Source of the DNA: an uncultured Clostridia bacterium
GTDB taxonomy: Bacteria; Bacillota; Clostridia; Christensenellales; UBA1242
Length of the DNA stretch: 64,000 nt
Reading direction: 5' to 3'
NCBI GenBank assembly: GCA_944383375.1
Contig: CALWPG010000005.1
Span: forward strand, 24,982 to 88,981
Positions 1-64,000 of the stretch are shown piece after piece. The notes under the pieces are model-generated. The model was given only the letters and a program-made list of their open reading frames with translations. It made no database searches and had not been told where the DNA came from. The position numbers and the translations under genes are program-made. Position 1 is the stretch's first letter. Each line of letters begins with the position of its first letter.

Positions 1-726
1 GACAATCGCCTTTTTGTCTTCAAGTTGTCCATACCTTTCTTCATGGTCACCAGCGCCAAAGCCTTTCTGCGAATTTTGCTCTTGTCTTTCAAGCAACTGA
101 TCTTTAAATTGCTTCGCTATCTCTCCCTTTAATTTATCGTTTAACTTAGAAAATTCTTTTTCGGCAGTACTTTCTGGTGTAGTTTTTTGCTGATTTGAGT
201 TTTGATCTTGACTTTGTGGAGACTTGCTATAATCCCATATGTTGTGATTTTCCACGTCTTCAAAATCCTGAGAAAGTTTTGGATTGGCTTTGAGTATGTC
301 ATATATTTCATCAGCCGACATGGTTTTGCCTTGTTCCATGCTTATCCCTTCTTTCAAAGGTTCAAACTTTTCTTCTTCCAATTTTGCATTTATGACAGCA
401 TCAGTCGCAATATTCCAAAGCCTTTGGTCTTTATTTTCTCCTCTCTTTACGTGATTAAAGTGTATGTGAAGATATTCATGAGCCAGCACAAACTGTCTTT
501 GACTTGGTGTCAACGATTTAAGAAAATTTCTATTATAATAAACGGTGTTTCCGTCGGTTGCAGCCGTAGCAATGGAAGAGTTTTCAACCAAAGGAACGTC
601 GCTTACAAAAACAGATATGATTGGGAATTTGTTTTTAATGGCTGTGAGCGCCTCTTCAATCATATCTTTTTCATTATCATTTTTGTATGCAACATCGGAA
701 AGCGTTTGTTTTTTAAAAAATTTCAT
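1..726 (-). CDS. Putative metallopeptidase, DUF2201_N-like (HExxH); N-terminal 242 aa visible, 3' end runs off the window
   Basis: Not in the ORF track because it is open to the window edge. I translated the minus strand by hand: ATG at 726-724 preceded by GGAG, giving MKFFKKQTLSDVAYKND...QFVLAHEYLHIHFNHVKRGENKDQRLWNIATDAVINAKLEEE. The HEYLH plus NIATDxxIN pattern is typical of the DUF2201 N-terminal putative peptidase domain. The frame stays open to base 1. Confidence 0.6.
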   Translation of the reverse strand, partial: MKFFKKQTLSDVAYKNDNEKDMIEEALTAIKNKFPIISVFVSDVPLVENSSIATAATDGNTVYYNRNFLKSLTPSQRQFVLAHEYLHIHFNHVKRGENKDQRLWNIATDAVINAKLEEEKFEPLKEGISMEQGKTMSADEIYDILKANPKLSQDFEDVENHNIWDYSKSPQSQDQNSNQQKTTPESTAEKEFSKLNDKLKGEIAKQFKDQLLERQEQNSQKGFGAGDHEERYGQLEDKKAIV

Positions 727-728
727 AT

Positions 729-1136
729 TTACTCCACTTTATAGGATATAGACAATGAAGCTATTATTGGGTTTAAGTCTTTCCCGTCTTTTTTACTTGT
801 CAACAAAATTTGTGCATTTGTTGGAAGCTTTACACCACTTATGGTCCTGTATTTTAGTATTTCATAAAATTTAAGTTGTTCTTCTGGTTCTATGTTATTT
901 ATTTCACTAATTACTAAATAAACTCTCTGTTTCAAACTCGCCTTTTTTTGAAGTTCGTTAAACCACATAGGATAACAGTAACCATTTTCTTCCGGAATAA
1001 CACCAAGATATTGCGAATTTATATCGCTTGGCAAAATGACAGTGCTATCTGATTCACTAAAATTTACTCCTTCAAGAATGAGTGGAGTAGAAAAATTGTT
1101 TTTGATTACAATTTTAATTTTTTCTTGTTTGTCCAT
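729..1136 (-). CDS. Hypothetical 135-aa protein between the AAA ATPase and the HExxH protein
   Basis: ORF 729..1142. The ATG at 1136 has AGGAG 5 nt upstream. Only 2-nt gaps separate it from both neighbouring genes. No recognisable motif. Confidence 0.5.
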   Translation of the reverse strand: MDKQEKIKIVIKNNFSTPLILEGVNFSESDSTVILPSDINSQYLGVIPEENGYCYPMWFNELQKKASLKQRVYLVISEINNIEPEEQLKFYEILKYRTISGVKLPTNAQILLTSKKDGKDLNPIIASLSISYKVE

Positions 1137-1144
1137 AACCACTC

Positions 1145-2281
1145 CTAAACTAAATCAAACACATCATTATCCAAATTTTCTTCTTGTTTGTTTTGCTCTT
1201 GTTCGTTTTTCAAAGGCTTTAAGTTAAATTCTTTATCTTGCAAACTTTTTAAAAGTATCAGCCTATCCTTATCGTCACCAGCCCAAAGTAAATCGTAATT
1301 GGTCAAAATCTCACTACCAAGATTTTGCTTGATGAACTGTCTAACAACACCAATATTTTCTTCACTTGCACTAAGTAAAGACATGGACAAAGTAATTTTG
1401 TTATCTAAACTTGAAGGAATTTTTCTTGCGTCAACATTTCCGTTTACTATGTCATCAATAGAGATATATTTTTGATTAATAAATTGCAAAAATGACATTG
1501 TTACAATGTCTCCCAGTTTGTTTACAAGCAGTTCTTTGGCGATGACACCATCGTTATCATAGATTATGTTACTAACCTGTTCCCACGCACGAGGATCAAT
1601 TGCAAATTTTTGCGGCTCTTCACTATCATATTGTGTATACAAAACTTTTTTTACATTTTGTCCTTTTCCTAAAGAGCTTAAATAGGCAATTACAGTTGGA
1701 TGCATTTTCAATCTATCGCTGCCATCTTCCCTTGGCTTACAACCCCATTTGATGATGGCATTTACATCCAAGTTAAGATATATGTGCCCGTCAACTCTCC
1801 TAAAAAGTGGCGCTGGCATGACATAGGCTGCATTGCTCTCCTCTTGGCTGTTACCAGCAAGTGCAATGCAAACATTTTTTGGCAGGTTGCTTTGTGCATC
1901 TGCTCTTATTCTTCTGTTAAGCACAACGTCATATATCATACTTTGAATGATAGGTTTAACATTGGTAACCTCGTCAATAAAAAGCACGTGATTGTGTTCT
2001 TTGTCCTGCTCACATCTCTTCTTTAGTTCTGTAAACCAAATTGGTGCAATCCATTTAGCCTCTCCGCTGGATAGATAAATAGTTTTTCCTATCACCTCTT
2101 CTGGCAACATATCATTTCTCAAAACTATTGAAACATAATTTGGATCTATCTCTTCCACACGCCTAGATTTACCTATGCCACTTGGTCCATGCAACATAAA
2201 AGTTTTGGCATGGTCAACATAAAATCTTATTTGATCATCTATTGACATCGGTTTATCTGAAATCTTAACACTATCACTCAT
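1145..2281 (-). CDS. AAA+ ATPase, MoxR/AAA_5-like
   Basis: Walker A HGPSGIGKSRR, Walker B VLFIDEVTN, and an arginine-rich sensor region (LFRRVDG). RBS AGGAG precedes the ATG. About 150 aa of unassigned C-terminal extension. Confidence 0.7.
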   Translation of the reverse strand: MSDSVKISDKPMSIDDQIRFYVDHAKTFMLHGPSGIGKSRRVEEIDPNYVSIVLRNDMLPEEVIGKTIYLSSGEAKWIAPIWFTELKKRCEQDKEHNHVLFIDEVTNVKPIIQSMIYDVVLNRRIRADAQSNLPKNVCIALAGNSQEESNAAYVMPAPLFRRVDGHIYLNLDVNAIIKWGCKPREDGSDRLKMHPTVIAYLSSLGKGQNVKKVLYTQYDSEEPQKFAIDPRAWEQVSNIIYDNDGVIAKELLVNKLGDIVTMSFLQFINQKYISIDDIVNGNVDARKIPSSLDNKITLSMSLLSASEENIGVVRQFIKQNLGSEILTNYDLLWAGDDKDRLILLKSLQDKEFNLKPLKNEQEQNKQEENLDNDVFDLV

Positions 2282-2326
2282 AATAACTCCTAATTAGGCA
2301 TATTATATCAAACTATTTTAATCTTT

Positions 2327-3004
2327 TCAATACTCAAAATTGCCACTTTTGTTTTGTTCGTCTCGCTCAATCAAAACAATTATTGAAGAAAACTTATCTT
2401 GTATATTTTGGTTTAACTTGTTTTTATATTGTTCAAACTGCTCTTTTGGCATCTCTTTTCTCATGTCATCAAGTCTTTGCACGATGACACTTAGTGCAGT
2501 TTTCAAAAATTTTTTACTTGACAGTAAATTTTGCTCCAATTGAAAAACATATTCCGGGTTTTTGTAGATTTCTTTGAAATATTCTGCATGATTAATATCC
2601 CAAAGGTTTTGATATATATCCAAATAACAAATTTTTTTACTTTCATCATTTGTAATAACCTTAGCCAAACCATTTGAAAAAACTGATTGGCTGGCAAATC
2701 TTTCTTTGAACAAATTTCCATCTTTATCTACAAATGTCCATCCGTCACACACTCGAACACAAGCAAAACCTTCATGAAAATCACAAACAAAATCAAACTT
2801 TTGTTTCCACATCTTCTCATTTTTATCTACAAAAGTCCATTCTCCATTTTGAAGTTGAACAGCGGCAAAACCTTCGTGAAAATTGCATATGAATATAAAC
2901 ATTGCCTCGTCACCATATAGATCACTCCAAAGTATTCCATCTGAATTTACAAATGTCCACTTTCCGTTTTTTAATTTTACTGGTTCTAAATATCTTCTTT
3001 TCAT
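2327..3004 (-). CDS. WG-repeat (KWG-like beta repeat) protein with the family C-terminal helical module
   Basis: Repeats of the type FHEGFAAVQLQNGEWTFVDKNEK. Start moved to M9 (MKRRYLEPVKLKNGKWTF), which then aligns in length with the N-termini of the three paralogs. The C-terminal ALSVIVQRLDDMRKE module is shared with 3031..4221, 52136..52702 and 52729..53502. Confidence 0.7.
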   Translation of the reverse strand: MKRRYLEPVKLKNGKWTFVNSDGILWSDLYGDEAMFIFICNFHEGFAAVQLQNGEWTFVDKNEKMWKQKFDFVCDFHEGFACVRVCDGWTFVDKDGNLFKERFASQSVFSNGLAKVITNDESKKICYLDIYQNLWDINHAEYFKEIYKNPEYVFQLEQNLLSSKKFLKTALSVIVQRLDDMRKEMPKEQFEQYKNKLNQNIQDKFSSIIVLIERDEQNKSGNFEY

Positions 3005-3030
3005 TTCATTCCCATAACATATATCCATTT

Positions 3031-4221
3031 TTAATATTCTCTATATTTTACATATATTCTATCTTGTCTTAATTCTTCAACCAAATCACCAAATTTCTCT
3101 TGTATTTTTTCATTTAATTTTGCTTTATAGCCTTCAAATTTTTCTTTAGGTGATGACTTTTCCATATCCACAAGCTTTTGTTTTATGACACTCAGTGCTG
3201 TTTTAAAGTATTTTTTGTCAATATTTTTAAGTTCAAAAAGTTGTTGTGGGTCACTGTAAATTTTATATAATTGGTTAGCTTCATCGCCCTCCCAAATATT
3301 TTCATATTTGTCCAGCACTTGCAATTTCTCAGGATCAAACTTAGACCTAAACTGTGCTAAACCTTTACAAAAATTATTCAAACTAATGTAATCTGAAGGT
3401 TCAAATCTACATTTCATCAAATTACCATTTGCATCCATAAAAGTTATGCTACCATTTCTTAAGGTAACACGCGCAAATCCTTCATGAAAGTCATTTGCGT
3501 CCACAAATTTATGTGCCACAAAGTTACCATCTGTGTCTACAAATGTGCGATACCCACCTTTTAGCTCCACAACAGCAAAGCCTTCGTGGAAGTCTTTTGC
3601 ACTCCAAAATCTATGTCTCATAAACTCGCCATTTGTATCTACATAAGTCCAGTCGCCACTTTTTAATTTAACAGCCGCGAAACCTTGGTGAAAGTTACTT
3701 GCGTATTTAAATTTGTGCTTCATCAGTTCACAATTTGCATCAATAAAAGTCCAATCCCCATTTTTTAATTGGACGGCTGCAAAACCTTCATGAAAGTCTC
3801 TTGTATCCAAAAATCTATGCTTTATTAAGTCTCCATTTCTATCCACAAAAGTACAGTCACCATTTTTTAATTCAACATGAGCAAAACCATCACGAAAACC
3901 ACTCGCATATTTAAACCCATGTTCTATCACATTACCATTTTTATCCAAAAAAGCATAATCATGGTTTTTTAATACAACCCGTGCGAAACCCTCTTGAAAG
4001 TTATCTGCACTCAAAAATCTATGCTCCAATAAATTTCCACTACAATCTACAAATGTCCGACCATCACACACTTGAACGCAAGCAAAACCTTCATGAAAAT
4101 CACTTATGTATGTAAACACTGCTTTTTCACCATAAACATCACTCCAAAGCGTTCCGTCTGGATTTTTAAAGGTATATTGTCCATAGCTTAGTTTTATTGG
4201 GCATGGATATTTTTCTTTCAT
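3031..4221 (-). CDS. WG-repeat protein (7-8 tandem ~37-aa repeats) with the family C-terminal module
   Basis: Seven to eight copies of DFHEGFAxVxLKNGDWTFVDxNGxLxxHRF, a WG_beta_rep-like pattern. No signal peptide. RBS GGAG upstream. Confidence 0.8.
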   Translation of the reverse strand: MKEKYPCPIKLSYGQYTFKNPDGTLWSDVYGEKAVFTYISDFHEGFACVQVCDGRTFVDCSGNLLEHRFLSADNFQEGFARVVLKNHDYAFLDKNGNVIEHGFKYASGFRDGFAHVELKNGDCTFVDRNGDLIKHRFLDTRDFHEGFAAVQLKNGDWTFIDANCELMKHKFKYASNFHQGFAAVKLKSGDWTYVDTNGEFMRHRFWSAKDFHEGFAVVELKGGYRTFVDTDGNFVAHKFVDANDFHEGFARVTLRNGSITFMDANGNLMKCRFEPSDYISLNNFCKGLAQFRSKFDPEKLQVLDKYENIWEGDEANQLYKIYSDPQQLFELKNIDKKYFKTALSVIKQKLVDMEKSSPKEKFEGYKAKLNEKIQEKFGDLVEELRQDRIYVKYREY

Positions 4222-4281
4222 TTTTACTCCTATGCTAATGTATCATAAAGCACGTTGGATGTCAATATAACAGAAAATGCA

Positions 4282-5187
4282 CTAAGACTGTGCATTTTTA
4301 CATTGTTCTATTTTCTTATGTTTTTGTCCAACCACTGTCATAACTATTCCAATGACCAGTGTGGAAAGCACAATAACTGCACCCACAATTGCATTTGGCA
4401 ATCTTGCGTTCATCTCGGGCGAAAAGGCTTGAAACATTGCCGTTTGAAGTGCAAAAATTGAAACCAAGGAATAGGCAAAACCAATATTTCTTATGGCCTG
4501 AGATATCATGTCATTTTTTGATCGGAAAATTTGTATAATTGAAAATACCAATCTATAAAATGTGTATGCTGCCATTGCATATATCATCAATCCAGCATAG
4601 GTGTAACTTTGATTGCTGATAACCATCTGAGCTATAGCTCCAGCTAGTGCCATGCTAAGTAAAATTATATATATGCCAGTGTTTCTGTATAGCATAGCGT
4701 CGTGCAATTTCAATTGGTCTGCGTCTTCAATTTTCCTTGAGTTTTTCTTTTTAAGCACTATATTTCCACGAATTAGTGATAGAGCGATATAAAACACCGA
4801 AAGCGCTCCATACCAAAAAGATCTACTAATTATTGCCATGACAAGCAAGAAAACCCCATAAAGTGTATTAAAGATATATGACAGTGTTGCAGATACTAAC
4901 GTCTTGAAAGAGTAATCTTCAAGATATTTTTTCGCATATTTATTTTTTTTGAGTTGATTTATAAAATAATTTTTTATTTTTGGACTCAATATCACCATTA
5001 AATATATAAAATAACACAAGAAAATAAATGAAACAGCATATAAAATATAAACCCAAAAACTTGTTATTTCAAAAGCCAATACAAGTATTATTCCCGCGAG
5101 AACACAAGCAAAAAGTAAGAAAAAAATAATGCAAAAAATAATGCTAGGATGTAATATTTTATTGATAATTTTTTGCAATATTTTCAT
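4282..5187 (-). CDS. Polytopic membrane protein, unknown function
   Basis: 301-aa ORF with about 8 hydrophobic segments. It sits 7 nt downstream of lysS on the same strand. Confidence 0.6.
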   Translation of the reverse strand: MKILQKIINKILHPSIIFCIIFFLLFACVLAGIILVLAFEITSFWVYILYAVSFIFLCYFIYLMVILSPKIKNYFINQLKKNKYAKKYLEDYSFKTLVSATLSYIFNTLYGVFLLVMAIISRSFWYGALSVFYIALSLIRGNIVLKKKNSRKIEDADQLKLHDAMLYRNTGIYIILLSMALAGAIAQMVISNQSYTYAGLMIYAMAAYTFYRLVFSIIQIFRSKNDMISQAIRNIGFAYSLVSIFALQTAMFQAFSPEMNARLPNAIVGAVIVLSTLVIGIVMTVVGQKHKKIEQCKNAQS

Positions 5188-5194
5188 AAACCAA

Positions 5195-6652
5195 TCACTT
5201 CATTAAAGGGAATAATACAACGTCACGGATAGACTCTTGATTAAATAATAGCATCATAAGTCTATCCACGCCAAAACCAAGACCTGAAATTGGTGGCATG
5301 CCATGTTCCATGGCAAGCACAAAGTCCTCATCAAGTTCCATTGCCTCATCGTCACCACTGCTCTTTGCCTTGACTTGCTTTTCAAGTTCAATGCGCTGAA
5401 CAATAGGATCAACAAGTTCGCTATAGGCTTTACAAAGTTCACTGCCCATGCATAGCACTTGAAATACATCAATTATTTTATTATTTTTGTCATTGCGTCT
5501 AGCGAGAGGAATCAAGCATGCGGGATAGTTGTAAAGCACGGTAGGCTGAATAATATTTTCCCTAATCTTTCGTTTGTAGATATAGTCAATGACTCCACCC
5601 AAGGTGTTTATGCCTTCAAAATCTGATTTTTCAAACAGGCCTCTTTTTGAGACTTCCTCAACAAGTTCATCACGGCTATCGTACTCCAAAAAGTCAAAGC
5701 CCAAAACTTTTGTCATCTCGTCAACATAGTTTATTCTCTTCCACTCGCCTGCAAAATTTAGTTTTTGACCCTGATATTCTATTTCAAGGCTACCTTTGAT
5801 TTCCATCAAAAGTGATTGAATAAACTTTGTATAAAGCTTAATGTTATCTTCAAAGTTCCAATAAGATGCATACCATTCAACCATAGTAAATTCTTGAAGA
5901 TGCTGAGTGTCCATACCTTCATTTCTAAAGCATTTTGCAACTTCAAATACCCTGTCAAAGCCACCTGCAATCACCTGCTTTAGATAAGTCTCGGGTGCAA
6001 TGCGCAAATTGCACTGTTTGTCCAAAGCATTGTGATGAGTAAAAAATGGCTTGGCAGATGCACCACAAACGGCAGATTGAAGTATTGGTGTTTCCACCTC
6101 CAAAAAGCCATTTTCTCCCAAAAATTTTCTGATAAAGGCAAGCACCTTACTTCTGCCCAAAAACACCTGTCGTGTTTGGTCATTGCTGATAAGATCAAGA
6201 TATCTTTGACGATATTTCGCCTCTTGATCCACAAGTCCATGGAATTTTTCTGGAAGTGGCCTGAGTGCTTTGCTAAGCAAAGTCACGCTGTGTGCTTTCA
6301 CTGTAATCTCACCTGTTTGTGTGTGATAAATTTCACCTTCAACACCAACAAAATCGCCAATGTCTATCATCTTTTTATAGAAGTCATATTCTGAGTCGTT
6401 CAATTCATTTATACCAACACTGACTTGAATTTTGTCTTCAATATCACGAATTTGCATAAAGCCAAACTTGCCCATGACTCTACGAAAAACCATTCTTCCA
6501 CAAACACGAACTTTTTCGCCGTCAGAGAGATTTCTTGCATCATGGATGGTATGAGTGCGATCAAATTTATCCTTGTATACAACAACACCCTGGTTTTTTA
6601 GTGTTTCAATTTTATTTCTTCTCACATCTATTTCGCTTGAAAGTTGTTCCAT
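5195..6652 (-). CDS. lysS: Lysine--tRNA ligase (class II)
   Basis: N-terminal OB-fold region (RVCGRMVFRRVMGKFGFMQIRD) and class II motifs (FRNEGMDTQHLQEFTMVEWY, GLGFGVDRLMMLL). 485 aa. Confidence 0.95.
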   Translation of the reverse strand: MEQLSSEIDVRRNKIETLKNQGVVVYKDKFDRTHTIHDARNLSDGEKVRVCGRMVFRRVMGKFGFMQIRDIEDKIQVSVGINELNDSEYDFYKKMIDIGDFVGVEGEIYHTQTGEITVKAHSVTLLSKALRPLPEKFHGLVDQEAKYRQRYLDLISNDQTRQVFLGRSKVLAFIRKFLGENGFLEVETPILQSAVCGASAKPFFTHHNALDKQCNLRIAPETYLKQVIAGGFDRVFEVAKCFRNEGMDTQHLQEFTMVEWYASYWNFEDNIKLYTKFIQSLLMEIKGSLEIEYQGQKLNFAGEWKRINYVDEMTKVLGFDFLEYDSRDELVEEVSKRGLFEKSDFEGINTLGGVIDYIYKRKIRENIIQPTVLYNYPACLIPLARRNDKNNKIIDVFQVLCMGSELCKAYSELVDPIVQRIELEKQVKAKSSGDDEAMELDEDFVLAMEHGMPPISGLGFGVDRLMMLLFNQESIRDVVLFPLMK

Positions 6653-6654
6653 TT

Positions 6655-8424
6655 TTAATCTTCCTTTATATCTAATTTAATATGCACTTCACGAAGTTGT
6701 TTTTCATCCACTTCACTTGGAGCATTCATCAAAACATCTTGTGCTTTTTTGTTCATAGGAAAAGCTATGACCTCGCGAATACTTTCATCTCCTGTAAGCA
6801 ACATAACCATTCTGTCAACACCTGGTGCAATGCCAGCATGTGGTGGAGCACCATAACAAAACGCGTTGTACATAGCTGGAAACTTTGCTTTGACATCTTC
6901 TTCGCCAAGTCCCACAATTTCAAAAGCCTTGCACATTAGGTTTGGATCATGGTTTCTCACAGCGCCGCTTGAAAGTTCCACACCATTGACCACCAAGTCA
7001 TATTGATACGCAAGCACTTTGAGTGCCTCTTCTGTGCTGCTTTCTGCCTTCAAAAGTGTATCAAGCCCACCCTGAGGCATAGAGAATGGGTTGTGGCAAA
7101 ATTCCAGTTTGCCTGATTCTTCACCAATTTCGTACATTGGAAAGTCAACTATCCAACAAAATTCATATTTTTCCTTATCCATATGCTCAGGACACATATT
7201 GCCAAGAAATTTAAGCATGACGCCTGCTGTTTTCTGCGCTGTTTTTTTATCTCCACAACAAAGTCCTACAAATGAATTTGGCTTTAGTCCAAGCTTTTTT
7301 AAGTCATCTTCCTTGTTTTGTAAAAACTTTGAAACACCACCAACCAAATTACCTTGCTCATCTGTTTTTAGCCAATATACCTTTTTCTCAGTTTGAACCT
7401 CTACATCCTCAATTAATTTATCTATCTCTTTTCTTGAAGCTTTGAAATTGTCTACAAAAATCGCCTGTGTGCTTGGGCTTTTGAATGGTTCAAAGTCAGT
7501 GTCCTTGACAACTTCGGTTACATCGGTAAGAGTAAGGTCAATTCGAAGGTCTGGTTTGTCTGAACCATACTTTCGCATAGCATCTTCATATTTTATCCTT
7601 TGAAAAGGTGCTTTGGATGCGCGTTTATAGTTTCCAAATTTTTCAAAAACTGGTGGCAATACACTTTCCACGACAGCAAATACATCGTCTTGACTTGCAA
7701 ATGCCATTTCCATGTCCAGTTGATAGAATTCGCCAGGAGAACGATCAGCTCTGGCGTCTTCATCACGAAAGCATGGCGCTATTTGAAAATATCTATCAAA
7801 ACCTGAGGCCATCAAAAGTTGCTTGAACTGCTGAGGAGCCTGAGGAAGTGCATAAAATTTACCCGGATAGTTTCTTGATGGGACCAAATAATCTCTTGCA
7901 CCTTCTGGAGATGAACTTGTGAGTATTGGTGTAGTTATCTCCAAAAAGCCTTGGTCAGTCATTGCGTTTCTCAATTCCCTTACGACATTGCTTCTAAGCA
8001 CTATCTTTTCTTTTACTTTTGGATTTCTTAGGTCAAGATATCTGTACTTTAGTCTGGTGTTTTCATCTGCATCTTTTGAAAAATTAATTTGAAAAGGAAG
8101 TTCACTATATTGGCATCTACCCAAGACTTCTATGCTGTTTATAACAACCTCAATATCTCCTGTTGGCATGTTTGGATTTTTACTTATCCTTTCACGCACA
8201 GTGCCTTGGATGCACACAGTTGACTCAGTGTTTATTTGGTCGACTTCACTCATCAAATTCTCATTGTCCACGACTGCTTGAGTTGTTCCATAAAAATCAC
8301 GAAGTACCAAAAAAGCAAGATTTTTGCTCACACGTCTTACATTTTCAAGCCAACCACAAAGTTGTACCTCTTTGCCAACATCACTTAATCTTAATTCTCC
8401 TAAATTGTGTGTACGATTTTGCAT
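6655..8424 (-). CDS. aspS: Aspartate--tRNA ligase
   Basis: QLCGWLENVRRVSKNLAFLVLRDFYG (OB fold), FQIAPCFRDEDARADRSPGEFYQLDMEMAF (motif 2) and GIAPGVDRMVMLL (motif 3). 589 aa, bacterial type with the insertion domain. Confidence 0.95.
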   Translation of the reverse strand: MQNRTHNLGELRLSDVGKEVQLCGWLENVRRVSKNLAFLVLRDFYGTTQAVVDNENLMSEVDQINTESTVCIQGTVRERISKNPNMPTGDIEVVINSIEVLGRCQYSELPFQINFSKDADENTRLKYRYLDLRNPKVKEKIVLRSNVVRELRNAMTDQGFLEITTPILTSSSPEGARDYLVPSRNYPGKFYALPQAPQQFKQLLMASGFDRYFQIAPCFRDEDARADRSPGEFYQLDMEMAFASQDDVFAVVESVLPPVFEKFGNYKRASKAPFQRIKYEDAMRKYGSDKPDLRIDLTLTDVTEVVKDTDFEPFKSPSTQAIFVDNFKASRKEIDKLIEDVEVQTEKKVYWLKTDEQGNLVGGVSKFLQNKEDDLKKLGLKPNSFVGLCCGDKKTAQKTAGVMLKFLGNMCPEHMDKEKYEFCWIVDFPMYEIGEESGKLEFCHNPFSMPQGGLDTLLKAESSTEEALKVLAYQYDLVVNGVELSSGAVRNHDPNLMCKAFEIVGLGEEDVKAKFPAMYNAFCYGAPPHAGIAPGVDRMVMLLTGDESIREVIAFPMNKKAQDVLMNAPSEVDEKQLREVHIKLDIKED

Positions 8425-8542
8425 AATATTTCCTTTATCTTAAAAAAACTAAGTTATTATAACATCAAAAAAGGCTTTGGTCAATTGTTGTATATTATTT
8501 TGCTTTTTACACAAAATATTTAGCGATATAAAAGGAGATATT

Positions 8543-9142
8543 ATGAAATTAAAAGACAGTTTAACTTATGAAAATTTGGCACGTGCTTATGCTGCAGAAT
8601 GCCAAGCACGAACAAGGTATGAATTTGTGGAATATGGTTTTAGATACAATGGTTATGAAGCAATTGCTCAAATAATCGACACCATAGCCTACCAAGAATT
8701 CAACCACGCACGTATGCTTTACACAAAAATTCAAGAGGCTGAAACAGAACAAATAGACAACATCAACATTTCTGCAGGTTTCCCTTTCAAAGAAAAATGG
8801 GAACTTTTGGACAATTTGAAACTTTTGGCTGAAGACGAGGAACTTGAGGCAGAGGCATACAGTGAGTTTATCAAAACAGCACAAGAGGAAGGATTTGATG
8901 AAATCGCACATCTATTTGAAATGATTATGGATGTGGAAATAAGACACAAAAACCTATTCAATGAACTTTACAAACAATTTAAAAATAAAACTGTGTATAA
9001 AAAAGCCAAAAAAGTTAGATGGATATGCCCATCGTGTGGATATGTAAGTTTCTCGGACGAAGCTTGGGAAGAATGTCCACTTTGCGAAGCAAAACAAGGC
9101 GTTTGTGAAGTTGTTATCCCTGAAGAACTTAGATGTTGGTAA
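8543..9142 (+). CDS. rbr: Rubrerythrin
   Basis: Start set to the ATG at 8543, behind AAAGGAGAT. Ferritin-like diiron helices (AAECQARTRYE, EFNHARM, EEELEAEAY, EIRHKN) plus a C-terminal rubredoxin-like CPSCG...CPLCEA. Confidence 0.9.
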   Translation: MKLKDSLTYENLARAYAAECQARTRYEFVEYGFRYNGYEAIAQIIDTIAYQEFNHARMLYTKIQEAETEQIDNINISAGFPFKEKWELLDNLKLLAEDEELEAEAYSEFIKTAQEEGFDEIAHLFEMIMDVEIRHKNLFNELYKQFKNKTVYKKAKKVRWICPSCGYVSFSDEAWEECPLCEAKQGVCEVVIPEELRCW

Positions 9143-9150
9143 AAAAACAA

Positions 9151-9182
9151 AAAAAACTCGTTGAGTTCAACGAGTTTTTTTT
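9151..9182. terminator. Bidirectional rho-independent terminator
   Basis: A-run, hairpin CTCGTTGA/TCAACGAG, then T-run. It can serve rbr (+) and the convergent gene c(9343..9915). Confidence 0.75.
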
Positions 9183-9196
9183 ATTTCCTTGTGGTT

Positions 9197-9340
9197 TGTC
9201 ATTCTGAGTTACTTAAGTTCAAAGGAATCTTAAGAGATTTCTCGCTATCGCTCGAAATGACAAGAGTGCGTCGCTCGAAATGACACCACCTACTGTCATT
9301 CCGAGTGGCATTGCCACGAGGAATCTCAAAGACATGTCAC
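9197..9340. repeat. Palindromic intergenic repeat cluster 1 (GTCATTYCGAG...CGAGRAATCTC family)
   Basis: Units at about 9198-9230 (forward), 9234-9263 (reverse), 9268-9285 (partial reverse) and 9295-9328 (forward). The first two form an imperfect palindrome of about 66 nt. Confidence 0.85.
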
Positions 9341-9342
9341 TT

Positions 9343-9915
9343 TTATTCTGAAAGAAGCTCATAAAGTTCGTCAAAATTTGCGATAAAGGACTGTCTGTAG
9401 TATCTTGTGCGAATTACACCATTTTGTTCATACTCACAGATGTAGAATAAATAATGTGTGGTCATTCCGGCATCTTGAGTGATTTCAAGTGTTATTTCAT
9501 CGTAGTATATAGGATCTTCCCTGTATGCTGATTGTGTGTAAATTTTGCCATTTTGCATGATAGGCTGCTCGGTTGCATACATGAGATTAAGTCTGTAACC
9601 TGAAAATGTGGAAGATGGTGATGTGGAATCTATTCTGTTTGTGTAACCAAGTCTTCCAGAGAAAAGTGATGTAAGAAAACTTTCATTGAATGCAGCATTG
9701 AATGCAGCATTGACCCTGTCATATTTTTCTTTGTTGTTTTCGACATCACAAAGTTGATAAAAAGCTTGATTATCCAAACGTATTTCATATGCATGAGGGT
9801 CTTCAATTTCAGGTCTTTTGCTCACTGGCACAAAACAAGCAACAATTGTCAAGACGACAAGCAGTGCCACCAAACAATAAACAGCTATGAGCCACCACCT
9901 ATTCTTTTTTGTCAT
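9343..9915 (-). CDS. Membrane-anchored hypothetical protein
   Basis: Start set to [28 protein letters not shown] (one N-terminal TM segment). Overlaps the ftsH stop by 17 nt. No recognisable domain. Confidence 0.55.
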
Positions 9916-12112
9916 CTTTTTTCTCCTTTTGTTCTGTTTGTTCTGCACTGTCACTTGCCTCATCACTTTCCTTTACCTTAGGCTCATTTTCAGCAGAATC
10001 TGTTTTTTCTTCTGTTACAACACCTTGTTTTTGAGTCTCAAGTTTTTTTAGTGCATTTTCTCTTTCTTTTAATATAAGGTCATAGTCTTTTTGACTTATT
10101 ATCCCCTCTTTGAGATACATTTCGGCAGTTTTGACTTTTTGGTCAATTTCCTTCATCTTCTTTTCTATCTCGCCTTCTATTCTTGCCTGCTGTTCTTTTT
10201 CACGTCTTTGTTTTTCCTGCTCTTCCATGTGAGAAATGATCTCTTCTTTTGATTTACCAGCGAGTATCATATCCACTTCTTCTTTGTAAATGGTGTTTTT
10301 CTCCAAAAGAAGCTGTGCCATTTCTTTGACGTAATTTTGATTATCTTGCAACAGTTTTTTGGCTCTTGTATAGTTATAATCCAATATTTTTTTAACCTCA
10401 GCATCTATTTGTGCTGCGACAGATTCACTGTAATCATTTTTGCTTTGATAATCTCTTCCAACAAAAATTTCTTCTTCAGTGTTGAAACTCATAAATCCAA
10501 ACTTTTCGCTCATGCCCCACTGTGTAACCATCTTGCGTGCAAGTTCTGTTGCGCGTTTGATATCGTTTGAAGCACCCGTTGAGATGTCATCCATGAAAAG
10601 TTCCTCACTCAGTCTTCCACCCATCATCATGGCGATGGTGTCATTGAGTTTAAGTTTTCCCATATGGTTGTCATCGCTGTCAGGTCTGCTCATAGTGTAA
10701 CCAGCGGCCATTCCACGAGGAATTATTGACACTTCCTGAACATCCTCACAATGCTCCAAGAGTTTTCCCACAATTGCATGACCACTTTCGTGATGTGCAG
10801 TGATGAGTTTGTCTTTTTCGGTCATAAGAAGGCTTTTCTTTTGTGGCCCCATTATGACTTTGTTTATTCCCTCAGTTATGTCCTGCATGATTATTTTAGG
10901 TCTGTTGTTTCTAGCTGCCAAGATTGCAGCTTCATTTAACATATTTTCTATATCAGCGCCAGTAAAACCCGATGTAATTCTTGCCAATGTTTGAAAATCA
11001 ACATCATCAGCAATTGGTTTGTTTCTTGCATGAATTCGAATTATGCCTTCTCTACCTTTAACGTCTGGAACATGAACATAGATTTGTCTATCAAATCTAC
11101 CAGGACGCAGCAAAGCAGGATCCAAGACATCGCTTCGGTTGGTTGCCGCCAAAACAATTATGCCTTCATTTGCTTCAAAACCATCCATTTCAACCAAAAG
11201 TTGGTTTAATGTCTGTTCTCTTTCATCATTGCCACCGCCAAGACCAGCACCACGCTGACGACCAACGGCATCAATTTCGTCAATAAACACTATACAAGGT
11301 TGGCATTTTTTGGCTTGATCAAACAAATCTCTAACTCTGCTTGCGCCAACACCAACAAACATCTCAACAAAGTCACTACCGCTTATTGAAAGGAATGGTA
11401 CATTGCTCTCTCCGGCTACTGCACGTGCAAGAAGTGTCTTTCCAGTACCAGGATTTCCAACAAGAAGTACGCCTTTTGGAATTCTCGCACCAAGTTCGGT
11501 GAACTTTTGTGGATGTTTCAAAAATTCTACAATTTCAGCAAGTTCTTCCTTTTCTTCATCGGCACCTGCAATATCAGAAAATCTGACTTTAACATCACTT
11601 GTAACACGAGCTTTGTTTTTTCCAAACTGCATAGCACTGTTGTTGCTCTTTGCAAACATTCTGAATATCAAAAATACTGCAACGCAAGCCAGCACAATGT
11701 AGAGAATTGGCATAAGTGTTTCAATCCAACTTGATCTTACTGGTGGGTTTTCCCATGTTATCAAATTTTCAGGTGGTAAACCCTCTGTTGCGTTGTAAGT
11801 CTCAACAGCATTTAGAATAAGTGTAAGTGTGGTTGAGGTGTATTCAAAGTAATAGTCCGCATTGTCTGGAAAACGTTCTCTTTCTTCCTCGGTTTTGAAT
11901 TTACTGTTTTGAGTTGTTAGCAGTACCCTGCCTTCACCATTGTAAAAATACAACTGATCAACTTCACCATTTTCAATCATGGTTATAACATTGGATGGTT
12001 GAGTTTCCTCGATATTTGAACCAAGGTCAACAAACATAAATATGGCTAAAATACAAATTAGTAGTATTATGCAAGCATAAATAAAACTAAAACTACTTTT
12101 TTTCTTATTCAA
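9899..12112 (-). CDS. ftsH: ATP-dependent zinc metalloprotease FtsH, with a long charged C-terminal extension
   Basis: Two TM segments, AAA Walker A GNPGTGKT, Walker [13 protein letters not shown] region, and the zinc site [12 protein letters not shown] start behind GGAGGGA. About 120 extra E/K-rich C-terminal residues. Confidence 0.95.
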
Positions 12113-12223
12113 GTTTCCCTCCTACGTGGCATTACATATAATATTAGCATACATCGCCAAAATTTTGCAACTATTTATCTTTAATAAATTATAAGCAAAA
12201 TTGTAACATTTTATCAAAAATAC

Positions 12224-13066
12224 TTAAACAATATATGATGCGATTTTATCCAGCAACATTTTACAAATTTTGTCAAGTTCACTCCCTTCTGTGTAATCTG
12301 CTGGAGCGAGATAATCTGATCTATGATCAAGATAAAGTTGCCTACACTCGTGATATTTTTCACTGTTTGGAGCATAGACACATATTGAAGTACCTCCCTT
12401 TTTGCTCACCGTTCTCATGCAAGGAATATCTGTCTCGCCGTCACCAAAATATACAAAGTTTGAGTATGGCACAAGCCCATCTTTGCATTCAATGTATTCA
12501 TTTACACTTCTAGGATTCCAAAGGTCATCCATGGCATTTTTTCTGACACGATAGATGTATTGCGTCTTAGTGGTATAATTCACTGCCTGCGATGGCCAAA
12601 GTGGTATGCCATTTTCATCATAGGCAAATTGTGAAGCAAATATACGTTCAAAGTTGTGTGCAATTTTTGTACCTTCAATTATCTCTTTGAGTCCACTTGA
12701 AATGATGTAATGCTTAAGTTCCATGCCTCTTTCTTTCGCATATGCCGTCATGCGATCAAAAAATGTTTCCACACCGTCAAAAAACTCTATATCTTTTCCA
12801 AGTCCAACAATATCATCGCGGTGAAGTGTAATATTTTTTTCTTTTGTCACCGTGATCAACTTATACATCATTGCAAGAGCGCCATCCATATTGTGCTTTT
12901 TGGCAAAACTATTTACATCATCCCACCATTCTTCCTTGGTTGTGCCAATTAAATCTTGAAAAGAAAACTCCTGCATGTTTCGTGGAGATAGTGTGAGATC
13001 AAAATCATACATAAAAGCAACTTTTACAAGTTGACGTTTCTCTTTATTTAATTTTTCTTGTTGCAT
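12224..13066 (-). CDS. HAD-superfamily hydrolase-like protein
   Basis: DxDxT-type motif I (MYDFDLTL), motif II (IISSG) and motif IV (YFGDGETD). Confidence 0.65.
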   Translation of the reverse strand: MQQEKLNKEKRQLVKVAFMYDFDLTLSPRNMQEFSFQDLIGTTKEEWWDDVNSFAKKHNMDGALAMMYKLITVTKEKNITLHRDDIVGLGKDIEFFDGVETFFDRMTAYAKERGMELKHYIISSGLKEIIEGTKIAHNFERIFASQFAYDENGIPLWPSQAVNYTTKTQYIYRVRKNAMDDLWNPRSVNEYIECKDGLVPYSNFVYFGDGETDIPCMRTVSKKGGTSICVYAPNSEKYHECRQLYLDHRSDYLAPADYTEGSELDKICKMLLDKIASYIV

Positions 13067-13223
13067 ATATGTCTCCTTTTTAGTAAATTATAATAAAATA
13101 TAACATAAAATAGTTTACATTATCAAGTATTGATAAAAAAATTAAAAAATGTTGAAAAAATCATTGAAAATTGTCATTTTGTAGTGTACAATTAAGTTGT
13201 ATTCAAAAGAATAAGGAGATGAT

Positions 13224-13841
13224 ATGGAGTTTTTAGAAAAATATTGGCCACTTCTAGTCTGTGTAGTGCTTATTATAGTAGCCGTTGTGATTTTGATTGT
13301 GTTTAGAGACAAACCAGAAAACAATCAAAATGGAGAAGGTTTGCAGGATTCAACAAACAACGACCAAATAGTTGAAGAAAAACCTGCCCAAGCTGAAGCT
13401 GAAAAAGAAAAGGATGAAGTTATTGCTGAGGAAAATACAGATAAAGCTGAAGAAAGTGTAGAAAAGAAACCAAATCCAAAAAAAACAAAGACCAAAAAAG
13501 AAAAAGTTGAAGCAGCCCCTGTAGTTAATGCACAAGAAAATGAGGCTGAAAAACCTGTCGAAGCTGAAACTGTAGAACATGATGGTGAAGAAAAAACTGT
13601 TGAAACCAAAGAAAGCACACAAGATGAAAAAAAGACAAACCAAAAATATATGGTAACCTACGACAAAGAGCATGAGGAGTGGGTTGTCAAAAAAACCGGT
13701 GCTTCACGTGCTTCGAAGAGATGCAAAACTAAAAAAGAAGCAATGGAAGTTGCTGAAAAACTTGCTCAAAGTCAAGATCTTAATATAACCGTCAAGAAAA
13801 AAGACGGCAAATTCCAAAAACGCGAAAATGCAGGAAAATAA
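13224..13841 (+). CDS. Membrane-anchored protein with an E/K-rich linker and a C-terminal DUF2188-like domain
   Basis: N-terminal TM segment (WPLLVCVVLIIVAVVILIVF), a low-complexity E/K region, and a C-terminus YMVTYDKEHEEWVVKKTGASRASKRCKTKKEAMEVAEKLAQSQDLNITVKKKDGKFQ that resembles DUF2188. RBS AAGGAG. Confidence 0.65.
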   Translation: MEFLEKYWPLLVCVVLIIVAVVILIVFRDKPENNQNGEGLQDSTNNDQIVEEKPAQAEAEKEKDEVIAEENTDKAEESVEKKPNPKKTKTKKEKVEAAPVVNAQENEAEKPVEAETVEHDGEEKTVETKESTQDEKKTNQKYMVTYDKEHEEWVVKKTGASRASKRCKTKKEAMEVAEKLAQSQDLNITVKKKDGKFQKRENAGK

Positions 13842-13851
13842 GGATAGAAAT

Positions 13852-13883
13852 AAAAAATCTGACAATCATGTCAGATTTTTTTT
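13852..13883. terminator. Bidirectional rho-independent terminator
   Basis: AAAAA, hairpin ATCTGACA-atca-TGTCAGAT, then TTTTTTT. Confidence 0.75.
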
Positions 13884-13904
13884 ACTGTATCTTTCCATGC
13901 CCCT

Positions 13905-14070
13905 ATGTCATGTCGAATCAATGTGAGACAACTCAAAGATTCCTCACCTAAAGGTTCGGAATGACAGTGGTAGTGTCATTTCGAGCGACACTCTTTGTCA
14001 TTTCGAGCGAAGCGAGAAATCTCAATCCCAGGGAATGCAGAGCATTCCTTCCTTAGAGTCGTGACATCGT
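13905..14070. repeat. Palindromic intergenic repeat cluster 2
   Basis: Contains AGATTCCTCACCTAAAGGTTCGGAATGACAG, GTCATTTCGAGCGACAC (partial), GTCATTTCGAGCGAAGCGAGAAATCTC and degenerate flanking copies. Confidence 0.8.
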
Positions 14071-14112
14071 CAGAACCTGCATGGTTGGGCTTAAAGTGGC
14101 AAAAGTGTGCCG

Positions 14113-14262
14113 TCAACGTAGTTTTTGCCTGTAACTGCCACAAAAATGTTGCTTTTTAGTCTTATTTGTTACATTTATCTCTTCCTTTTGACAAAAACAA
14201 CCACTTTCATTATGAATGCAATCGTTCACATCACAATTGACTTTGCAATGAGTTATATCCAT
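14113..14262 (-). CDS. Small Cys-rich DUF1540-like protein (49 aa), below the ORF-track length cutoff
   Basis: Hand translation: MDITHCKVNCDVNDCIHNESGCFCQKEEINVTNKTKKQHFCGSYRQKLR*. This matches the DUF1540 pattern C-x-V-x2-C-x-H/Y-N-x3-C-x-A/C-x3-I-x-V. GGAGGG lies just upstream; an alternative ATG is at 14265. Confidence 0.5.
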   Translation of the reverse strand: MDITHCKVNCDVNDCIHNESGCFCQKEEINVTNKTKKQHFCGSYRQKLR

Positions 14263-14287
14263 CATTCCCTCCAATTATAGTTTGCGC

Positions 14288-14321
14288 AAAAAAAAAGGCT
14301 CTATACATTGATAGAGCCTTT
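14288..14321 (-). terminator. Rho-independent terminator of the ABC-F gene
   Basis: Minus strand reads AAAGGCTCTAT-caatgt-ATAGAGCCTTT followed by a run of T. Confidence 0.75.
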
Positions 14322-14331
14322 ATTGTTATCA

Positions 14332-15906
14332 CTATTTCAAATTCATATATTCTTCATAGGTCATCATCTTATCCACAATCTTGTCTGGTGAGATGATGTC
14401 TATAATTCTATTTGCGACAGTTTCAACGATCTCTTGGTCATGGGTTGTAAACAGCATGCAACCTTTGAAGTTTATCATGCCTTTGTTTAACGAGGTGATG
14501 GATTCTAGATCCAAATGGTTTGTTGGTTCATCCATGATGATAAAATTCCCACTTTCAAGCATCATCTTTGCAAACATACATCTAACTTTTTCTCCACCTG
14601 AGAGTACATTCACCGGTTTTAGTGCCTCTTCTCCAGAAAATAGCATCCTTCCCAGCCAACTTCTAATGAAAGTTTCATTCTGTTCCTTTGAATATTGCCT
14701 TAGCCAGTCCACGAGATTTTCAGTTTTTCCCTCAAAATATTCTCTGTTATCCTGTGGAAGATAGGTAGCTTTGATGGTTTTGCCCCAATTCACTGTGCCA
14801 CTATCTGCCACTTCCTTGCCCATTAGTATTTCAAAAAGTTTGGTTACTGCAAGGCTGTTGTTAGCCAAAAAGGCTATTTTGTCTTCCCTTCTTACAGAGA
14901 AACTCAAGTTTTCAAAAAAGCCGTGCTTTGTAAGGTTTTTAACCACCAAAATCTCTTTACCAATCTCCTGCTCGTATTTAAAGTCAATGTAAGGATATCT
15001 CCTTGAGGAAATCTTAAAATCTTCAATAGTAAGTTTTTCAAGTTCTTTTTTTCTGCTTGTGGCCTGTTTGGCTTTGGATGCATTTGCAGAAAACCTTGCG
15101 ATGAAGTCTTTAAGCTCTTTTGCGCGTTGTTCTGCCTTTTTGTTTTGGTCTTTAGCTTGTTTTTGAAGTAGTTGGTTGGTCTCATACCAAAAGTCGTAGT
15201 TTCCAAGCATCATATTTATCTGCCCATAATCAACATCACAAATATATGTGCAAACTTTGTTCAAAAAATGTCTGTTGTGTGAAACAATTATGACAGTATT
15301 TTCAAAATTCAAAAGATAATCTTCAAGCCATCTTGTTGTTTTAAAGTCCAAATTGTTGGTAGGCTCGTCCAAAATCAATATATCTGGATTCAAAAACAAT
15401 GCTTGGGCTAAAAGTACTTTAACTTTTTGCTTTGAATCCATTTCGCTCATAGGTGTGTCAAAAAACTTCTCATCAATGCCTATGCTTTTGAGTAGTGTCT
15501 TTGCCTCACTATCAGCTTCCCATCCACCTAGTTCAGCATACTCTGTCTCAAGTTCTCCAGCCAGCATACCGTCTGCCTCAGAGAAATCTGGTTTTGCATA
15601 AAGTTCCTCTTTTTGTTTTGCAATTTCGGTTAACCTTTTGTGACCCAGTAGCACAGTTTCAAGCACTGTATGATCATCATAAGCATTTTGATTTTGCATC
15701 AAAACACTCATACGCTCTTTTTCGTTGCGTATGACTTCGCCCTTGTTTGGCTCAAGTTCGCCTGTGAGAATTTTTAAAAAGGTGGACTTGCCAGCTCCAT
15801 TTGCGCCAATAATGCCATAGCAATTGCCCTTTGTAAACTTTAAATTGACATCTTTAAATAATACCCTGCCACCAAATTGAAGTGTGACATTTGATACCTG
15901 TAACAT
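14332..15906 (-). CDS. ABC-F family ATPase (two ABC cassettes, no TM domain)
   Basis: Two Walker A sites (GANGAGKST, and a second cassette), two signature motifs (LSGGEKVR), a Q/K-rich inter-domain linker, and no membrane segments. 524 aa. Confidence 0.9.
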   Translation of the reverse strand: MLQVSNVTLQFGGRVLFKDVNLKFTKGNCYGIIGANGAGKSTFLKILTGELEPNKGEVIRNEKERMSVLMQNQNAYDDHTVLETVLLGHKRLTEIAKQKEELYAKPDFSEADGMLAGELETEYAELGGWEADSEAKTLLKSIGIDEKFFDTPMSEMDSKQKVKVLLAQALFLNPDILILDEPTNNLDFKTTRWLEDYLLNFENTVIIVSHNRHFLNKVCTYICDVDYGQINMMLGNYDFWYETNQLLQKQAKDQNKKAEQRAKELKDFIARFSANASKAKQATSRKKELEKLTIEDFKISSRRYPYIDFKYEQEIGKEILVVKNLTKHGFFENLSFSVRREDKIAFLANNSLAVTKLFEILMGKEVADSGTVNWGKTIKATYLPQDNREYFEGKTENLVDWLRQYSKEQNETFIRSWLGRMLFSGEEALKPVNVLSGGEKVRCMFAKMMLESGNFIIMDEPTNHLDLESITSLNKGMINFKGCMLFTTHDQEIVETVANRIIDIISPDKIVDKMMTYEEYMNLK

Positions 15907-15988
15907 AACTTACTCCCATATAAGTGTATAACTAACTCTGAGAGTATAACATATAATCCTATACAAATGCAACCCTTTGTCTGTTGAT

Positions 15989-16017
15989 TTGACATTGCAT
16001 AAAAATTGTGTTATATT
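15989..16017 (+). promoter_or_regulatory. Sigma-A-type promoter for nrnA-glyQS
   Basis: TTGACA (15989-15994), 17-nt spacer ending in TGT, then TATATT (16012-16017). About 38 nt upstream of the ATG. Confidence 0.6.
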
Positions 16018-16055
16018 GTCCATTGTTTAATTAAAAAAGGAGAAAACAAAAGCTT

Positions 16056-17105
16056 ATGAACTCTTTAATTAAATGTATTCGAGACATTGAAAAGAGTAAG
16101 ACTATTGCCATCATTTGCCACACGATCCCAGATGCCGATGCGCTCGCCTCGCTTGTTGCTTTAAAGAAAATAATTAGACAAAATTTTAATTTATCAGATG
16201 AATCAAAACAAATTGACCTTTTTGTTGATGCTGATGAAATCAATGAGATTAACAGTGCCATTGTCAATGGTATTGAACTTAACAATAGACGAAGTGAACA
16301 CTATGACCTTGCAATAAGTGTGGACTGTGCTTCACTTTCAAGGCTTGGAAAATATGCCGAGATCTTTGAAGAGGCAAACAACACGATAAACATCGACCAC
16401 CATGTTACAAATGAAAGATTTGCCAAAAACAACTTGGTTTTTAAAACCTCCTCTACTTGCGAGGCGCTGTATATCATTGCAAAATCTCAGGATTGGGAAC
16501 TTAGTGATGAGGTATGTAAACTTGTCTACAGCGGCATAATCACCGACACAAACAACCTAACGCAAGGCACAATAACAGTCAATACGCACAAGATCATAAC
16601 TGAAATGGTGTCGAGAAAGATAAATGTAGACGCACTCAACCAACACTTTTTCCAAAACAACACAAAGAGCAAGGCATATCTGTTAAAACAAGCGCTTGAT
16701 TCTCTCACCTTCTTTGCCGGCGACAGAATTGCGTTTATGAAACTCACAAAACAAGATATTTCAGAATGCGAAGCGACTGTTGAAGATACCTACGGCATTG
16801 TAAACCACGGCACTGAGATCAAGGGAGTTGACATCTCCATCCTCGCCATTAAGCAGGAAGATAACTCCTATCAAGTAAGTCTTAGGAGCAAAGGAAATGT
16901 TGATGTGTCAAACATAGCCAAAGCATTTGGTGGTGGTGGACATGAAAATATGGCTGCTTTTAACTACAGTGGCCTTTTGGCAGATCTCAAAGAGCAATTG
17001 ATTCCTGCCTGTCGTGAGGAACTTTTGAAACATCCAAAAGAAGAAAAAGAAAATTTGTTTGATAACAGTGACGAAATTGAAGAACAGTCACAAACCAAAG
17101 GTTAA
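16056..17105 (+). CDS. nrnA: DHH/DHHA1 phosphoesterase, NrnA-like oligoribonuclease / pAp phosphatase
   Basis: DHH motifs (ICHTIPDADALAS, INIDHHVTN) and the DHHA1 motif GGGGHENMAAF. Confidence 0.8.
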   Translation: MNSLIKCIRDIEKSKTIAIICHTIPDADALASLVALKKIIRQNFNLSDESKQIDLFVDADEINEINSAIVNGIELNNRRSEHYDLAISVDCASLSRLGKYAEIFEEANNTINIDHHVTNERFAKNNLVFKTSSTCEALYIIAKSQDWELSDEVCKLVYSGIITDTNNLTQGTITVNTHKIITEMVSRKINVDALNQHFFQNNTKSKAYLLKQALDSLTFFAGDRIAFMKLTKQDISECEATVEDTYGIVNHGTEIKGVDISILAIKQEDNSYQVSLRSKGNVDVSNIAKAFGGGGHENMAAFNYSGLLADLKEQLIPACREELLKHPKEEKENLFDNSDEIEEQSQTKG

Positions 17106-17116
17106 AGGAGAAAAAC

Positions 17117-18511
17117 ATGGAAGATATAACAAAAGTGACCATGGACAAGCTTGTGGCACTTTGCAAAAATAGAGGAATTATTTTTCAAGGAAGCGAAATT
17201 TACGGTGGAATGGGCAACACTTGGGACTATGGTCCTGTTGGTGTAGAAATCAAAAACAACATAAAAAAGACATGGTGGAAACGTTTCGTTCAAGAAAGTG
17301 ACAACTCCTTCGGCGTTGATGCCGCAATATTGATGAACCCACGTGTTTGGGAATCTAGTGGACACACCACATCTTTTTCTGATCCAAAAATGGATTGTCG
17401 TGAATGCAAAACACGTCACCGTGCAGATAATTTGATTGAAAATTACTGTGCGCATCACCATATTGAAAATGTCATACCTGACAAGATGACAAATGAAGAG
17501 ATGGAGAAGTTCATAGCTGAGCACAAAATAGCCTGCCCTGTTTGCGGAAAACACAATTTCACATCAATTAGACAGTTTAAACTCATGTTTGAAACTCGCC
17601 GTGGTGTGACAGAGGACGACACTGATATCATCTATCTTCGTCCTGAAACTGCACAGGGAGAGTTTGTGAACTTTTTAAATGTGCAACGTTCCATGCGCGC
17701 TAAAGTACCTTTTGGTATCGCACAGATTGGTAAGGCATTTAGAAATGAAATCACGCCAGGAAACTTCATATTCCGTACCATTGAATTTGAACAGATGGAA
17801 CACCAGCTGTTTTGCAAAGAGTGTGATGATGACAAGTTCTACAATGAATATAAGCAAAAGGCATGGGATTATCTTGTCTCCATTGGAATAGACCCAAACA
17901 AACTCAGATTCAAAGACCATGACAAATTGGCACACTATGCAAAAAATGCTTGCGATATTCAATACCTGTTCCCATTTGGATATAGCGAACTTAATGGTAT
18001 ACACAATAGAACAAATTATGACCTTAGTCGCCACCAAGAATTTTCTGGTAAAAATATGCAATACCTAGACCCAATTACAAATGAAAAATATGTTCCATAT
18101 GTTGTGGAATATTCAATTGGCTGTGATCGACTTATGCTTGCGGTGCTTTGCAATGCATATCGTGAAGAAAAGCTGGTTGACGGCGAAACCCGTGTGGTAC
18201 TCGCTCTATCACCTGCTCTTGCACCTTACAAGGCATGCGTGTTGCCTCTTATCAAAAAGACACATGGCGAAGTGGCTAAGAATTTGCAAAAACAACTTTC
18301 AAAATACTTTATGTGCGACTATGACGAAAGCGGAAGCATTGGTAAACGATATCGCAGAGAAGATGAAATTGGCACACCTTTTGCAATTACTGTTGATGAT
18401 GAAACTTTAAACAATAACACCGTCACAATCCGAGATAGAGATACAATGCAACAGATAACCTTAAACGTGGATGAAGTTGCAAACTACATTTTGGAAAAAT
18501 GTAGGTATTAA
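17117..18511 (+). CDS. glyQS: Glycine--tRNA ligase (single-chain alpha2 type)
   Basis: RGIIFQGSEIYGGMGNTWDYGPVGVEIKNNIKKTWW, FRNEITPGNFIFRTIEFEQME (motif 2) and SIGCDRLMLAVL (motif 3). 464 aa. It starts 11 nt after nrnA, with no T-box upstream. Confidence 0.95.
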   Translation: MEDITKVTMDKLVALCKNRGIIFQGSEIYGGMGNTWDYGPVGVEIKNNIKKTWWKRFVQESDNSFGVDAAILMNPRVWESSGHTTSFSDPKMDCRECKTRHRADNLIENYCAHHHIENVIPDKMTNEEMEKFIAEHKIACPVCGKHNFTSIRQFKLMFETRRGVTEDDTDIIYLRPETAQGEFVNFLNVQRSMRAKVPFGIAQIGKAFRNEITPGNFIFRTIEFEQMEHQLFCKECDDDKFYNEYKQKAWDYLVSIGIDPNKLRFKDHDKLAHYAKNACDIQYLFPFGYSELNGIHNRTNYDLSRHQEFSGKNMQYLDPITNEKYVPYVVEYSIGCDRLMLAVLCNAYREEKLVDGETRVVLALSPALAPYKACVLPLIKKTHGEVAKNLQKQLSKYFMCDYDESGSIGKRYRREDEIGTPFAITVDDETLNNNTVTIRDRDTMQQITLNVDEVANYILEKCRY

Positions 18512-18534
18512 AACATTTGTCAACAACACTTCTT

Positions 18535-18648
18535 GTCATTTCGAGCGCATAACCAATGCCATTTCGAGCGACAGCGAGAAATTTAGATTCCTCGACGCTA
18601 AAGCGCCTCGGAATGACAGAAATAGTGTCATTTCGAGCAAAGCGAGAA
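18535..18648. repeat. Palindromic intergenic repeat cluster 3a (in the glyQS 3' UTR)
   Basis: GTCATTTCGAGCGCATAACC, CCATTTCGAGCGACAGCGAGAAATTT, AGATTCCTCGACGCTAAAGCGCCTCGGAATGACAG and GTCATTTCGAGCAAAGCGAGAAATCTC. The last unit merges into the terminator stem. Confidence 0.85.
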
Positions 18649-18677
18649 ATCTCTAGACTATGCTAGAGATTTTTTTT
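18649..18677 (+). terminator. Rho-independent terminator of glyQS
   Basis: ATCTCTAG-actatg-CTAGAGAT followed by TTTTTTT. Confidence 0.75.
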
Positions 18678-18704
18678 ATGATGTTTAATTCGCCTTATTT
18701 TGGC

Positions 18705-18940
18705 ATATAATATTTCAAGCAAAGCAAAACATCTCTGAGATTCCTCGTCGTTTTACTCCTCAGAATGACAGAGATAGTGTCATTTCGAGCACACAACCAT
18801 TGCCTTTGGAGCGAACAACCATTGTCTTTGGAGCATATAACCATTGTCATTTCGAGCGATAGCGAGAAATCTCTAAGATTCCTCAGTGCTTCGCACTTTG
18901 CAATGACAGGACTCCTCGGAGTGACATGAGGTTTGATGAC
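18705..18940. repeat. Palindromic intergenic repeat cluster 3b
   Basis: Degenerate TTTCAAGCAAAGCAAAACATCTC, GAGATTCCTCGTCGTTTTACTCCTCAGAATGACAG, GTCATTTCGAGCACACAACC, three tandem AACCATTGYCWTTGGAGC(R) sub-repeats, GTCATTTCGAGCGATAGCGAGAAATCTC, AGATTCCTCAGTGCTTCGCACTTTGCAATGACAG and CTCCTCGGAGTGACAT. Confidence 0.85.
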
Positions 18941-18985
18941 ACAAAAAAATTTTTTAAAAAAATTTAAAAAATTGGCACTATATCG

Positions 18986-19014
18986 TTGACATTGCTAGCA
19001 AAGTGATTTATAAT
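18986..19014 (+). promoter_or_regulatory. Consensus sigma-A promoter of hsp20
   Basis: TTGACA (18986-18991), exactly 17 nt of spacer, then TATAAT (19009-19014). Confidence 0.7.
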
Positions 19015-19051
19015 ATGCTTGCATTTAAAGATGCAAATAAGGAGAATTATT

Positions 19052-19471
19052 ATGAAAGATTTAATTTCAAGAAATGATTTTGATTTATGGAACCCATTTG
19101 GTGATTTGTTTAATTTGTCACGTCCAAAACACGGAAGAGAACTTGGCAATTTGCTTAGAACAGATATAAAAGAAAAGGAAAATTGCTATGAACTCGAAGT
19201 TGATATGCCAGGCTTTAAGAAAGAAGATGTTGCAATTGACCTTAACAACGGTTATTTGACAATATCCGTTCAAAAGAAAGAAGAGCATGAAGAACATGGC
19301 AAACATCACTACATCAGAAAAGAAAGATATTATGGCAACGCACAAAGAAGTTTTTATGTTGGCGACATAAAAGAAAGTGATATAGATGCTAAACTTGAAA
19401 ACGGAACTCTCTCCATTACAATTCCAAAAGAAAAAGCCGTTGAAACAAAAAAGAGCATCGAAATCAAATAA
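19052..19471 (+). CDS. Hsp20/alpha-crystallin family small heat-shock protein
   Basis: Start at the ATG behind AAGGAGAATTATT. Alpha-crystallin domain (DIKEKENCYELEVDMPGFKKEDVAIDLNNGYLTISV...GTLSITIPK). Confidence 0.9.
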   Translation: MKDLISRNDFDLWNPFGDLFNLSRPKHGRELGNLLRTDIKEKENCYELEVDMPGFKKEDVAIDLNNGYLTISVQKKEEHEEHGKHHYIRKERYYGNAQRSFYVGDIKESDIDAKLENGTLSITIPKEKAVETKKSIEIK

Positions 19472-19475
19472 CTAG

Positions 19476-19509
19476 AAAAAACACACCACGACTGTGGTGT
19501 GTTTTTTTG
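19476..19509 (+). terminator. Rho-independent terminator of hsp20
   Basis: ACACACCAC-gact-GTGGTGTGT followed by TTTTTTT. Confidence 0.8.
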
Positions 19510-19553
19510 AAATTCCGTGAAAAAGCCACTCACAGTGACACCAGACTCTCACA

Positions 19554-20714
19554 TTATGTCGCGAGCCGTTGTTTTGCAAGCAAAATATCTTCTCTTTTAG
19601 CGAATGCAGAAAACCTAACATAACCTTCGCCGAACTTGCCAAAGCCACTCCCAGGTACGCAAACTATGTTGTATTCGTTGAGCAAATATTCAAAATATTG
19701 CCATGATGTAAACTTTGCTGGTATTTTTAACCATATGTATGGTGAATTTGATGATGAAAGAAATTGCATTCCTTTAAAGCAACTTTTAAGGATTTTGGCA
19801 TTTTGTTTGTAATAATTTATGTTTTTTTGACAAATTTTCTCCCCCTCGTCGCTCAGTGCAAACTCCGCACCTTTTTGAATGTGATATGGCACACCATTAA
19901 AAAATGTACATTGCCTTTTATTCCACATGGCATTTAAACTTTGCCCTTCTCTTTGTAGCTCCTTGGGAACTATGGTGTATCCACATCTAAGGTTTGTAAA
20001 ACCAGCAGATTTTGAAAAACTAGCAATTTCAATGGCACAGGTTTTTGCCCCTTCAACAAGGTATATGGATTTGGGACAATGATCTTCTATGAAACTTTGA
20101 TAGGCATTGTCAAACAAGATGATTGAAGAAGTTTTATTGGCAAAATCAACCCATTTTTTCAGGTCATCGTGTGTCATAGTAGCACCAGTTGGATTATTGG
20201 GAGAACAAATGTATATGAGATAACTCTTTTCTTCGAGCCCATCAATCACCATTTTGTATCCGTTTTGTTTTGTGAGTGGCAACAAAATAACCTCGTTGCC
20301 ACAAAGTATGTTGCTATCGTAGTATGCAGGATATGTTGGGTCGGCTATAACCGCAGTTGAAAATGAAAAGAGATTTAAAATATTTCCAACATCACAACCT
20401 GCACCATTGCTGACAAATACATCTTCATTTGAAATATCTACACCAAGTTTTTTATAATATCTGCAAATCGCCGTCTTTAAAAAATCATATCCGGTTTCTG
20501 GTGGATAGCCCTTAAATTTTTCTGTTGCTTGATCGTTTAGTGCATCCGTCATCACCTTTACCAGTTTTTTATCCATAGGAAGCGTCACATCGCCGACACC
20601 AAGATTTAGAATGTGCAAATCGCTATGCGTTTGTCTAAATTTTTTAACCCTTTCATTTATTTCCACAAATAGATAGTTATCTTTAGATTTTTTGTAATTT
20701 AAATTAATATTCAT
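19554..20714 (-). CDS. dapL: LL-diaminopimelate aminotransferase (DapL-type, class I PLP fold)
   Basis: MNINLNYKKSKDNYLFVEINERV...LGVGDVTLPM, and the PLP-lysine region SFSKSAGFTNLRCGY. Start set to M12, overlapping the dapF stop by 11 nt. Confidence 0.8.
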   Translation of the reverse strand: MNINLNYKKSKDNYLFVEINERVKKFRQTHSDLHILNLGVGDVTLPMDKKLVKVMTDALNDQATEKFKGYPPETGYDFLKTAICRYYKKLGVDISNEDVFVSNGAGCDVGNILNLFSFSTAVIADPTYPAYYDSNILCGNEVILLPLTKQNGYKMVIDGLEEKSYLIYICSPNNPTGATMTHDDLKKWVDFANKTSSIILFDNAYQSFIEDHCPKSIYLVEGAKTCAIEIASFSKSAGFTNLRCGYTIVPKELQREGQSLNAMWNKRQCTFFNGVPYHIQKGAEFALSDEGEKICQKNINYYKQNAKILKSCFKGMQFLSSSNSPYIWLKIPAKFTSWQYFEYLLNEYNIVCVPGSGFGKFGEGYVRFSAFAKREDILLAKQRLAT

Positions 20715-21489
20715 ACCAAACTCCATCATACACGTATCTACATTCACCTGTCATAATAATGTGTTCCTTGCATTCTATGTTCAGTTCTCCACCATCAAGT
20801 TTAACGTTGACATAATTTTGCGTGTAACTTTTCAAATAGCAGACAAAGGCACATGCACAAGCACCACTGCCACAGGCGAGTGTAAAACCACTACCTCTTT
20901 CATACACCTTTACTTTTATATGATCTTTTTTAACCTGCACCAATTCCACATTTATTCCATCGTCAAAAATTGGTAAATTTTGAATGTATTTACAAAATTT
21001 CCTTACATTGAAATTGAAATTGTCGACAAATATTACACAATGTCTGTTACCTATATCCACAACATTTAGGGTAAACTCTTTTTCTTCAAATTGCACAATC
21101 AAAATTTTATCCAAAAATGCACTGCCCATGTCCACACTTACTATTGCACCATCTTTGAATGTAGACATCATTTTGCAAGTTATTGTTCGATTTTGTGTTT
21201 GTATTTTTACAACATCTTTGCCAATTTTTTTATGAATATAATATGCCACACATCTTGAGGCATTTCCACACATGTTTGCCAAACTTGCATCGCTATTGTA
21301 GATCTTGATCTTAACATCGGCAGCTTTGGATTTTTGAAGCAAAATTACTCCATCTGCACCTACACCATAGTGTCTTTGGCATATTGCCCTGACAAAGGGT
21401 TTTATTTTTTTTATATTGTTTTTCCCCTCCATGTTGTCTATGAAGATATAATCATTTCCAATCCCTTGCATCTTGAAAAATTTGACCAT
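20704..21489 (-). CDS. dapF: Diaminopimelate epimerase
   Basis: MVKFFKMQGIGNDYIFID, with catalytic Cys regions NMCGNASRCV and ACGSGACA. Confidence 0.9.
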   Translation of the reverse strand: MVKFFKMQGIGNDYIFIDNMEGKNNIKKIKPFVRAICQRHYGVGADGVILLQKSKAADVKIKIYNSDASLANMCGNASRCVAYYIHKKIGKDVVKIQTQNRTITCKMMSTFKDGAIVSVDMGSAFLDKILIVQFEEKEFTLNVVDIGNRHCVIFVDNFNFNVRKFCKYIQNLPIFDDGINVELVQVKKDHIKVKVYERGSGFTLACGSGACACAFVCYLKSYTQNYVNVKLDGGELNIECKEHIIMTGECRYVYDGVWYEY

Positions 21490-21574
21490 ACATATTATAT
21501 ATTATTTATCACGAAAAATGTTGAATTGCTGTTGACTTAAATTATTTCATAAGTTAAAATCATCGTGGTGAAAT

Positions 21575-22558
21575 ATGTTTAACATTTCTAATAAATATTT
21601 GAAACACACTGTCAACATCTTTTGTGTTTTATTTGCGACTTTCGTTATGGGTGCTGGATTTAACATCTTCTATGCACCAAACAACATCCTTTTGGGAGGA
21701 TTTGGTGGATTTTCTACCATCATTTCATATCTTTTATCACAAGTTGGCATAAACATTCCAATGTCAATCATATACCTTTTGTTAAACGTAATACTTTATA
21801 TCTTCGCTGTAAAAATACTTGGAAAGACTTTTGCAATATATGCAATAATCGGTATTGTTTCGTACTCGCTATTTTTAGAGGTTTGCAAGTTCCCAAGCAT
21901 AAGTGATGACCTTTTGCTTTGCAGCATATATGGGGGTGTACTAACAGGTTTTGGAATTGGAATTGTGATAAGAAGTGGCGCAACCACTGGAGGCGGCGAC
22001 ATGCTTGGCTGCGTGATCAATCACAAGTATCCAAAAGTTTCGGTGGGTTGGGTCACAATTATTGTAAACTGCATCGTAATTTGCATATCTTTAATTATCT
22101 ACGGTCTTAATCTATCTTTGTACTCAATCATTGGAATATTTATTGCTGGAAGAGTAAGTGATCTAATTATCGAAGGTCCAAGATCAGTAAAAGCTTTTTA
22201 TATCATATCCAACAAATCGCAAGATATATCAAATAAACTTTTAACTGACTTACATCGAGGAGTCACCACTCTTGAAGCAAATGGAAAATTTAGCAACAGG
22301 CACATGGAAGTTATACTATGTTTGGTAAGTCAATTTCAAATACCAAAACTAAAGCAAATAGTTTACGATATCGACCCACAAGCATTTTTATTTTCAGTTT
22401 CTGTTAAAGAAGCCATTGGAAAAGGCTTCCACAAACTTGAGAAGCGTAAATCAATTTTGATACACAAAAAAACCAAACAAAATTTGGCGACAAATGTAAC
22501 TGAGCAAAGTTATTCAACAACACCCAATGGCCCTGACAAAATTGATGGAGAAGAGTAA
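21575..22558 (+). CDS. YitT-family membrane protein (DUF2179 C-terminal domain)
   Basis: Five to six TM segments with the GGFGG / TTGGGD motifs typical of YitT proteins, and a soluble C-terminal domain (KAFYIISNKSQDI...HRGVTTLEANGKF). Confidence 0.8.
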   Translation: MFNISNKYLKHTVNIFCVLFATFVMGAGFNIFYAPNNILLGGFGGFSTIISYLLSQVGINIPMSIIYLLLNVILYIFAVKILGKTFAIYAIIGIVSYSLFLEVCKFPSISDDLLLCSIYGGVLTGFGIGIVIRSGATTGGGDMLGCVINHKYPKVSVGWVTIIVNCIVICISLIIYGLNLSLYSIIGIFIAGRVSDLIIEGPRSVKAFYIISNKSQDISNKLLTDLHRGVTTLEANGKFSNRHMEVILCLVSQFQIPKLKQIVYDIDPQAFLFSVSVKEAIGKGFHKLEKRKSILIHKKTKQNLATNVTEQSYSTTPNGPDKIDGEE

Positions 22559-22567
22559 AACTTTAAC

Positions 22568-22595
22568 AAAAAAAGCCCCAATATGGGGCTTTTTT
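22568..22595. terminator. Bidirectional rho-independent terminator
   Basis: AAAAAA, hairpin AGCCCCA-ata-TGGGGCT, then TTTTT. It lies between the convergent yitT-like and HicB-like genes. Confidence 0.8.
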
Positions 22596-22596
22596 A

Positions 22597-22848
22597 TCAC
22601 ACCAAACAATCGACGAGCATGACAAGGTCGCGTGGATTTTTTTTCAACACATCTTCAAATCTGCTTGGCATTTCAATTTCTATATCAAATTTTTCTGCAT
22701 AGCTACAATACACTCTTAAACTTTCCTTAGCAAAAAGATAAGCATCTTCAATAGTGTCGCCGTCTATGGTTATTCCAAGATCTGGAAACAAGACTATGAA
22801 TTTATCGTCTTCTTTATAAAATATTGCAGAGAACAAGTATTGCTTCAT
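22597..22848 (-). CDS. HicB-like (UPF0150) antitoxin-fold protein, no adjacent HicA
   Basis: MKQYLFSAIFYKEDDKFIVLFPDLGITIDGDTIEDAYLFAKESL matches the HicB N-terminal fold pattern. AGGAG lies 6 nt before this ATG. Confidence 0.55.
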   Translation of the reverse strand: MKQYLFSAIFYKEDDKFIVLFPDLGITIDGDTIEDAYLFAKESLRVYCSYAEKFDIEIEMPSRFEDVLKKNPRDLVMLVDCLV

Positions 22849-22984
22849 CAACATCTCCTATCTATGCAAAAATGCAGTTTTATCTAACTTAGTATATGTA
22901 CATGATAACATAATTATAAAATTTATCAAAATTATTTTGCATTAAAAAATAAAAATTCAAAGCCAAGCTTTGAATTTAATATTA

Positions 22985-23182
22985 TTAAAATTCACGTTCC
23001 TCACAAATGTTATTTTGTTTTGAGGCAGAAAAATTGAATTTGAATGTTTTTGTTACTTTATTTTCCTGAGTCTTTTCACCGTACGCATAAATAAGCTTTG
23101 AAACACCTTGTGCAGGTATTGAAATCTCTTTTTTTAAGTTTTTGCTAGCATCGAAATCTTTTTTTGTGTTGATTTTGTTCAT
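22985..23182 (-). CDS. Hypothetical 65-aa protein
   Basis: Strong RBS (ACGGAGGATTATAT-ATG). A hairpin plus T-run terminator follows on the minus strand at about 22940-22980. Confidence 0.45.
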   Translation of the reverse strand: MNKINTKKDFDASKNLKKEISIPAQGVSKLIYAYGEKTQENKVTKTFKFNFSASKQNNICEEREF

Positions 23183-23278
23183 ATAATCCTCCGTTTTTAA
23201 CTGTTTGATACTTAACTTATTCGCTAGTATATTATCATACTTTTGGAAGATTGTCCATACCTATTTTAAAATTTTTTT

Positions 23279-24085
23279 TTATTTACTAGATAATTTTTTT
23301 TGTGTTTTTTTTGTATCTTTTTTATTTGTATTTTTTTTGGATGACTTAACTGACTGTTTAAGTGCTTCCATAAGATTTATTACATTTGGAGGATTAATCT
23401 TTTCACTAGGTCTAATTTTCTCACCTTTGATTTTCTTTTGTATTGCACTGAGTACTTTTTCGCGATATTCATCTTTGTATTCTTTTGCATCAAAATCCTG
23501 TGTCATGTTTTGAATAATCTGTTTTGCAAGATCTATTTCCTGTTTACTTACACTAACGTTGGCTTTAATTTCAGGACACGATTGAACTTCATCATAGAAA
23601 TGAAGAGTATATAACATAAGGTTGCCATTTTGCTCACAAAGTGCCACAAGCTGTTCTTTGTTTCCCAAAACGGTTTTGGCAATTGCAACTTTTTGTTCTG
23701 ACTTCATGGCACGTTTGAGCACCATATATGCTTTTTCGGCACTGGTAGGCACAACATAATATGACTTGTCAAAATACACAGGCTGAATGTCCGACAAATT
23801 AACAAATTTATCAATTGCTATAGTTTTATCTTTTTTTGATTTAATCTTTTCAAATTCCTCATCTGTCAAAGTTACATATTTGCCCTTTTCATATTCATAA
23901 CCTTTAACAATATCTTCATTTTTGATGTCCAGCGGGCAATTCTGACAGGTTTTTTTATACTTTATGCGTTGATGATTTTTTTTATACAACAAATTAAAGC
24001 CAATATCATTATTCTTGATGCAGGCATGAAGTTCTATTGGAATGTAAACAACCCCAAACTCAAGTGCAGTCTTGTAACTTCTCAT
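23279..24085 (-). CDS. ku: Ku protein (bacterial NHEJ DNA-end-binding protein)
   Basis: MRSYKTALEFGVVYIPIELHACIKN...IKYKKTCQNC...IVKGYEYEKGKYVTLTDEEFEKI aligns with the bacterial Ku core. Lys-rich C-terminal tail. Start set to the ATG at M7 of the ORF. Confidence 0.85.
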   Translation of the reverse strand: MRSYKTALEFGVVYIPIELHACIKNNDIGFNLLYKKNHQRIKYKKTCQNCPLDIKNEDIVKGYEYEKGKYVTLTDEEFEKIKSKKDKTIAIDKFVNLSDIQPVYFDKSYYVVPTSAEKAYMVLKRAMKSEQKVAIAKTVLGNKEQLVALCEQNGNLMLYTLHFYDEVQSCPEIKANVSVSKQEIDLAKQIIQNMTQDFDAKEYKDEYREKVLSAIQKKIKGEKIRPSEKINPPNVINLMEALKQSVKSSKKNTNKKDTKKTQKKLSSK

Positions 24086-24114
24086 ATTATATATCTTGCA
24101 CAATTTTTTTATGT

Positions 24115-25920
24115 TTATGTGGAAGGAGTTATAATTTCGTAATCAGTTCCTCTATAAACTATATATTTTCCATCATATAACTCTTCATATCTTGATATAT
24201 TTTCAAAAGTAGTCACCTGTGAGCCCACTTCATATTGATTTGTCTGAGAATTTTTTTGTAAGACATACTTATACACATTATTGTCACGATTTATGTAAAC
24301 ATTTATGGTATTATCGCTTCGTTGATAGTAAGCTGTGGCATCAAATCCTTTTGCAATATCCACTTTGTAGCTACTGTTGTATTGAGGATAAAATGTATTC
24401 ATACAAGTGTCCTTATCCCATAAAATCGCGCCTCTATATGGTACACTTGTGTCTCCTATTTTAACATCATTATCTCTAACTAAAGCTCCTTGTCTAATGC
24501 TTGTCTGTAGTATATTTTGATTGTTGTATTTTAGAAAAAATTGACTATTGATTCCATCTCCAAGAAACCCAGCAACACCGGCATGGCTTACAAAAAACCA
24601 ACAGTCTGTGCCATAACCATAACCCCCAGCAATTGGCTCAATATGTGAAGTATTATGTCCAAATTGCTCATCCTGTACCCATTGAGAGTCACTTTTCTTT
24701 AAAGACAGAGGGTGACAATCACTATTGCCCTCAAGCCCAACAATCACAAACTGTGGAGAATAATTTGTATTAAAAGCAAGAGCCGAGCCATATTGCTGAG
24801 TCAAAGTTGGTGTAATGTAACAGGCAGCAATAGGAAGAGCCAAATCTGTGTTATTTATTGGCATAAGTGAATTATCTGCCAGGTTTAAACTATCTTTTGA
24901 TTGTACGTCATAAAATAGTTTAGTGTTTTCTGATCTTTTTAAAATGTAATATGCTTCATTAAAACAAATAATCCTAAGTGGCAGTTCTCTATCGACAATT
25001 TTAACGTCATAACCTTCAACTTTAACAGAGTATTCAAGCATTTCGCATGTCGCAGCAAATTTACATTTTATTGTGAAAAAATTAAATTTTTCAGATGGAT
25101 AAAATTGATAGGAGTCAGTATATTCAAAATTTCCATTAACGCCTCGTAAATATTTTTTATATTTTTGTATCAATTGAGAAGATGCAACATTTGAAGCATT
25201 TATATAAAGCTCTATGTATGGTTCTGTGTTATCCGTTGTTGTTACTTTACCCTTGACATGATAAGTAAGTACCACCGGAATTGTTGGATCACAATAAAAT
25301 TGACATCTTGGCATTTCATAAGTACCCGTTATTGGTCCATTTATGTATGAACAGAAGGTATCAACTCTGTTAACTTTTTGTGTTGGAGTTGTTGTTCCAC
25401 CTCCTGGTGATGATCCTCCAGAACTTGACTGAGACTCAAGTGAAGTTACACGACTTTCCAAAGAATCGTCCGCATCTTCAAGATCTTCAATTTGACCCAA
25501 AATTGAAGTGATGTTACTGTTGATTGATGTAATAGTAGTGCTTAATGAGGATAAATCATCTTCCAAATCACCAACATTTTGATTTAACTGAGAATAATTT
25601 GAAATATGACTTTGAAGTTGTTGTGAAATAGATGACAAACTCGAATTAATTGACGTGATGTCATCCTCAATATCTGTCACATCTTGACTGAGTTGCGAGT
25701 AATCTTGCAAATGGCTTTGAAGTTGCGAGCTATGAGTATCATATTCTGAGAGATGTTCAGTAAGTTGGGTCTGATAAGTGGTAATCAAGGTTTGTATTTG
25801 ATCGAGGCAGGATTTCATTGAAGTCATATAACCCTGAGTAGTAACCTGATTTGAAAGAGCTTTTATTCTTTTTTCAAGTTCCTCTATCTGTGTTTTTAAC
25901 TGGCTTAAAGTTGTTTCCAT
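24115..25920 (-). CDS. 601-aa protein: N-terminal coiled coil with internal repeats, G/S/T/P linker, about 420-aa beta-rich Cys-containing C-terminal domain
   Basis: RBS AAAGGAGACATT-ATG. Duplicated segment QLQSHLQDYSQLSQDVTDIEDDITSINSSL / QLQSHISNYSQLNQNVGDLEDDLSSLSTTI. Linker SSSGGSSPGGGTTTPT. No signal peptide. Function not recognisable. Confidence 0.75.
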   Translation of the reverse strand: METTLSQLKTQIEELEKRIKALSNQVTTQGYMTSMKSCLDQIQTLITTYQTQLTEHLSEYDTHSSQLQSHLQDYSQLSQDVTDIEDDITSINSSLSSISQQLQSHISNYSQLNQNVGDLEDDLSSLSTTITSINSNITSILGQIEDLEDADDSLESRVTSLESQSSSGGSSPGGGTTTPTQKVNRVDTFCSYINGPITGTYEMPRCQFYCDPTIPVVLTYHVKGKVTTTDNTEPYIELYINASNVASSQLIQKYKKYLRGVNGNFEYTDSYQFYPSEKFNFFTIKCKFAATCEMLEYSVKVEGYDVKIVDRELPLRIICFNEAYYILKRSENTKLFYDVQSKDSLNLADNSLMPINNTDLALPIAACYITPTLTQQYGSALAFNTNYSPQFVIVGLEGNSDCHPLSLKKSDSQWVQDEQFGHNTSHIEPIAGGYGYGTDCWFFVSHAGVAGFLGDGINSQFFLKYNNQNILQTSIRQGALVRDNDVKIGDTSVPYRGAILWDKDTCMNTFYPQYNSSYKVDIAKGFDATAYYQRSDNTINVYINRDNNVYKYVLQKNSQTNQYEVGSQVTTFENISRYEELYDGKYIVYRGTDYEIITPST

Positions 25921-25939
25921 AATGTCTCCTTTACACCCA

Positions 25940-25968
25940 ATTTTATGTTATAGAAATTGCACATTCAA
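25940..25968 (-). promoter_or_regulatory. Sigma-A-type promoter for the 601-aa / Ku unit
   Basis: Minus strand: TTGAAT (25968-25963), 17 nt, then TAAAAT (25945-25940). Located immediately after the mnmA terminator hairpin. Confidence 0.55.
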
Positions 25969-25978
25969 ATTTTTATGA

Positions 25979-26002
25979 CAAAAAAAATAGCCTGCTGGCT
26001 AT
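25979..26002 (-). terminator. Rho-independent terminator of mnmA
   Basis: Minus strand: ATAGCC-agca-GGCTAT followed by TTTTTTTT. The mnmA stop codon lies inside the stem. Confidence 0.65.
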
Positions 26003-27075
26003 TTCAATACTTCTTCAATCTCTGCCCCACCAAGACAATATTCGCCATCATAAAGCACGACATACTGCCCACAAGTTACCGCTCGTTGAGGAGAATAAAA
26101 TCTGAGTTCGACATGGTCATTCACCACTTTAACATGCACTTTTTGATCTGGTTGACGATATCTAAACTTTGCATAACAATCAAACTCAGTTTTGTCCGTT
26201 TTGCATGGTATGAAGTTGAATTTTCCACTTATCAACCCATTTGAGTATAAACTATCGTCTTCTCCTTGAGTTACATAAAGGATATTTTTTTGAACATCCT
26301 TGTCCACAACAAACCATCTACCACTGCCACCATCTTTTTGTCCGCCCACGCCAAGCCCTCGTCTTTGACCTAAGGTGTAGTACATTACACCGTCGTGCGT
26401 TCCAACGACTTTGCCGTCAAGTGTTTTTATCTCTCCCCTTTTTGCTGGGATGAAATTTTTTAAAAATTTTCTAAAATTGCGTTCACCAATAAAGCAAATT
26501 CCAGTGCTATCCTTTTTATGTGCGTTACTAAGTCCAAGTTGTTCAGCGATCTCCCTCACTTGGGTTTTTTCAATATCAGCGAGTGGAAACAACACACTTT
26601 TGAGTTGATCTTGACTCAACTGATTCAAAAAATAAGATTGGTCCTTATTTTTGTCAAATGCCTTCAAAAGATAATATTTTCCATCAATTTCTTGCTTTTT
26701 CGCATAGTGTCCAGTGGCGATATAATCTGCACCTATTTTTCTTGCAAAATCCAAAAAAGGACCGAACTTAACTTCTCGATTACAAAGAACATCGGGATTT
26801 GGTGTGTTTCCTTTTTTATACTGCTCTAGAAAATAAGTGAAAACTTTGTCATAATATTGTTTTGAGTAATTGACTGTATAATAAGGTATACCAATGGCAT
26901 TGCAAACTCTTTTGACATCTTCATAATCTGTCTCTGACGAGCAAACTCCACTATCGTCAGATTCCTCCCAATTCACCATAAAAAGGCCAATGACATTGTA
27001 GCCCTGTTGTTTTAGTAAATATGCACTGACTGCGGAATCAACTCCACCACTTATGCCAACAACAACTGTTTTCAT
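25999..27075 (-). CDS. mnmA: tRNA 2-thiouridine(34) synthase
   Basis: PP-loop VVVGISGGVDSAVSAYLL, catalytic Cys regions (CNREVKF, GICFIGE). 358 aa. Confidence 0.95.
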   Translation of the reverse strand: MKTVVVGISGGVDSAVSAYLLKQQGYNVIGLFMVNWEESDDSGVCSSETDYEDVKRVCNAIGIPYYTVNYSKQYYDKVFTYFLEQYKKGNTPNPDVLCNREVKFGPFLDFARKIGADYIATGHYAKKQEIDGKYYLLKAFDKNKDQSYFLNQLSQDQLKSVLFPLADIEKTQVREIAEQLGLSNAHKKDSTGICFIGERNFRKFLKNFIPAKRGEIKTLDGKVVGTHDGVMYYTLGQRRGLGVGGQKDGGSGRWFVVDKDVQKNILYVTQGEDDSLYSNGLISGKFNFIPCKTDKTEFDCYAKFRYRQPDQKVHVKVVNDHVELRFYSPQRAVTCGQYVVLYDGEYCLGGAEIEEVLK

Positions 27076-27536
27076 CTTTCCTCCGTAAGCAAAATTGACA
27101 CAGGAACTTTAAATTTTTTGACACAAATATTAAATATATCAAAAAGCCACATCAGTCCATGCGCCCCAATTATAATATAAACAAAAGTAGATATACTAAC
27201 CGGCATTACACCATTTATAGCCAAAATAGCACCAACAATAAACACCAGTCCAAACACAAGCATTGTTATGCCTTTTTTGTATCTTCCGACATAAAAACAG
27301 TGAGCACCAAAAAGACCTAAAAATATGCAAAAAAGCAAAAGTTTGTATCTTTTTAAATCACTTGGCATATCGGTTACATATACCACTTTGTCTTTTTTCT
27401 TTAAGCTTAGCATTTTTTTAGCAGCAGAATTTGTAGCCCACTTCAATCGCTCAAAAATAAGCCCACAATATGTGCACCTGGTTGCAATCTTGGCATTTTT
27501 TTCACCACATCGTGGACATTTTTTTGTATTGAACAT
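27072..27536 (-). CDS. Zinc-ribbon plus TM2-domain membrane protein
   Basis: CPRCGEKN...CTYCG zinc ribbon followed by a TM2-like pair of helices (LLLFCIFLGLFGAHCFYVGRYKKG). 4-nt ATGA overlap with mnmA. Confidence 0.7.
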   Translation of the reverse strand: MFNTKKCPRCGEKNAKIATRCTYCGLIFERLKWATNSAAKKMLSLKKKDKVVYVTDMPSDLKRYKLLLFCIFLGLFGAHCFYVGRYKKGITMLVFGLVFIVGAILAINGVMPVSISTFVYIIIGAHGLMWLFDIFNICVKKFKVPVSILLTEER

Positions 27537-27537
27537 A

Positions 27538-28872
27538 TCACTCTCTTTCTGTGGTACTTAAACAATAAATACGTTTTGTTTGCGTGCTAACTCTTATCTT
27601 ATTTGAAATTTCAACACCAGCTATAATATAAACTTCATTATCTTTTGCAAGTACCGGAATATAATCTCTAAGTCTTGATGGAACTTTGATATCAATCAAA
27701 TAACTTTTGAGTTTCTTTGTTCCACCACCAAATTTTTGAAAAACATCACCATTTTGTCTAAATCTCCATATTGCATCCTTTGGAACTTGGTCTGCATCAT
27801 AATAGAGTTTATCTTGTTCTTGAATTTTAGTAACCTTTTTTATGTTGACCTTGCCAAAATTTGGAACAGAAAAAGTTCCAAGTTTATGTTTTTCATTTAA
27901 TTGAACTTCTTTTTTCTGTCTGTTTGTCAAAGTTATGTAGTCATATTCTTTATGCAGACCCACTTTAAAAGGTAAGTCAATTCGCTTGCCGTTTTCTGCG
28001 CTGTTTACAAAATTAATCACGAGATCAATATGTTTGCTTTCTATATCTTTAATTACTCCAATACTTTTTAGTGCCTTTGTTATCATTCTTGACACAATAG
28101 GTTTTGCATATACAAAATATGACAAAGGAATTTTTACTTCCTTATCATTTATGATAAAAGCATCGGTTGGAACTTGTGAATTTATATATTCATCGTCTTG
28201 ACTTGCAAGATCGGCAAAATTTAATATAGATGCAATTGCATTTGGCCATCTTTTTAAAATACAAGGCATGATTTCGTTGCGAATGTAGTTTCTATTATAT
28301 TCGTTTTCTTGATTGGTTTCATCTTCCCTATATTCAATGTCATTGTCAAGCACATATTTCCATATTGCTTTTTCATCAGTTTTTAACATTGGTCTAATGA
28401 ATACATTATCGCGAACAACACCCATACCTTTAAGTCCACTAAGGCCACTTCCACGGAACAGGTGCATAAGCACGGTTTCTGCTTGATCACTTTGGTGATG
28501 GGCAAGGGCTATTTTATCAACTGTTTTTCTTTCAATAAGGGAATTAAAAACTCCAAATCTAGCTTCTCGGGCCGCGCTTTCTATTGATAAGGATTTTTGT
28601 TTCGCAAGATTTGGCACATCCACTTTGAATTTGTATGCTCTTATCCTATTTTTTTTGCAATAATCCATCACAAACATAGCATCCAAAGCGCTGTTTTCTC
28701 TAATTGAATGGTCAACTGTTATAGCTACGATCTCAAATCCCATCTCAAATGACAAAGCATGAAGATAGTGCAAAAGAGCCATGCTGTCCTTACCTCCACT
28801 AACTCCAACACCGACAACGTCACCTTCATTTATCAAATTGTTTTCTTCTATCAATTTCCTTATATTTTCCAT
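27538..28872 (-). CDS. tilS: tRNA(Ile)-lysidine synthase
   Basis: PP-loop VGVGVSGGKDSMALLHYL, HHQSDQAETVLMHLFRGSG, and a C-terminal TilS domain. Confidence 0.9.
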   Translation of the reverse strand: MENIRKLIEENNLINEGDVVGVGVSGGKDSMALLHYLHALSFEMGFEIVAITVDHSIRENSALDAMFVMDYCKKNRIRAYKFKVDVPNLAKQKSLSIESAAREARFGVFNSLIERKTVDKIALAHHQSDQAETVLMHLFRGSGLSGLKGMGVVRDNVFIRPMLKTDEKAIWKYVLDNDIEYREDETNQENEYNRNYIRNEIMPCILKRWPNAIASILNFADLASQDDEYINSQVPTDAFIINDKEVKIPLSYFVYAKPIVSRMITKALKSIGVIKDIESKHIDLVINFVNSAENGKRIDLPFKVGLHKEYDYITLTNRQKKEVQLNEKHKLGTFSVPNFGKVNIKKVTKIQEQDKLYYDADQVPKDAIWRFRQNGDVFQKFGGGTKKLKSYLIDIKVPSRLRDYIPVLAKDNEVYIIAGVEISNKIRVSTQTKRIYCLSTTERE

Positions 28873-29036
28873 AATAATTCCTTGGTTATAATATACAACA
28901 CATTTTATAATATTTCAAGATAATGCTTAAAGTATTTCATATTTTTTTGTAAAATGTTTTGCATTTTTTGTATTTTTTTTGCGTATTTTGCAATATTGTG
29001 GTATGACTTTTTAACTCAATATGATAAAATATCTGT

Positions 29037-30416
29037 ATGAGATTACTAAAAAAATTAAAAAGATATGGTAAGAAAAAAATCGTGGCAATGCATATGCCAG
29101 GCCACAAGAGAAAAAATTTAACCCACAGCTCTTTACCATACAAAATTGACATTACAGAAATTGATGACTTTGACAATCTACATAATGCGCAAGGTATTTT
29201 AAAGTATTGTCAAAACAAATTAACAAAACTTTACCAAACATCACAAAGTTTCTACTTAGTGAATGGCAGCACAAGTGGAGTGCTTGCTAGTATTTTTAGT
29301 GTACTTGATTATGGTGACAAAATTGCTATACCTCAAAATTGTCACAAGTGCGTATTTCATGCCATTGAAATGTTAAATTTGCAACCTGTGTTTATTCCAA
29401 TATCTTTGAGTCAGGGTATAATAAGTGACATTAAAGCCCACGATATTGATAATGTGTTAAATAACAATCCTGATTTAAAATGCGTACTAATTACAAGTCC
29501 GACTTATGATGGGGTTATAAGCGACATTGTATCAATATCAAAAGTGGTACATAGGCACAATGCAACACTAATTGTTGATGAAGCACACGGGGCACATCTA
29601 TTTTTAGATGACAAAAGTGCAGTAAACAAGGGAGCAGACATAGTGATCAATAGTTTACACAAGTCACTTCCTGCCCTCACCCAAACAGCAGTTTTGCATG
29701 TATGTCATAACAAGATAGATGTGGATAAAGTTAAACATTATATATCAGTGTTTAATACATCTAGTCCATCTTATGTCCTTATGTCATCCATCGATGAGTG
29801 TGTGGAGTTTCTGCTAAAAAAGGGCAAAAAATATTACGAAAAATTGCAAAAAAATTTAAAAAAATTTGTTGAAAATACAAATAAACTAAAAAATATACAT
29901 ATATTACAAAATAATGGAAATTTTTTTGATTTAGATAATACCAAAATCATAATATATGGTGGAAATTTTACTGGTCATCAATTAGAAAAATTTTTAATTA
30001 ATAATAAAATTCAAGTTGAGATGTCCAATGTTTGGTACACAAATTGTTACACAAGCTTAGCAACTAGTAAGGCCGATTTAAAAAAACTTTACAAAGCACT
30101 TAAAAAATTAGATAAAATATTTGTTTACAAAAAAACAGATATTTCATTATCTATTCCAAAAATAAAACTAAAGATGCCTCTTTGTAAGGCACAGCAACAA
30201 AATATGCAAGATTTATGCCTTGGTGATGCAGTGAATAAAATTAGTGGCCAATATGTTTGGACCTACCCACCAGGAATTCCCATAATTGTACCAGGTCAGC
30301 TAATTACAACTGAAATTGTGGATTATTTAAAGTATATTAAAAAATTTGATATTGAACTTGTGGGAATGAATAATGAAAAAATTTATACTATAAAACTTGA
30401 CAATATGGAATTTTAA
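29037..30416 (+). CDS. Orn/Lys/Arg decarboxylase-family PLP enzyme (OKR_DC_1-like)
   Basis: HMPGHKR near the N-terminus, VDEAHGAH, and the PLP lysine in NSLHKSLPALTQTA. Confidence 0.8.
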   Translation: MRLLKKLKRYGKKKIVAMHMPGHKRKNLTHSSLPYKIDITEIDDFDNLHNAQGILKYCQNKLTKLYQTSQSFYLVNGSTSGVLASIFSVLDYGDKIAIPQNCHKCVFHAIEMLNLQPVFIPISLSQGIISDIKAHDIDNVLNNNPDLKCVLITSPTYDGVISDIVSISKVVHRHNATLIVDEAHGAHLFLDDKSAVNKGADIVINSLHKSLPALTQTAVLHVCHNKIDVDKVKHYISVFNTSSPSYVLMSSIDECVEFLLKKGKKYYEKLQKNLKKFVENTNKLKNIHILQNNGNFFDLDNTKIIIYGGNFTGHQLEKFLINNKIQVEMSNVWYTNCYTSLATSKADLKKLYKALKKLDKIFVYKKTDISLSIPKIKLKMPLCKAQQQNMQDLCLGDAVNKISGQYVWTYPPGIPIIVPGQLITTEIVDYLKYIKKFDIELVGMNNEKIYTIKLDNMEF

Positions 30417-30451
30417 TATTAATCTAATTATGTAATTTAAGGAGAATAATC

Positions 30452-30598
30452 ATGAAAAGAATACAAACATTAAACACACGTACACTTGTAAACCAAAACC
30501 TTTGTACAGCTGGATGTGGAGAATGCCAAACATCTTGTCAGTCAGCTTGCAAAACATCTTGTGGTGTAGCAAATCAAAAATGTGAGCATATAAACTAA
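30452..30598 (+). CDS. scfA: SCIFF (six-cysteines-in-forty-five) ranthipeptide precursor, 48 aa, below the ORF-track cutoff
   Basis: Hand translation: MKRIQTLNTRTLVNQNLCTAGCGECQTSCQSACKTSCGVANQKCEHIN*. The GCGECQTSCQSACKTSC core is the SCIFF family signature. AAGGAGAATAATC precedes the ATG. Confidence 0.85.
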   Translation: MKRIQTLNTRTLVNQNLCTAGCGECQTSCQSACKTSCGVANQKCEHIN

Positions 30599-30614
30599 AA
30601 AATGCTTGTTTTGT

Positions 30615-30638
30615 GCCGAATCTATTTTCGGCTTTTTT
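30615..30638 (+). terminator. Intercistronic hairpin plus T-run between scfA and scfB (partial terminator / attenuator)
   Basis: GCCGAA-tctatt-TTCGGC followed by TTTTTT, 17 nt after the scfA stop and 22 nt before the scfB ATG. Confidence 0.6.
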
Positions 30639-30660
30639 ATGCAAAAAATAGGGAGAAAAC

Positions 30661-32034
30661 ATGATACACCAATATAAATTAAACGGTTACAATATCATTG
30701 TGGATGTATATTCAGGTAGCATACACGTAGTAGACGATGTCGCTTATGATGTTATCAATTTATATCAAAACCGCTCAAAAGATGAAATAATTCAGAATAT
30801 ACTATCGAAGTACAAAACTGATAAAACTGTTACAAAAGATAGCATACTAGAGCTTATGGATGATATTGAAACACTTAAGAAAAATAACCAACTCTTCACA
30901 GAAGACACCTTTTCTGATATGGCAACACAATATAAACAAAATTCAAATGTTATTAAAGCCTTGTGTTTACACGTGGCACACACCTGTAATCTTAACTGTG
31001 AATACTGTTTTGCAAGTCAAGGCAAATATCATGGAGAGCGTGCACTCATGAGTGAAGATGTTGGCAAGCGCGCTATAGATTTTTTAATTGAACATAGTGG
31101 ACAAAGACATAATCTAGAAGTGGATTTCTTTGGTGGAGAACCACTGATGAATCTTGATGTTGTTAAAAAAATAGTATCCTATGCTCGAAGTTTAGAAAAA
31201 AAATACGACAAGCACTTTAGATTCACTCTAACCACAAACGGAGTAAATCTAAATGATGATGTCATAGATTATTTAAATCAAGAAATGGACAATGTTGTCT
31301 TAAGCCTTGATGGCAGAAAAGAAGTTCATGATAGCACTCGAAAGACCATAACGGGAAAAGGCTCATACGATATCGTTGTTCCCAAGTTTTTAAATTTTGT
31401 TAAAAAACGTGGCGATAAAAGTTATTATATGCGCGGGACATTCACACACAATAATGTCGATTTTACCAATGATATTTTCCACATGGCTGATCTTGGATTT
31501 AGAGAACTTAGCATGGAACCAGTGGTTTGTTCACAAGACGAACCTTACGCACTAAATGATAAAGACTTGCCAAAACTTAAAGAGCAATATGAAATTTTAG
31601 CGAAAGAAATGCTAAAACGCGAAAAACAAGGTCGTGGATTTACATTTTATCATTACATGCTTGATCTAAAAAACGGGCCATGCATCTACAAGCGACTTAG
31701 TGGCTGTGGAAGTGGTACGGAATATATGGCAGTGACTCCATGGGGTGAACTTTATCCTTGCCATCAGTTTGTTGGAGACAAAAAATATAGTCTTGGAAAT
31801 ATTTATGATGGCATAAAAAATAAGGAACTGGTAGAAAAATTTAAAAATTCAAATATTTATACTCGTCCAAAATGCCAAGATTGTTGGGCCAAACTTTACT
31901 GTAGTGGAGGATGTTTTGCAAATGCCTACCATGCCACAGGCGACATAAATGGTGTTTACGACTATGGTTGTGAATTGTTCAAAAAACGAATAGAATGTGC
32001 AATAATGATGCAAGTGGCAAAAAACCAAAACTAA
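30661..32034 (+). CDS. scfB: SCIFF radical-SAM/SPASM thioether-forming maturase
   Basis: CNLNCEYC radical-SAM cluster motif, GGEPL, a C-terminal SPASM-type Cys clusters (CGSG...C, CQDCWAKLYCSGGC). Sits immediately downstream of the SCIFF peptide. Confidence 0.9.
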   Translation: MIHQYKLNGYNIIVDVYSGSIHVVDDVAYDVINLYQNRSKDEIIQNILSKYKTDKTVTKDSILELMDDIETLKKNNQLFTEDTFSDMATQYKQNSNVIKALCLHVAHTCNLNCEYCFASQGKYHGERALMSEDVGKRAIDFLIEHSGQRHNLEVDFFGGEPLMNLDVVKKIVSYARSLEKKYDKHFRFTLTTNGVNLNDDVIDYLNQEMDNVVLSLDGRKEVHDSTRKTITGKGSYDIVVPKFLNFVKKRGDKSYYMRGTFTHNNVDFTNDIFHMADLGFRELSMEPVVCSQDEPYALNDKDLPKLKEQYEILAKEMLKREKQGRGFTFYHYMLDLKNGPCIYKRLSGCGSGTEYMAVTPWGELYPCHQFVGDKKYSLGNIYDGIKNKELVEKFKNSNIYTRPKCQDCWAKLYCSGGCFANAYHATGDINGVYDYGCELFKKRIECAIMMQVAKNQN

Positions 32035-32211
32035 ATATAATACTTAAAAATTATCGCCATAAGCATAATAGATAGACAAACTACAATAATTACAGTGGAC
32101 CAAATAAGTTTTTTCATGTTTATATAATATATTAATTAATACACTATGTCAAATTTAAAAAAATATTGTTTTTAGTTTACAGATGTGATACACTGCATAC
32201 GAGGAAAAGTT

Positions 32212-32784
32212 ATGAGTAATTTAATTTATAAAACAGAACAACAAAAATCTGCCCTTTTGCTAATTAAGGAAAATGGTTACAAAACCTATGATTCTCGTAT
32301 GGCAAGAAATGGTGGTTTTGTTTATAAGATGGTAGATAAAAAAATATTATTTGTGAATACAAGAAAGATTGTACCACAATTTATATCACAAGAATATGCC
32401 TGCCAGGTAAATAATCGAGAGAAATTAAAAAAATATTATGGTAAGCTTAAAGAATATCAAGAAAGTATAGAAAATAAATCGCAGCAAACTTTGGCTCAAA
32501 CCTATTTATCGGCTATTAAAGGTGTGCAAGTTATTTGTTCAAATTTACTTGATGATGAAAAAGTAAATGACTTTATTAAATTTTTAGCAAATAAAACCAT
32601 GACAGATTTTGAAATTGATGAAAGTGTGAGGTCGGCAAGATTTTCTCCTATGCCTCTGTATAACTTTGACATACATCACATAAAACCATTGACGAAGAAA
32701 GATGAAAATTATGTGATTGACAATATAAATTACATGCTAAAAATGCTGAGGTATATAAAAAACGAGTATAAAAACGAAATGTAA
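32212..32784 (+). CDS. Hypothetical 190-aa protein
   Basis: ATG behind GAGGAAAAGTT. No recognised domain; the DIHHIKPL segment is not a complete HNH motif. Confidence 0.45.
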   Translation: MSNLIYKTEQQKSALLLIKENGYKTYDSRMARNGGFVYKMVDKKILFVNTRKIVPQFISQEYACQVNNREKLKKYYGKLKEYQESIENKSQQTLAQTYLSAIKGVQVICSNLLDDEKVNDFIKFLANKTMTDFEIDESVRSARFSPMPLYNFDIHHIKPLTKKDENYVIDNINYMLKMLRYIKNEYKNEM

Positions 32785-32813
32785 AAAGACTTTATAATTA
32801 TAAAGTCTTTTTT
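32784..32813. terminator. Rho-independent terminator (palindromic, bidirectional)
   Basis: AAAGACTTTATAATTATAAAGTCTTTTTT. Confidence 0.7.
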
Positions 32814-32881
32814 AAAATATTTTTCTTTTATGGTATAGAAAATCAAATAATTAAAAAACTCTGACATTAACATGTCAAGTG

Positions 32882-33946
32882 TTACTCACAAAGTATCTTA
32901 TTTATATTATATAAATTTTCTACACTGTAGTTTGTAAATGACAAAACTTTGGTGGCATAAGCATACAAAGTAGCATCATCTTTTGCATATGTTGATGGAT
33001 CAAAGTTTGCGCGCATAAATTCTCTAAAATTTATCTGCGACAAACTCGTCGAGAAGATCTGTTGATCATTTTGATACATATTGTAAATTCTTAAAAATTT
33101 ATCAAGCTCCTCTACAGTTGTAGTTCCTTCTTTAGAATAATCAAGTGAAGTGTATTGGTTTAATGTTTGGAAAAATTTATCCGTAGAAAGAGAAATATAA
33201 TCTCCATCAAATGCATTTAAATATTCTATTGCCGGTGTTATGGTAGCAATTACACTTTTTAAATTCGCCAAGTTCTTCTGATTTTTTAGCTGTGCATCAG
33301 TGAGAGTAATATAATTTCCATTTTCATCTTTAAATGTGTCAAAACTGGTATATATATAATTTTCGCAAATGGATATAAACATATTGTCAAGTTCAACTAT
33401 CTTTTGGCACAGATCAATAAGTTCACGTTTATATTCACGTAATTTTTGTAGTGATATGCTTCCAAATGCAGTCTGTTCGCTGGTGGTATCTATTCTTATA
33501 TCAAGTTCATGGACATTGGTAGAAAAATTATTTATTGAATTTGTAACATCATCTATTTGATTTTCGAAATCTAAATAATCTTGCTTCATCTCATCTGTAA
33601 CTTCATTTGGCAAAGTCAAGAGCACGCCATCAAAAGATGAAAGAAAATAAAATGAAGCAACAAAGATGGAATCATATACATCAAGAAGTTCAGTGTATCT
33701 AGAATTATTTTCATTATTAAAGGTTTGATCCTCAATTTTTGACAGTACCAAACTTACATTTTCTCCATACACAATACCATTTCTATAATTATTGTTAAGG
33801 CAAACATCGGTTATAAAAGTACTAAGCTTTGTATTAGTTTGAATATAAAATGTGTCATTTGAAGATTGGTCATCACAGCCAACAAAACAAAAACATAAAG
33901 AAACCAACAAGCATAGCGCGACCAAAATTTTTTTAAATTTTTGCAT
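32882..33946 (-). CDS. Lipoprotein, unknown function
   Basis: Signal peptide with lipobox MQKFKKILVALCLLVSLCFCFVGC-DDQ. The mature part is helical and rich in N/D/Y. Confidence 0.7.
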   Translation of the reverse strand: MQKFKKILVALCLLVSLCFCFVGCDDQSSNDTFYIQTNTKLSTFITDVCLNNNYRNGIVYGENVSLVLSKIEDQTFNNENNSRYTELLDVYDSIFVASFYFLSSFDGVLLTLPNEVTDEMKQDYLDFENQIDDVTNSINNFSTNVHELDIRIDTTSEQTAFGSISLQKLREYKRELIDLCQKIVELDNMFISICENYIYTSFDTFKDENGNYITLTDAQLKNQKNLANLKSVIATITPAIEYLNAFDGDYISLSTDKFFQTLNQYTSLDYSKEGTTTVEELDKFLRIYNMYQNDQQIFSTSLSQINFREFMRANFDPSTYAKDDATLYAYATKVLSFTNYSVENLYNINKILCE

Positions 33947-33961
33947 AACTACTCCCCTTTT

Positions 33962-34888
33962 CTATATTAGATAATACTGATTTTTCAAAATCAGTGCACT
34001 TTGACTTGCACCACCTTCAAGTGAACTTACATATTCATCAAAAGTTGCGTTTGCAAGGCTGTTAATTATCTCGTCAAAATTCAAGACATTGAAATTTGAA
34101 AGCAACTGATCATAACTATCAATATTCAAAACATATGTAGTGCTGTCACAAGCAATTGAATCTGAGAAGTTCTTTAAATCTTCAATTGAAACACTTGCCA
34201 CCTGATGATCAATGTCAGAACTTAGATAATTTTGACAAATCCTATTTGCCCAAAGATATAGTGACTTTAGATTGTATTTTGTAAGTGGATTGATGGCAAA
34301 ATTGTCAATTAAATAATTTTCTACAATATTTGAAACATATGAATAATATTCACCAAGATTTGATAAAAAGTTGGTGTAAATTGAATAATAATTGTTAACT
34401 CTTATAAAAAGTGCATCGTTATCTGGATAGTTTTGTATTGCAGAATTTGATAAATACTGGTCTATATATTGTTTGCAATCATCAATTTTTTGTGTAAGAT
34501 TATCTCTTGATTGACTTAAATTTTGCTGAATTTCAAGCATGTTTTCGTCTTTATCTTCTGTAAACAACAAATTATCTAGCAAAAATGTATTTTGAGAATT
34601 TAATACATCAACCAAGACTTCAAAATTTTGAAATGCTTGTTTGACACTTGAATAATTCTCACTTTCAACGCCGTCTAATCCACTTACGATCTGACTTATT
34701 CTTGAGTTTTCTTGCAAAATATAATTATAATCTTCATCGTAAACTAAAGAGTAGGTGTCATTATATGGCGCATTTAAATCAACGCGTGGTCTAAAAATAA
34801 GCACCAGTCCAACAATAAGAGCAATCAAAGCAATGACAGATATGCTTATGATGATAAACTTTTTATTGAAAAACCCCGATTTTGCCAT
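33962..34888 (-). CDS. Membrane-anchored (signal-anchor) extracytoplasmic protein, unknown function
   Basis: MAKSGFFNKKFIIISISVIALIALIVGLVLIF, then an N/Y/D/S-rich domain. ATG 9 nt after AGGAG. 15 nt upstream of the lipoprotein gene. Confidence 0.6.
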   Translation of the reverse strand: MAKSGFFNKKFIIISISVIALIALIVGLVLIFRPRVDLNAPYNDTYSLVYDEDYNYILQENSRISQIVSGLDGVESENYSSVKQAFQNFEVLVDVLNSQNTFLLDNLLFTEDKDENMLEIQQNLSQSRDNLTQKIDDCKQYIDQYLSNSAIQNYPDNDALFIRVNNYYSIYTNFLSNLGEYYSYVSNIVENYLIDNFAINPLTKYNLKSLYLWANRICQNYLSSDIDHQVASVSIEDLKNFSDSIACDSTTYVLNIDSYDQLLSNFNVLNFDEIINSLANATFDEYVSSLEGGASQSALILKNQYYLI

Positions 34889-35010
34889 TAGCACAATCTC
34901 CTTTTTTATTATGATAGCACAAATCCATCATAAAATCAACATTCAACTAAAAAATAAAGTTTTCCAATCTGAAATTACATTTATGCTAAACCTCATTGAA
35001 AAATTTGCAT

Positions 35011-35041
35011 AAAAAATCTCTCAAAATTGAGAGATTTTTTT
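35011..35041. terminator. Bidirectional rho-independent terminator
   Basis: AAAAAA, hairpin ATCTCTC-aaaatt-GAGAGAT, then TTTTTT, immediately after the stop of the AT-hook gene. Confidence 0.75.
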
Positions 35042-35046
35042 ACTTT

Positions 35047-37839
35047 TTATCTTCTACCACGTTTTTTCTTTTTGTCTTTCTTATCTGGAGTCTGTTCTTC
35101 GCTTTGTTGTTCTGTGTTCTCTAAATTTTCCGGTGTGGCAGACACTTGTTCCGGTTTTTCTTCTTTAACAACTGGTGTGGCACTTTTGTCCTTGTCGTCT
35201 TCAGGCTTCTCAGCTTGCTCACCTACATTTTGCTCATCCTGTTTATTTTCAAGATTTGCTTCGCCTACATTTTCAACATTTTGAGAACTTTCAGCAGCAT
35301 TATCCTTGATTTCTGCTTGAGGCTGTTCTATTAAATCAACATTTTCCTGTGCAGCCTTTTCCTGTTGTTCCTTGATTTGTTGAAGTGTTTCGCCAAGTTG
35401 TCTGTTGAGTTCATTTTGTTGTTCCATCAAACGGTTGCTTTCTTCCAAAATTTGGTTGCTAATAGCAGTTAATTCATCTTGTTTTCTTGGCCTGCCTCTC
35501 CTTTTTGGAGTAGTGCTTGTGGTTGTAACTTGTGGTGTCTTTCTTGGTCTACCACGTTTGCCTGTGGTTTTCTTTGCCGGTGTTGCAGTAGTTTTTCTTG
35601 GCCTACCACGTTTAGCCTGAGTCGTCTTTGGCTGGGTGGCAGTTGTCGTTGTCTTTCTAGGTCTGCCGCGTTTTCCTGCGGGTTTTTTCTCTATTTGAGC
35701 ATTGGAAGTATCTTTTCTAGGTCTACCACGTTTCTTTGGGGCCGGATTGATTTCTTCAGCAGTTTGCACGGTTTTTCTAGGTCTACCACGTTTGCCAGGT
35801 GTCTTCTTGGTTTCAGGTTTAGTTTCAGTTGTAGATTTTCTAGGTCTACCACGTTTCTTTGGTTGTTTGTTTTCTTCATTTGATACAACCTTTCTAGGTC
35901 TACCACGTTTTGCTTTTGGTTTTTCTTCCAATACAACATCAGTTTGTGGTTCACTGTCTTGAATTTTTAAGACATTGTCAACTTCTGCCTCAGAGTTTGA
36001 CTGTTCCTCTTTCTCTCCTTCAGGCAAACTTGGAGTTTCAACAACGTTGCCATCCTTGTCATATACAGTTCCGTCTAGTGCATGGTACAAACCTTTGTCA
36101 TCATAGTAAGTCCCATCTTCGTACCAGTAGTAACCATTTTCATCGTAAAAGCCTTGTGGCTTCTCTTCCACTTCTTGTTCAACTTGAGGTTGTTGTTCTT
36201 GTTGCTCAACTTCATCAGAAGCTTCTTGTGGCTGATCAGTTTGTTCTTGTTCAACCTTTTCTTCTTTAACTTCTTGCTCAGCTTCCTGAACTGGCACTTC
36301 AACACTCTCTATGTCAAGTTGATCATCAAGAACTTGGTCTTGATATTCTTCAGCTTTTTCTACCAATTCATCATTTTTCTCGTCAGGCTTTTCTTCTAAC
36401 TGTTGTTCATCCTCTGCCAGCACTTGCTCTTGATCTTCTGATTGTTCTTCTTTTTGGTGCAAAAGTTCTCTAAGATCCTCAATCACACCGTCTTTGATTG
36501 TGTTTATTTCTTTTGCCTTTTCAAGCTCTTTCAAAGCCTCAGTTCTTTGTTCTGCAAGCTCGTCGACTTCTTCTTTGTGCTTGCCTTGAACATCGCTTAA
36601 AATTGCCTTGTAAATTTTGGTTGAAAAAGTATCATATTCGCTGAGCATGGCTTTGGTTGCATATTGCTTTTTCTCTTCAAGCTCTGCTCTGAGCTTTTCA
36701 ATTTGTTCTTTAAGTGCATTAGTTTCTTGGTCGTAACGAACTGTTGCATCGTCCTGATCTTTTTCAAGTTGTTCTTGTTTTTTGATTTCGTCTTGTTGTT
36801 GTTTTCTTATGTAGTTGACTTCAATACGGTTGGTTGACTCCTCTTGTTGCTGACGAAGTCTTTCAATATTTTCTTTACTTGCTTGGAGTTTACGTTGATA
36901 GTCCTTTGAAGTGTTTTCATAATTTCTTTTTAAAGAGTCAATTTCGCTTTCAAATTGTTGAATTTGAGAAAGAATTCTTTGTCTGGTATTTAGATATATT
37001 TCAGACTCTTTCATGGCTCTATCCAAAATCAACGAGCCATCAATTCCTGCACTTTCAAAGTTATATTGCTCATGTTCAACAGCATTCTGTCTAGCACGCT
37101 CAAGTTCTTCTGCTTCTTGCCTTGCACGTTTTTCAAGATATTCATTGAGTACTGGAATTCCTCCACGAATTTCTTTTCTTGTAAACAATATTTCAAAGTC
37201 TACATATTTTGGAATAGTTGTTGATGCCTTGTCCACATATCTATTGAATAAGTGAAAATTCTGATATAAACTTGCAAGATTGAAATTTTGTGATGCCCTC
37301 AACAAAATTACAAAAATGACAGAAAGTAACAATATCAAAAGTGGAGTGATAAGAGAATTTGCAATGGTATCTATGCTGAGTGCAACACTGCCATAACTTA
37401 TCAAATTCATAACAAATGTCAAAAGTATTGTAACTGCACTTATACCAATAAAGTTTTTTATGTTTGAGGTATACCCACTGGTATGTAAAGGTTTTTCAAT
37501 GCAATTATACATGCTCATGTAATAGCTTGGCGCATGTTCGCGATAAAGCATGTATTGTTGCCAGTGATATCTTAGTAATTTTGGAGTTTTTTTGATAAGT
37601 CTATTGAATTCAACCAAGTTGGATTCATCGATCTGCTGATGGGCATAGAGCCATCTATTAAGTTTTTCCAAAGATCTTTCAAGCCTACCCTCATACGCAA
37701 AGCGTGATTTTAGCATAAAGAAAATCATCATGAGTGCAATAAAGCCAAGCGAAACATAGAATAACATGTTTCCACCAAGCCCGTCTTGAATGATCCTATA
37801 CAAAAAATCAGATACATTTTCAACGATAGTTAAAAGCAT
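35047..37839 (-). CDS. Membrane-anchored coiled-coil protein with eight RGRPRK AT-hook motifs
   Basis: 930 aa. Three hydrophobic segments in the first ~180 aa, with a K/R-rich loop between TM1 and TM2. A long E/K/Q coiled-coil region and an acidic region. Eight copies of [KG][KR]RGRPRK spaced 18-21 aa apart. Acidic tail ending in KKKKRGRR. Confidence 0.8.
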   Translation of the reverse strand: MLLTIVENVSDFLYRIIQDGLGGNMLFYVSLGFIALMMIFFMLKSRFAYEGRLERSLEKLNRWLYAHQQIDESNLVEFNRLIKKTPKLLRYHWQQYMLYREHAPSYYMSMYNCIEKPLHTSGYTSNIKNFIGISAVTILLTFVMNLISYGSVALSIDTIANSLITPLLILLLSVIFVILLRASQNFNLASLYQNFHLFNRYVDKASTTIPKYVDFEILFTRKEIRGGIPVLNEYLEKRARQEAEELERARQNAVEHEQYNFESAGIDGSLILDRAMKESEIYLNTRQRILSQIQQFESEIDSLKRNYENTSKDYQRKLQASKENIERLRQQQEESTNRIEVNYIRKQQQDEIKKQEQLEKDQDDATVRYDQETNALKEQIEKLRAELEEKKQYATKAMLSEYDTFSTKIYKAILSDVQGKHKEEVDELAEQRTEALKELEKAKEINTIKDGVIEDLRELLHQKEEQSEDQEQVLAEDEQQLEEKPDEKNDELVEKAEEYQDQVLDDQLDIESVEVPVQEAEQEVKEEKVEQEQTDQPQEASDEVEQQEQQPQVEQEVEEKPQGFYDENGYYWYEDGTYYDDKGLYHALDGTVYDKDGNVVETPSLPEGEKEEQSNSEAEVDNVLKIQDSEPQTDVVLEEKPKAKRGRPRKVVSNEENKQPKKRGRPRKSTTETKPETKKTPGKRGRPRKTVQTAEEINPAPKKRGRPRKDTSNAQIEKKPAGKRGRPRKTTTTATQPKTTQAKRGRPRKTTATPAKKTTGKRGRPRKTPQVTTTSTTPKRRGRPRKQDELTAISNQILEESNRLMEQQNELNRQLGETLQQIKEQQEKAAQENVDLIEQPQAEIKDNAAESSQNVENVGEANLENKQDEQNVGEQAEKPEDDKDKSATPVVKEEKPEQVSATPENLENTEQQSEEQTPDKKDKKKKRGRR
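35483..35915 (-). repeat. In-frame coding tandem repeat (~54-63-nt period) encoding the AT-hook array
   Basis: The plus strand shows TTTCT(A/T)GGTCTACCACGTTT eight times, starting near 35483, 35540, 35594, 35654, 35713, 35773, 35836 and 35891. Confidence 0.9.
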
Positions 37840-37987
37840 AATACTACCCCTTTTTTCTTACAATTTTCGAGTGTAGTATATCACATTATTTTTTTTTTAA
37901 CTAATATTTTACAATATTTTTTTTATTTTTTATGGAATTTATTGAATAATTTTTTTAATATTTTTTCGTATATTTTTAGACTGACTT

Positions 37988-40900
37988 TCATTTATGTGGT
38001 GTTATCTCAATTAGAGAAGCTTTTTTTAAACTTAAAATATAGCACTTTGAAACTTTTTTCATGAAGCCTTTTTCAATTGCTTTTTTATATAAATAAATCT
38101 GTTTATTATAGGATGATTTAAGTTGTTCATCATGTTTATTTGAAAATTTATAGTCAACAAGAATTGCTTCAACATCATTAAATAAAATCAAGTCACATAC
38201 ACCTTGTATCAACACCTCGTCTTTGTAGTCACTATCGCTAATTTCATTATATGGCAGTTTCATTACAAAACTGTGTTCTTTAATCACTTTGTAATTTTTT
38301 GCAATATTTTTTATTATATTTGCATTTTCGCAAACCAGTGCAATATCTATATTTTCAAGGAGATGTTCGTCATATATGCTCTGATTTTTTAAGTCTGATA
38401 TTATATTAGAAATTACATTTTCATTGATATCTTTTTCAAAATCAATACACTGTAGTATCTTGTGATAAATTATACCTTCATCAGTTGTCGGCTGGCTTTG
38501 GTTGTGCTCTGATATGCTGAGTTTGTTTGGCTGAAAATTTTGACTTGCATATTCGTATTCTTCTTTGAGTAACCCTGAGACAGTATTTTTCTGAGCAATT
38601 GAAGTTACGTCTTTTTGAGGATATTTTTTTTGAATATAATTTGCAAGCTCCTTGCAGTCAGAAGAAGATGTCGTCGCCAAAACTGTGTCGTTTTTGGGCT
38701 GACTTTTAAAACTATCGCTATTTATTACATTTAAAATAAATTTATCCTGTCCAAAAATATTACAACTTTTTTGCGAGTTTACACATATTATTGTTTTTTT
38801 GTCTAAACTTTTTATTATAAGATCAAGATACGATCTTTGTCTAAATACTTCATTATCATTAATAAATTGTTCATATTCCAATTTTTTGGTGGTACCAACG
38901 ATAAAAAGTTTGTTTTTGGCACGCGTTAGCGCAACATACAATAGTCTTAATTTTTCAGCAAAATCGTCATAAAAGTTGCTTTGTTTAATTACATCAAAAT
39001 AAATACTGTCATATTTTTTTCTTGCATCTTCGTCATAATATTTAATTCCAATGCCAAGATCTTCACTTAACATGAGTTTACTTGTTTTTGGTGAACGCAA
39101 TATATCTTGTCCCATGGAAACACAAAACACAATGGGCCATTCAAGTCCCTTGCTGGAATGCATGGTTGTAAGGGTTACACAATCATATGAGGAAACTTCA
39201 CTTGTAACTTTTAGATCTCGCGTACTTTGGTTTAAAAAACAAAGATACTTTCCGGCACTAAAATTGAACGATGAATCTATAAAAGAATTAATGTAACTTT
39301 GAATATTCTTTTTCCTTGATATTCCATTTTCCAAAAATGAAAGTTTGTAAAGATATTGCGTCTCGTTTACCAGCCAATTCAGTGCAAAGAAAAGACCTTT
39401 GAAAGTGTAATTTTGATAAAATGTTTGCAAAACATCCTTCATTTTTTCTATTTTTTGTTTTAATTCGTCACAAATATTATATTGCTCTACACATTCGTAA
39501 AAATATTTGTTATCGCCATTTTGTCTGATTCTCAACATTTCGTCGCTTGAAAAATCAAAAAGTGGTGACATCATGACACTTGACAACGCAATGTCATCAT
39601 TAAAATTTTCGCAAACTTTTATTGCATTTATAAGTACCTTGACATCATAAACTTCTTCCAAGTCCGTATTTGAATTTTCCAATAGAGGAATACCATACCT
39701 CTCAAACACTTCCACAAATTCTGACTGTTTAGCCCTAGTTCGAAATAGAACGCAAATGTCATTATATGTTATTTTTCTATAATTTTTGGTCTTAATGTCA
39801 TATATCTTTTCATCTAAAAGTTTAGTTATCTTTTCCGCTACTATCCTTGCCTCAACTTTTTCATTGGAAACATTGATGGAGTCATCGTTTAGAACGCTGT
39901 AAATTTTGTTTAAAACATGGTCCTCATCATCTTGACTATTGACAACGACATCTAGTTCGACATTATAATCCTCTTCCAAAAAATTTGCTTGTGCTACAAG
40001 TTTGGCATCATTTTTATAATCTAATCCCGCACTCTTTGTTGTCATGATTTTTGAAAAAATTTCATTGACAAAATTCAAAATAGGTTTACATGTTCTAAAA
40101 TTACAGTTTAAAAGCATGGCTTTTGACTTCCCAGTCAAAATGTCCTGTTTTTTATAATTTTCTATTATTCTTGCAAAAATTTTAGAGTTTGATTGTCTAA
40201 AGCCATAAATAGCTTGCTTTAAATCTCCCACTAAAAACAAATTATCATCTCGCGATATAAGGGAAACTATTTTTTCTTGCACTAAGTTTGCATCTTGAAA
40301 TTCGTCTATAAAAATTTTTTTATACTGATTTTTTAAATTATTTGCAATGTTTTCGTTTTCAAGCACTTTGATTGTAAGTCTTTCAACATCGTCAAAATCG
40401 TACATATTTTTTTGCTTTTTAAGTCTTGTGTACCTCGCTTTAAATTCATCGCACAGACTTAGTAAAACCTCAATATTTGACTTACAGAAAATAATGCTTT
40501 TTTTATACACCTCTTTACTTACATAACTTTTTAGACCATCCACAACTTCCTTTATGATGTCACGAGCATAGCACAAATCTACGATCAGTTCATCATCTCC
40601 ACTAGGCTTTTTAGGCATGGATAAACCAGCGCAGTAGTCAATAAGTTTTGAAAAGTCTTTGTTGTCTTTTATAAACATTGAAATTGCCATGAGCTCACTT
40701 GCAAATTTGCAATATTTTTCATTGCCCAATTTTTGGCTTTTGCCATGCAGTTTTTCAAGTAGAAAATTTGCATATGATAGTTTTGAATCAAAATATTGTT
40801 TGAGTATATTTTCTGCTTTTTGATTTTCAAAAAGATCTAGTGCATTTCGTTTAAAGTCATCATAATTTAAAATTGAACAACTGTAGTTATATATGCTGAG

Positions 40901-41413
40901 CACAAGGTCATAAATATTTTTGTCCGTTCTGTTGTCGGCAAAACAGTTGAATAGTTCAAAATATCTGTCTGGCTGTTTTGCTTTAAAGACATCTATGGTT
41001 TTTTTGAGTGCACGCTGTTGATATAATTTTTGACTAGCATTGTCAAGAATAGAAAATGATGGTGAAATATCTAAGACATAAAAATATTTTTTGACAATCT
41101 TTTGACAAAAACTATCAAAAGTAGATATGTCGGCAAGGGGGATGTCATCAATAAGTTCCATGAGGTCCTGTCTTGAAGTTGCCGCCTCACACAGTGCATT
41201 TGTCAACCTTTGCCGCATTTCGTGGCTGGCAAAATTTGTGTATGTAAGCACCAAGATATCTTTAATTTTCAAATCGTGGTTTAAAATGTAATCAATTATT
41301 TTTCTGATCATGACACTGGTTTTGCCACTGCCTGCGGAGGCAGAGACGACCAAATTTTTGTCATAACAGTTTATCACATCTTCTTGTTCTTGTATCTTTT
41401 CAAATTCACTCAT
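37988..41413 (-). CDS. addA: ATP-dependent helicase/nuclease subunit A (AddA/RexA)
   Basis: UvrD-type Walker A ASAGSGKTSVM, motif II FIDEFQDA, helicase motifs through VALTRAK, and a C-terminal PD-(D/E)xK nuclease (GVCDLILF...ILVDYKF). Confidence 0.9.
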   Translation of the reverse strand: MSEFEKIQEQEDVINCYDKNLVVSASAGSGKTSVMIRKIIDYILNHDLKIKDILVLTYTNFASHEMRQRLTNALCEAATSRQDLMELIDDIPLADISTFDSFCQKIVKKYFYVLDISPSFSILDNASQKLYQQRALKKTIDVFKAKQPDRYFELFNCFADNRTDKNIYDLVLSIYNYSCSILNYDDFKRNALDLFENQKAENILKQYFDSKLSYANFLLEKLHGKSQKLGNEKYCKFASELMAISMFIKDNKDFSKLIDYCAGLSMPKKPSGDDELIVDLCYARDIIKEVVDGLKSYVSKEVYKKSIIFCKSNIEVLLSLCDEFKARYTRLKKQKNMYDFDDVERLTIKVLENENIANNLKNQYKKIFIDEFQDANLVQEKIVSLISRDDNLFLVGDLKQAIYGFRQSNSKIFARIIENYKKQDILTGKSKAMLLNCNFRTCKPILNFVNEIFSKIMTTKSAGLDYKNDAKLVAQANFLEEDYNVELDVVVNSQDDEDHVLNKIYSVLNDDSINVSNEKVEARIVAEKITKLLDEKIYDIKTKNYRKITYNDICVLFRTRAKQSEFVEVFERYGIPLLENSNTDLEEVYDVKVLINAIKVCENFNDDIALSSVMMSPLFDFSSDEMLRIRQNGDNKYFYECVEQYNICDELKQKIEKMKDVLQTFYQNYTFKGLFFALNWLVNETQYLYKLSFLENGISRKKNIQSYINSFIDSSFNFSAGKYLCFLNQSTRDLKVTSEVSSYDCVTLTTMHSSKGLEWPIVFCVSMGQDILRSPKTSKLMLSEDLGIGIKYYDEDARKKYDSIYFDVIKQSNFYDDFAEKLRLLYVALTRAKNKLFIVGTTKKLEYEQFINDNEVFRQRSYLDLIIKSLDKKTIICVNSQKSCNIFGQDKFILNVINSDSFKSQPKNDTVLATTSSSDCKELANYIQKKYPQKDVTSIAQKNTVSGLLKEEYEYASQNFQPNKLSISEHNQSQPTTDEGIIYHKILQCIDFEKDINENVISNIISDLKNQSIYDEHLLENIDIALVCENANIIKNIAKNYKVIKEHSFVMKLPYNEISDSDYKDEVLIQGVCDLILFNDVEAILVDYKFSNKHDEQLKSSYNKQIYLYKKAIEKGFMKKVSKCYILSLKKASLIEITPHK

Positions 41414-44400
41414 ACTTCACCTCGAAGGTTTTAGCCTCAACACTGCCCATTTTTTTCCTAGATATATTTTCATCATGCCCACATACATCTTTGTAGGGAC
41501 AAAATTTACAACTATCATTTATAGGCGAAGGTTCGATGTTGCCTTTTATGATTTCATCCAGTGCCTGTTTTATTATTTTAACTGAATAATCCAGCATGCC
41601 CTTTAATTGATCTGTGGTAACCTTTTTTCTTGAAACAATGCTCTTTATATTGTTCTCGATATTTTTTTTGCTGGTTGAAAAGGCGACATCAAAAAGTCTA
41701 CTTTTATTTTCCTCTAATAAATTTTTGTCGGCAAGTTGACATAAAGCAGCATCATCTATAAAATAGCCACTTAGCTTGTAGTCATCAGTACCTTCCAAGG
41801 AAAAAGCACTCAAAATAGGCAGATAAAAAGCACCAAAAGGCTTTGCATCAAAAATTTCAGTGAGGGCTTTTAAATAGACATATACTTGAATTTTAGTTCC
41901 ATAATACAAGTTGTCGATTTTGGCATTGGAACCGGCAAGCGAACCTGTTTTGTAATCAATTACACGCAGGTATTTGTCATATTTATCCACACGATCCACA
42001 ATTCCGACTATGGAGTAATTTTCATTGTTCAAATTCACACAAAGTGAGTTATCAAACTTGTATTCTGTTTTAAAGATTTTAAAATCAGAACATTTTTGTT
42101 CATAGTTTAAGAAAGTTCCAAACCTTTTCACTTCATTTTTAAGAAGTTTGCACACAAAGGCATTTTCATCGTCTTTTAAAATACTGTATTTTTCACTATT
42201 GACAAGTTTTGAAAAACATTTCTCAATTTCCAAGCCCAAAGTTTTGTCGTCATAAGTTCCCAGTTTTTTACTTCCCATTCTCACAATTAAATTACAAAAA
42301 TCGTGTAAGAAATTACCAAAGTCGTTTGCTTTGATATCTCCATCCCTATTTTCGACCAACTTTAATCCATATGAGGCGAAATGTTTAAAAGGACAACTAA
42401 AATAATTTTCAATCTGTGTTATCTTTATTCGCTTGTCTTTGTCAATAAAGTTTGAACTTATATTGTTTTTATCTAGCACAGTGTACTCAACGTCCTCACC
42501 CAAAGTCAAAAGCGCAGATTTTATCTTTGCACCCGAACTATTTGCAGTCACACTTTCTCTTGCAACTTTGTTGTTTGGAGCATAAAACTTTAGGCTTTCA
42601 ACATTTGTACTTAGAGCAAAATCTTCTTTGGATAGTTTTTTTGCACCAAGTTTTTCAAAATCTGTAATAAAATTTGCAGCGACAACTTTTTTACCATCTT
42701 CACTTTGAAGTGGATATGTGATGGTGAGATATTTCGCGCAAAAGAAATCATCAAATATTTTAAACTTATTTCTGCGATTGATCATCTTGGCAGTTGGAGA
42801 TATCTTAATGCAGTTCTCAAGAGACTTTATGTCATTGTCCAGTATGAGGCTTTCATCACTCACCCTCTTCATGACATCCATTGTTGCACCAACTATGAAC
42901 ATATATTTCTTTTGTTCAAAAAAGCTTTTTTGTATATCTCCAACAAAAACGCAATCCAAAGAAAGAGGTATTTTATTTATTTTTAAAGAACCAATAGCGT
43001 TTAAATAGAAATCAGAAAAGTCGGCAAATGTTATACTTTGTTCTCCCAAAATTGCACAGACCTTGTCATTTAGTTTTTGTATTTTTTCAAATATTTGAAT
43101 ATATGTTTTTTCGTAGCCTAGATCAGCCATTTCTTTGAATTGTTGAGATACAATATCCAATTTATTTTGCACATCAAAATACTGAAAAATATTTTTTATA
43201 ATTTCTATAAAATGTCCAAATGTAGCATTATTTTCCAAATTATTTAAAAATTCAAAAATATATTTTATTTTTTCGTCATAATTATATATATTTTTTATTT
43301 TTTTGTATTCAATATTATTTTCTTTTATATATTTTATTACTTCATATTTTTTTGATTTTTCCAAACCAAAAAAATAGTTTGAAATTAAGCTTAAGATATT
43401 GTCCTTTTCGAAGCCAGAATTTTTTAATTCAAATACTGATTGCAAAAAATCATATATTGGGGTTTGATCAATAGCTATTGAATTGTCTATGTAAAAACTA
43501 ATGTCAAACTTTGTAAATACATTTTCAATCAATGGAAAATAACTTTCTTTTGAAGCCACCAAAATATTGCTATATTTTTCACCATGTTTGATTAAATAAG
43601 CAATCTGTTTTGCAACATTATCCACTTCATCGTACATTGTTGGCAACGCAATAAGAGGAGTGGATATACCTTTACTTTTTATGTCATAGCCAAACACATT
43701 TTCAAAAATGTATTCTCGGTCATCGTCAAACTTGCACTCTATGTCAATGACTTCATATTCAAGCTTTTTTTCTTTTAAAAAATCAAGTATGGTGTCCATC
43801 ATTTCAGTGTCGTAGAGTGCTTTGTTTTTGAATTTGCTTGCACGTATAACGCCTATACAAACATTTTTGACGACAGTGCAAATTTTCTTTACAATTTCAT
43901 AACCTTGTGCTGTGAAGCTGTCAAATCCACAAAAATAAAAATTTGTGTTTTGATACTGGGACGTATTGTCTATAAGTGATGAAAAAGTTTTGATTAAATT
44001 TGTGGCATCCAACCTAAAGCCAAGCAATTTTTCGTACTCACCAAGCACAATCTTTAAATCGCAAAGCTTTTGATTTAGTTCTTCATCATCAACGGTTACA
44101 TCCTGCAAAACCTCAAAATCAATTTTTGATGATCGCATGAGTGCGAGTGCATTTTTTATCTTTTCAAACAATCCATTGTTTAATGTTTTTGAAAAACAAA
44201 CAAATTTATCTTTCACATTTTGAATAGCGTGATACAGCACAAAGTCACTTTCTGTTTGATCGACAAATACACAATTGAGGTTGGCCTTTTCAATAAGCTT
44301 TCTCGCCAAGGCATTTATGCCCATGACTGAGATATTGAAGGTTGAAGAAATATTCAAGACGTCAAAAACCGACTTTTCAACAATGAGAGAAAAGCGGTCT

Positions 44401-44513
44401 GGAACAACAATTATATTTTCACAAGAAAAATCTTGCACAAAAGGCTTGATTTGAGCAATGACAGCATCTTTGACATCATTGATCAAATTACCCGTAATCA
44501 ACTTTATTGCCAT
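41406..44513 (-). CDS. addB: Helicase/nuclease subunit B, RexB-like (no Walker A), with Fe-S nuclease domain
   Basis: C-terminal nuclease motif GIVDRVD...VIDYKTG flanked by CPFKHF and CKFCPYKDVC (four-Cys cluster). 8-nt ATGAGTGA overlap with addA. The N-terminus reads ITGNLINDVKDAV where AddB of B. subtilis has GxxGxGKT. Confidence 0.85.
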   Translation of the reverse strand: MAIKLITGNLINDVKDAVIAQIKPFVQDFSCENIIVVPDRFSLIVEKSVFDVLNISSTFNISVMGINALARKLIEKANLNCVFVDQTESDFVLYHAIQNVKDKFVCFSKTLNNGLFEKIKNALALMRSSKIDFEVLQDVTVDDEELNQKLCDLKIVLGEYEKLLGFRLDATNLIKTFSSLIDNTSQYQNTNFYFCGFDSFTAQGYEIVKKICTVVKNVCIGVIRASKFKNKALYDTEMMDTILDFLKEKKLEYEVIDIECKFDDDREYIFENVFGYDIKSKGISTPLIALPTMYDEVDNVAKQIAYLIKHGEKYSNILVASKESYFPLIENVFTKFDISFYIDNSIAIDQTPIYDFLQSVFELKNSGFEKDNILSLISNYFFGLEKSKKYEVIKYIKENNIEYKKIKNIYNYDEKIKYIFEFLNNLENNATFGHFIEIIKNIFQYFDVQNKLDIVSQQFKEMADLGYEKTYIQIFEKIQKLNDKVCAILGEQSITFADFSDFYLNAIGSLKINKIPLSLDCVFVGDIQKSFFEQKKYMFIVGATMDVMKRVSDESLILDNDIKSLENCIKISPTAKMINRRNKFKIFDDFFCAKYLTITYPLQSEDGKKVVAANFITDFEKLGAKKLSKEDFALSTNVESLKFYAPNNKVARESVTANSSGAKIKSALLTLGEDVEYTVLDKNNISSNFIDKDKRIKITQIENYFSCPFKHFASYGLKLVENRDGDIKANDFGNFLHDFCNLIVRMGSKKLGTYDDKTLGLEIEKCFSKLVNSEKYSILKDDENAFVCKLLKNEVKRFGTFLNYEQKCSDFKIFKTEYKFDNSLCVNLNNENYSIVGIVDRVDKYDKYLRVIDYKTGSLAGSNAKIDNLYYGTKIQVYVYLKALTEIFDAKPFGAFYLPILSAFSLEGTDDYKLSGYFIDDAALCQLADKNLLEENKSRLFDVAFSTSKKNIENNIKSIVSRKKVTTDQLKGMLDYSVKIIKQALDEIIKGNIEPSPINDSCKFCPYKDVCGHDENISRKKMGSVEAKTFEVKYE

Positions 44514-44550
44514 ACATGTATTTTAGCAAAAAATGGCAACTTTCGCAACA

Positions 44551-45390
44551 TTAATTAGTGCTTATATTTTTCGATTTATATTTGTTAGCAAATTTTTTTA
44601 ATCCCTGCATTCTGCTTTGACTGCTGATAAGTTCGGCATTTTTACCACGAAGAAGCTTTAACTCCTCACAAAGTCGCTCATTTTCTTGCGATAACAATTT
44701 GAAGTTTTTTTGTAAAGCCTTGACCTCATTTTCCTTTTGCCTTAGATTGATCAATGTTTTTCTGAGCATTGCATTCGCCTTTTCTGTTTCAACCATAAAT
44801 TCTTTTGATGCCTCTTCACTAGCCTGTTTTTTCACCAACTTTACAAGTCCCAAAAATAGGCTATTGATGTCGCTTTCTGTAAGCCGCATCCTGTTGTTTT
44901 TAAAAGTTAGCACATTATTTGGTGTTTCCCTTTTAACAGAAACTCCCTCTTTTTGAAGTTCCTCAAGGCAACTTTCGTAGATCTCTTTTTGTTTTATGAC
45001 CACTGTTCTGAATTTATTTTGATACCTAACCATAAGTGATATATCTCCACCCGCAAGTTCAAGACAAGCTTTTCTGACAGAAATCCCCTTTGCATTTTTT
45101 TGTAAAATATTTTTCACAAGATCTTTGGTTTCTTGAAGCGAAAATTCCTTTTGGTCATTTTTTTCATGCTTTTTTATATCGATTCCCAACCTATTTCGCC
45201 TCTTCTCATCCTCTTGCAGAGCATCAAGCTCGATGTAGTAATAATTTCTAACACTATTTGGTTTACGATTGGTCATTGTGGCATAGTCAGCAAAAAGTTT
45301 TATGAGTGGTATGTTGTCCTTTTTACCCTCTTCAATAAACTTAAATAATTTGATTACCTCTTCGTCTTTCCATTTTGAATATATTCTCAT
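44551..45390 (-). CDS. Myb/SANT-like (RsfA-like) N-terminal domain protein with a C-terminal coiled coil
   Basis: Start set to MRIYSKWKDEEVIKLFKFIEEGKK...KPNSVRNYYYIEL behind AAAGGAGAG. The W-x2-EE ... R-N-Y pattern resembles Myb-like/RsfA domains. The C-terminus is heptad-rich. Domain call is tentative. Confidence 0.45.
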   Translation of the reverse strand: MRIYSKWKDEEVIKLFKFIEEGKKDNIPLIKLFADYATMTNRKPNSVRNYYYIELDALQEDEKRRNRLGIDIKKHEKNDQKEFSLQETKDLVKNILQKNAKGISVRKACLELAGGDISLMVRYQNKFRTVVIKQKEIYESCLEELQKEGVSVKRETPNNVLTFKNNRMRLTESDINSLFLGLVKLVKKQASEEASKEFMVETEKANAMLRKTLINLRQKENEVKALQKNFKLLSQENERLCEELKLLRGKNAELISSQSRMQGLKKFANKYKSKNISTN

Positions 45391-45494
45391 GATCTCTCCT
45401 TTGAGATAACTATTGACACAAATGCAAAAAATTAAACAATAAATAGGCAAACTTTTTTGTTTTGAAAAGGGAAAAACCCACATATACATACAAT

Positions 45495-46415
45495 ATGAAA
45501 AATATTAATATATACTCTGAATTTGAATTTTTGATTGAGGTTGATGGCAAGCGCTTGAATCTGATGCCGTCAAATCACATAGAGATTGACAATGCCTTGG
45601 ATAATGTAACTATAATGGCATATCCCCTGCAACAAAAAAGTTTATCAATTCCTTTTGCTTTTTCTCTTAGTAATACCCACCAAGATGTGGTGTGCAATAC
45701 AAAAAATGTCAAGGTGTATAATTTCAAAAATAGATGTGATGTATTTTTATCACCTTTTTTAATACCAAGCACCACTTGCCTTTACACCAATTCTCACACT
45801 ATAAAAAATACAAGATATTTAGTTTGCGTTTATGAGGATAGAGTAAAAATATCTTCAAATAAAGGAGAATACACACATCATATAATGTGCAAAGAAGGAC
45901 AAAGCGAAATAAATGGTTCAGATATATACATTTTGGTCAAAGATAGAAAAAAAACTCTATTGTGCTTTGATACAACAAATGCTACGTTTAAAAGTGTCAG
46001 TGGTGACAGAATAGATATATCCGATAATGAAATTGTTGTAGAGCAAAATGCCAACGACATGGCAAAACATGTTAACATATTAAAATTCAAACCCAACCTT
46101 GAAAAGTTAAAAACTGAAATTTACAAAGATGAAAATCGTGCCAGAACTTGTTCAAACCAAAATCTTATACCCTACAACTTTTTTGAATCAATTATGTGTC
46201 AAGACAAACAACAAGCTTTTTCAATGCTCTCTGATAATTTGCAAGATGCACTGAAAAATCAGGACATCTTTGAATTTTTTGGAGAATTTGATAAAATCAA
46301 TATCACATCACTAAACCCTTTGATTTACACTTTATATTCTAATGACATTGCCAAGGACTATAAAATTCAGGTTGTTGAAAACAAAATAACAGAAATTGAA
46401 GATGTTAATTCATAA
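45495..46415 (+). CDS. Hypothetical 306-aa protein
   Basis: Long ORF divergent from the Myb-like gene. No clear RBS for either candidate start (TTG 45462 or ATG 45495). No recognised domain. Confidence 0.45.
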   Translation: MKNINIYSEFEFLIEVDGKRLNLMPSNHIEIDNALDNVTIMAYPLQQKSLSIPFAFSLSNTHQDVVCNTKNVKVYNFKNRCDVFLSPFLIPSTTCLYTNSHTIKNTRYLVCVYEDRVKISSNKGEYTHHIMCKEGQSEINGSDIYILVKDRKKTLLCFDTTNATFKSVSGDRIDISDNEIVVEQNANDMAKHVNILKFKPNLEKLKTEIYKDENRARTCSNQNLIPYNFFESIMCQDKQQAFSMLSDNLQDALKNQDIFEFFGEFDKINITSLNPLIYTLYSNDIAKDYKIQVVENKITEIEDVNS

Positions 46416-46510
46416 TAATGAATAATTATTTTATGATAATAAAAAATATATCCATAATTATGTTGCATAATTTACTAAAATAGTATATTATTTCAACAAA
46501 AGGAGAAGTT

Positions 46511-47482
46511 ATGGATAATTTTTTATATAATCTTAAGTGCTTGTCCGAGATATACTCTCAAAAAGATATATCTCAAAAGACTGGATATTCTGCAAGCAGC
46601 ATAAATAACTACTTGAGTGGGAAAAGTCAACCATCAGCACAGTTTTTACTAAAACTCAAAGATGCCTACAAAATTGACATTGACCAATTTCTAAGCACTA
46701 AAATGGACAAAAATAATTTCATGGCTTCAAAATTAAACTATAGAAAATTTTTGGGAAGCTACATTGTATATTACTACAACTCCAGCGCCTACAAGGGTAA
46801 GGTAACAAGTTATAATTATGATGTATTGACTTTTGGTGTAATAACTATTATTGATGACATCGACTACACGGCGCCAAAAGGCATTTTTGCAAACGGGCTT
46901 TTTATGCTTACAAGGATGGAAGCAGAAAAATACCTGCAAACATTGGAAAGTTTCAATGGTGACATTGAAAAAATAAAGGCATTTTACAAAACTTTCCAAG
47001 GATATTATTATGGCAACTTGGAACAAAATGCCACTCAGCTTTTTATAAGCCTGGCAAACAACAACGACAAATGTCTAATTATCTTAAACAATCCACCTTC
47101 AACAAAAAAATATCGTGGAGGTATTGGCACTGTAAATTCAATTTCACGAGGCAGAGAACAAGTTCCTTGTGTTCAATATATTTTGCTTTCAAATGTTCCA
47201 TTTACCATTCCAGATGGCGAGATATACAACCTTCTCACCCTGGGAGTGGGTGATATAAATGTGAAAAATGAAACCAATGCACTCATGGACCTTTTAACCA
47301 ACTTGTATCTTGAAAACCAAGATATGGGACTAAACGATTATCAAAAACGCAAGATAATTGAAGACAGTATTAAAAACATAGTAGAAAATGCAGTTGAGGC
47401 AAATTTGTTTAGGTTTGCCAAAGTTAGCAACATGGAAGATGATCAATACTATAGACTCATAAAGGATGCCAACTATGAATGA
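46511..47482 (+). CDS. XRE-family HTH protein with an unassigned ~250-aa C-terminal domain
   Basis: N-terminus LKCLSEIYSQKDISQKTGYSASSINNYLSGKSQPSAQFLLKLKDAYKIDIDQFL is a Cro/C1-type HTH. RBS AAAGGAGAAGTT. Confidence 0.7.
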   Translation: MDNFLYNLKCLSEIYSQKDISQKTGYSASSINNYLSGKSQPSAQFLLKLKDAYKIDIDQFLSTKMDKNNFMASKLNYRKFLGSYIVYYYNSSAYKGKVTSYNYDVLTFGVITIIDDIDYTAPKGIFANGLFMLTRMEAEKYLQTLESFNGDIEKIKAFYKTFQGYYYGNLEQNATQLFISLANNNDKCLIILNNPPSTKKYRGGIGTVNSISRGREQVPCVQYILLSNVPFTIPDGEIYNLLTLGVGDINVKNETNALMDLLTNLYLENQDMGLNDYQKRKIIEDSIKNIVENAVEANLFRFAKVSNMEDDQYYRLIKDANYE

Positions 47483-48929
47483 TTATAAAAGTTTATTCGA
47501 TGAGATAATTTCTCATCTCAAACAAAAAAATAGTGTGGATGTGTCCAATGTTGTAAAGGCATTTAAGTTTGCCGAGGAAAAACATGAAAACCAAACAAGA
47601 AAAGACGGCTCACCATACATCGTCCATCCGGTTGAAGTTGCAAAAATTATTGAGGAGAGAGATTTTAACACGGACGTAATTTGTTCTGCCCTGCTTCATG
47701 ACACAGTTGAAGACTGCAATGTCTCCATTGATGAAATACGAACAATGTTTAACGACCAAGTGGCACAAATCGTAGATGCCGTCACAGCAATTGAAAAAGA
47801 CAATTTTTTGCCCGACAGTGAAAATATATATTCGGATACAAAAGATTTTTTAAAACAAGCCCTTGAAGATAAAACATATCAAAAACTCATATCCATTGGA
47901 AAAATGAATAAATTTGGTTTTTACATCAAGTTTGCCGATAGATTAAATAATTTGAACACCATAGCATGTTTCCCTAAATATAAAAAAGAAGCAAAGATAC
48001 TGGAAACAGAAAAGTGGCTTATACCACTTGCAAAATTACTTAAAAGCAAATATTTCTACACACAACTTCAAAATGGTTGTTTTTGCGTACGACACGAAGA
48101 TGACAATATATTTTTTAAGTATCTTGAAAAATATATTGAAAATATGAAAAACTATGTCAAAAATATGTGCCAAACACTTGAATATGAACTTGACTTTTAT
48201 TTTAAAACTGCAAACGAAAATAAAATAAATAAAATAATCTATAGTCAGAAAACACCGTATGAAGTTTACTATTCAATTTCTAAGCATTACTTAACAAAAA
48301 ATTTGTCTTCTGTTAAAGAAAGTAACTTCATAAGTGTACCACTTTTTGACATCTACATAATAACCCAAGAAGATACGAATAGAGAACTTGGAAGCATTTA
48401 TAAAGCACTGGAACAATTCTCTTTGAAAGACAACTTCAAAGTAATAGGCATTGAAAGAGATATATTTTCAAATGCATCTCTCGTAATTAAAGATAAAATA
48501 CGAAACCTATTTAACTTGCACTTTTTATCAAAACGTGAATACACCGAAATGCAAAATGGAACAACAGACGGCACCGACATAGATGCGCTTGATGAAACAA
48601 ACTCAGGTGGTGTTGATGAAAGTTTCATCACCGTTTTCACACCTCAAAATGAGCAGGTCAAACTTCCTGAAAAAAGCACAGTTTTGGATTTTGCTTTCAA
48701 ACTACACAGCGATATCGGCTTTTCTGCACTTTATGCATACATAAATGATTCACCAAATAAATCCCCTATCTACACTCGTCTGCACAATGGCGACAAGATA
48801 AACGTTGTTTGTCAACTTGACTCAAATGAAATGAATCAAAATATTGCCGAGCTTAGATGGCTTGCCTATTGCAAAAATGAAAGCACACAAAGAATTCTTA
48901 TCAAATACTTTGAAAGAAAATATACATAA
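47475..48929 (+). CDS. RelA/SpoT homolog: HD hydrolase domain, degenerate synthetase-like region, TGS domain; lacks the C-terminal regulatory domains
   Basis: HD motifs (GSPYIVHPVEVAKII, ALLHDTVEDC, FADRLNNLNT) and a TGS-like ITVFTPQNEQVKLPEKSTVLDFAFKLHSDIG. 8-nt ATGAATGA overlap with the XRE gene. Confidence 0.7.
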   Translation: MNDYKSLFDEIISHLKQKNSVDVSNVVKAFKFAEEKHENQTRKDGSPYIVHPVEVAKIIEERDFNTDVICSALLHDTVEDCNVSIDEIRTMFNDQVAQIVDAVTAIEKDNFLPDSENIYSDTKDFLKQALEDKTYQKLISIGKMNKFGFYIKFADRLNNLNTIACFPKYKKEAKILETEKWLIPLAKLLKSKYFYTQLQNGCFCVRHEDDNIFFKYLEKYIENMKNYVKNMCQTLEYELDFYFKTANENKINKIIYSQKTPYEVYYSISKHYLTKNLSSVKESNFISVPLFDIYIITQEDTNRELGSIYKALEQFSLKDNFKVIGIERDIFSNASLVIKDKIRNLFNLHFLSKREYTEMQNGTTDGTDIDALDETNSGGVDESFITVFTPQNEQVKLPEKSTVLDFAFKLHSDIGFSALYAYINDSPNKSPIYTRLHNGDKINVVCQLDSNEMNQNIAELRWLAYCKNESTQRILIKYFERKYT

Positions 48930-48934
48930 AAAAG

Positions 48935-48980
48935 TTGACAATAATAAGGCATTGTCATATCATAGATTGACACAGTGTCA
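48935..48980 (+). promoter_or_regulatory. Promoter with candidate TetR operator palindromes
   Basis: TTGACA (48935-40), 17 nt, TATCAT (48958-63). Inverted repeat TGACAAT-n8-ATTGTCA spans the -35 box and spacer. Perfect palindrome TGACACaGTGTCA at 48968-48980, just downstream of the -10 box. Confidence 0.5.
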
Positions 48981-48991
48981 TTGGAGTAAAC

Positions 48992-49573
48992 ATGCCTAAT
49001 AGTCAATTTTTTAATTTACCTAGTGAGAAACAAAAAGTAATTTTGGATTGTGCTTTTCGTGAGTTTAGTGAAAACACCTTTGATAAAGCATCAATTTTTT
49101 CAATTGCCCAAAAGTGCAATATCTCACGTTCTTCAATTTATTGTTACTTTAAAGACAAAGATGACATATATAAATATTTGGTATATTGCTTCATGAAGCC
49201 TCAGATAGACACTATGGAAAGTTATAAAGAAAGACCATTGTTTTTCTTACCTAAGAATTTATTTGAATATCTTTTGTCCTTTTATGGCACTGATAAACAA
49301 AATTTTGTGGAAAAATTACTAAAAAACATGAATCCAGAAAACATTCATTACATCGCACATGAACTTAAACATTCACCACTGGTTGTAAATGAAAATAATA
49401 TTGACAACAAAACTAAATATGACCTGTACATCGTGTCTGCGATAATTATAGGAAATATAAGTATTGCAATATCTTGCTATTTTGAAGGAAAATTTACTAA
49501 ACAACAAGCACAAGAATATTTTGACAGGGCTCTTGAGATATTAAAAGAGGGCGCTTTGGGAGGAAAAGGATGA
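48992..49573 (+). CDS. TetR/AcrR-family transcriptional regulator
   Basis: N-terminal HTH (FREFSENTFDKASIFSIAQKCNISRSSIYCYFKDKDDIY). ATGA overlap with the downstream ABC gene. Confidence 0.8.
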   Translation: MPNSQFFNLPSEKQKVILDCAFREFSENTFDKASIFSIAQKCNISRSSIYCYFKDKDDIYKYLVYCFMKPQIDTMESYKERPLFFLPKNLFEYLLSFYGTDKQNFVEKLLKNMNPENIHYIAHELKHSPLVVNENNIDNKTKYDLYIVSAIIIGNISIAISCYFEGKFTKQQAQEYFDRALEILKEGALGGKG

Positions 49574-52119
49574 TCAAGATTACAGATATAGTTAAAGATT
49601 ACAAAGCTGGCGACAGTGTCGTTCACGCGCTTAAAGGTGTCAGTTTGACTTTTAGAGAAAATGAATTCGTGTCCATTTTGGGTCCAAGTGGATGCGGCAA
49701 GACCACACTTTTAAATGTTTTGGGTGGTTTGGACAGGTACACAAGTGGCGAAATTGAAATCAATGGCAAATCCACCAAACTTTTTCGTGACAAGGATTGG
49801 GACGCATACAGAAATCACTATATAGGTTTTATATTTCAATCATACAATTTGATCCCCCACCTGAGCGTGCTCGAAAATGTTGAAATAGCACTGACCATTG
49901 CAGGTCTAGACAAAAAAACAAAGCGTGCACGAGCAGTCGAGGCTTTAAATAGAGTTGGCCTTGGCGACCAACTAAACAAAAGACCAAATCAACTTTCTGG
50001 TGGTCAGATGCAAAGAGTTGCAATAGCAAGAGCAATAGTCAACAATCCAAAGATCATACTTGCAGATGAACCAACAGGTGCGTTGGATTCAAAAACAAGC
50101 AAACAAATCATGGAGCTATTAAAAGAAATAGCCGGAGATCACCTTATAATAATGGTCACACACAATAGTGACTTGGCGAAAAAATATTCTTCAAGAATAA
50201 TTAAACTTTTGGATGGTGAAATAAAAAGCGACTCCAATCCATATGTTGAGGAAAAAGATACCCAAAAATTAGAACAAAACACAGAAAATCCCAAAGAAGA
50301 TGAAAAAGTGACAAAAAAATCCAAGAAAAACAAAAGTTCAATGGGATTTTTCACGGCGTTCATGCTGTCACTTAAAAACTTACTCAGCAAAAAAGGCAGA
50401 ACATTTATGACCAGTTTTGCAGGAAGCATTGGCATCATTGGCATAGCCTTGGTACTCGCAGTTTCAAATGGTTTTTCAATCTACATAAATGATCTTCAAT
50501 CAAGCACTTTGGCTGGCTACCCTATCGCCATTTCAACTGTCACGGTGAACATGGATAGCATATCTCAGGTCATCTCAAGTGATGATAGTGGCGAGCAGAT
50601 GGAAGAATATCCTGACGATGATATGATATACTCATATAATATGGTTACAGACCTTGCTCAGTTTAGTCAGTACAACTTTATTTCTCCTCAGTTTATAGAG
50701 TATATGCAGGCATATGAACTTGAAGATAGTCAAAAATCTGAAAGCCAAAAGACACTCAGTGACATAGAATATTCCTACGCATCAAACATACCTGTGTTTA
50801 CAAAAAATTCCTCGGGAAATGTAATCAAAGTCGATGCAAGTCTAGCCACAAGCGTTCTGGGCGGATCACAATCAGGAGTTTTTAGTGAAGGTCTTTCAAA
50901 CGATGAATTTGTTCAATCAAAATACGATTGCATCGCCGGAGAGTACCCAAGCGAAATGACAGACCTTGCACTTGTGGTCGACTCCTATAATAGAGTTCCT
51001 CAGTCTACACTTCAAACTTTAGGTGTTGATATTTCGCGATCATCTTTCACTTTTGATGAGCTGATTGGAAAAGAATACAAGGTTTTTTTGAATGATATAT
51101 ATTACACTGCTGGCGAAAATAACCAATTCAAAACTATTGATGATAACCAAGACCTCATAAACTCCTACTTCAACGAAAGTCAAAATCAAGATATCTTAGA
51201 TAACATTGTCACCTGCAAGATATCTTGCGTGCTCAGAATAAAAGAGGATAATCCAACTTCACTTTATGGTGAAGGCATAAAATATTCTCCAAAACTTACT
51301 ACATATTTAAGACAAAAAAACAAAGACTCACAAATTGTGCAAGCGCAGCTTAACAACCAAATAGATTTTATTATTCCATTTGAATTTGGAGTTTCCGAGC
51401 TTGGCACAACCTTTCGATTTGAATCAATCACAAACCCAGATCCAACCAAGGGACTGATATCTTTTGCGAAACTTATGTACAACGTCGATCTAACCATAGC
51501 CCAAGCTCAGCAGTACGGACTTCAAATGTTGGGTGCAAGTGACATTCCTGTTTCCATACAGTTGTATCCAACCAATTTTGATGCTAAAGATGAAATCACA
51601 TCATACATTTCTGCCTGGAATAGAATGGAAGGCAATGAAAATAACCAAATAGTTTACAGTGATCGAACAGCATTTTTGACCTCAACCATGGGACAGATGG
51701 TGGACATCATCAGTTATGTTTTGATCGCCTTTGCCTCAATCTCATTGATAGTTTCTTCAATCATGATATCCATAATAACATATGTATCCGTCATCGAGCG
51801 CACAAAAGAAATTGGCGTACTTCGTAGCATCGGCGCAAGAAAAAAAGATATCTCGCGAGTATTCAATGCAGAAACACTTATCATAGGATTGTGCTCTGGA
51901 ATTTTGGGAGTGGCTGTCAGCTACATATTAACCATACCAATCAGTGCAATAGTTCGCGCAGTTGCCGGTGGAGTGATATCAACAAATATCGCCGTCCTGG
52001 CACCAATCAGTGCAGTTATTCTTGTAGTGATCAGTGTTGTTTTGACAGTGGTTGCAGGCTTTATTCCAGCCAAAATGGCAGCAAAAAAGGACCCTGTCAA
52101 GGCCCTTAGAAGTGAGTAA
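49570..52119 (+). CDS. Fused ABC ATPase / FtsX-type permease (MacB-like exporter)
   Basis: GPSGCGKTT, LSGGQMQRVAIARA and ILADEPTGALD in the N-terminal domain. A large extracytoplasmic domain between TM1 and TM2. C-terminal FtsX-type helices (ERTKEIGVLRSIGA). Confidence 0.9.
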   Translation: MIKITDIVKDYKAGDSVVHALKGVSLTFRENEFVSILGPSGCGKTTLLNVLGGLDRYTSGEIEINGKSTKLFRDKDWDAYRNHYIGFIFQSYNLIPHLSVLENVEIALTIAGLDKKTKRARAVEALNRVGLGDQLNKRPNQLSGGQMQRVAIARAIVNNPKIILADEPTGALDSKTSKQIMELLKEIAGDHLIIMVTHNSDLAKKYSSRIIKLLDGEIKSDSNPYVEEKDTQKLEQNTENPKEDEKVTKKSKKNKSSMGFFTAFMLSLKNLLSKKGRTFMTSFAGSIGIIGIALVLAVSNGFSIYINDLQSSTLAGYPIAISTVTVNMDSISQVISSDDSGEQMEEYPDDDMIYSYNMVTDLAQFSQYNFISPQFIEYMQAYELEDSQKSESQKTLSDIEYSYASNIPVFTKNSSGNVIKVDASLATSVLGGSQSGVFSEGLSNDEFVQSKYDCIAGEYPSEMTDLALVVDSYNRVPQSTLQTLGVDISRSSFTFDELIGKEYKVFLNDIYYTAGENNQFKTIDDNQDLINSYFNESQNQDILDNIVTCKISCVLRIKEDNPTSLYGEGIKYSPKLTTYLRQKNKDSQIVQAQLNNQIDFIIPFEFGVSELGTTFRFESITNPDPTKGLISFAKLMYNVDLTIAQAQQYGLQMLGASDIPVSIQLYPTNFDAKDEITSYISAWNRMEGNENNQIVYSDRTAFLTSTMGQMVDIISYVLIAFASISLIVSSIMISIITYVSVIERTKEIGVLRSIGARKKDISRVFNAETLIIGLCSGILGVAVSYILTIPISAIVRAVAGGVISTNIAVLAPISAVILVVISVVLTVVAGFIPAKMAAKKDPVKALRSE

Positions 52120-52135
52120 AGATTTGAAAAGTATC

Positions 52136-52702
52136 TTAATGTTCATTTTGATTTAAGCTAATTTTATCTTTTCTGATTTTACTAATTACATCAGAAAAAT
52201 TCTCACGCAACTCATTGTTGAGTTTTTCTTGATATGCGTCAACCTTCTCTTTTGGAATTTCTTCACGCATGTCCTCTAACTTCTGCTTAATGACACTTAG
52301 TGCTGTTCTGAAAAATTTCTTATCTAGTGACAACTTCTTTTCTATTTTAAAAATATTTCTTGGATTTTTGTAGATCTCTCTAAAAAAATCCCCTTGTTCT
52401 TTTTCCCACAGATTTTGATATCTGTCTATGTATTTGAACTGACCACCAATCATCACTACAGCCAAACCTCTATTAAAGGAATAGGCTTTTTCAAATTTTA
52501 TTCCAAAAAAATTTGCATCTTTGTCGACATAAGTCCAGATATTATCACCAAGCTGTACAGTTGCAAAACCTCCACTAAAACTTCGAGCAAAAATAAAGAC
52601 TCCATTTTTGCCAAAAGAATCACGCCAAAGTGTACCATCTTCTTCTTTAAACGTCCATTTACCATTTATTAACAGTATTGGTTTTGGATAATTTTCGTTC
52701 AT
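52136..52702 (-). CDS. Short WG-repeat protein with the family C-terminal module
   Basis: MNENYPKPILLINGKWTF..., 2-3 WG-like repeats, and C-terminal FFRTALSVIKQKLEDMREEIPKEK. Confidence 0.7.
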   Translation of the reverse strand: MNENYPKPILLINGKWTFKEEDGTLWRDSFGKNGVFIFARSFSGGFATVQLGDNIWTYVDKDANFFGIKFEKAYSFNRGLAVVMIGGQFKYIDRYQNLWEKEQGDFFREIYKNPRNIFKIEKKLSLDKKFFRTALSVIKQKLEDMREEIPKEKVDAYQEKLNNELRENFSDVISKIRKDKISLNQNEH

Positions 52703-52728
52703 TATCTTCTCCTAAAAACTAAATCTAA

Positions 52729-53502
52729 TCAATGTTCTTTGTCTTGATTGGTATTTTTTATATCATACCTTATCGCATCAATCACTACAGCAAACTTACA
52801 CTTGATCTCTTCATTTAGATTTTCTCTGTATTCGTCAACCTCTTCTTCTGACATTTCTTCACGCATGTCCTCTAACTTTTGTTTGATCACGCTAAGTGCC
52901 GTTCTGAAAAACTTTTTGTCAAATACCAAACTTTCTTCAATTTCATAAATATGTTCTGGCTTATCATAAATTGCTCTGAAAAGCGTCGCATAATTATCAT
53001 CCCATAAGTTTTGATACTTGTCTATATTTTTCCGTTCTCCATCAAATACAACTACGGCTAAGCCTTTGTAAAAAGAAGAAGCAAATTCAAACTTTTCTTT
53101 AAAAAAGTTTGCTTTTTTGTCAACAAACGTCCAGCTATCATCAAACAATCTTACTCTTGCAAAACCGCAATAAAAATCAAAGATATCTTTAAAGCGTTGT
53201 TTCATCAGTTTGTCATTTTTGTCGACAAATGTCCAACTTCCATCTTTTAATTGCACTCTGGCAACACCATTGTAAAAATTGTCTTGAAAGCAAAAACTGT
53301 TTTTAAATAGATTGCAATTAGTATCAACATAGGTGTGAGTTCCGTCTTTTAAATACACAATTGCCAACCCCTCACGAAAATCAGAGGCATCTTTAAACAC
53401 ACCCTTTTCACCATAAATGTCACTCCAAAGCGTTCCATTTGGATTTTTAAAGGTCCATTTACCATTTTTTAATTTAACTGGCTGTATTTTGTTTTCTTGC
53501 AT
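52729..53502 (-). CDS. WG-repeat protein with the family C-terminal module
   Basis: MQENKIQPVKLKNGKWTF..., 4-5 repeats (FREGLAIVYLKDGTHTYVD, FYNGVARVQLKDGSWTFVD, FYCGFARVRLFDDSWTFVD), and C-terminal FFRTALSVIKQKLEDMREEMSEEE. Confidence 0.8.
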   Translation of the reverse strand: MQENKIQPVKLKNGKWTFKNPNGTLWSDIYGEKGVFKDASDFREGLAIVYLKDGTHTYVDTNCNLFKNSFCFQDNFYNGVARVQLKDGSWTFVDKNDKLMKQRFKDIFDFYCGFARVRLFDDSWTFVDKKANFFKEKFEFASSFYKGLAVVVFDGERKNIDKYQNLWDDNYATLFRAIYDKPEHIYEIEESLVFDKKFFRTALSVIKQKLEDMREEMSEEEVDEYRENLNEEIKCKFAVVIDAIRYDIKNTNQDKEH

Positions 53503-53557
53503 TTTTTTCTCTTAAAAATATTATACCTGCTTATGCCAAAAAGTCAATACCAGATAA

Positions 53558-56164
53558 TTACTTGCTTTTTAAGTTTATGCACAGCTTTATAAGCTCGCTT
53601 AAGAGCATGGTGACAACCATTGCAGCAAAGCACAAAAGCCAGGAAGTCAAAGGTATATTTGCAAGAGACAAAAGTATTGAGAGTGGAGTGAGTGCAAATA
53701 TGCAAACCACAGATAATCCAACCAAAATGGCTATCCAAATCCACTTGTTGTCAAACCATTTGTTTTTAAATATTGATGTGTTTTTTCGAATTGACAACAA
53801 ATACCCAAATTGTACCAAATTGAGTGCAATAAATGCCACACTGCTAGCCACAATTGGATCACCATTTGTTGTTAGGGTAATAAAGTAAAGCAAAATAACC
53901 ATAAGTGTTTGTACAAACCCCATAATGCCTATTTGATATCCTGTTCCGTTTGAAAAAATGGTACTTTTTGAACTCCTTGGAGGAATATCCATTATGTTTT
54001 TGTCCGCCTTTTCAAGACCAAGAGCAATCGCCGGCAAACTGTCGGTGATTAGATTTACAAACAAAATTTGAACTGGTGTCAAAAATACATACTGAGGGAA
54101 AAAGATAGTTGCCAAAAGTAGTGCCATGATCTCTCCAAGATTGGCAGTAAACAAAAAGGCTACTGTCTTTTTTATGTTGGCATAAATTCGTCTACCCTCT
54201 TCAACGGCTACCACTATTGTGGCGAAATTGTCATCTGTTACAATCAAATCTGCAGACTCTTTGGTGACATCTGTTCCCGTAATTCCCATTCCTACACCAA
54301 TATCTGCCTCACTAAGCGATGGTGCATCGTTGACGCCGTCTCCCGTCATCGCCACAACATTTCCTAAACTTTTAAGAGTTTTGACTATTCTCACCTTGTT
54401 TTCAGGGCTCACTCTTGCATAGACATTGATTTTGCCTATCACCTTTAGATATTCTTCATCGCTTAGACTATCCAATTTTGAACCAAGCATGACTTCGCTT
54501 TCATTTTTGCATATGCCAAGTTGTCTTGCAATGGCAAAGGCTGTATCTTTGTGATCTCCAGTGATCATTATTGGCCTCATGTGTGCGCATTTACATTTTT
54601 CGACTGCTTGCTTTGCACTTTCACGAGGTGGGTCAATCATACCCACAAGGCCAACAAAAACCAAATTCTGTTCGCTACAATCTTGTTTACCGTTGCAATC
54701 TTTTTTTGCAAATGCCAACACCCTTAGCGCCATCTGTGCCATCTTGTGATTTGCGGACATTATGCCATCTATATGATTTTTTGTGAGCTCCACTTCCTTG
54801 CCATCTATCAAGATTTTTGTACATCTTTTTATGACCTCATCAACTGCACCTTTGGTGTTTAAGACAAGCTTGTCATCTCGTTTATTCAATGTACTCATAA
54901 GTTTTCGAACACTGTCAAAAGGTATTTCATCAACCCTAATGTTTTCTTCCAGCATTTTTTTTACATCAAAATGTTTCATGACAAAACTTGTCAAGGCAGT
55001 TTCGGTTGGGTCACCCACCAGATCATGCCCTATTTGTGTATCATTGCAAAGTACCATTATTTTGATAAGACTTTCATCATGTTCATCTTTGGCATCTAAA
55101 AGTTTTTTGTTTTGATATATTTTTGTCACGGTCATCTTATTTTCGGTGAGCGTTCCCGTCTTGTCACTACAAATGATGCTTGTGCTGCCAAGTGTCTCAA
55201 CAGCGCTGAGAGTTTTTACAATGGCTTTCTTTTTGCTCAGTTTGCTGACACCTATGCTCATGATTATGGTTATCACGGCAGGCAAGCTTTCAGGAATGGC
55301 TGCCACAGCAATAGCGACAGCAGTCAAAAAAGCTTCCATTATGTCTGGGTTAGGTTTTAAGACCATCTCAAGCACAAAGGTAAGAGTTGCAACTAACAAT
55401 ACAATGACAGTGATTATCTTGCCAAGGGTTTTGATGTTCTTTTGAAGTGGAGAAAGATCTTTTTTTGCACTTGCAAGTGAAAGTGCAATTTTGCCAAGCT
55501 CTGTTTTTTCAGCCGTGGCGACTACAATGCCTTCACCTCTACCTTTGGTTACATTGCAGCCTCTAAAAGCCATATTCTTTCTGTCAGCAAGCGATGTAGA
55601 TATTGGCAATTCTTCTATATCTTTTTCAACGTCAACACTTTCACCGGTGAGCGAACTTTCATCAATTTGTAAATTGGCACACATTGCAAGTCTTAAATCT
55701 GCAGGAACGATATCTCCCGCCTGCAAAATAACCACATCGCCCACCACCAAGTCCTTTATATTGATGGTTTTGACTTCGCCGTCCCGACGCACTTTACATA
55801 ACTTTGAAGTTTGTTTTTCTAGCGCCTGCATGTCCTTTTGTGCTTTTTGTTCCTCATAAAAGCCAATTATTGCGTTTAGTAGCACAATAAACAGAATAAT
55901 GACACCATCTACAATTTCACTGTAAGATTTTTGAAAGATTGCAACAACAATTGAAACAACAGCGGCGACGAGCAAAATAATGATCATGATGTCACAAAAT
56001 TGTGATAAAAACATCAAAAATTTGCTTTTTTCACGCTTTTTTGGCAAAATGTTCTCGCCGTTTTGTTTTAACAGGTCTTCTGCAACCGATTGTTTTAAAC
56101 CATCTTTTGATGTATGTAACTGTTCACATGTATCATGAACAGTCTTGTGGTAAAAATTTTCCAT
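53558..56164 (-). CDS. P-type ATPase, Ca2+-transporting (type IIA-like)
   Basis: TGES, phosphorylation site CSDKTGTLTENKM, TGDHKDTA and MTGDGVNDAPSL. 10-TM architecture, 868 aa. Confidence 0.9.
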   Translation of the reverse strand: MENFYHKTVHDTCEQLHTSKDGLKQSVAEDLLKQNGENILPKKREKSKFLMFLSQFCDIMIIILLVAAVVSIVVAIFQKSYSEIVDGVIILFIVLLNAIIGFYEEQKAQKDMQALEKQTSKLCKVRRDGEVKTINIKDLVVGDVVILQAGDIVPADLRLAMCANLQIDESSLTGESVDVEKDIEELPISTSLADRKNMAFRGCNVTKGRGEGIVVATAEKTELGKIALSLASAKKDLSPLQKNIKTLGKIITVIVLLVATLTFVLEMVLKPNPDIMEAFLTAVAIAVAAIPESLPAVITIIMSIGVSKLSKKKAIVKTLSAVETLGSTSIICSDKTGTLTENKMTVTKIYQNKKLLDAKDEHDESLIKIMVLCNDTQIGHDLVGDPTETALTSFVMKHFDVKKMLEENIRVDEIPFDSVRKLMSTLNKRDDKLVLNTKGAVDEVIKRCTKILIDGKEVELTKNHIDGIMSANHKMAQMALRVLAFAKKDCNGKQDCSEQNLVFVGLVGMIDPPRESAKQAVEKCKCAHMRPIMITGDHKDTAFAIARQLGICKNESEVMLGSKLDSLSDEEYLKVIGKINVYARVSPENKVRIVKTLKSLGNVVAMTGDGVNDAPSLSEADIGVGMGITGTDVTKESADLIVTDDNFATIVVAVEEGRRIYANIKKTVAFLFTANLGEIMALLLATIFFPQYVFLTPVQILFVNLITDSLPAIALGLEKADKNIMDIPPRSSKSTIFSNGTGYQIGIMGFVQTLMVILLYFITLTTNGDPIVASSVAFIALNLVQFGYLLSIRKNTSIFKNKWFDNKWIWIAILVGLSVVCIFALTPLSILLSLANIPLTSWLLCFAAMVVTMLLSELIKLCINLKSK

Positions 56165-56195
56165 ATTTTTATGATATTATTTTTTAAAGAAATTA

Positions 56196-56966
56196 TCAAA
56201 TAAAACACACCAATATTGCTAATATTGCAAGATAAATTGAAAAAATATAATATCTTTTTGTTTTTGCAAACTTTTTCATAAGTTTGATGGCAAGTATACC
56301 AAAAATGAATGCCAGCAAAAATGCTATTATCATATTCACAACAGAGCCTGAATACAAAACCACGCTTTGTTGTGTACATTGGTAGATCTCATAAATCAGT
56401 GACAATAAAATAATTGGAATACTGAGCATAAAAGAATACTCTGTGGCACTTTCACTATCAAGTCCCAGCATTACTCCAGCAAAAATTGTTGAACCGCTCC
56501 TGCTTATTCCTGGAAGCACTGCCACCCCTTGCATAAGCCCTATGGCACTTGCCTTTGGATATGTTAAACTAAGGTAAGCGAGTTTTTTGTTTTGTGTTTT
56601 GAAATATAAAATCACGAGGAAAATAGCAGTGGTCATAAAACATACTGGAAGCAGTGCGCCTTGAAAACTTTGTTCAAAAAAACTTTTGAATGCCAAAAAT
56701 ACCACACCTGTGAAAAAAGTTGAAACAATTATACAATAATTATATTTTTGAAAGGGGTGGCGAATTAAATTAAAAAGTTGTTTGCGATATAGAATCACCA
56801 CAGAAAACAATGTTGCCACATGCAAAAGTATGGATACAAAAATAAAATTACCTGTCTCAACATTAAACAATTTGTCGAGCAAAACCAAATGTCCACTTGA
56901 CGACACAGGCAAGAATTCTGTCAGCCCTTGCACAATGCCAAGTAAAATAAAATACACTAGTTCCAT
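56196..56966 (-). CDS. uppP: Undecaprenyl-diphosphate phosphatase
   Basis: LGIVQGLTEFLPVSSSGHL and PGISRSGSTI motifs. 8 TM segments. Confidence 0.9.
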   Translation of the reverse strand: MELVYFILLGIVQGLTEFLPVSSSGHLVLLDKLFNVETGNFIFVSILLHVATLFSVVILYRKQLFNLIRHPFQKYNYCIIVSTFFTGVVFLAFKSFFEQSFQGALLPVCFMTTAIFLVILYFKTQNKKLAYLSLTYPKASAIGLMQGVAVLPGISRSGSTIFAGVMLGLDSESATEYSFMLSIPIILLSLIYEIYQCTQQSVVLYSGSVVNMIIAFLLAFIFGILAIKLMKKFAKTKRYYIFSIYLAILAILVCFI

Positions 56967-56998
56967 ATGCCTAGTGTATGTTTTTTTTCTGCCTTTTA

Positions 56999-57463
56999 TT
57001 ACGCTTCAATATTTACAATGGTTACAAAATAACTAAAATCTGTATTGACCTTGACCAAGGCTCTATCTCCAACTTTTTTGCCCAATATAGCCTTTGCAAA
57101 AGGCGACTTTTGGCTGATTTTCCCATTTTGTGCATCTTGAGAAATTGTGGTGGTTATTTGATATCTCATCTCTCGCCCGTCATCCAGTTTAACTGTAACA
57201 ATGTTGCCAAGCCTCACCTTGTCTACCATTGTTGTATGTTCCACAATCTTTGCAGTCTTTATCATGTTTTCAAGATATCTTATCCTAGATTCATTTCTAC
57301 CCTTCGCCCTTTTTGTTTCATGAAGTTCAGAATTTTCACTAAAATCTCCAAACTCTTTGGCTGCCATTATCTTTTCATGAAGATCTGCTCTTACAACAGT
57401 TTTTCTGTAGTCAATTTCTTTTTGCATCTCTTCTATATCTTTTTTTGTAAGTTCATCAAACAT
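56999..57463 (-). CDS. greA: Transcription elongation factor GreA
   Basis: N-terminal coiled coil containing GDFSENSELH (the acidic tip DxxEN). C-terminal FKBP-like domain (ISQKSPFAKAILGKKVGD). Confidence 0.9.
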   Translation of the reverse strand: MFDELTKKDIEEMQKEIDYRKTVVRADLHEKIMAAKEFGDFSENSELHETKRAKGRNESRIRYLENMIKTAKIVEHTTMVDKVRLGNIVTVKLDDGREMRYQITTTISQDAQNGKISQKSPFAKAILGKKVGDRALVKVNTDFSYFVTIVNIEA

Positions 57464-57470
57464 CTTTTAC

Positions 57471-58334
57471 CTACTTTAAATATTTTTCCAAATACTTGCC
57501 ATAATCTGTCTTTTTGAGTTTCTCATAATTTTTTCGCAGTTGCTCTTTTGAAATTAGCCCACAAAGATAACCAATTTCATCAAGGTGTCCTATCTGCTTT
57601 TGGGTCTTTTTTATCTTTTTGTGAACATATTCACTTGCCCTAAAAAGTCCCTCACTCGTGCCTGCATCAAGCCAATAGTTTTGTTTTTTTAACTTGACCA
57701 GTTTAAGTTCGCCCATTTTAAGATACATATTGTTTACGTCGGTGGTTTCATATTCTCCGCGAATGGACAGTGGACAATTTTGTGCCATTTCGCATATTTT
57801 CTCGTCATACACATACAGCCCTGTTATAGCCATATTACTTGGTGGATTTTGGGGCTTTTCAATAAGTTGGGTGACGTTTCCAAACTCATCAAATTTGGCA
57901 ACTCCAAAAGCGCTTGGATTTTTGACTGGATAACCAAAAACATATGCACCTTTGGGATTGTTTATTGCCTTTTTAAATTCTTCATCAAACTGCTCACCGT
58001 CAAAGAAGTTGTCTCCTAGCACAAAGCACACACTCTTATTCTTGACAAAATCGCTGGCCACATTGAACGATGCAATGGTGCCTTTTGGGTTTTTGTCCAA
58101 AAAATATTTTAGTGTTATACCAAAGTCACTGCCGTCACCAAGTTGTTTTTGATAAAGCTCGAAGTTGTCTTCATTTGTTATAATTCCAATTTCAGTTATA
58201 CCTGCTTTGACCAGCATAGAAATCGGATAGTAAATCATGGGTTTGTCATAAAGCGGAAGCAGTTGTTTTGAAAGCACTTTGGTGCAAGGAAAAAGTCTTG
58301 TACTTTTCCCTGCGCAGGCAATTAAACCGACCAT
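57471..58334 (-). CDS. rfbA: Glucose-1-phosphate thymidylyltransferase-like sugar nucleotidyltransferase
   Basis: SKQLLPLYDKPMIYYPISMLVKAGI is a near-canonical RmlA sequence. The N-terminal loop reads ACAGKSTRLFP instead of AGGSGTRLxP. 287 aa. Confidence 0.8.
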   Translation of the reverse strand: MVGLIACAGKSTRLFPCTKVLSKQLLPLYDKPMIYYPISMLVKAGITEIGIITNEDNFELYQKQLGDGSDFGITLKYFLDKNPKGTIASFNVASDFVKNKSVCFVLGDNFFDGEQFDEEFKKAINNPKGAYVFGYPVKNPSAFGVAKFDEFGNVTQLIEKPQNPPSNMAITGLYVYDEKICEMAQNCPLSIRGEYETTDVNNMYLKMGELKLVKLKKQNYWLDAGTSEGLFRASEYVHKKIKKTQKQIGHLDEIGYLCGLISKEQLRKNYEKLKKTDYGKYLEKYLK

Positions 58335-58337
58335 ATA

Positions 58338-60068
58338 TTAACCTCTTTTATTGATCTCGTCCAAAATTTCCTTTGTGAATTCATCCAAACTATAAGATTT
58401 TGTCTCGCTTTGACCACGACGACGAACTGAGATAGTTGAACTTTCAACTTCGTTCTCGCCAATTATTATAACATATGGTATTTTTTGAGAAATAGCACTT
58501 CTAAGTTTGTAGCCAAGTTTTTCATTTCGCTCATCTACTTCAGTGCGAATGCCGTTACTTTTCAGGCTGTTTTCAATTTCCTTGCACCTATCCAAAAACT
58601 TTTCACTGATTGGCACAATCATCACCTGCAAAGGACTTAGCCATGTAGGAAATGCGCCGGCATAGTTTTCCGTGATGATTCCTATGAACCTATCTATTGA
58701 ACCATAAACCACCCTGTGGAGCATCAAAGGCTCTTTCTTTGTTCCATCCTCATCGACATACTCAATGCCAAAACGTTTTGGAAGTTGCATATCAAGCTGA
58801 ATTGTTCCACACTGCCAAGTTCTACCAATGGCATCTTTGATGTGAATGTCTATCTTTGGTCCATAAAATGCGCCGTCACCTTCGTTGATGACATACTCTT
58901 TTCCTATGTGTGTCAAGGCATTTTTTAGCCCCTCTTCAGCCTCTTGCCAATCTTTTATGTCACCTATGTGACTTTCAGGCATTGTGGAAAGTTCAAGGTG
59001 GTAACTAAGGTTAAAGGTTTTGTACATCTCATCAACAATGGAAAGGATGTTCTTTACTTCACTTTCGAGCTGTTCTTTTTTCAAAAATATGTGAGCATCG
59101 TCTTGGGTGAAACATCTCACTCTAAACAAGCCATGAAGTGTACCACTCGCCTCTTGTCTGTGCACTTTTCCAAGTTCTGCAACACGAAGTGGTAGCTCCT
59201 TATAGGAGTGCAAATTTTCCTTGTAATATAACATTCCACCTGGGCAATTCATCGGTTTGATTGCGAAGTCATCTTCTTCAACTTTGAAGGTGTACATGTT
59301 ATTTTTGTAGTGATCCCAGTGTCCAGAAACTTCCCAAAGTCGCCTGTTCATTGCCATTGGTGTTTCTATCTCAAGATATCCCGCTCTTTGATGCACCTCT
59401 CTCCAATATTTAATCAATTCGTTTTTGAGTGTAACACCTTTTGGCATGTAAAATGGCATTCCAGGTGCATAGTCAGAGATAAAAAACAGTCCAAGTTCTT
59501 TTCCAAGTTTTCTATGATCTCGCCTTTGAGCTTCTTCAAGCATTTTAAGATATTCTTTTAACTCTGCTTTATCCAAAAATCCATAGACATAAACTCTTTG
59601 CATCATCTTGTTCTTTTCACTGCCACGCCAATAAGCTCCCGACACTCTGTTTATTTTGAATGCGAAGCTTCTGAGCATCTTTGTGTTTTCAACATGAGGA
59701 CCTTTGCAAAGATCACAAAAAACATCTCCAAGAGAGTATGTGGATATCTCACTTCCCTGAGGTAAATCGTTTATAAGCTCAACTTTGTATGGCTGATCTT
59801 TGAATTTTTCAAGTGCCTCTTCTTTTGTCAGCACAGCTTTTGTCATGTCCAAATTTTGTGAAATAATTTCCCGCATTTTTTGCTCAATTTTTTCAAAATC
59901 CTCTTCGGTTATGACATGGTCCATGTCGAAATCATAGTAAAAACCATTGTCTATGGCTGGGCCTATTCCAAACTTGACATCTTTGAAAATGCTTTTAACA
60001 GCTCCGGCAAGTACGTGCGCCATGGTGTGCCTTGCTTTTAATAATAAATCTCGTTGTTCTTTTTCCAT
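58338..60068 (-). CDS. thrS: Threonine--tRNA ligase lacking the N-terminal TGS domain
   Basis: Start at the ATG behind AAAGGAGAATTT (M46 of the ORF). Editing-domain motif RHTMAHVLAGAV, class II motifs (HRQEASGTLHGLFRVRCFTQDDAHIF), anticodon-binding domain. 576 aa. Confidence 0.9.
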   Translation of the reverse strand: MEKEQRDLLLKARHTMAHVLAGAVKSIFKDVKFGIGPAIDNGFYYDFDMDHVITEEDFEKIEQKMREIISQNLDMTKAVLTKEEALEKFKDQPYKVELINDLPQGSEISTYSLGDVFCDLCKGPHVENTKMLRSFAFKINRVSGAYWRGSEKNKMMQRVYVYGFLDKAELKEYLKMLEEAQRRDHRKLGKELGLFFISDYAPGMPFYMPKGVTLKNELIKYWREVHQRAGYLEIETPMAMNRRLWEVSGHWDHYKNNMYTFKVEEDDFAIKPMNCPGGMLYYKENLHSYKELPLRVAELGKVHRQEASGTLHGLFRVRCFTQDDAHIFLKKEQLESEVKNILSIVDEMYKTFNLSYHLELSTMPESHIGDIKDWQEAEEGLKNALTHIGKEYVINEGDGAFYGPKIDIHIKDAIGRTWQCGTIQLDMQLPKRFGIEYVDEDGTKKEPLMLHRVVYGSIDRFIGIITENYAGAFPTWLSPLQVMIVPISEKFLDRCKEIENSLKSNGIRTEVDERNEKLGYKLRSAISQKIPYVIIIGENEVESSTISVRRRGQSETKSYSLDEFTKEILDEINKRG

Positions 60069-60306
60069 AAATTCTCCTTTCAAAACAAAAAAGTCCTTAA
60101 AGCTAAACTCTAAGGACGCAAAATGTTTCACGTGGTTCCACCTTAGTTGCAAACATAAGTTTGCCACTTGATTTGTGAACTTGGTGTCACTGACCTTATC
60201 CAAAAAAGTGGTATAACCAAAGCATACTTAGGCAAATTCCAGCCACGTTTGCCACTCTCTTTAAGCATTGGCATTTGATCACATGTCTTTTCTATAGATA
60301 AATTAC
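60069..60306 (-). promoter_or_regulatory. T-box leader (Thr) of thrS with terminator/antiterminator
   Basis: Minus strand: AGAGAG GA-type element; candidate specifier ACC-A at c(60183..60185); T-box sequence AACTAAGGTGGAACCACGTG at about c(60128..60147); terminator GTCCTTA-n11-TAAGGAC plus TTTTTT at c(60087..60117). Promoter TTGACA-16-TAAAAT at c(60313..60340). Confidence 0.8.
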
Positions 60307-60373
60307 ACCTATATTTTAGTCAAAATGTAAATTTTGTCAAACTTTTTTTTAAATTCTTTTGAGATTTCTCTTT

Positions 60374-60937
60374 TTACCGCTGCTCTTCATTCGCATCATC
60401 ATTTTCAATTATTATTTCTGGCTCGGTTTTGTCATCGTTTGTATTTGTTCCCGACCATTTATTGAAGTATCCAAGCCTGTCAAAGTAGAAGAACAAGATA
60501 AATCCAATAAGGAGTAAGCCAACCACAACAAATATGCCAGCACCAAAGACGATGCTATAGATGTCATTTGCAAGTATCGTGAACCATAGCAAAAACAATT
60601 CCACAATACCTACAATCAAAATCAAAAACATTGAAAGTTTAAGCAAAATGTATGGTGTCACCTTTCTAAAAGTTACATCAAATTTGATCAAGTTTGCTTC
60701 ATCTAGAATTTTCAAAATGCTAATGTTTGCAATAAATAACAATAGAATAAAAAGCAAAACGTGAAATATGCAAGCCAAGACGTGCCAAGCGCCCAGACCT
60801 GAGATTGTAACCAAAACAAAACCATTTATCCCTAGTACTCCCGGTACAACCAAGAGGTTTATGAACATGCAAAGTATGCATATCACGGAAAGTGCCAACC
60901 CTAAAATGTATGGCGCAGTTCTTTTAATGAAATTCAT
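60374..60937 (-). CDS. Polytopic membrane protein, unknown function
   Basis: 187 aa, about 5 TM segments, acidic C-terminal tail. ATG 7 nt after GGAG. Confidence 0.6.
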   Translation of the reverse strand: MNFIKRTAPYILGLALSVICILCMFINLLVVPGVLGINGFVLVTISGLGAWHVLACIFHVLLFILLLFIANISILKILDEANLIKFDVTFRKVTPYILLKLSMFLILIVGIVELFLLWFTILANDIYSIVFGAGIFVVVGLLLIGFILFFYFDRLGYFNKWSGTNTNDDKTEPEIIIENDDANEEQR

Positions 60938-61049
60938 AATCAATCTCCAATTAAATTATACACCCAAATAAAAATGTATTCAATCAAATATAACATTTTT
61001 TTTGATTCGCTTTTTATATATGTGTTTGCACAATTTTATGTTCTAGTTC

Positions 61050-61078
61050 TTGACAAAATATAATGTTTTTGTTATTCT
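61050..61078 (+). promoter_or_regulatory. Candidate promoter of tRNA-Glu
   Basis: TTGACA (61050-55), 17 nt, TATTCT (61073-78), 10 nt before the tRNA 5' end. Confidence 0.45.
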
Positions 61079-61088
61079 AAACATGCAT

Positions 61089-61163
61089 GGCCTTATGGTC
61101 AAGGGGTTAAGACGCCACCCTCTCAAGGTGGAATCACGAGTTCGAATCTCGTTAAGGCTACCA
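61089..61163 (+). tRNA. tRNA-Glu (anticodon CUC), CCA encoded
   Basis: Folded by hand. Acceptor stem GGCCTTA/TAAGGCT, D arm GGTCAAGGGGTTAAGAC, anticodon stem CCACC/GGTGG with loop CTCTCAA, T arm ACGAG-TTCGAAT-CTCGT, discriminator A plus CCA. Close in sequence to Bacillus tRNA-Glu. Confidence 0.9.
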
Positions 61164-61194
61164 AAAACCGCAACAAACTATTGCGGTTTTTTTT
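61164..61194. terminator. Bidirectional rho-independent terminator
   Basis: AACCGCAA-caaacta-TTGCGGTT followed by TTTTTT, with an A-run on the other side. Lies between the tRNA and the convergent lipoprotein gene. Confidence 0.75.
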
Positions 61195-61201
61195 AATCTC
61201 T

Positions 61202-62122
61202 TTAAACGGTTTCTGAAAAACCATTTGAATAACTAAATACATAGCCCACGTCAGTAACTGTTATTGTAAATGTCACCACTGTTTGTTGATTTAATGAGTT
61301 TTTAAGTTTGACATTATAAACATTTTCTGACTGCTGTGTTATTTCGTATTCAAGTTCACCTTGATGTGACTCAAATTCAAGTTCCAAACTTTTATTATTT
61401 CTTTTATTTTCAAATTCAACTTGTGTTTCGCTAACTTTGTTGCCATTTTGATATATGCTATATTTATATTCAATCTCTGCATTTTCTTTTTCATGCTCGA
61501 TTAAAACATATTGATTTGGGTCGTTTTGGTCATAGGTTTTAAATTCAAGTTCAACTTCGGTTTTATTTCCCTCTTTTTCATACTCTCGCTTGCCTTCCAC
61601 TTGATAGGTATTTTCGCCGTCAACCAACACGCCTTCAAGTGTTGTATTGATTTCTTGTTCTATTTCATCATCGTCAATTTCTTCTTTAGTGGTGGTGTCA
61701 ATTTCTTTATAGTACATAACCAAATCTTTTTGACCTTCTAAAGTAGGAATTGTAAAAGTCATCTTTAAGTTGTATATGTTATAATATTCGTCAGTTGAAT
61801 CAACTTCTGAATTGGCGAAATATTGCTCAGTGCTATTTTCTAGCATACCCTGAAACATTGCCATATATGATGCCAAATCTTGCACATCCTTATCTGAAAC
61901 TGAGTCAGGTCGTGTTTCCACTGCCAATGTTTGACTAAGTGTATTTGATAAGTTTCCTGCATCTTGCATTTGCAAATAGTTTACACTGGACAATGCCGCC
62001 ATTGCATAAAAGTCTTGAGCATTGGTTGTTGCTGGGTTATCTCCACAAGCAGAGAGTGTAACGGTACTTCCCGCTAAAAACATAAACGAAAAACTAAGTA
62101 GTAATGCTTTTTTGAATTTCAT
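61202..62122 (-). CDS. Lipoprotein, unknown function (E/T/Y-rich, beta-like)
   Basis: Start set to MKFKKALLLSFSFMFLAGSTVTLSAC-GDN (lipobox LSAC). Confidence 0.75.
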   Translation of the reverse strand: MKFKKALLLSFSFMFLAGSTVTLSACGDNPATTNAQDFYAMAALSSVNYLQMQDAGNLSNTLSQTLAVETRPDSVSDKDVQDLASYMAMFQGMLENSTEQYFANSEVDSTDEYYNIYNLKMTFTIPTLEGQKDLVMYYKEIDTTTKEEIDDDEIEQEINTTLEGVLVDGENTYQVEGKREYEKEGNKTEVELEFKTYDQNDPNQYVLIEHEKENAEIEYKYSIYQNGNKVSETQVEFENKRNNKSLELEFESHQGELEYEITQQSENVYNVKLKNSLNQQTVVTFTITVTDVGYVFSYSNGFSETV

Positions 62123-62205
62123 ATCTACCTCCAAAAAAATCGTAACATATGAATAATTTCAGCGTCAAAACAATATTATGGTTTTTTATGACATATAAGG
62201 TTGTT

Positions 62206-63020
62206 TTATAATGAAATATCAAAATCTTCTTGTGTATAGCCTTCCAAACTAGTGGTTGGCAAATTTAAATTTACATTGCCATAATCATATTCAAAAAACA
62301 TATTGGTTTCTGTTTCAAGTTCATTAGCAACGTATTCTTTAATATTGATTGTGTACTCTTGTATTTTATTGTCGCGAATTTTATATTGTTTTGTAGTAAC
62401 AGTTTTTTCTTCATCTGCATCTGGAGATGACTGCTCTATTTGTGTAAATACAAAAGTCAAATCATAAGAACCATCACCGCTTTTTGTAAGTTCCATAGTT
62501 ATGTCTTCAAGTGCAAGTTCCTCTTCTGTTGGTGCAGAAACAACGGTTAATGTGGTTTGATAACTTATATACTCTTCAAAATTTGGCTCAAAAATCTGAT
62601 ATGCTTTTTCTTTATCATTTAGCCTATATGTAACATCGCCAATTTTACCTACATAAAATTCTGTGCTGGAATTTGTTACTAATTCACCTTTTACTGCACC
62701 CTCCGTACTTAAAGTGCCTTGAAGTTTTGTTGTTTGATATGCAACATTTGTGTCTACGTCAACACGCATTGTGCTGTCTTGAGTTGTAACTACCCGAGAA
62801 CCATCTTGATTGATTTCTTCTCTGTAAGTCATCTTTATTTCATAATCTCCAACAGTTTCAACAACTTCTACGCTAAGCGCATTGTTTATTGCATCAAGTG
62901 CCTCTGCCTTTCAATTGGCTCACCCCCACAAGCAGTTAAAAATAAAGCAAATACAAACACTAGTGCCACAAGTAAAGTCGAATACACGCGGTTAATTTTT
63001 TTTGTTTTTTTCATTTCCAT
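62206..63020 (-). pseudogene. Lipoprotein gene interrupted by an apparent -1 frameshift
   Basis: GGAGGG-6 nt-ATG at 63020 opens MEMKKTKKINRVYSTLLVALVFVFALFLTAC-GGEPIERQRHLMQ*, with a stop at 62886. The long ORF 62206..62832 stays open upstream in another frame back to about 62912 (KAEALDAINNALSVEVVETVGDYEIKMTY...). The two frames overlap around 62905-62925. Confidence 0.6.
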
Positions 63021-63123
63021 AATTTTCCCTCCTTGAATTTAGAATAACAAAAAAATACAACTTAGTAAAGTTTTAAACAGGATTTTCTTTAGATTGGGTA
63101 GTCGTGTATTTATATAAGAAGAT

Positions 63124-63149
63124 GAAAAAAAGGAACACAGTGTGTTCCT
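63124..63149 (-). terminator. Rho-independent terminator downstream of repeat cluster 4
   Basis: Minus strand: AGGAACAC-ct-GTGTTCCT followed by TTTTTTT. Confidence 0.7.
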
Positions 63150-63160
63150 TAAATGAGTTA

Positions 63161-63312
63161 GAGATTCTTCGCTTCGCTCAGAATGACAGGAGTTGGTGTC
63201 ATTTCGAACACACCTTTTGTCATTTCGAGCGATAGCGAGAAATCTCAGAGATTCCTCGTCGTAAACTCCTCGGAATGACAGGAGTAGTATGTGCTTCGCT
63301 CCTCGGAATGAC
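63161..63312. repeat. Palindromic intergenic repeat cluster 4
   Basis: GAGATTCTTCGCTTCGCTCAGAATGAC; GTCATTTCGAACACACC (partial); GTCATTTCGAGCGATAGCGAGAAATCTC (63219-63246) directly followed by GAGATTCCTCGTCGTAAACTCCTCGGAATGAC (63248-63279); and partial GCTTCGCTCCTCGGAATGAC. Confidence 0.85.
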
Positions 63313-63328
63313 ATGGCCCAAAGCATCA

Positions 63329-63859
63329 TCATTCTTCTTCAAAAACTAAATTGCTTGCATTCTCAAGTGTTGTGGCAAGTTTTTCTTCTGCATCGTCAAT
63401 AAGTGGCATGATTTGTGCAGTTTTTTTGTCCACCCATTTTTTGTAAATTGGATAGTTGATTGCGCAAAGGGCAAGTCCCACAACCCCCAAAACTATACCC
63501 ACAACAAGCATAGTTGTGCTTTGAGGATTTACCATGACCATACTCATTCCACCACCCAAAATCAAAACTGATATAATGCCAAAGATATATGAGAATATAC
63601 TTGGAGCATTTTTTTGAGAGTTTTCAAGGTGTTTAATTTGAGAGTAATTTTCCTCTGCTTTTCGTTGAAGTTTATTTACTTCATTTTTGTGTCTCAATTT
63701 CCTATCACGCTTGAAAGATATTGTAACTCCTTCTGAAAGTGTTGGTTTGATGTCGGTAACTTCCCAACCAAAAGCTTCATAAATGTCCACAAGACGAGTT
63801 TGCTCACTGGCTTTGCCAGTTTTTGACATGTATTCATATGTTATAAAATCTTTTTCCAT
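63329..63859 (-). CDS. Membrane protein (soluble N-terminal domain plus two TM helices), unknown function
   Basis: 176-aa ORF behind AAAGGAGAAAATT. Two TM segments (IFSYIFGIISVLILGGGMSMV, MLVVGIVLGVVGLALCAI). Confidence 0.6.
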   Translation of the reverse strand: MEKDFITYEYMSKTGKASEQTRLVDIYEAFGWEVTDIKPTLSEGVTISFKRDRKLRHKNEVNKLQRKAEENYSQIKHLENSQKNAPSIFSYIFGIISVLILGGGMSMVMVNPQSTTMLVVGIVLGVVGLALCAINYPIYKKWVDKKTAQIMPLIDDAEEKLATTLENASNLVFEEE

Positions 63860-63879
63860 AATTTTCTCCTTTTTGTCTG

Positions 63880-63905
63880 GTCAAATGTTGTGCACCACAT
63901 TTGAC
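63880..63905 (-). promoter_or_regulatory. Perfect 9-bp inverted repeat in the 5' leader of c(63329..63859)
   Basis: GTCAAATGT-n8-ACATTTGAC, lying between a TTGAAA-17-TATTAT promoter (minus strand, about 63925-63953) and the RBS. Confidence 0.4.
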
Positions 63906-64000
63906 TTATTTTAAAGACATTTGTATAATACTTTCAAAAGGAATAAATTTCAACACATCAAACTTGCTTTGAAATAAAATGCCAAAAATGTCCGCAAATT

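Follow-up and report, generated by a model that had tools for sequence, protein, structure and literature searches.

Why would a protein with hydrophobic helices at one end carry an array of AT-hooks at the other, and why does its gene lie directly behind addA? The question is raised by an open reading frame (ORF) of 930 amino acids, here called X, which occupies 35047..37839 on the minus strand of the window, the whole stretch of 64,000 nucleotides that was analyzed. The ORF list and its translation agree with the position given in a preliminary description, which had omitted the strand. What is new beyond that description is a large family, an N-terminal domain with a predicted resemblance to ZorA, and a persistent linkage to addB-addA.

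The X gene, its family, and its link to addAB

The coding sequence of this stator-like AT-hook membrane protein begins with an ATG at 37839, preceded by GGGG at 37850-37847, and ends with a stop codon at 35047-35049. Just past the stop, a palindromic 13-bp hairpin with T-runs on both strands (35011..35040) reads as an intrinsic-terminator-like element, and 148 nt (37840-37987) lie between addA and X, as the preliminary description had it. Promoter-like elements in this gap (37875..37914, minus strand), found by consensus scan and sequence reading and representing consensus matches only, consist of TTGTAA and AATAAT with an 18-nt spacer (37914-37885) and an extended -10, TGaTATACT (37883-37875). 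This promoter-like site, the terminator, and the 148-nt gap speak against taking co-transcription with addA for granted in the window. On the same strand, addA (37988..41413, 1141 aa; TIGR02785 at 600 bits, UvrD-helicase and PDDEXK domains) lies directly upstream, and addB (41406..44513, 1035 aa; ADDB_N, PDDEXK_1, and TIGR02773) overlaps the addA start by 8 nt, so that X does sit immediately downstream of addAB. In Firmicutes, AddAB is the principal enzyme that processes double-strand breaks.

The position after addA is not incidental and is the most persistent feature of the X family. In 68 of 78 genome loci addA was directly upstream of X, at a median gap of 137 nt, and the addB-addA order was conserved, with addB present in 57 to 58 loci. 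The adjacency held even at an AddA identity of 28%, extended to all six distant hook-less relatives, and in one locus (L083) was close enough for the addA stop and X start to overlap by 4 nt. Ten loci had no addA in view, of which only four (L020, L023, L026, and L034) have enough upstream sequence to show that addAB is missing. When all ORFs of at least 50 aa were clustered across 80 loci, AddA and AddB were the only conserved neighbors, any other being conserved in at most 30; the surrounding genes are housekeeping genes (TilS, MnmA, RelA/SpoT, and SCIFF).

The X family is large and undescribed, has no name, Pfam model, or literature, and deserves a family definition. It comprises at least 529 close homologs (331 representatives at 50% identity) from uncultured gut bacteria. 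At least 79 GTDB species-representative genomes contain it, and its place was fixed in the 79 related loci that were recovered. Profile searches with Pfam, NCBIfam, and PADLOC placed X in no named family by sequence, in agreement with the preliminary description. All named source records are uncultured, AT-rich metagenome genomes of the Clostridia/Christensenellales type, the GC content of X loci is 23 to 41%, and an identical X protein occurs on 11 metagenome contigs. In each of the 60 loci compared, residues 1 to 470 were better conserved than AddA (60% versus 38%). The conserved addA-X adjacency among these genomes could partly reflect shared ancestry.

A predicted stator-like membrane domain

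Hydropathy marks three hydrophobic segments, at about aa 25 to 45, 130 to 150, and 160 to 182; all feature coordinates that follow are on the minus strand. A poorly conserved, acidic helix at the N terminus, with a predicted location outside the cytoplasm (aa 1 to 22, 37774..37839; AlphaFold [AF2] helix 2-19/21, entropy of 2.2 bits) precedes TM1 (aa 23 to 46, 37702..37773; hydropathy peak and AF2 helix 23-46). Next, five short helices make up a conserved cytoplasmic loop rich in K/R (aa 47 to 121, 37477..37701; entropy of 0.98 bits, pLDDT of 86 to 93), in which Y49, E50, N61, L64, N74, L75, F78, N79, P86, W93, Q95, L98, R100, P104, S105, Y107, S109, N112, P117, and S121 are invariant in the alignment; its position matches that of the membrane-proximal cytoplasmic domain in ZorA and TolQ. 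TM2 (aa 122 to 151, 37387..37476; AF2 helix 122-151) has a mid-membrane Thr or Ser at 141 in 38 of 48 sequences (79%). TM3 (aa 156 to 182, 37294..37374), whose helix runs on into the cytoplasm (AF2 helix 156-208), has P or S at Pro166 in 48 of 48 (100%) and a polar or small residue, N, G, or S, at 173 in 44 of 48 (92%). Within the N-domain, TM2 and TM3 rank near the bottom in conservation, with about 2 bits of entropy versus 0.8 to 1.0 in cytoplasmic parts. In both hydropathy and AF2 secondary structure, the large cytoplasmic domain sets TM1 apart from the TM2-TM3 hairpin.

The preliminary description had used the positive-inside rule to place the long C-terminal part in the cytoplasm, and this holds across the family. 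The TM1-TM2 loop of X has 14 K/R in 85 aa, and among 48 homologs the mean K+R count is 3.3 and 2.8 in the flanks of this loop versus 0.8 in the N-tail and 0.4 in the TM2-TM3 loop, with a mean D+E of 2.7 in the N-tail. This charge asymmetry and the match to N-out/C-in stators support a predicted N-out/C-in topology.

Two independent AF2 models, both monomers (pLDDT of 81; pTM of 0.43 and 0.64), had the same best PDB match in Foldseek, ZorA of the Zorya ZorAB motor (PDB 8qyd, 8qyy, and 8vvn), with E values of 9.4e-4 and 3.6e-4, a probability of 1.00, and TM scores of 0.48 to 0.54, a modest similarity obtained with a predicted monomer. TolQ, ExbB, PomA, and MotA ranked next, and about 32 of the top 50 matches belonged to one of these proteins or ZorA; the best unrelated match had an E value of 0.33 and a probability of 0.2. 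From these models, the predicted fold of the N-terminal ~260 to 270 aa is that of the A (wheel) subunit in 5:2 ion-driven motors, with ZorA the closest. The three hydrophobic helices noticed earlier are therefore present, but reading them as a generic anchor does not stand, as the helices, loop, and juxtamembrane region together have a predicted ZorA/TolQ/ExbB-type fold.

Sequence tests of this assignment have to be read against the weak similarity within the class itself, where phmmer with TolQ as the query did not find ZorA at all and reached MotA only at an E value of ~0.06. PF01618 (MotA_ExbB) matched none of 23 X-family members at E values up to 5, full-length X had no PADLOC or NCBIfam match supporting a stator assignment, PDB profile searches gave no stator-type sequence support, and hhalign against a shallow TolQ profile returned a probability of 0.4%. 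Two PADLOC ZorA1 models matched faintly, each to 1 of the 23 members (E values of 0.016 and 0.044). In the 80 loci, clustering of every ORF of 50 aa or more revealed no adjacent gene for a B subunit with a TM aspartate (MotB, ExbD, TolR, or ZorB), and the Pfam lists of neighboring genes, which cover genes near X only, contained no MotB, OmpA, or ExbD domain.

X and ZorA are alike in having three TM helices, a large cytoplasmic TM1-TM2 loop, a TM2-TM3 hairpin, and a C-terminal cytoplasmic helical tail, and their polar mid-membrane residues have similar numbers (T147 and S184 in ZorA, 141 and 173 in X). ZorA is encoded beside the ZorD nuclease (PMC11946911), as X is beside AddAB. However, the two have no detectable sequence similarity beyond the two faint PADLOC matches, the stalk of X is ~200 aa compared to ~500 aa for the ZorA tail (residues 223 to 729), and X, unlike ZorA, carries its own predicted DNA-binding tail, has a housekeeping context, and is strongly conserved in sequence. 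The X locus, with AddA and AddB encoded upstream, has no ZorB partner and no ZorC, ZorD, ZorE, or ZorF/G effector, and in place of the defense-island setting and patchy distribution of Zorya it shows housekeeping neighbors and a fixed position in 79 loci. Characterized ZorAB complexes are from E. coli and Shewanella, whereas the hosts of X are Clostridia, which we take to be monoderm. TolQ, ExbB, MotA, and PomA (PF01618) share the predicted fold class and N-out/C-in topology, but X lacks a PF01618 match, was negative against TolQ in hhalign, has no adjacent B subunit, has TMs less conserved than its cytoplasmic parts, and is far longer, with a predicted DNA-binding C terminus.

A conserved stalk and a polycationic tail

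The juxtamembrane domain and first part of the helical stalk (aa 183 to 410, 36610..37293; AF2 helices 231-255, 268-334, and 338-469) form the most conserved segment of X, with a mean identity of 71% over residues 186 to 410 versus 38% for AddA in 60 loci. Many of its invariant residues are polar, as in ERLRxQQEESTNRIExNYIxKQQ, and its hydrophobic periodicity is 3.5 to 3.7. The coiled coil described after the TM helices agrees with an E/K/Q-rich helical region predicted by AF2 at about aa 260 to 470; since aa 183 to 410 are the most conserved part of X, this coiled coil is not a mere spacer. The distal stalk (aa 411 to 469, 36433..36609) is less conserved (entropy of 2.3 bits), with the AF2 helix extending to residue 469.

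Between stalk and hooks, alignment and charge counts delimit a variable, acidic E/Q/D-rich linker (aa 470 to 562, 36154..36432; net charge of -30) and a second acidic spacer (aa 601 to 640; net charge of -10), with a Tyr/Gly/Asp-rich motif in between (aa 563 to 600, 36040..36153). This motif, GxYDxxGYYxYxNGTYYDxxGxYHDxxGxxYDxxGN, has near-invariant G, Y, and D columns, no Pfam match, and one to eight copies in relatives. Beyond the hooks lies a conserved amphipathic helix (aa 791 to 830, 35350..35469; alignment columns 1719-1760) with the motif DELxxIxxQIxEExxxLxxQQxELxxQLxxTL, which is family-wide and includes hook-less members (seen in P0143, P0164, P0205, P0139, and P0173). The last segment (aa 831 to 930, 35050..35349) is a variable acidic tail ending in KKDKKKKRGRR that is absent or short in most homologs; an acidic spacer and the acidic tail with its KKKKRGRR end had both been recognized in the preliminary description.

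The hook array itself (aa 641 to 790, 35470..35919; net charge of +43) contains eight copies of [KGA][KR]RGRPRK joined by T/P/K-rich linkers. A motif scan located RGRPRK at aa 645, 663, 684, 704, 724, 744, 762, and 781, with spacings of 18, 21, 20, 20, 20, 18, and 19 aa, confirming the earlier count and the 18- to 21-aa interval; the number of RGRP motifs expected from the composition of X alone is 0.006. That these are canonical AT-hooks is upheld by Pfam, in which AT_hook (PF02178) scored 33.4 bits versus a gathering cut-off of 17.4 and was the sole domain found in X. Motifs of this kind bind the minor groove of AT-rich DNA. Most codons are common to the hook cores, some differ synonymously, the linkers have diverged, and TRF detected one 54-nt pair only, at 80%. 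The synonymous differences and diverged linkers argue that the array is not a fresh tandem duplication.

Among 116 full-length close homologs, 113 have at least two GRP hooks (median of 7 and maximum of 13), and the alignment shows nearly invariant GRP cores between linkers that drift. The combination of TM domain and hook array is thus conserved, and this retention argues against low-complexity drift of the repeats. The broader family is more varied, with hook numbers from 0 to 13: no GRP motif was found in 56 of 103 full-length representatives, 39 of which have another 60-aa window with a net charge of at least +8. Where hooks would be, hook-less relatives carry histone-H1-like AKKPAAKK repeats or Arg-rich patches, and the recurrence of other basic tails at the same place suggests selection on a polycationic, DNA-type tail. 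Judged from sequence, the AT-hooks are one form of the tail, and a basic tail is the more general family property.

HMGA proteins are small and soluble and have three hooks, and CarD of Myxococcus is a bacterial HMGA-like protein. Like X, they combine several canonical RGRP hooks flanked by basic residues with an acidic tail, but X places eight hooks on a 930-aa membrane protein and has no homology to them outside the motif. Hc1 and mycobacterial HupB have H1-like lysine-rich tails resembling the AKKPAAKK-type repeats of hook-less members; the X of the window uses AT-hooks instead, and the comparison supports only a polycationic tail as the selected trait.

Possible roles at the membrane

The reading that we tentatively favor, short of calling it probable, is that X is a stator-like, probably oligomeric, membrane-to-DNA tether working with AddAB, in which DNA binding and the functional link to AddAB are what we infer. 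The ZorA-like domain, N-out/C-in, would sit in the cytoplasmic membrane, with the conserved ~200-residue helical stalk projecting into the cytoplasm and leading, through flexible acidic linkers, to eight AT-hooks in a strongly basic tail. The analogy with ZorA, TolQ, and ExbB makes an oligomer probable; as a pentamer, X would display ~40 hooks, giving a high-avidity, largely sequence-independent grip on AT-rich DNA and holding it at the membrane. As the X gene is locked to addB-addA across the family, the DNA handled would most likely be the AddAB substrate, double-stranded DNA ends. X could keep broken chromosome ends in place for resection and repair, or it could present linear DNA entering through the membrane for degradation, and the highly conserved stalk is a likely docking surface for a partner. 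Because no dedicated B subunit is encoded nearby, we regard the stator-like domain as a platform for anchoring and assembly and not as a working motor.

The 5:2 stator architecture, a pentamer of A subunits around a B dimer, powers flagella, Ton and Tol transport, gliding motility, type 9 secretion, and Zorya defense, and to our knowledge the A subunit is accompanied by a B subunit in every such system. X has a predicted stator fold with no neighboring B gene, fused to a multivalent predicted DNA-binding tail and genetically locked to AddAB. If the tether reading is true, X would reveal a previously unrecognized membrane-associated step in DNA end processing or in defense against incoming DNA. 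The stator scaffold would then have a role not seen before, and a large bacterial AT-hook array would for the first time have a defined place in the cell.

An unlikely alternative, but one to be taken seriously and in essence that of the preliminary description, is that X is a general nucleoid-membrane tether or a factor in chromosome organization, segregation, or division. It would then bind AT-rich chromosomal DNA constantly and be mechanistically unconnected with AddAB, with its adjacency to addAB historical or merely regulatory. Multivalent AT-hooks in very AT-rich genomes would suit this role, as would strong purifying selection in a housekeeping neighborhood, a promoter-like site and terminator of its own, and the four loci without addAB upstream. 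What a nucleoid or segregation role leaves unexplained is the AddAB linkage, as history alone is not expected to keep one adjacency so selectively, family-wide to 28% AddA identity while other neighbors turn over, and in one lineage with overlapping stop and start codons. An improbable reading extends X toward defense, as the sensor and recruiter of a Zorya-like barrier in which the stator domain would sense envelope perturbation at phage injection or DNA entry, the tail would capture linear DNA, and AddAB would degrade it in place of ZorC and ZorD. AddAB/RecBCD degrades unprotected linear DNA, and the X gene adjoins this helicase-nuclease. For ZorA, the best structural match, the cytoplasmic tail has been proposed to bring DNA-binding ZorC and the ZorD nuclease to the membrane upon infection (PMC11946911). 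Yet no ZorB-like subunit is encoded nearby, PADLOC had no match for full X or its three downstream neighbors, and the gene lies outside any defense island; unlike typical defense genes, X is conserved far above AddA and present across the clade as sampled, and AddAB here appears to be an ordinary housekeeping enzyme.

Two further readings would give the stator fold mechanical work. X might be the wheel of a new membrane rotary or force-transmitting machine coupled to DNA, a ZorA-like pentamer with ~40 AT-hooks that hands double-stranded ends to AddAB and relies on a B subunit elsewhere or on other gating; we find this improbable as well, but if true, it would give an entire order of gut Clostridia a mechanical connection between the ion gradient of the membrane, or the state of the envelope, and the repair of DNA or its destruction as it enters. 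Very unlikely is a genuine ion-driven 5:2 rotary motor in which X is the A subunit, the B subunit is encoded elsewhere, and rotation of the pentameric stalk passes through the hooks to move, twist, or reel DNA. The stator-type predicted fold, the long and conserved stalk, and positions 141, 166, and 173, which recall Thr147 and Ser184 of ZorA, speak for such a motor. In working stators, however, the channel-lining helices are generally some of the most strongly conserved parts, whereas TM2 and TM3 vary more than most of this N-domain, which also has no PF01618 match. In addition, A and B genes are normally adjacent, with an operon structure that a survey of stators found to be strongly conserved (PMC12505986), and no such pair occurs in the 80 loci here. 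We disfavor, and give scarcely any credence to, an extracellular C-terminal region binding, e.g., eDNA or the cell wall, or repeats that are nonfunctional low-complexity sequence. Surface proteins often have Tyr-rich YD-like repeats and T/P-rich linkers, and hook number is variable, but the charge asymmetry of 48 sequences and the stator-like fold put the C terminus inside, export of a 750-aa tail with a +43 segment would be unlikely, GRP cores are near-invariant between drifting linkers, and basic tails recur in unrelated forms.

The function proposed for the X tether, holding DNA at the membrane, has counterparts in Noc and RacA/DivIVA of Bacillus. An amphipathic helix attaches Noc to the membrane, and RacA is attached via DivIVA. 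X differs in that Pfam detects no ParB or helix-turn-helix domain in it, it is itself integral to the membrane, its predicted DNA-binding motifs are of low complexity, and its gene is linked to addAB.

An AT-hook membrane protein and its relatives

The 930-residue protein studied here (X) is encoded on the minus strand of the window at 35047-37839, starting at an ATG (37839) preceded by a GGGG ribosome-binding motif. Its anatomy was as the preliminary description had read it, with three hydrophobic helices, a K/R-rich first loop, a helical E/K/Q region, acidic spacers, and a KKKKRGRR end. Eight RGRPRK copies lie at residues 645 to 781, spaced by 18 to 21 residues, and these had rightly been called canonical AT-hooks: X scores 33.4 bits against the Pfam AT_hook model (threshold, 17.4), and composition alone predicts 0.006 RGRP motifs. 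Most codons are common to the hook cores, with some synonymous changes, and the linkers have diverged, which argues that the array is old and that its cores are under selection; at the DNA level, just one 54-nt pair reaches a similarity of 80%. The terminator attributed to the gene is also present, as a 13-bp hairpin with T-runs on its flanks (35011-35040) right after the end of X.

Searching a collection of 5.8 billion proteins returned at least 529 matches to X, the best 120 of them with E values below 1e-160; the matches listed carry no informative names, and the few with labels belong to metagenome genomes of Clostridia or Clostridiales. A profile built on residues 1 to 270 reached 331 representatives at the 50% identity level, and E values were below 1e-30 for 162. 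The best 150 matches listed from the deep representative search are all clear family members, with about 130 weaker matches, which might form a bridge to known stators, lying outside them. With each GTDB species represented by one genome, a scan yielded 79 family loci, nearly all in uncultured Clostridia or Christensenellales-type genomes, with a locus GC content of 23 to 41%. Neither Pfam nor NCBIfam has a model for the N-domain or the stalk (the cytoplasmic helical region after TM3), no source gave an informative family name, and full-text literature searches found no description of a protein like X. One family member with 54% identity (L061; NWBO01000055.1, 1.6 kb) sits on a contig assigned to the bin "Bacteroidales bacterium Phil12," probably through misbinning and not because the family extends beyond Clostridia.

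In the family alignment, a variable N-terminal helix (residues 1 to 22) and TM1 (23 to 46) lead into a very conserved basic loop (47 to 121), which is followed by TM2 (122 to 151) and TM3 (156 to 182), both variable in sequence. The segment from 183 to 410 is extremely conserved and contains dozens of invariant positions, most of them polar; a less conserved helix (411 to 469) comes next, and variable acidic linkers begin after residue 470. A conserved amphipathic helix (791 to 830) separates the basic tail from a variable end. A Tyr/Gly/Asp-rich motif at residues 563 to 600 (window 36040-36153, minus strand) occurs in one to eight copies in relatives, such as representatives P0123, P0179, and P0207. 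These hairpin-like YYDxxG repeats matched no Pfam model and look to us like YD or cell-wall-binding repeats, and they are predicted to be cytoplasmic despite this surface-type likeness.

At least two GRP hooks are present in 113 of 116 full-length close homologs (median, 7; maximum, 13), and those close homologs without RGRP have VGRPKK or AGRPRK in its place. Across a broader set of 103 full-length representatives, GRP is wholly absent from 56, and 39 of these have a strongly basic segment of another kind in the corresponding position, including histone H1-like AKKPAAKK repeats (P0147, P0173, P0226, and P0242) and Arg-rich patches (P0143, P0164, and P0209). What the family shares more widely is therefore a polycationic, DNA-type tail, which takes the form of an AT-hook array in the lineage of the window. 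As in HMGA proteins, acidic segments lie on both sides of the basic region, and these flanks could modulate DNA binding. Hook number did not track locus GC content (Spearman, 0.17; P = 0.21), in a set where all loci are AT-rich and power is low.

A stator-like predicted fold

The transmembrane layout of X is reminiscent of TolQ, ExbB, and ZorA, and we therefore predicted structures for residues 1 to 470 and 1 to 270, using family alignments only and no templates. Mean pLDDT was 81 in both models, and pTM was 0.43 for the longer and 0.64 for the shorter. When both models were compared with the PDB by Foldseek, the top match was ZorA of the Zorya ZorAB complex (E values of 9.4e-4 and 3.6e-4; probability, 1.00; TM-score, 0.48 to 0.54), followed by a second ZorA and then by TolQ, ExbB, PomA, and MotA. 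A subunits of 5:2 ion-driven motors account for about 32 of the top 50 matches of the domain-only model, and the best unrelated match had an E value of 0.33 and a probability of 0.2. ZorA has three transmembrane helices, with TM1 facing lipid, a membrane-proximal cytoplasmic domain, polar residues in TM2 (Thr147) and TM3 (Ser184), and a helical tail that extends from about residue 223 into the cytoplasm and communicates with DNA-targeting effectors (PMC11946911). Elements comparable in kind and position are predicted for X. Within the family, transmembrane position 141 is T or S in 79% of sequences, position 166 is P or S in all, and position 173 is N, G, or S in 92%, and predicted helices extend from residue 183 to residue 469 of X, with an amphipathic periodicity of 3.5 to 3.7.

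None of the sequence methods used confirmed the stator assignment. Pfam, NCBIfam, and PADLOC searches with the protein, its subregions, and 23 family members returned nothing credible for the N-domain or stalk; YqiJ_N, LPG_synthase_TM, and DUF2207_C fell under their cutoffs and were inconsistent from member to member. Pfam MotA_ExbB matched none of the 23 members, and the PADLOC ZorA models gave a faint match in one. Sequence-profile searches of the PDB with A2 and A3 produced chance matches only (coiled coils and RNA polymerase omega). Alignment of the family N-domain with TolQ by hhalign gave a probability of 0.4%, a weak negative because the TolQ profile is shallow (82 to 100% identity). 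All of these negatives carry little weight: phmmer with TolQ itself did not find ZorA at all and reached MotA only at an E value of about 0.06.

To our knowledge, every known 5:2 system encodes its B subunit (MotB, ExbD, TolR, or ZorB) adjacent to the A subunit. A survey of stators likewise found the operon structure of A and B genes to be strongly conserved (PMC12505986). Clustering every open reading frame of at least 50 residues in 80 loci found no B-subunit partner for X. Three kinds of candidate were set aside: a lipoprotein of about 295 residues with a C-terminal transmembrane helix (19 loci) has no aspartate in that helix, 310- and 354-residue envelope proteins of the window have none in any transmembrane helix, and PRC-barrel-like neighbors of distant family members have no hydrophobic segment. 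In addition, conservation within the N-domain is lowest in the transmembrane helices, with an entropy of about 2 bits versus 0.8 to 1.0 in the cytoplasmic parts. With no adjacent B-subunit gene and such variable helices, we file the N-domain as a predicted stator-like fold and not a demonstrated motor subunit. As both the sequence-profile and the adjacency tests for 5:2 motors came out negative, we do not call X a member of that family; the modeled resemblance still guides thinking about mechanism.

Linkage to addAB and a candidate tether for DNA ends

The gene directly upstream of X encodes AddA by profile (TIGR02785, 600 bits), with AddB before it, and X starts 148 nt after the addA stop codon, as previously reported. 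A tblastn comparison of the neighbors in the window with the 79 loci placed AddA immediately upstream in 68 and AddB in 57, an adjacency kept where AddA identity falls to 28%, and in the ORF clustering the median distance from addA to X was 137 nt. Ten loci show no AddA, and just four of these (L020, L023, L026, and L034) extend far enough upstream for its absence to be real; AddA is directly upstream in all six of the most distant hook-less members examined. Every other neighbor is conserved in 30 of 80 loci at most. X is also under stronger constraint than its neighbors: over the same 60 loci, mean identity is 60% for residues 1 to 470 and 71% for residues 186 to 410, versus 38% for AddA and 35% for AddB, and X is conserved more than AddA in 60 of 60. 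In locus L083, the addA stop and X start overlap by 4 nt, which suggests translational coupling. The gap in the window contains consensus matches to promoter elements (TTGTAA, 18 nt, AATAAT, and an extended -10, TGaTATACT), so that cotranscription with addA cannot be assumed there; reading the same gap revealed no GAAC-N4-GTTC SOS (LexA) box.

The analysis establishes the anatomy, conservation, synteny, and predicted fold of X; its oligomeric state, its DNA binding, and its partnership with AddAB we infer. We tentatively favor, at close to an even chance, a model in which X is a stator-like membrane-to-DNA tether that handles AddAB's substrate. X would be a cytoplasmic-membrane protein whose stator-like assembly domain probably forms an oligomer, and the conserved stalk would carry a multivalent DNA-binding tail that holds DNA at the membrane. 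Because the lock to addB-addA holds across the family, we suggest that the DNA in question consists of double-stranded ends, the substrate of AddAB, which could stem from chromosome breaks or from incoming linear DNA. The stalk, with its invariant polar residues, could plausibly serve for docking.

We think a general tether of the nucleoid with no tie to AddAB rather unlikely, in view of the persistent AddA adjacency. Another possibility is a Zorya-like barrier with AddAB as its effector; here the top structural match is to ZorA, and the genes around X are housekeeping genes (TilS, MnmA, RelA/SpoT-like, and SCIFF with its maturase), not a defense island, and we regard this reading as improbable. 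A true motor, its B subunit encoded at a distance, fits the predicted fold more easily than the variable transmembrane helices and appears very unlikely. Least probable of these is a tail that is extracellular or nonfunctional. Mean K+R counts across 48 sequences are 0.8 in the N-tail, 0.4 in the TM2-TM3 loop, and 3.3 and 2.8 in the flanks of loop 1, an asymmetry that indicates an N-out/C-in topology with a cytoplasmic stalk and hooks, in keeping with the earlier placement of the C-terminal part, and the hook cores appear selected. In our view, X is best described as a scaffold of predicted ZorA/TolQ type that lacks an adjacent B subunit, carries a predicted DNA-binding tail, and is tied to AddAB.

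Other genes near the family

Just downstream of X (32882-34894, minus strand) lie the two unannotated envelope proteins, the 310-residue one with an N-terminal transmembrane anchor and the 354-residue one a lipoprotein with the lipobox FVGC; neither matched Pfam, NCBIfam, or PADLOC, and conservation of both is confined to the six closest loci. Upstream of addB, a 312-residue protein (44551-45489, minus strand) and a divergent 317-residue protein (45462-46415, plus strand), neither with a Pfam family, are kept in 30 and 26, respectively, of the 80 loci and are the most persistent neighbors after AddAB.

The lipoprotein of about 295 residues that adjoins the family gene in 19 loci (for example, L034 8956-9843) follows it at a distance of about 100 nt in 15 and is upstream and divergent in L020, L023, L026, and L034, the four without upstream addAB. 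Distant hook-less relatives (L083 10177-13073, L086 10271-12208, and L090 5060-7560) share a second small conserved neighborhood: downstream of the family gene come a PRC-barrel-like gene, encoded on the other strand, and a Band_7_1 (SPFH/flotillin-like) gene, with DUF1858 next in line in L083 and L090.

Farther from X, about 9 kb downstream (24115-25920, minus strand), is a 601-residue protein with an AAA_13 domain and faint coiled-coil-type matches. The plus-strand region 30453-32034 holds a SCIFF peptide gene (about 30453-30599) and then a radical-SAM/SPASM maturase gene (30661-32034), with Pfam labels taken from identical metagenome contigs; this pairing is typical of Clostridia.
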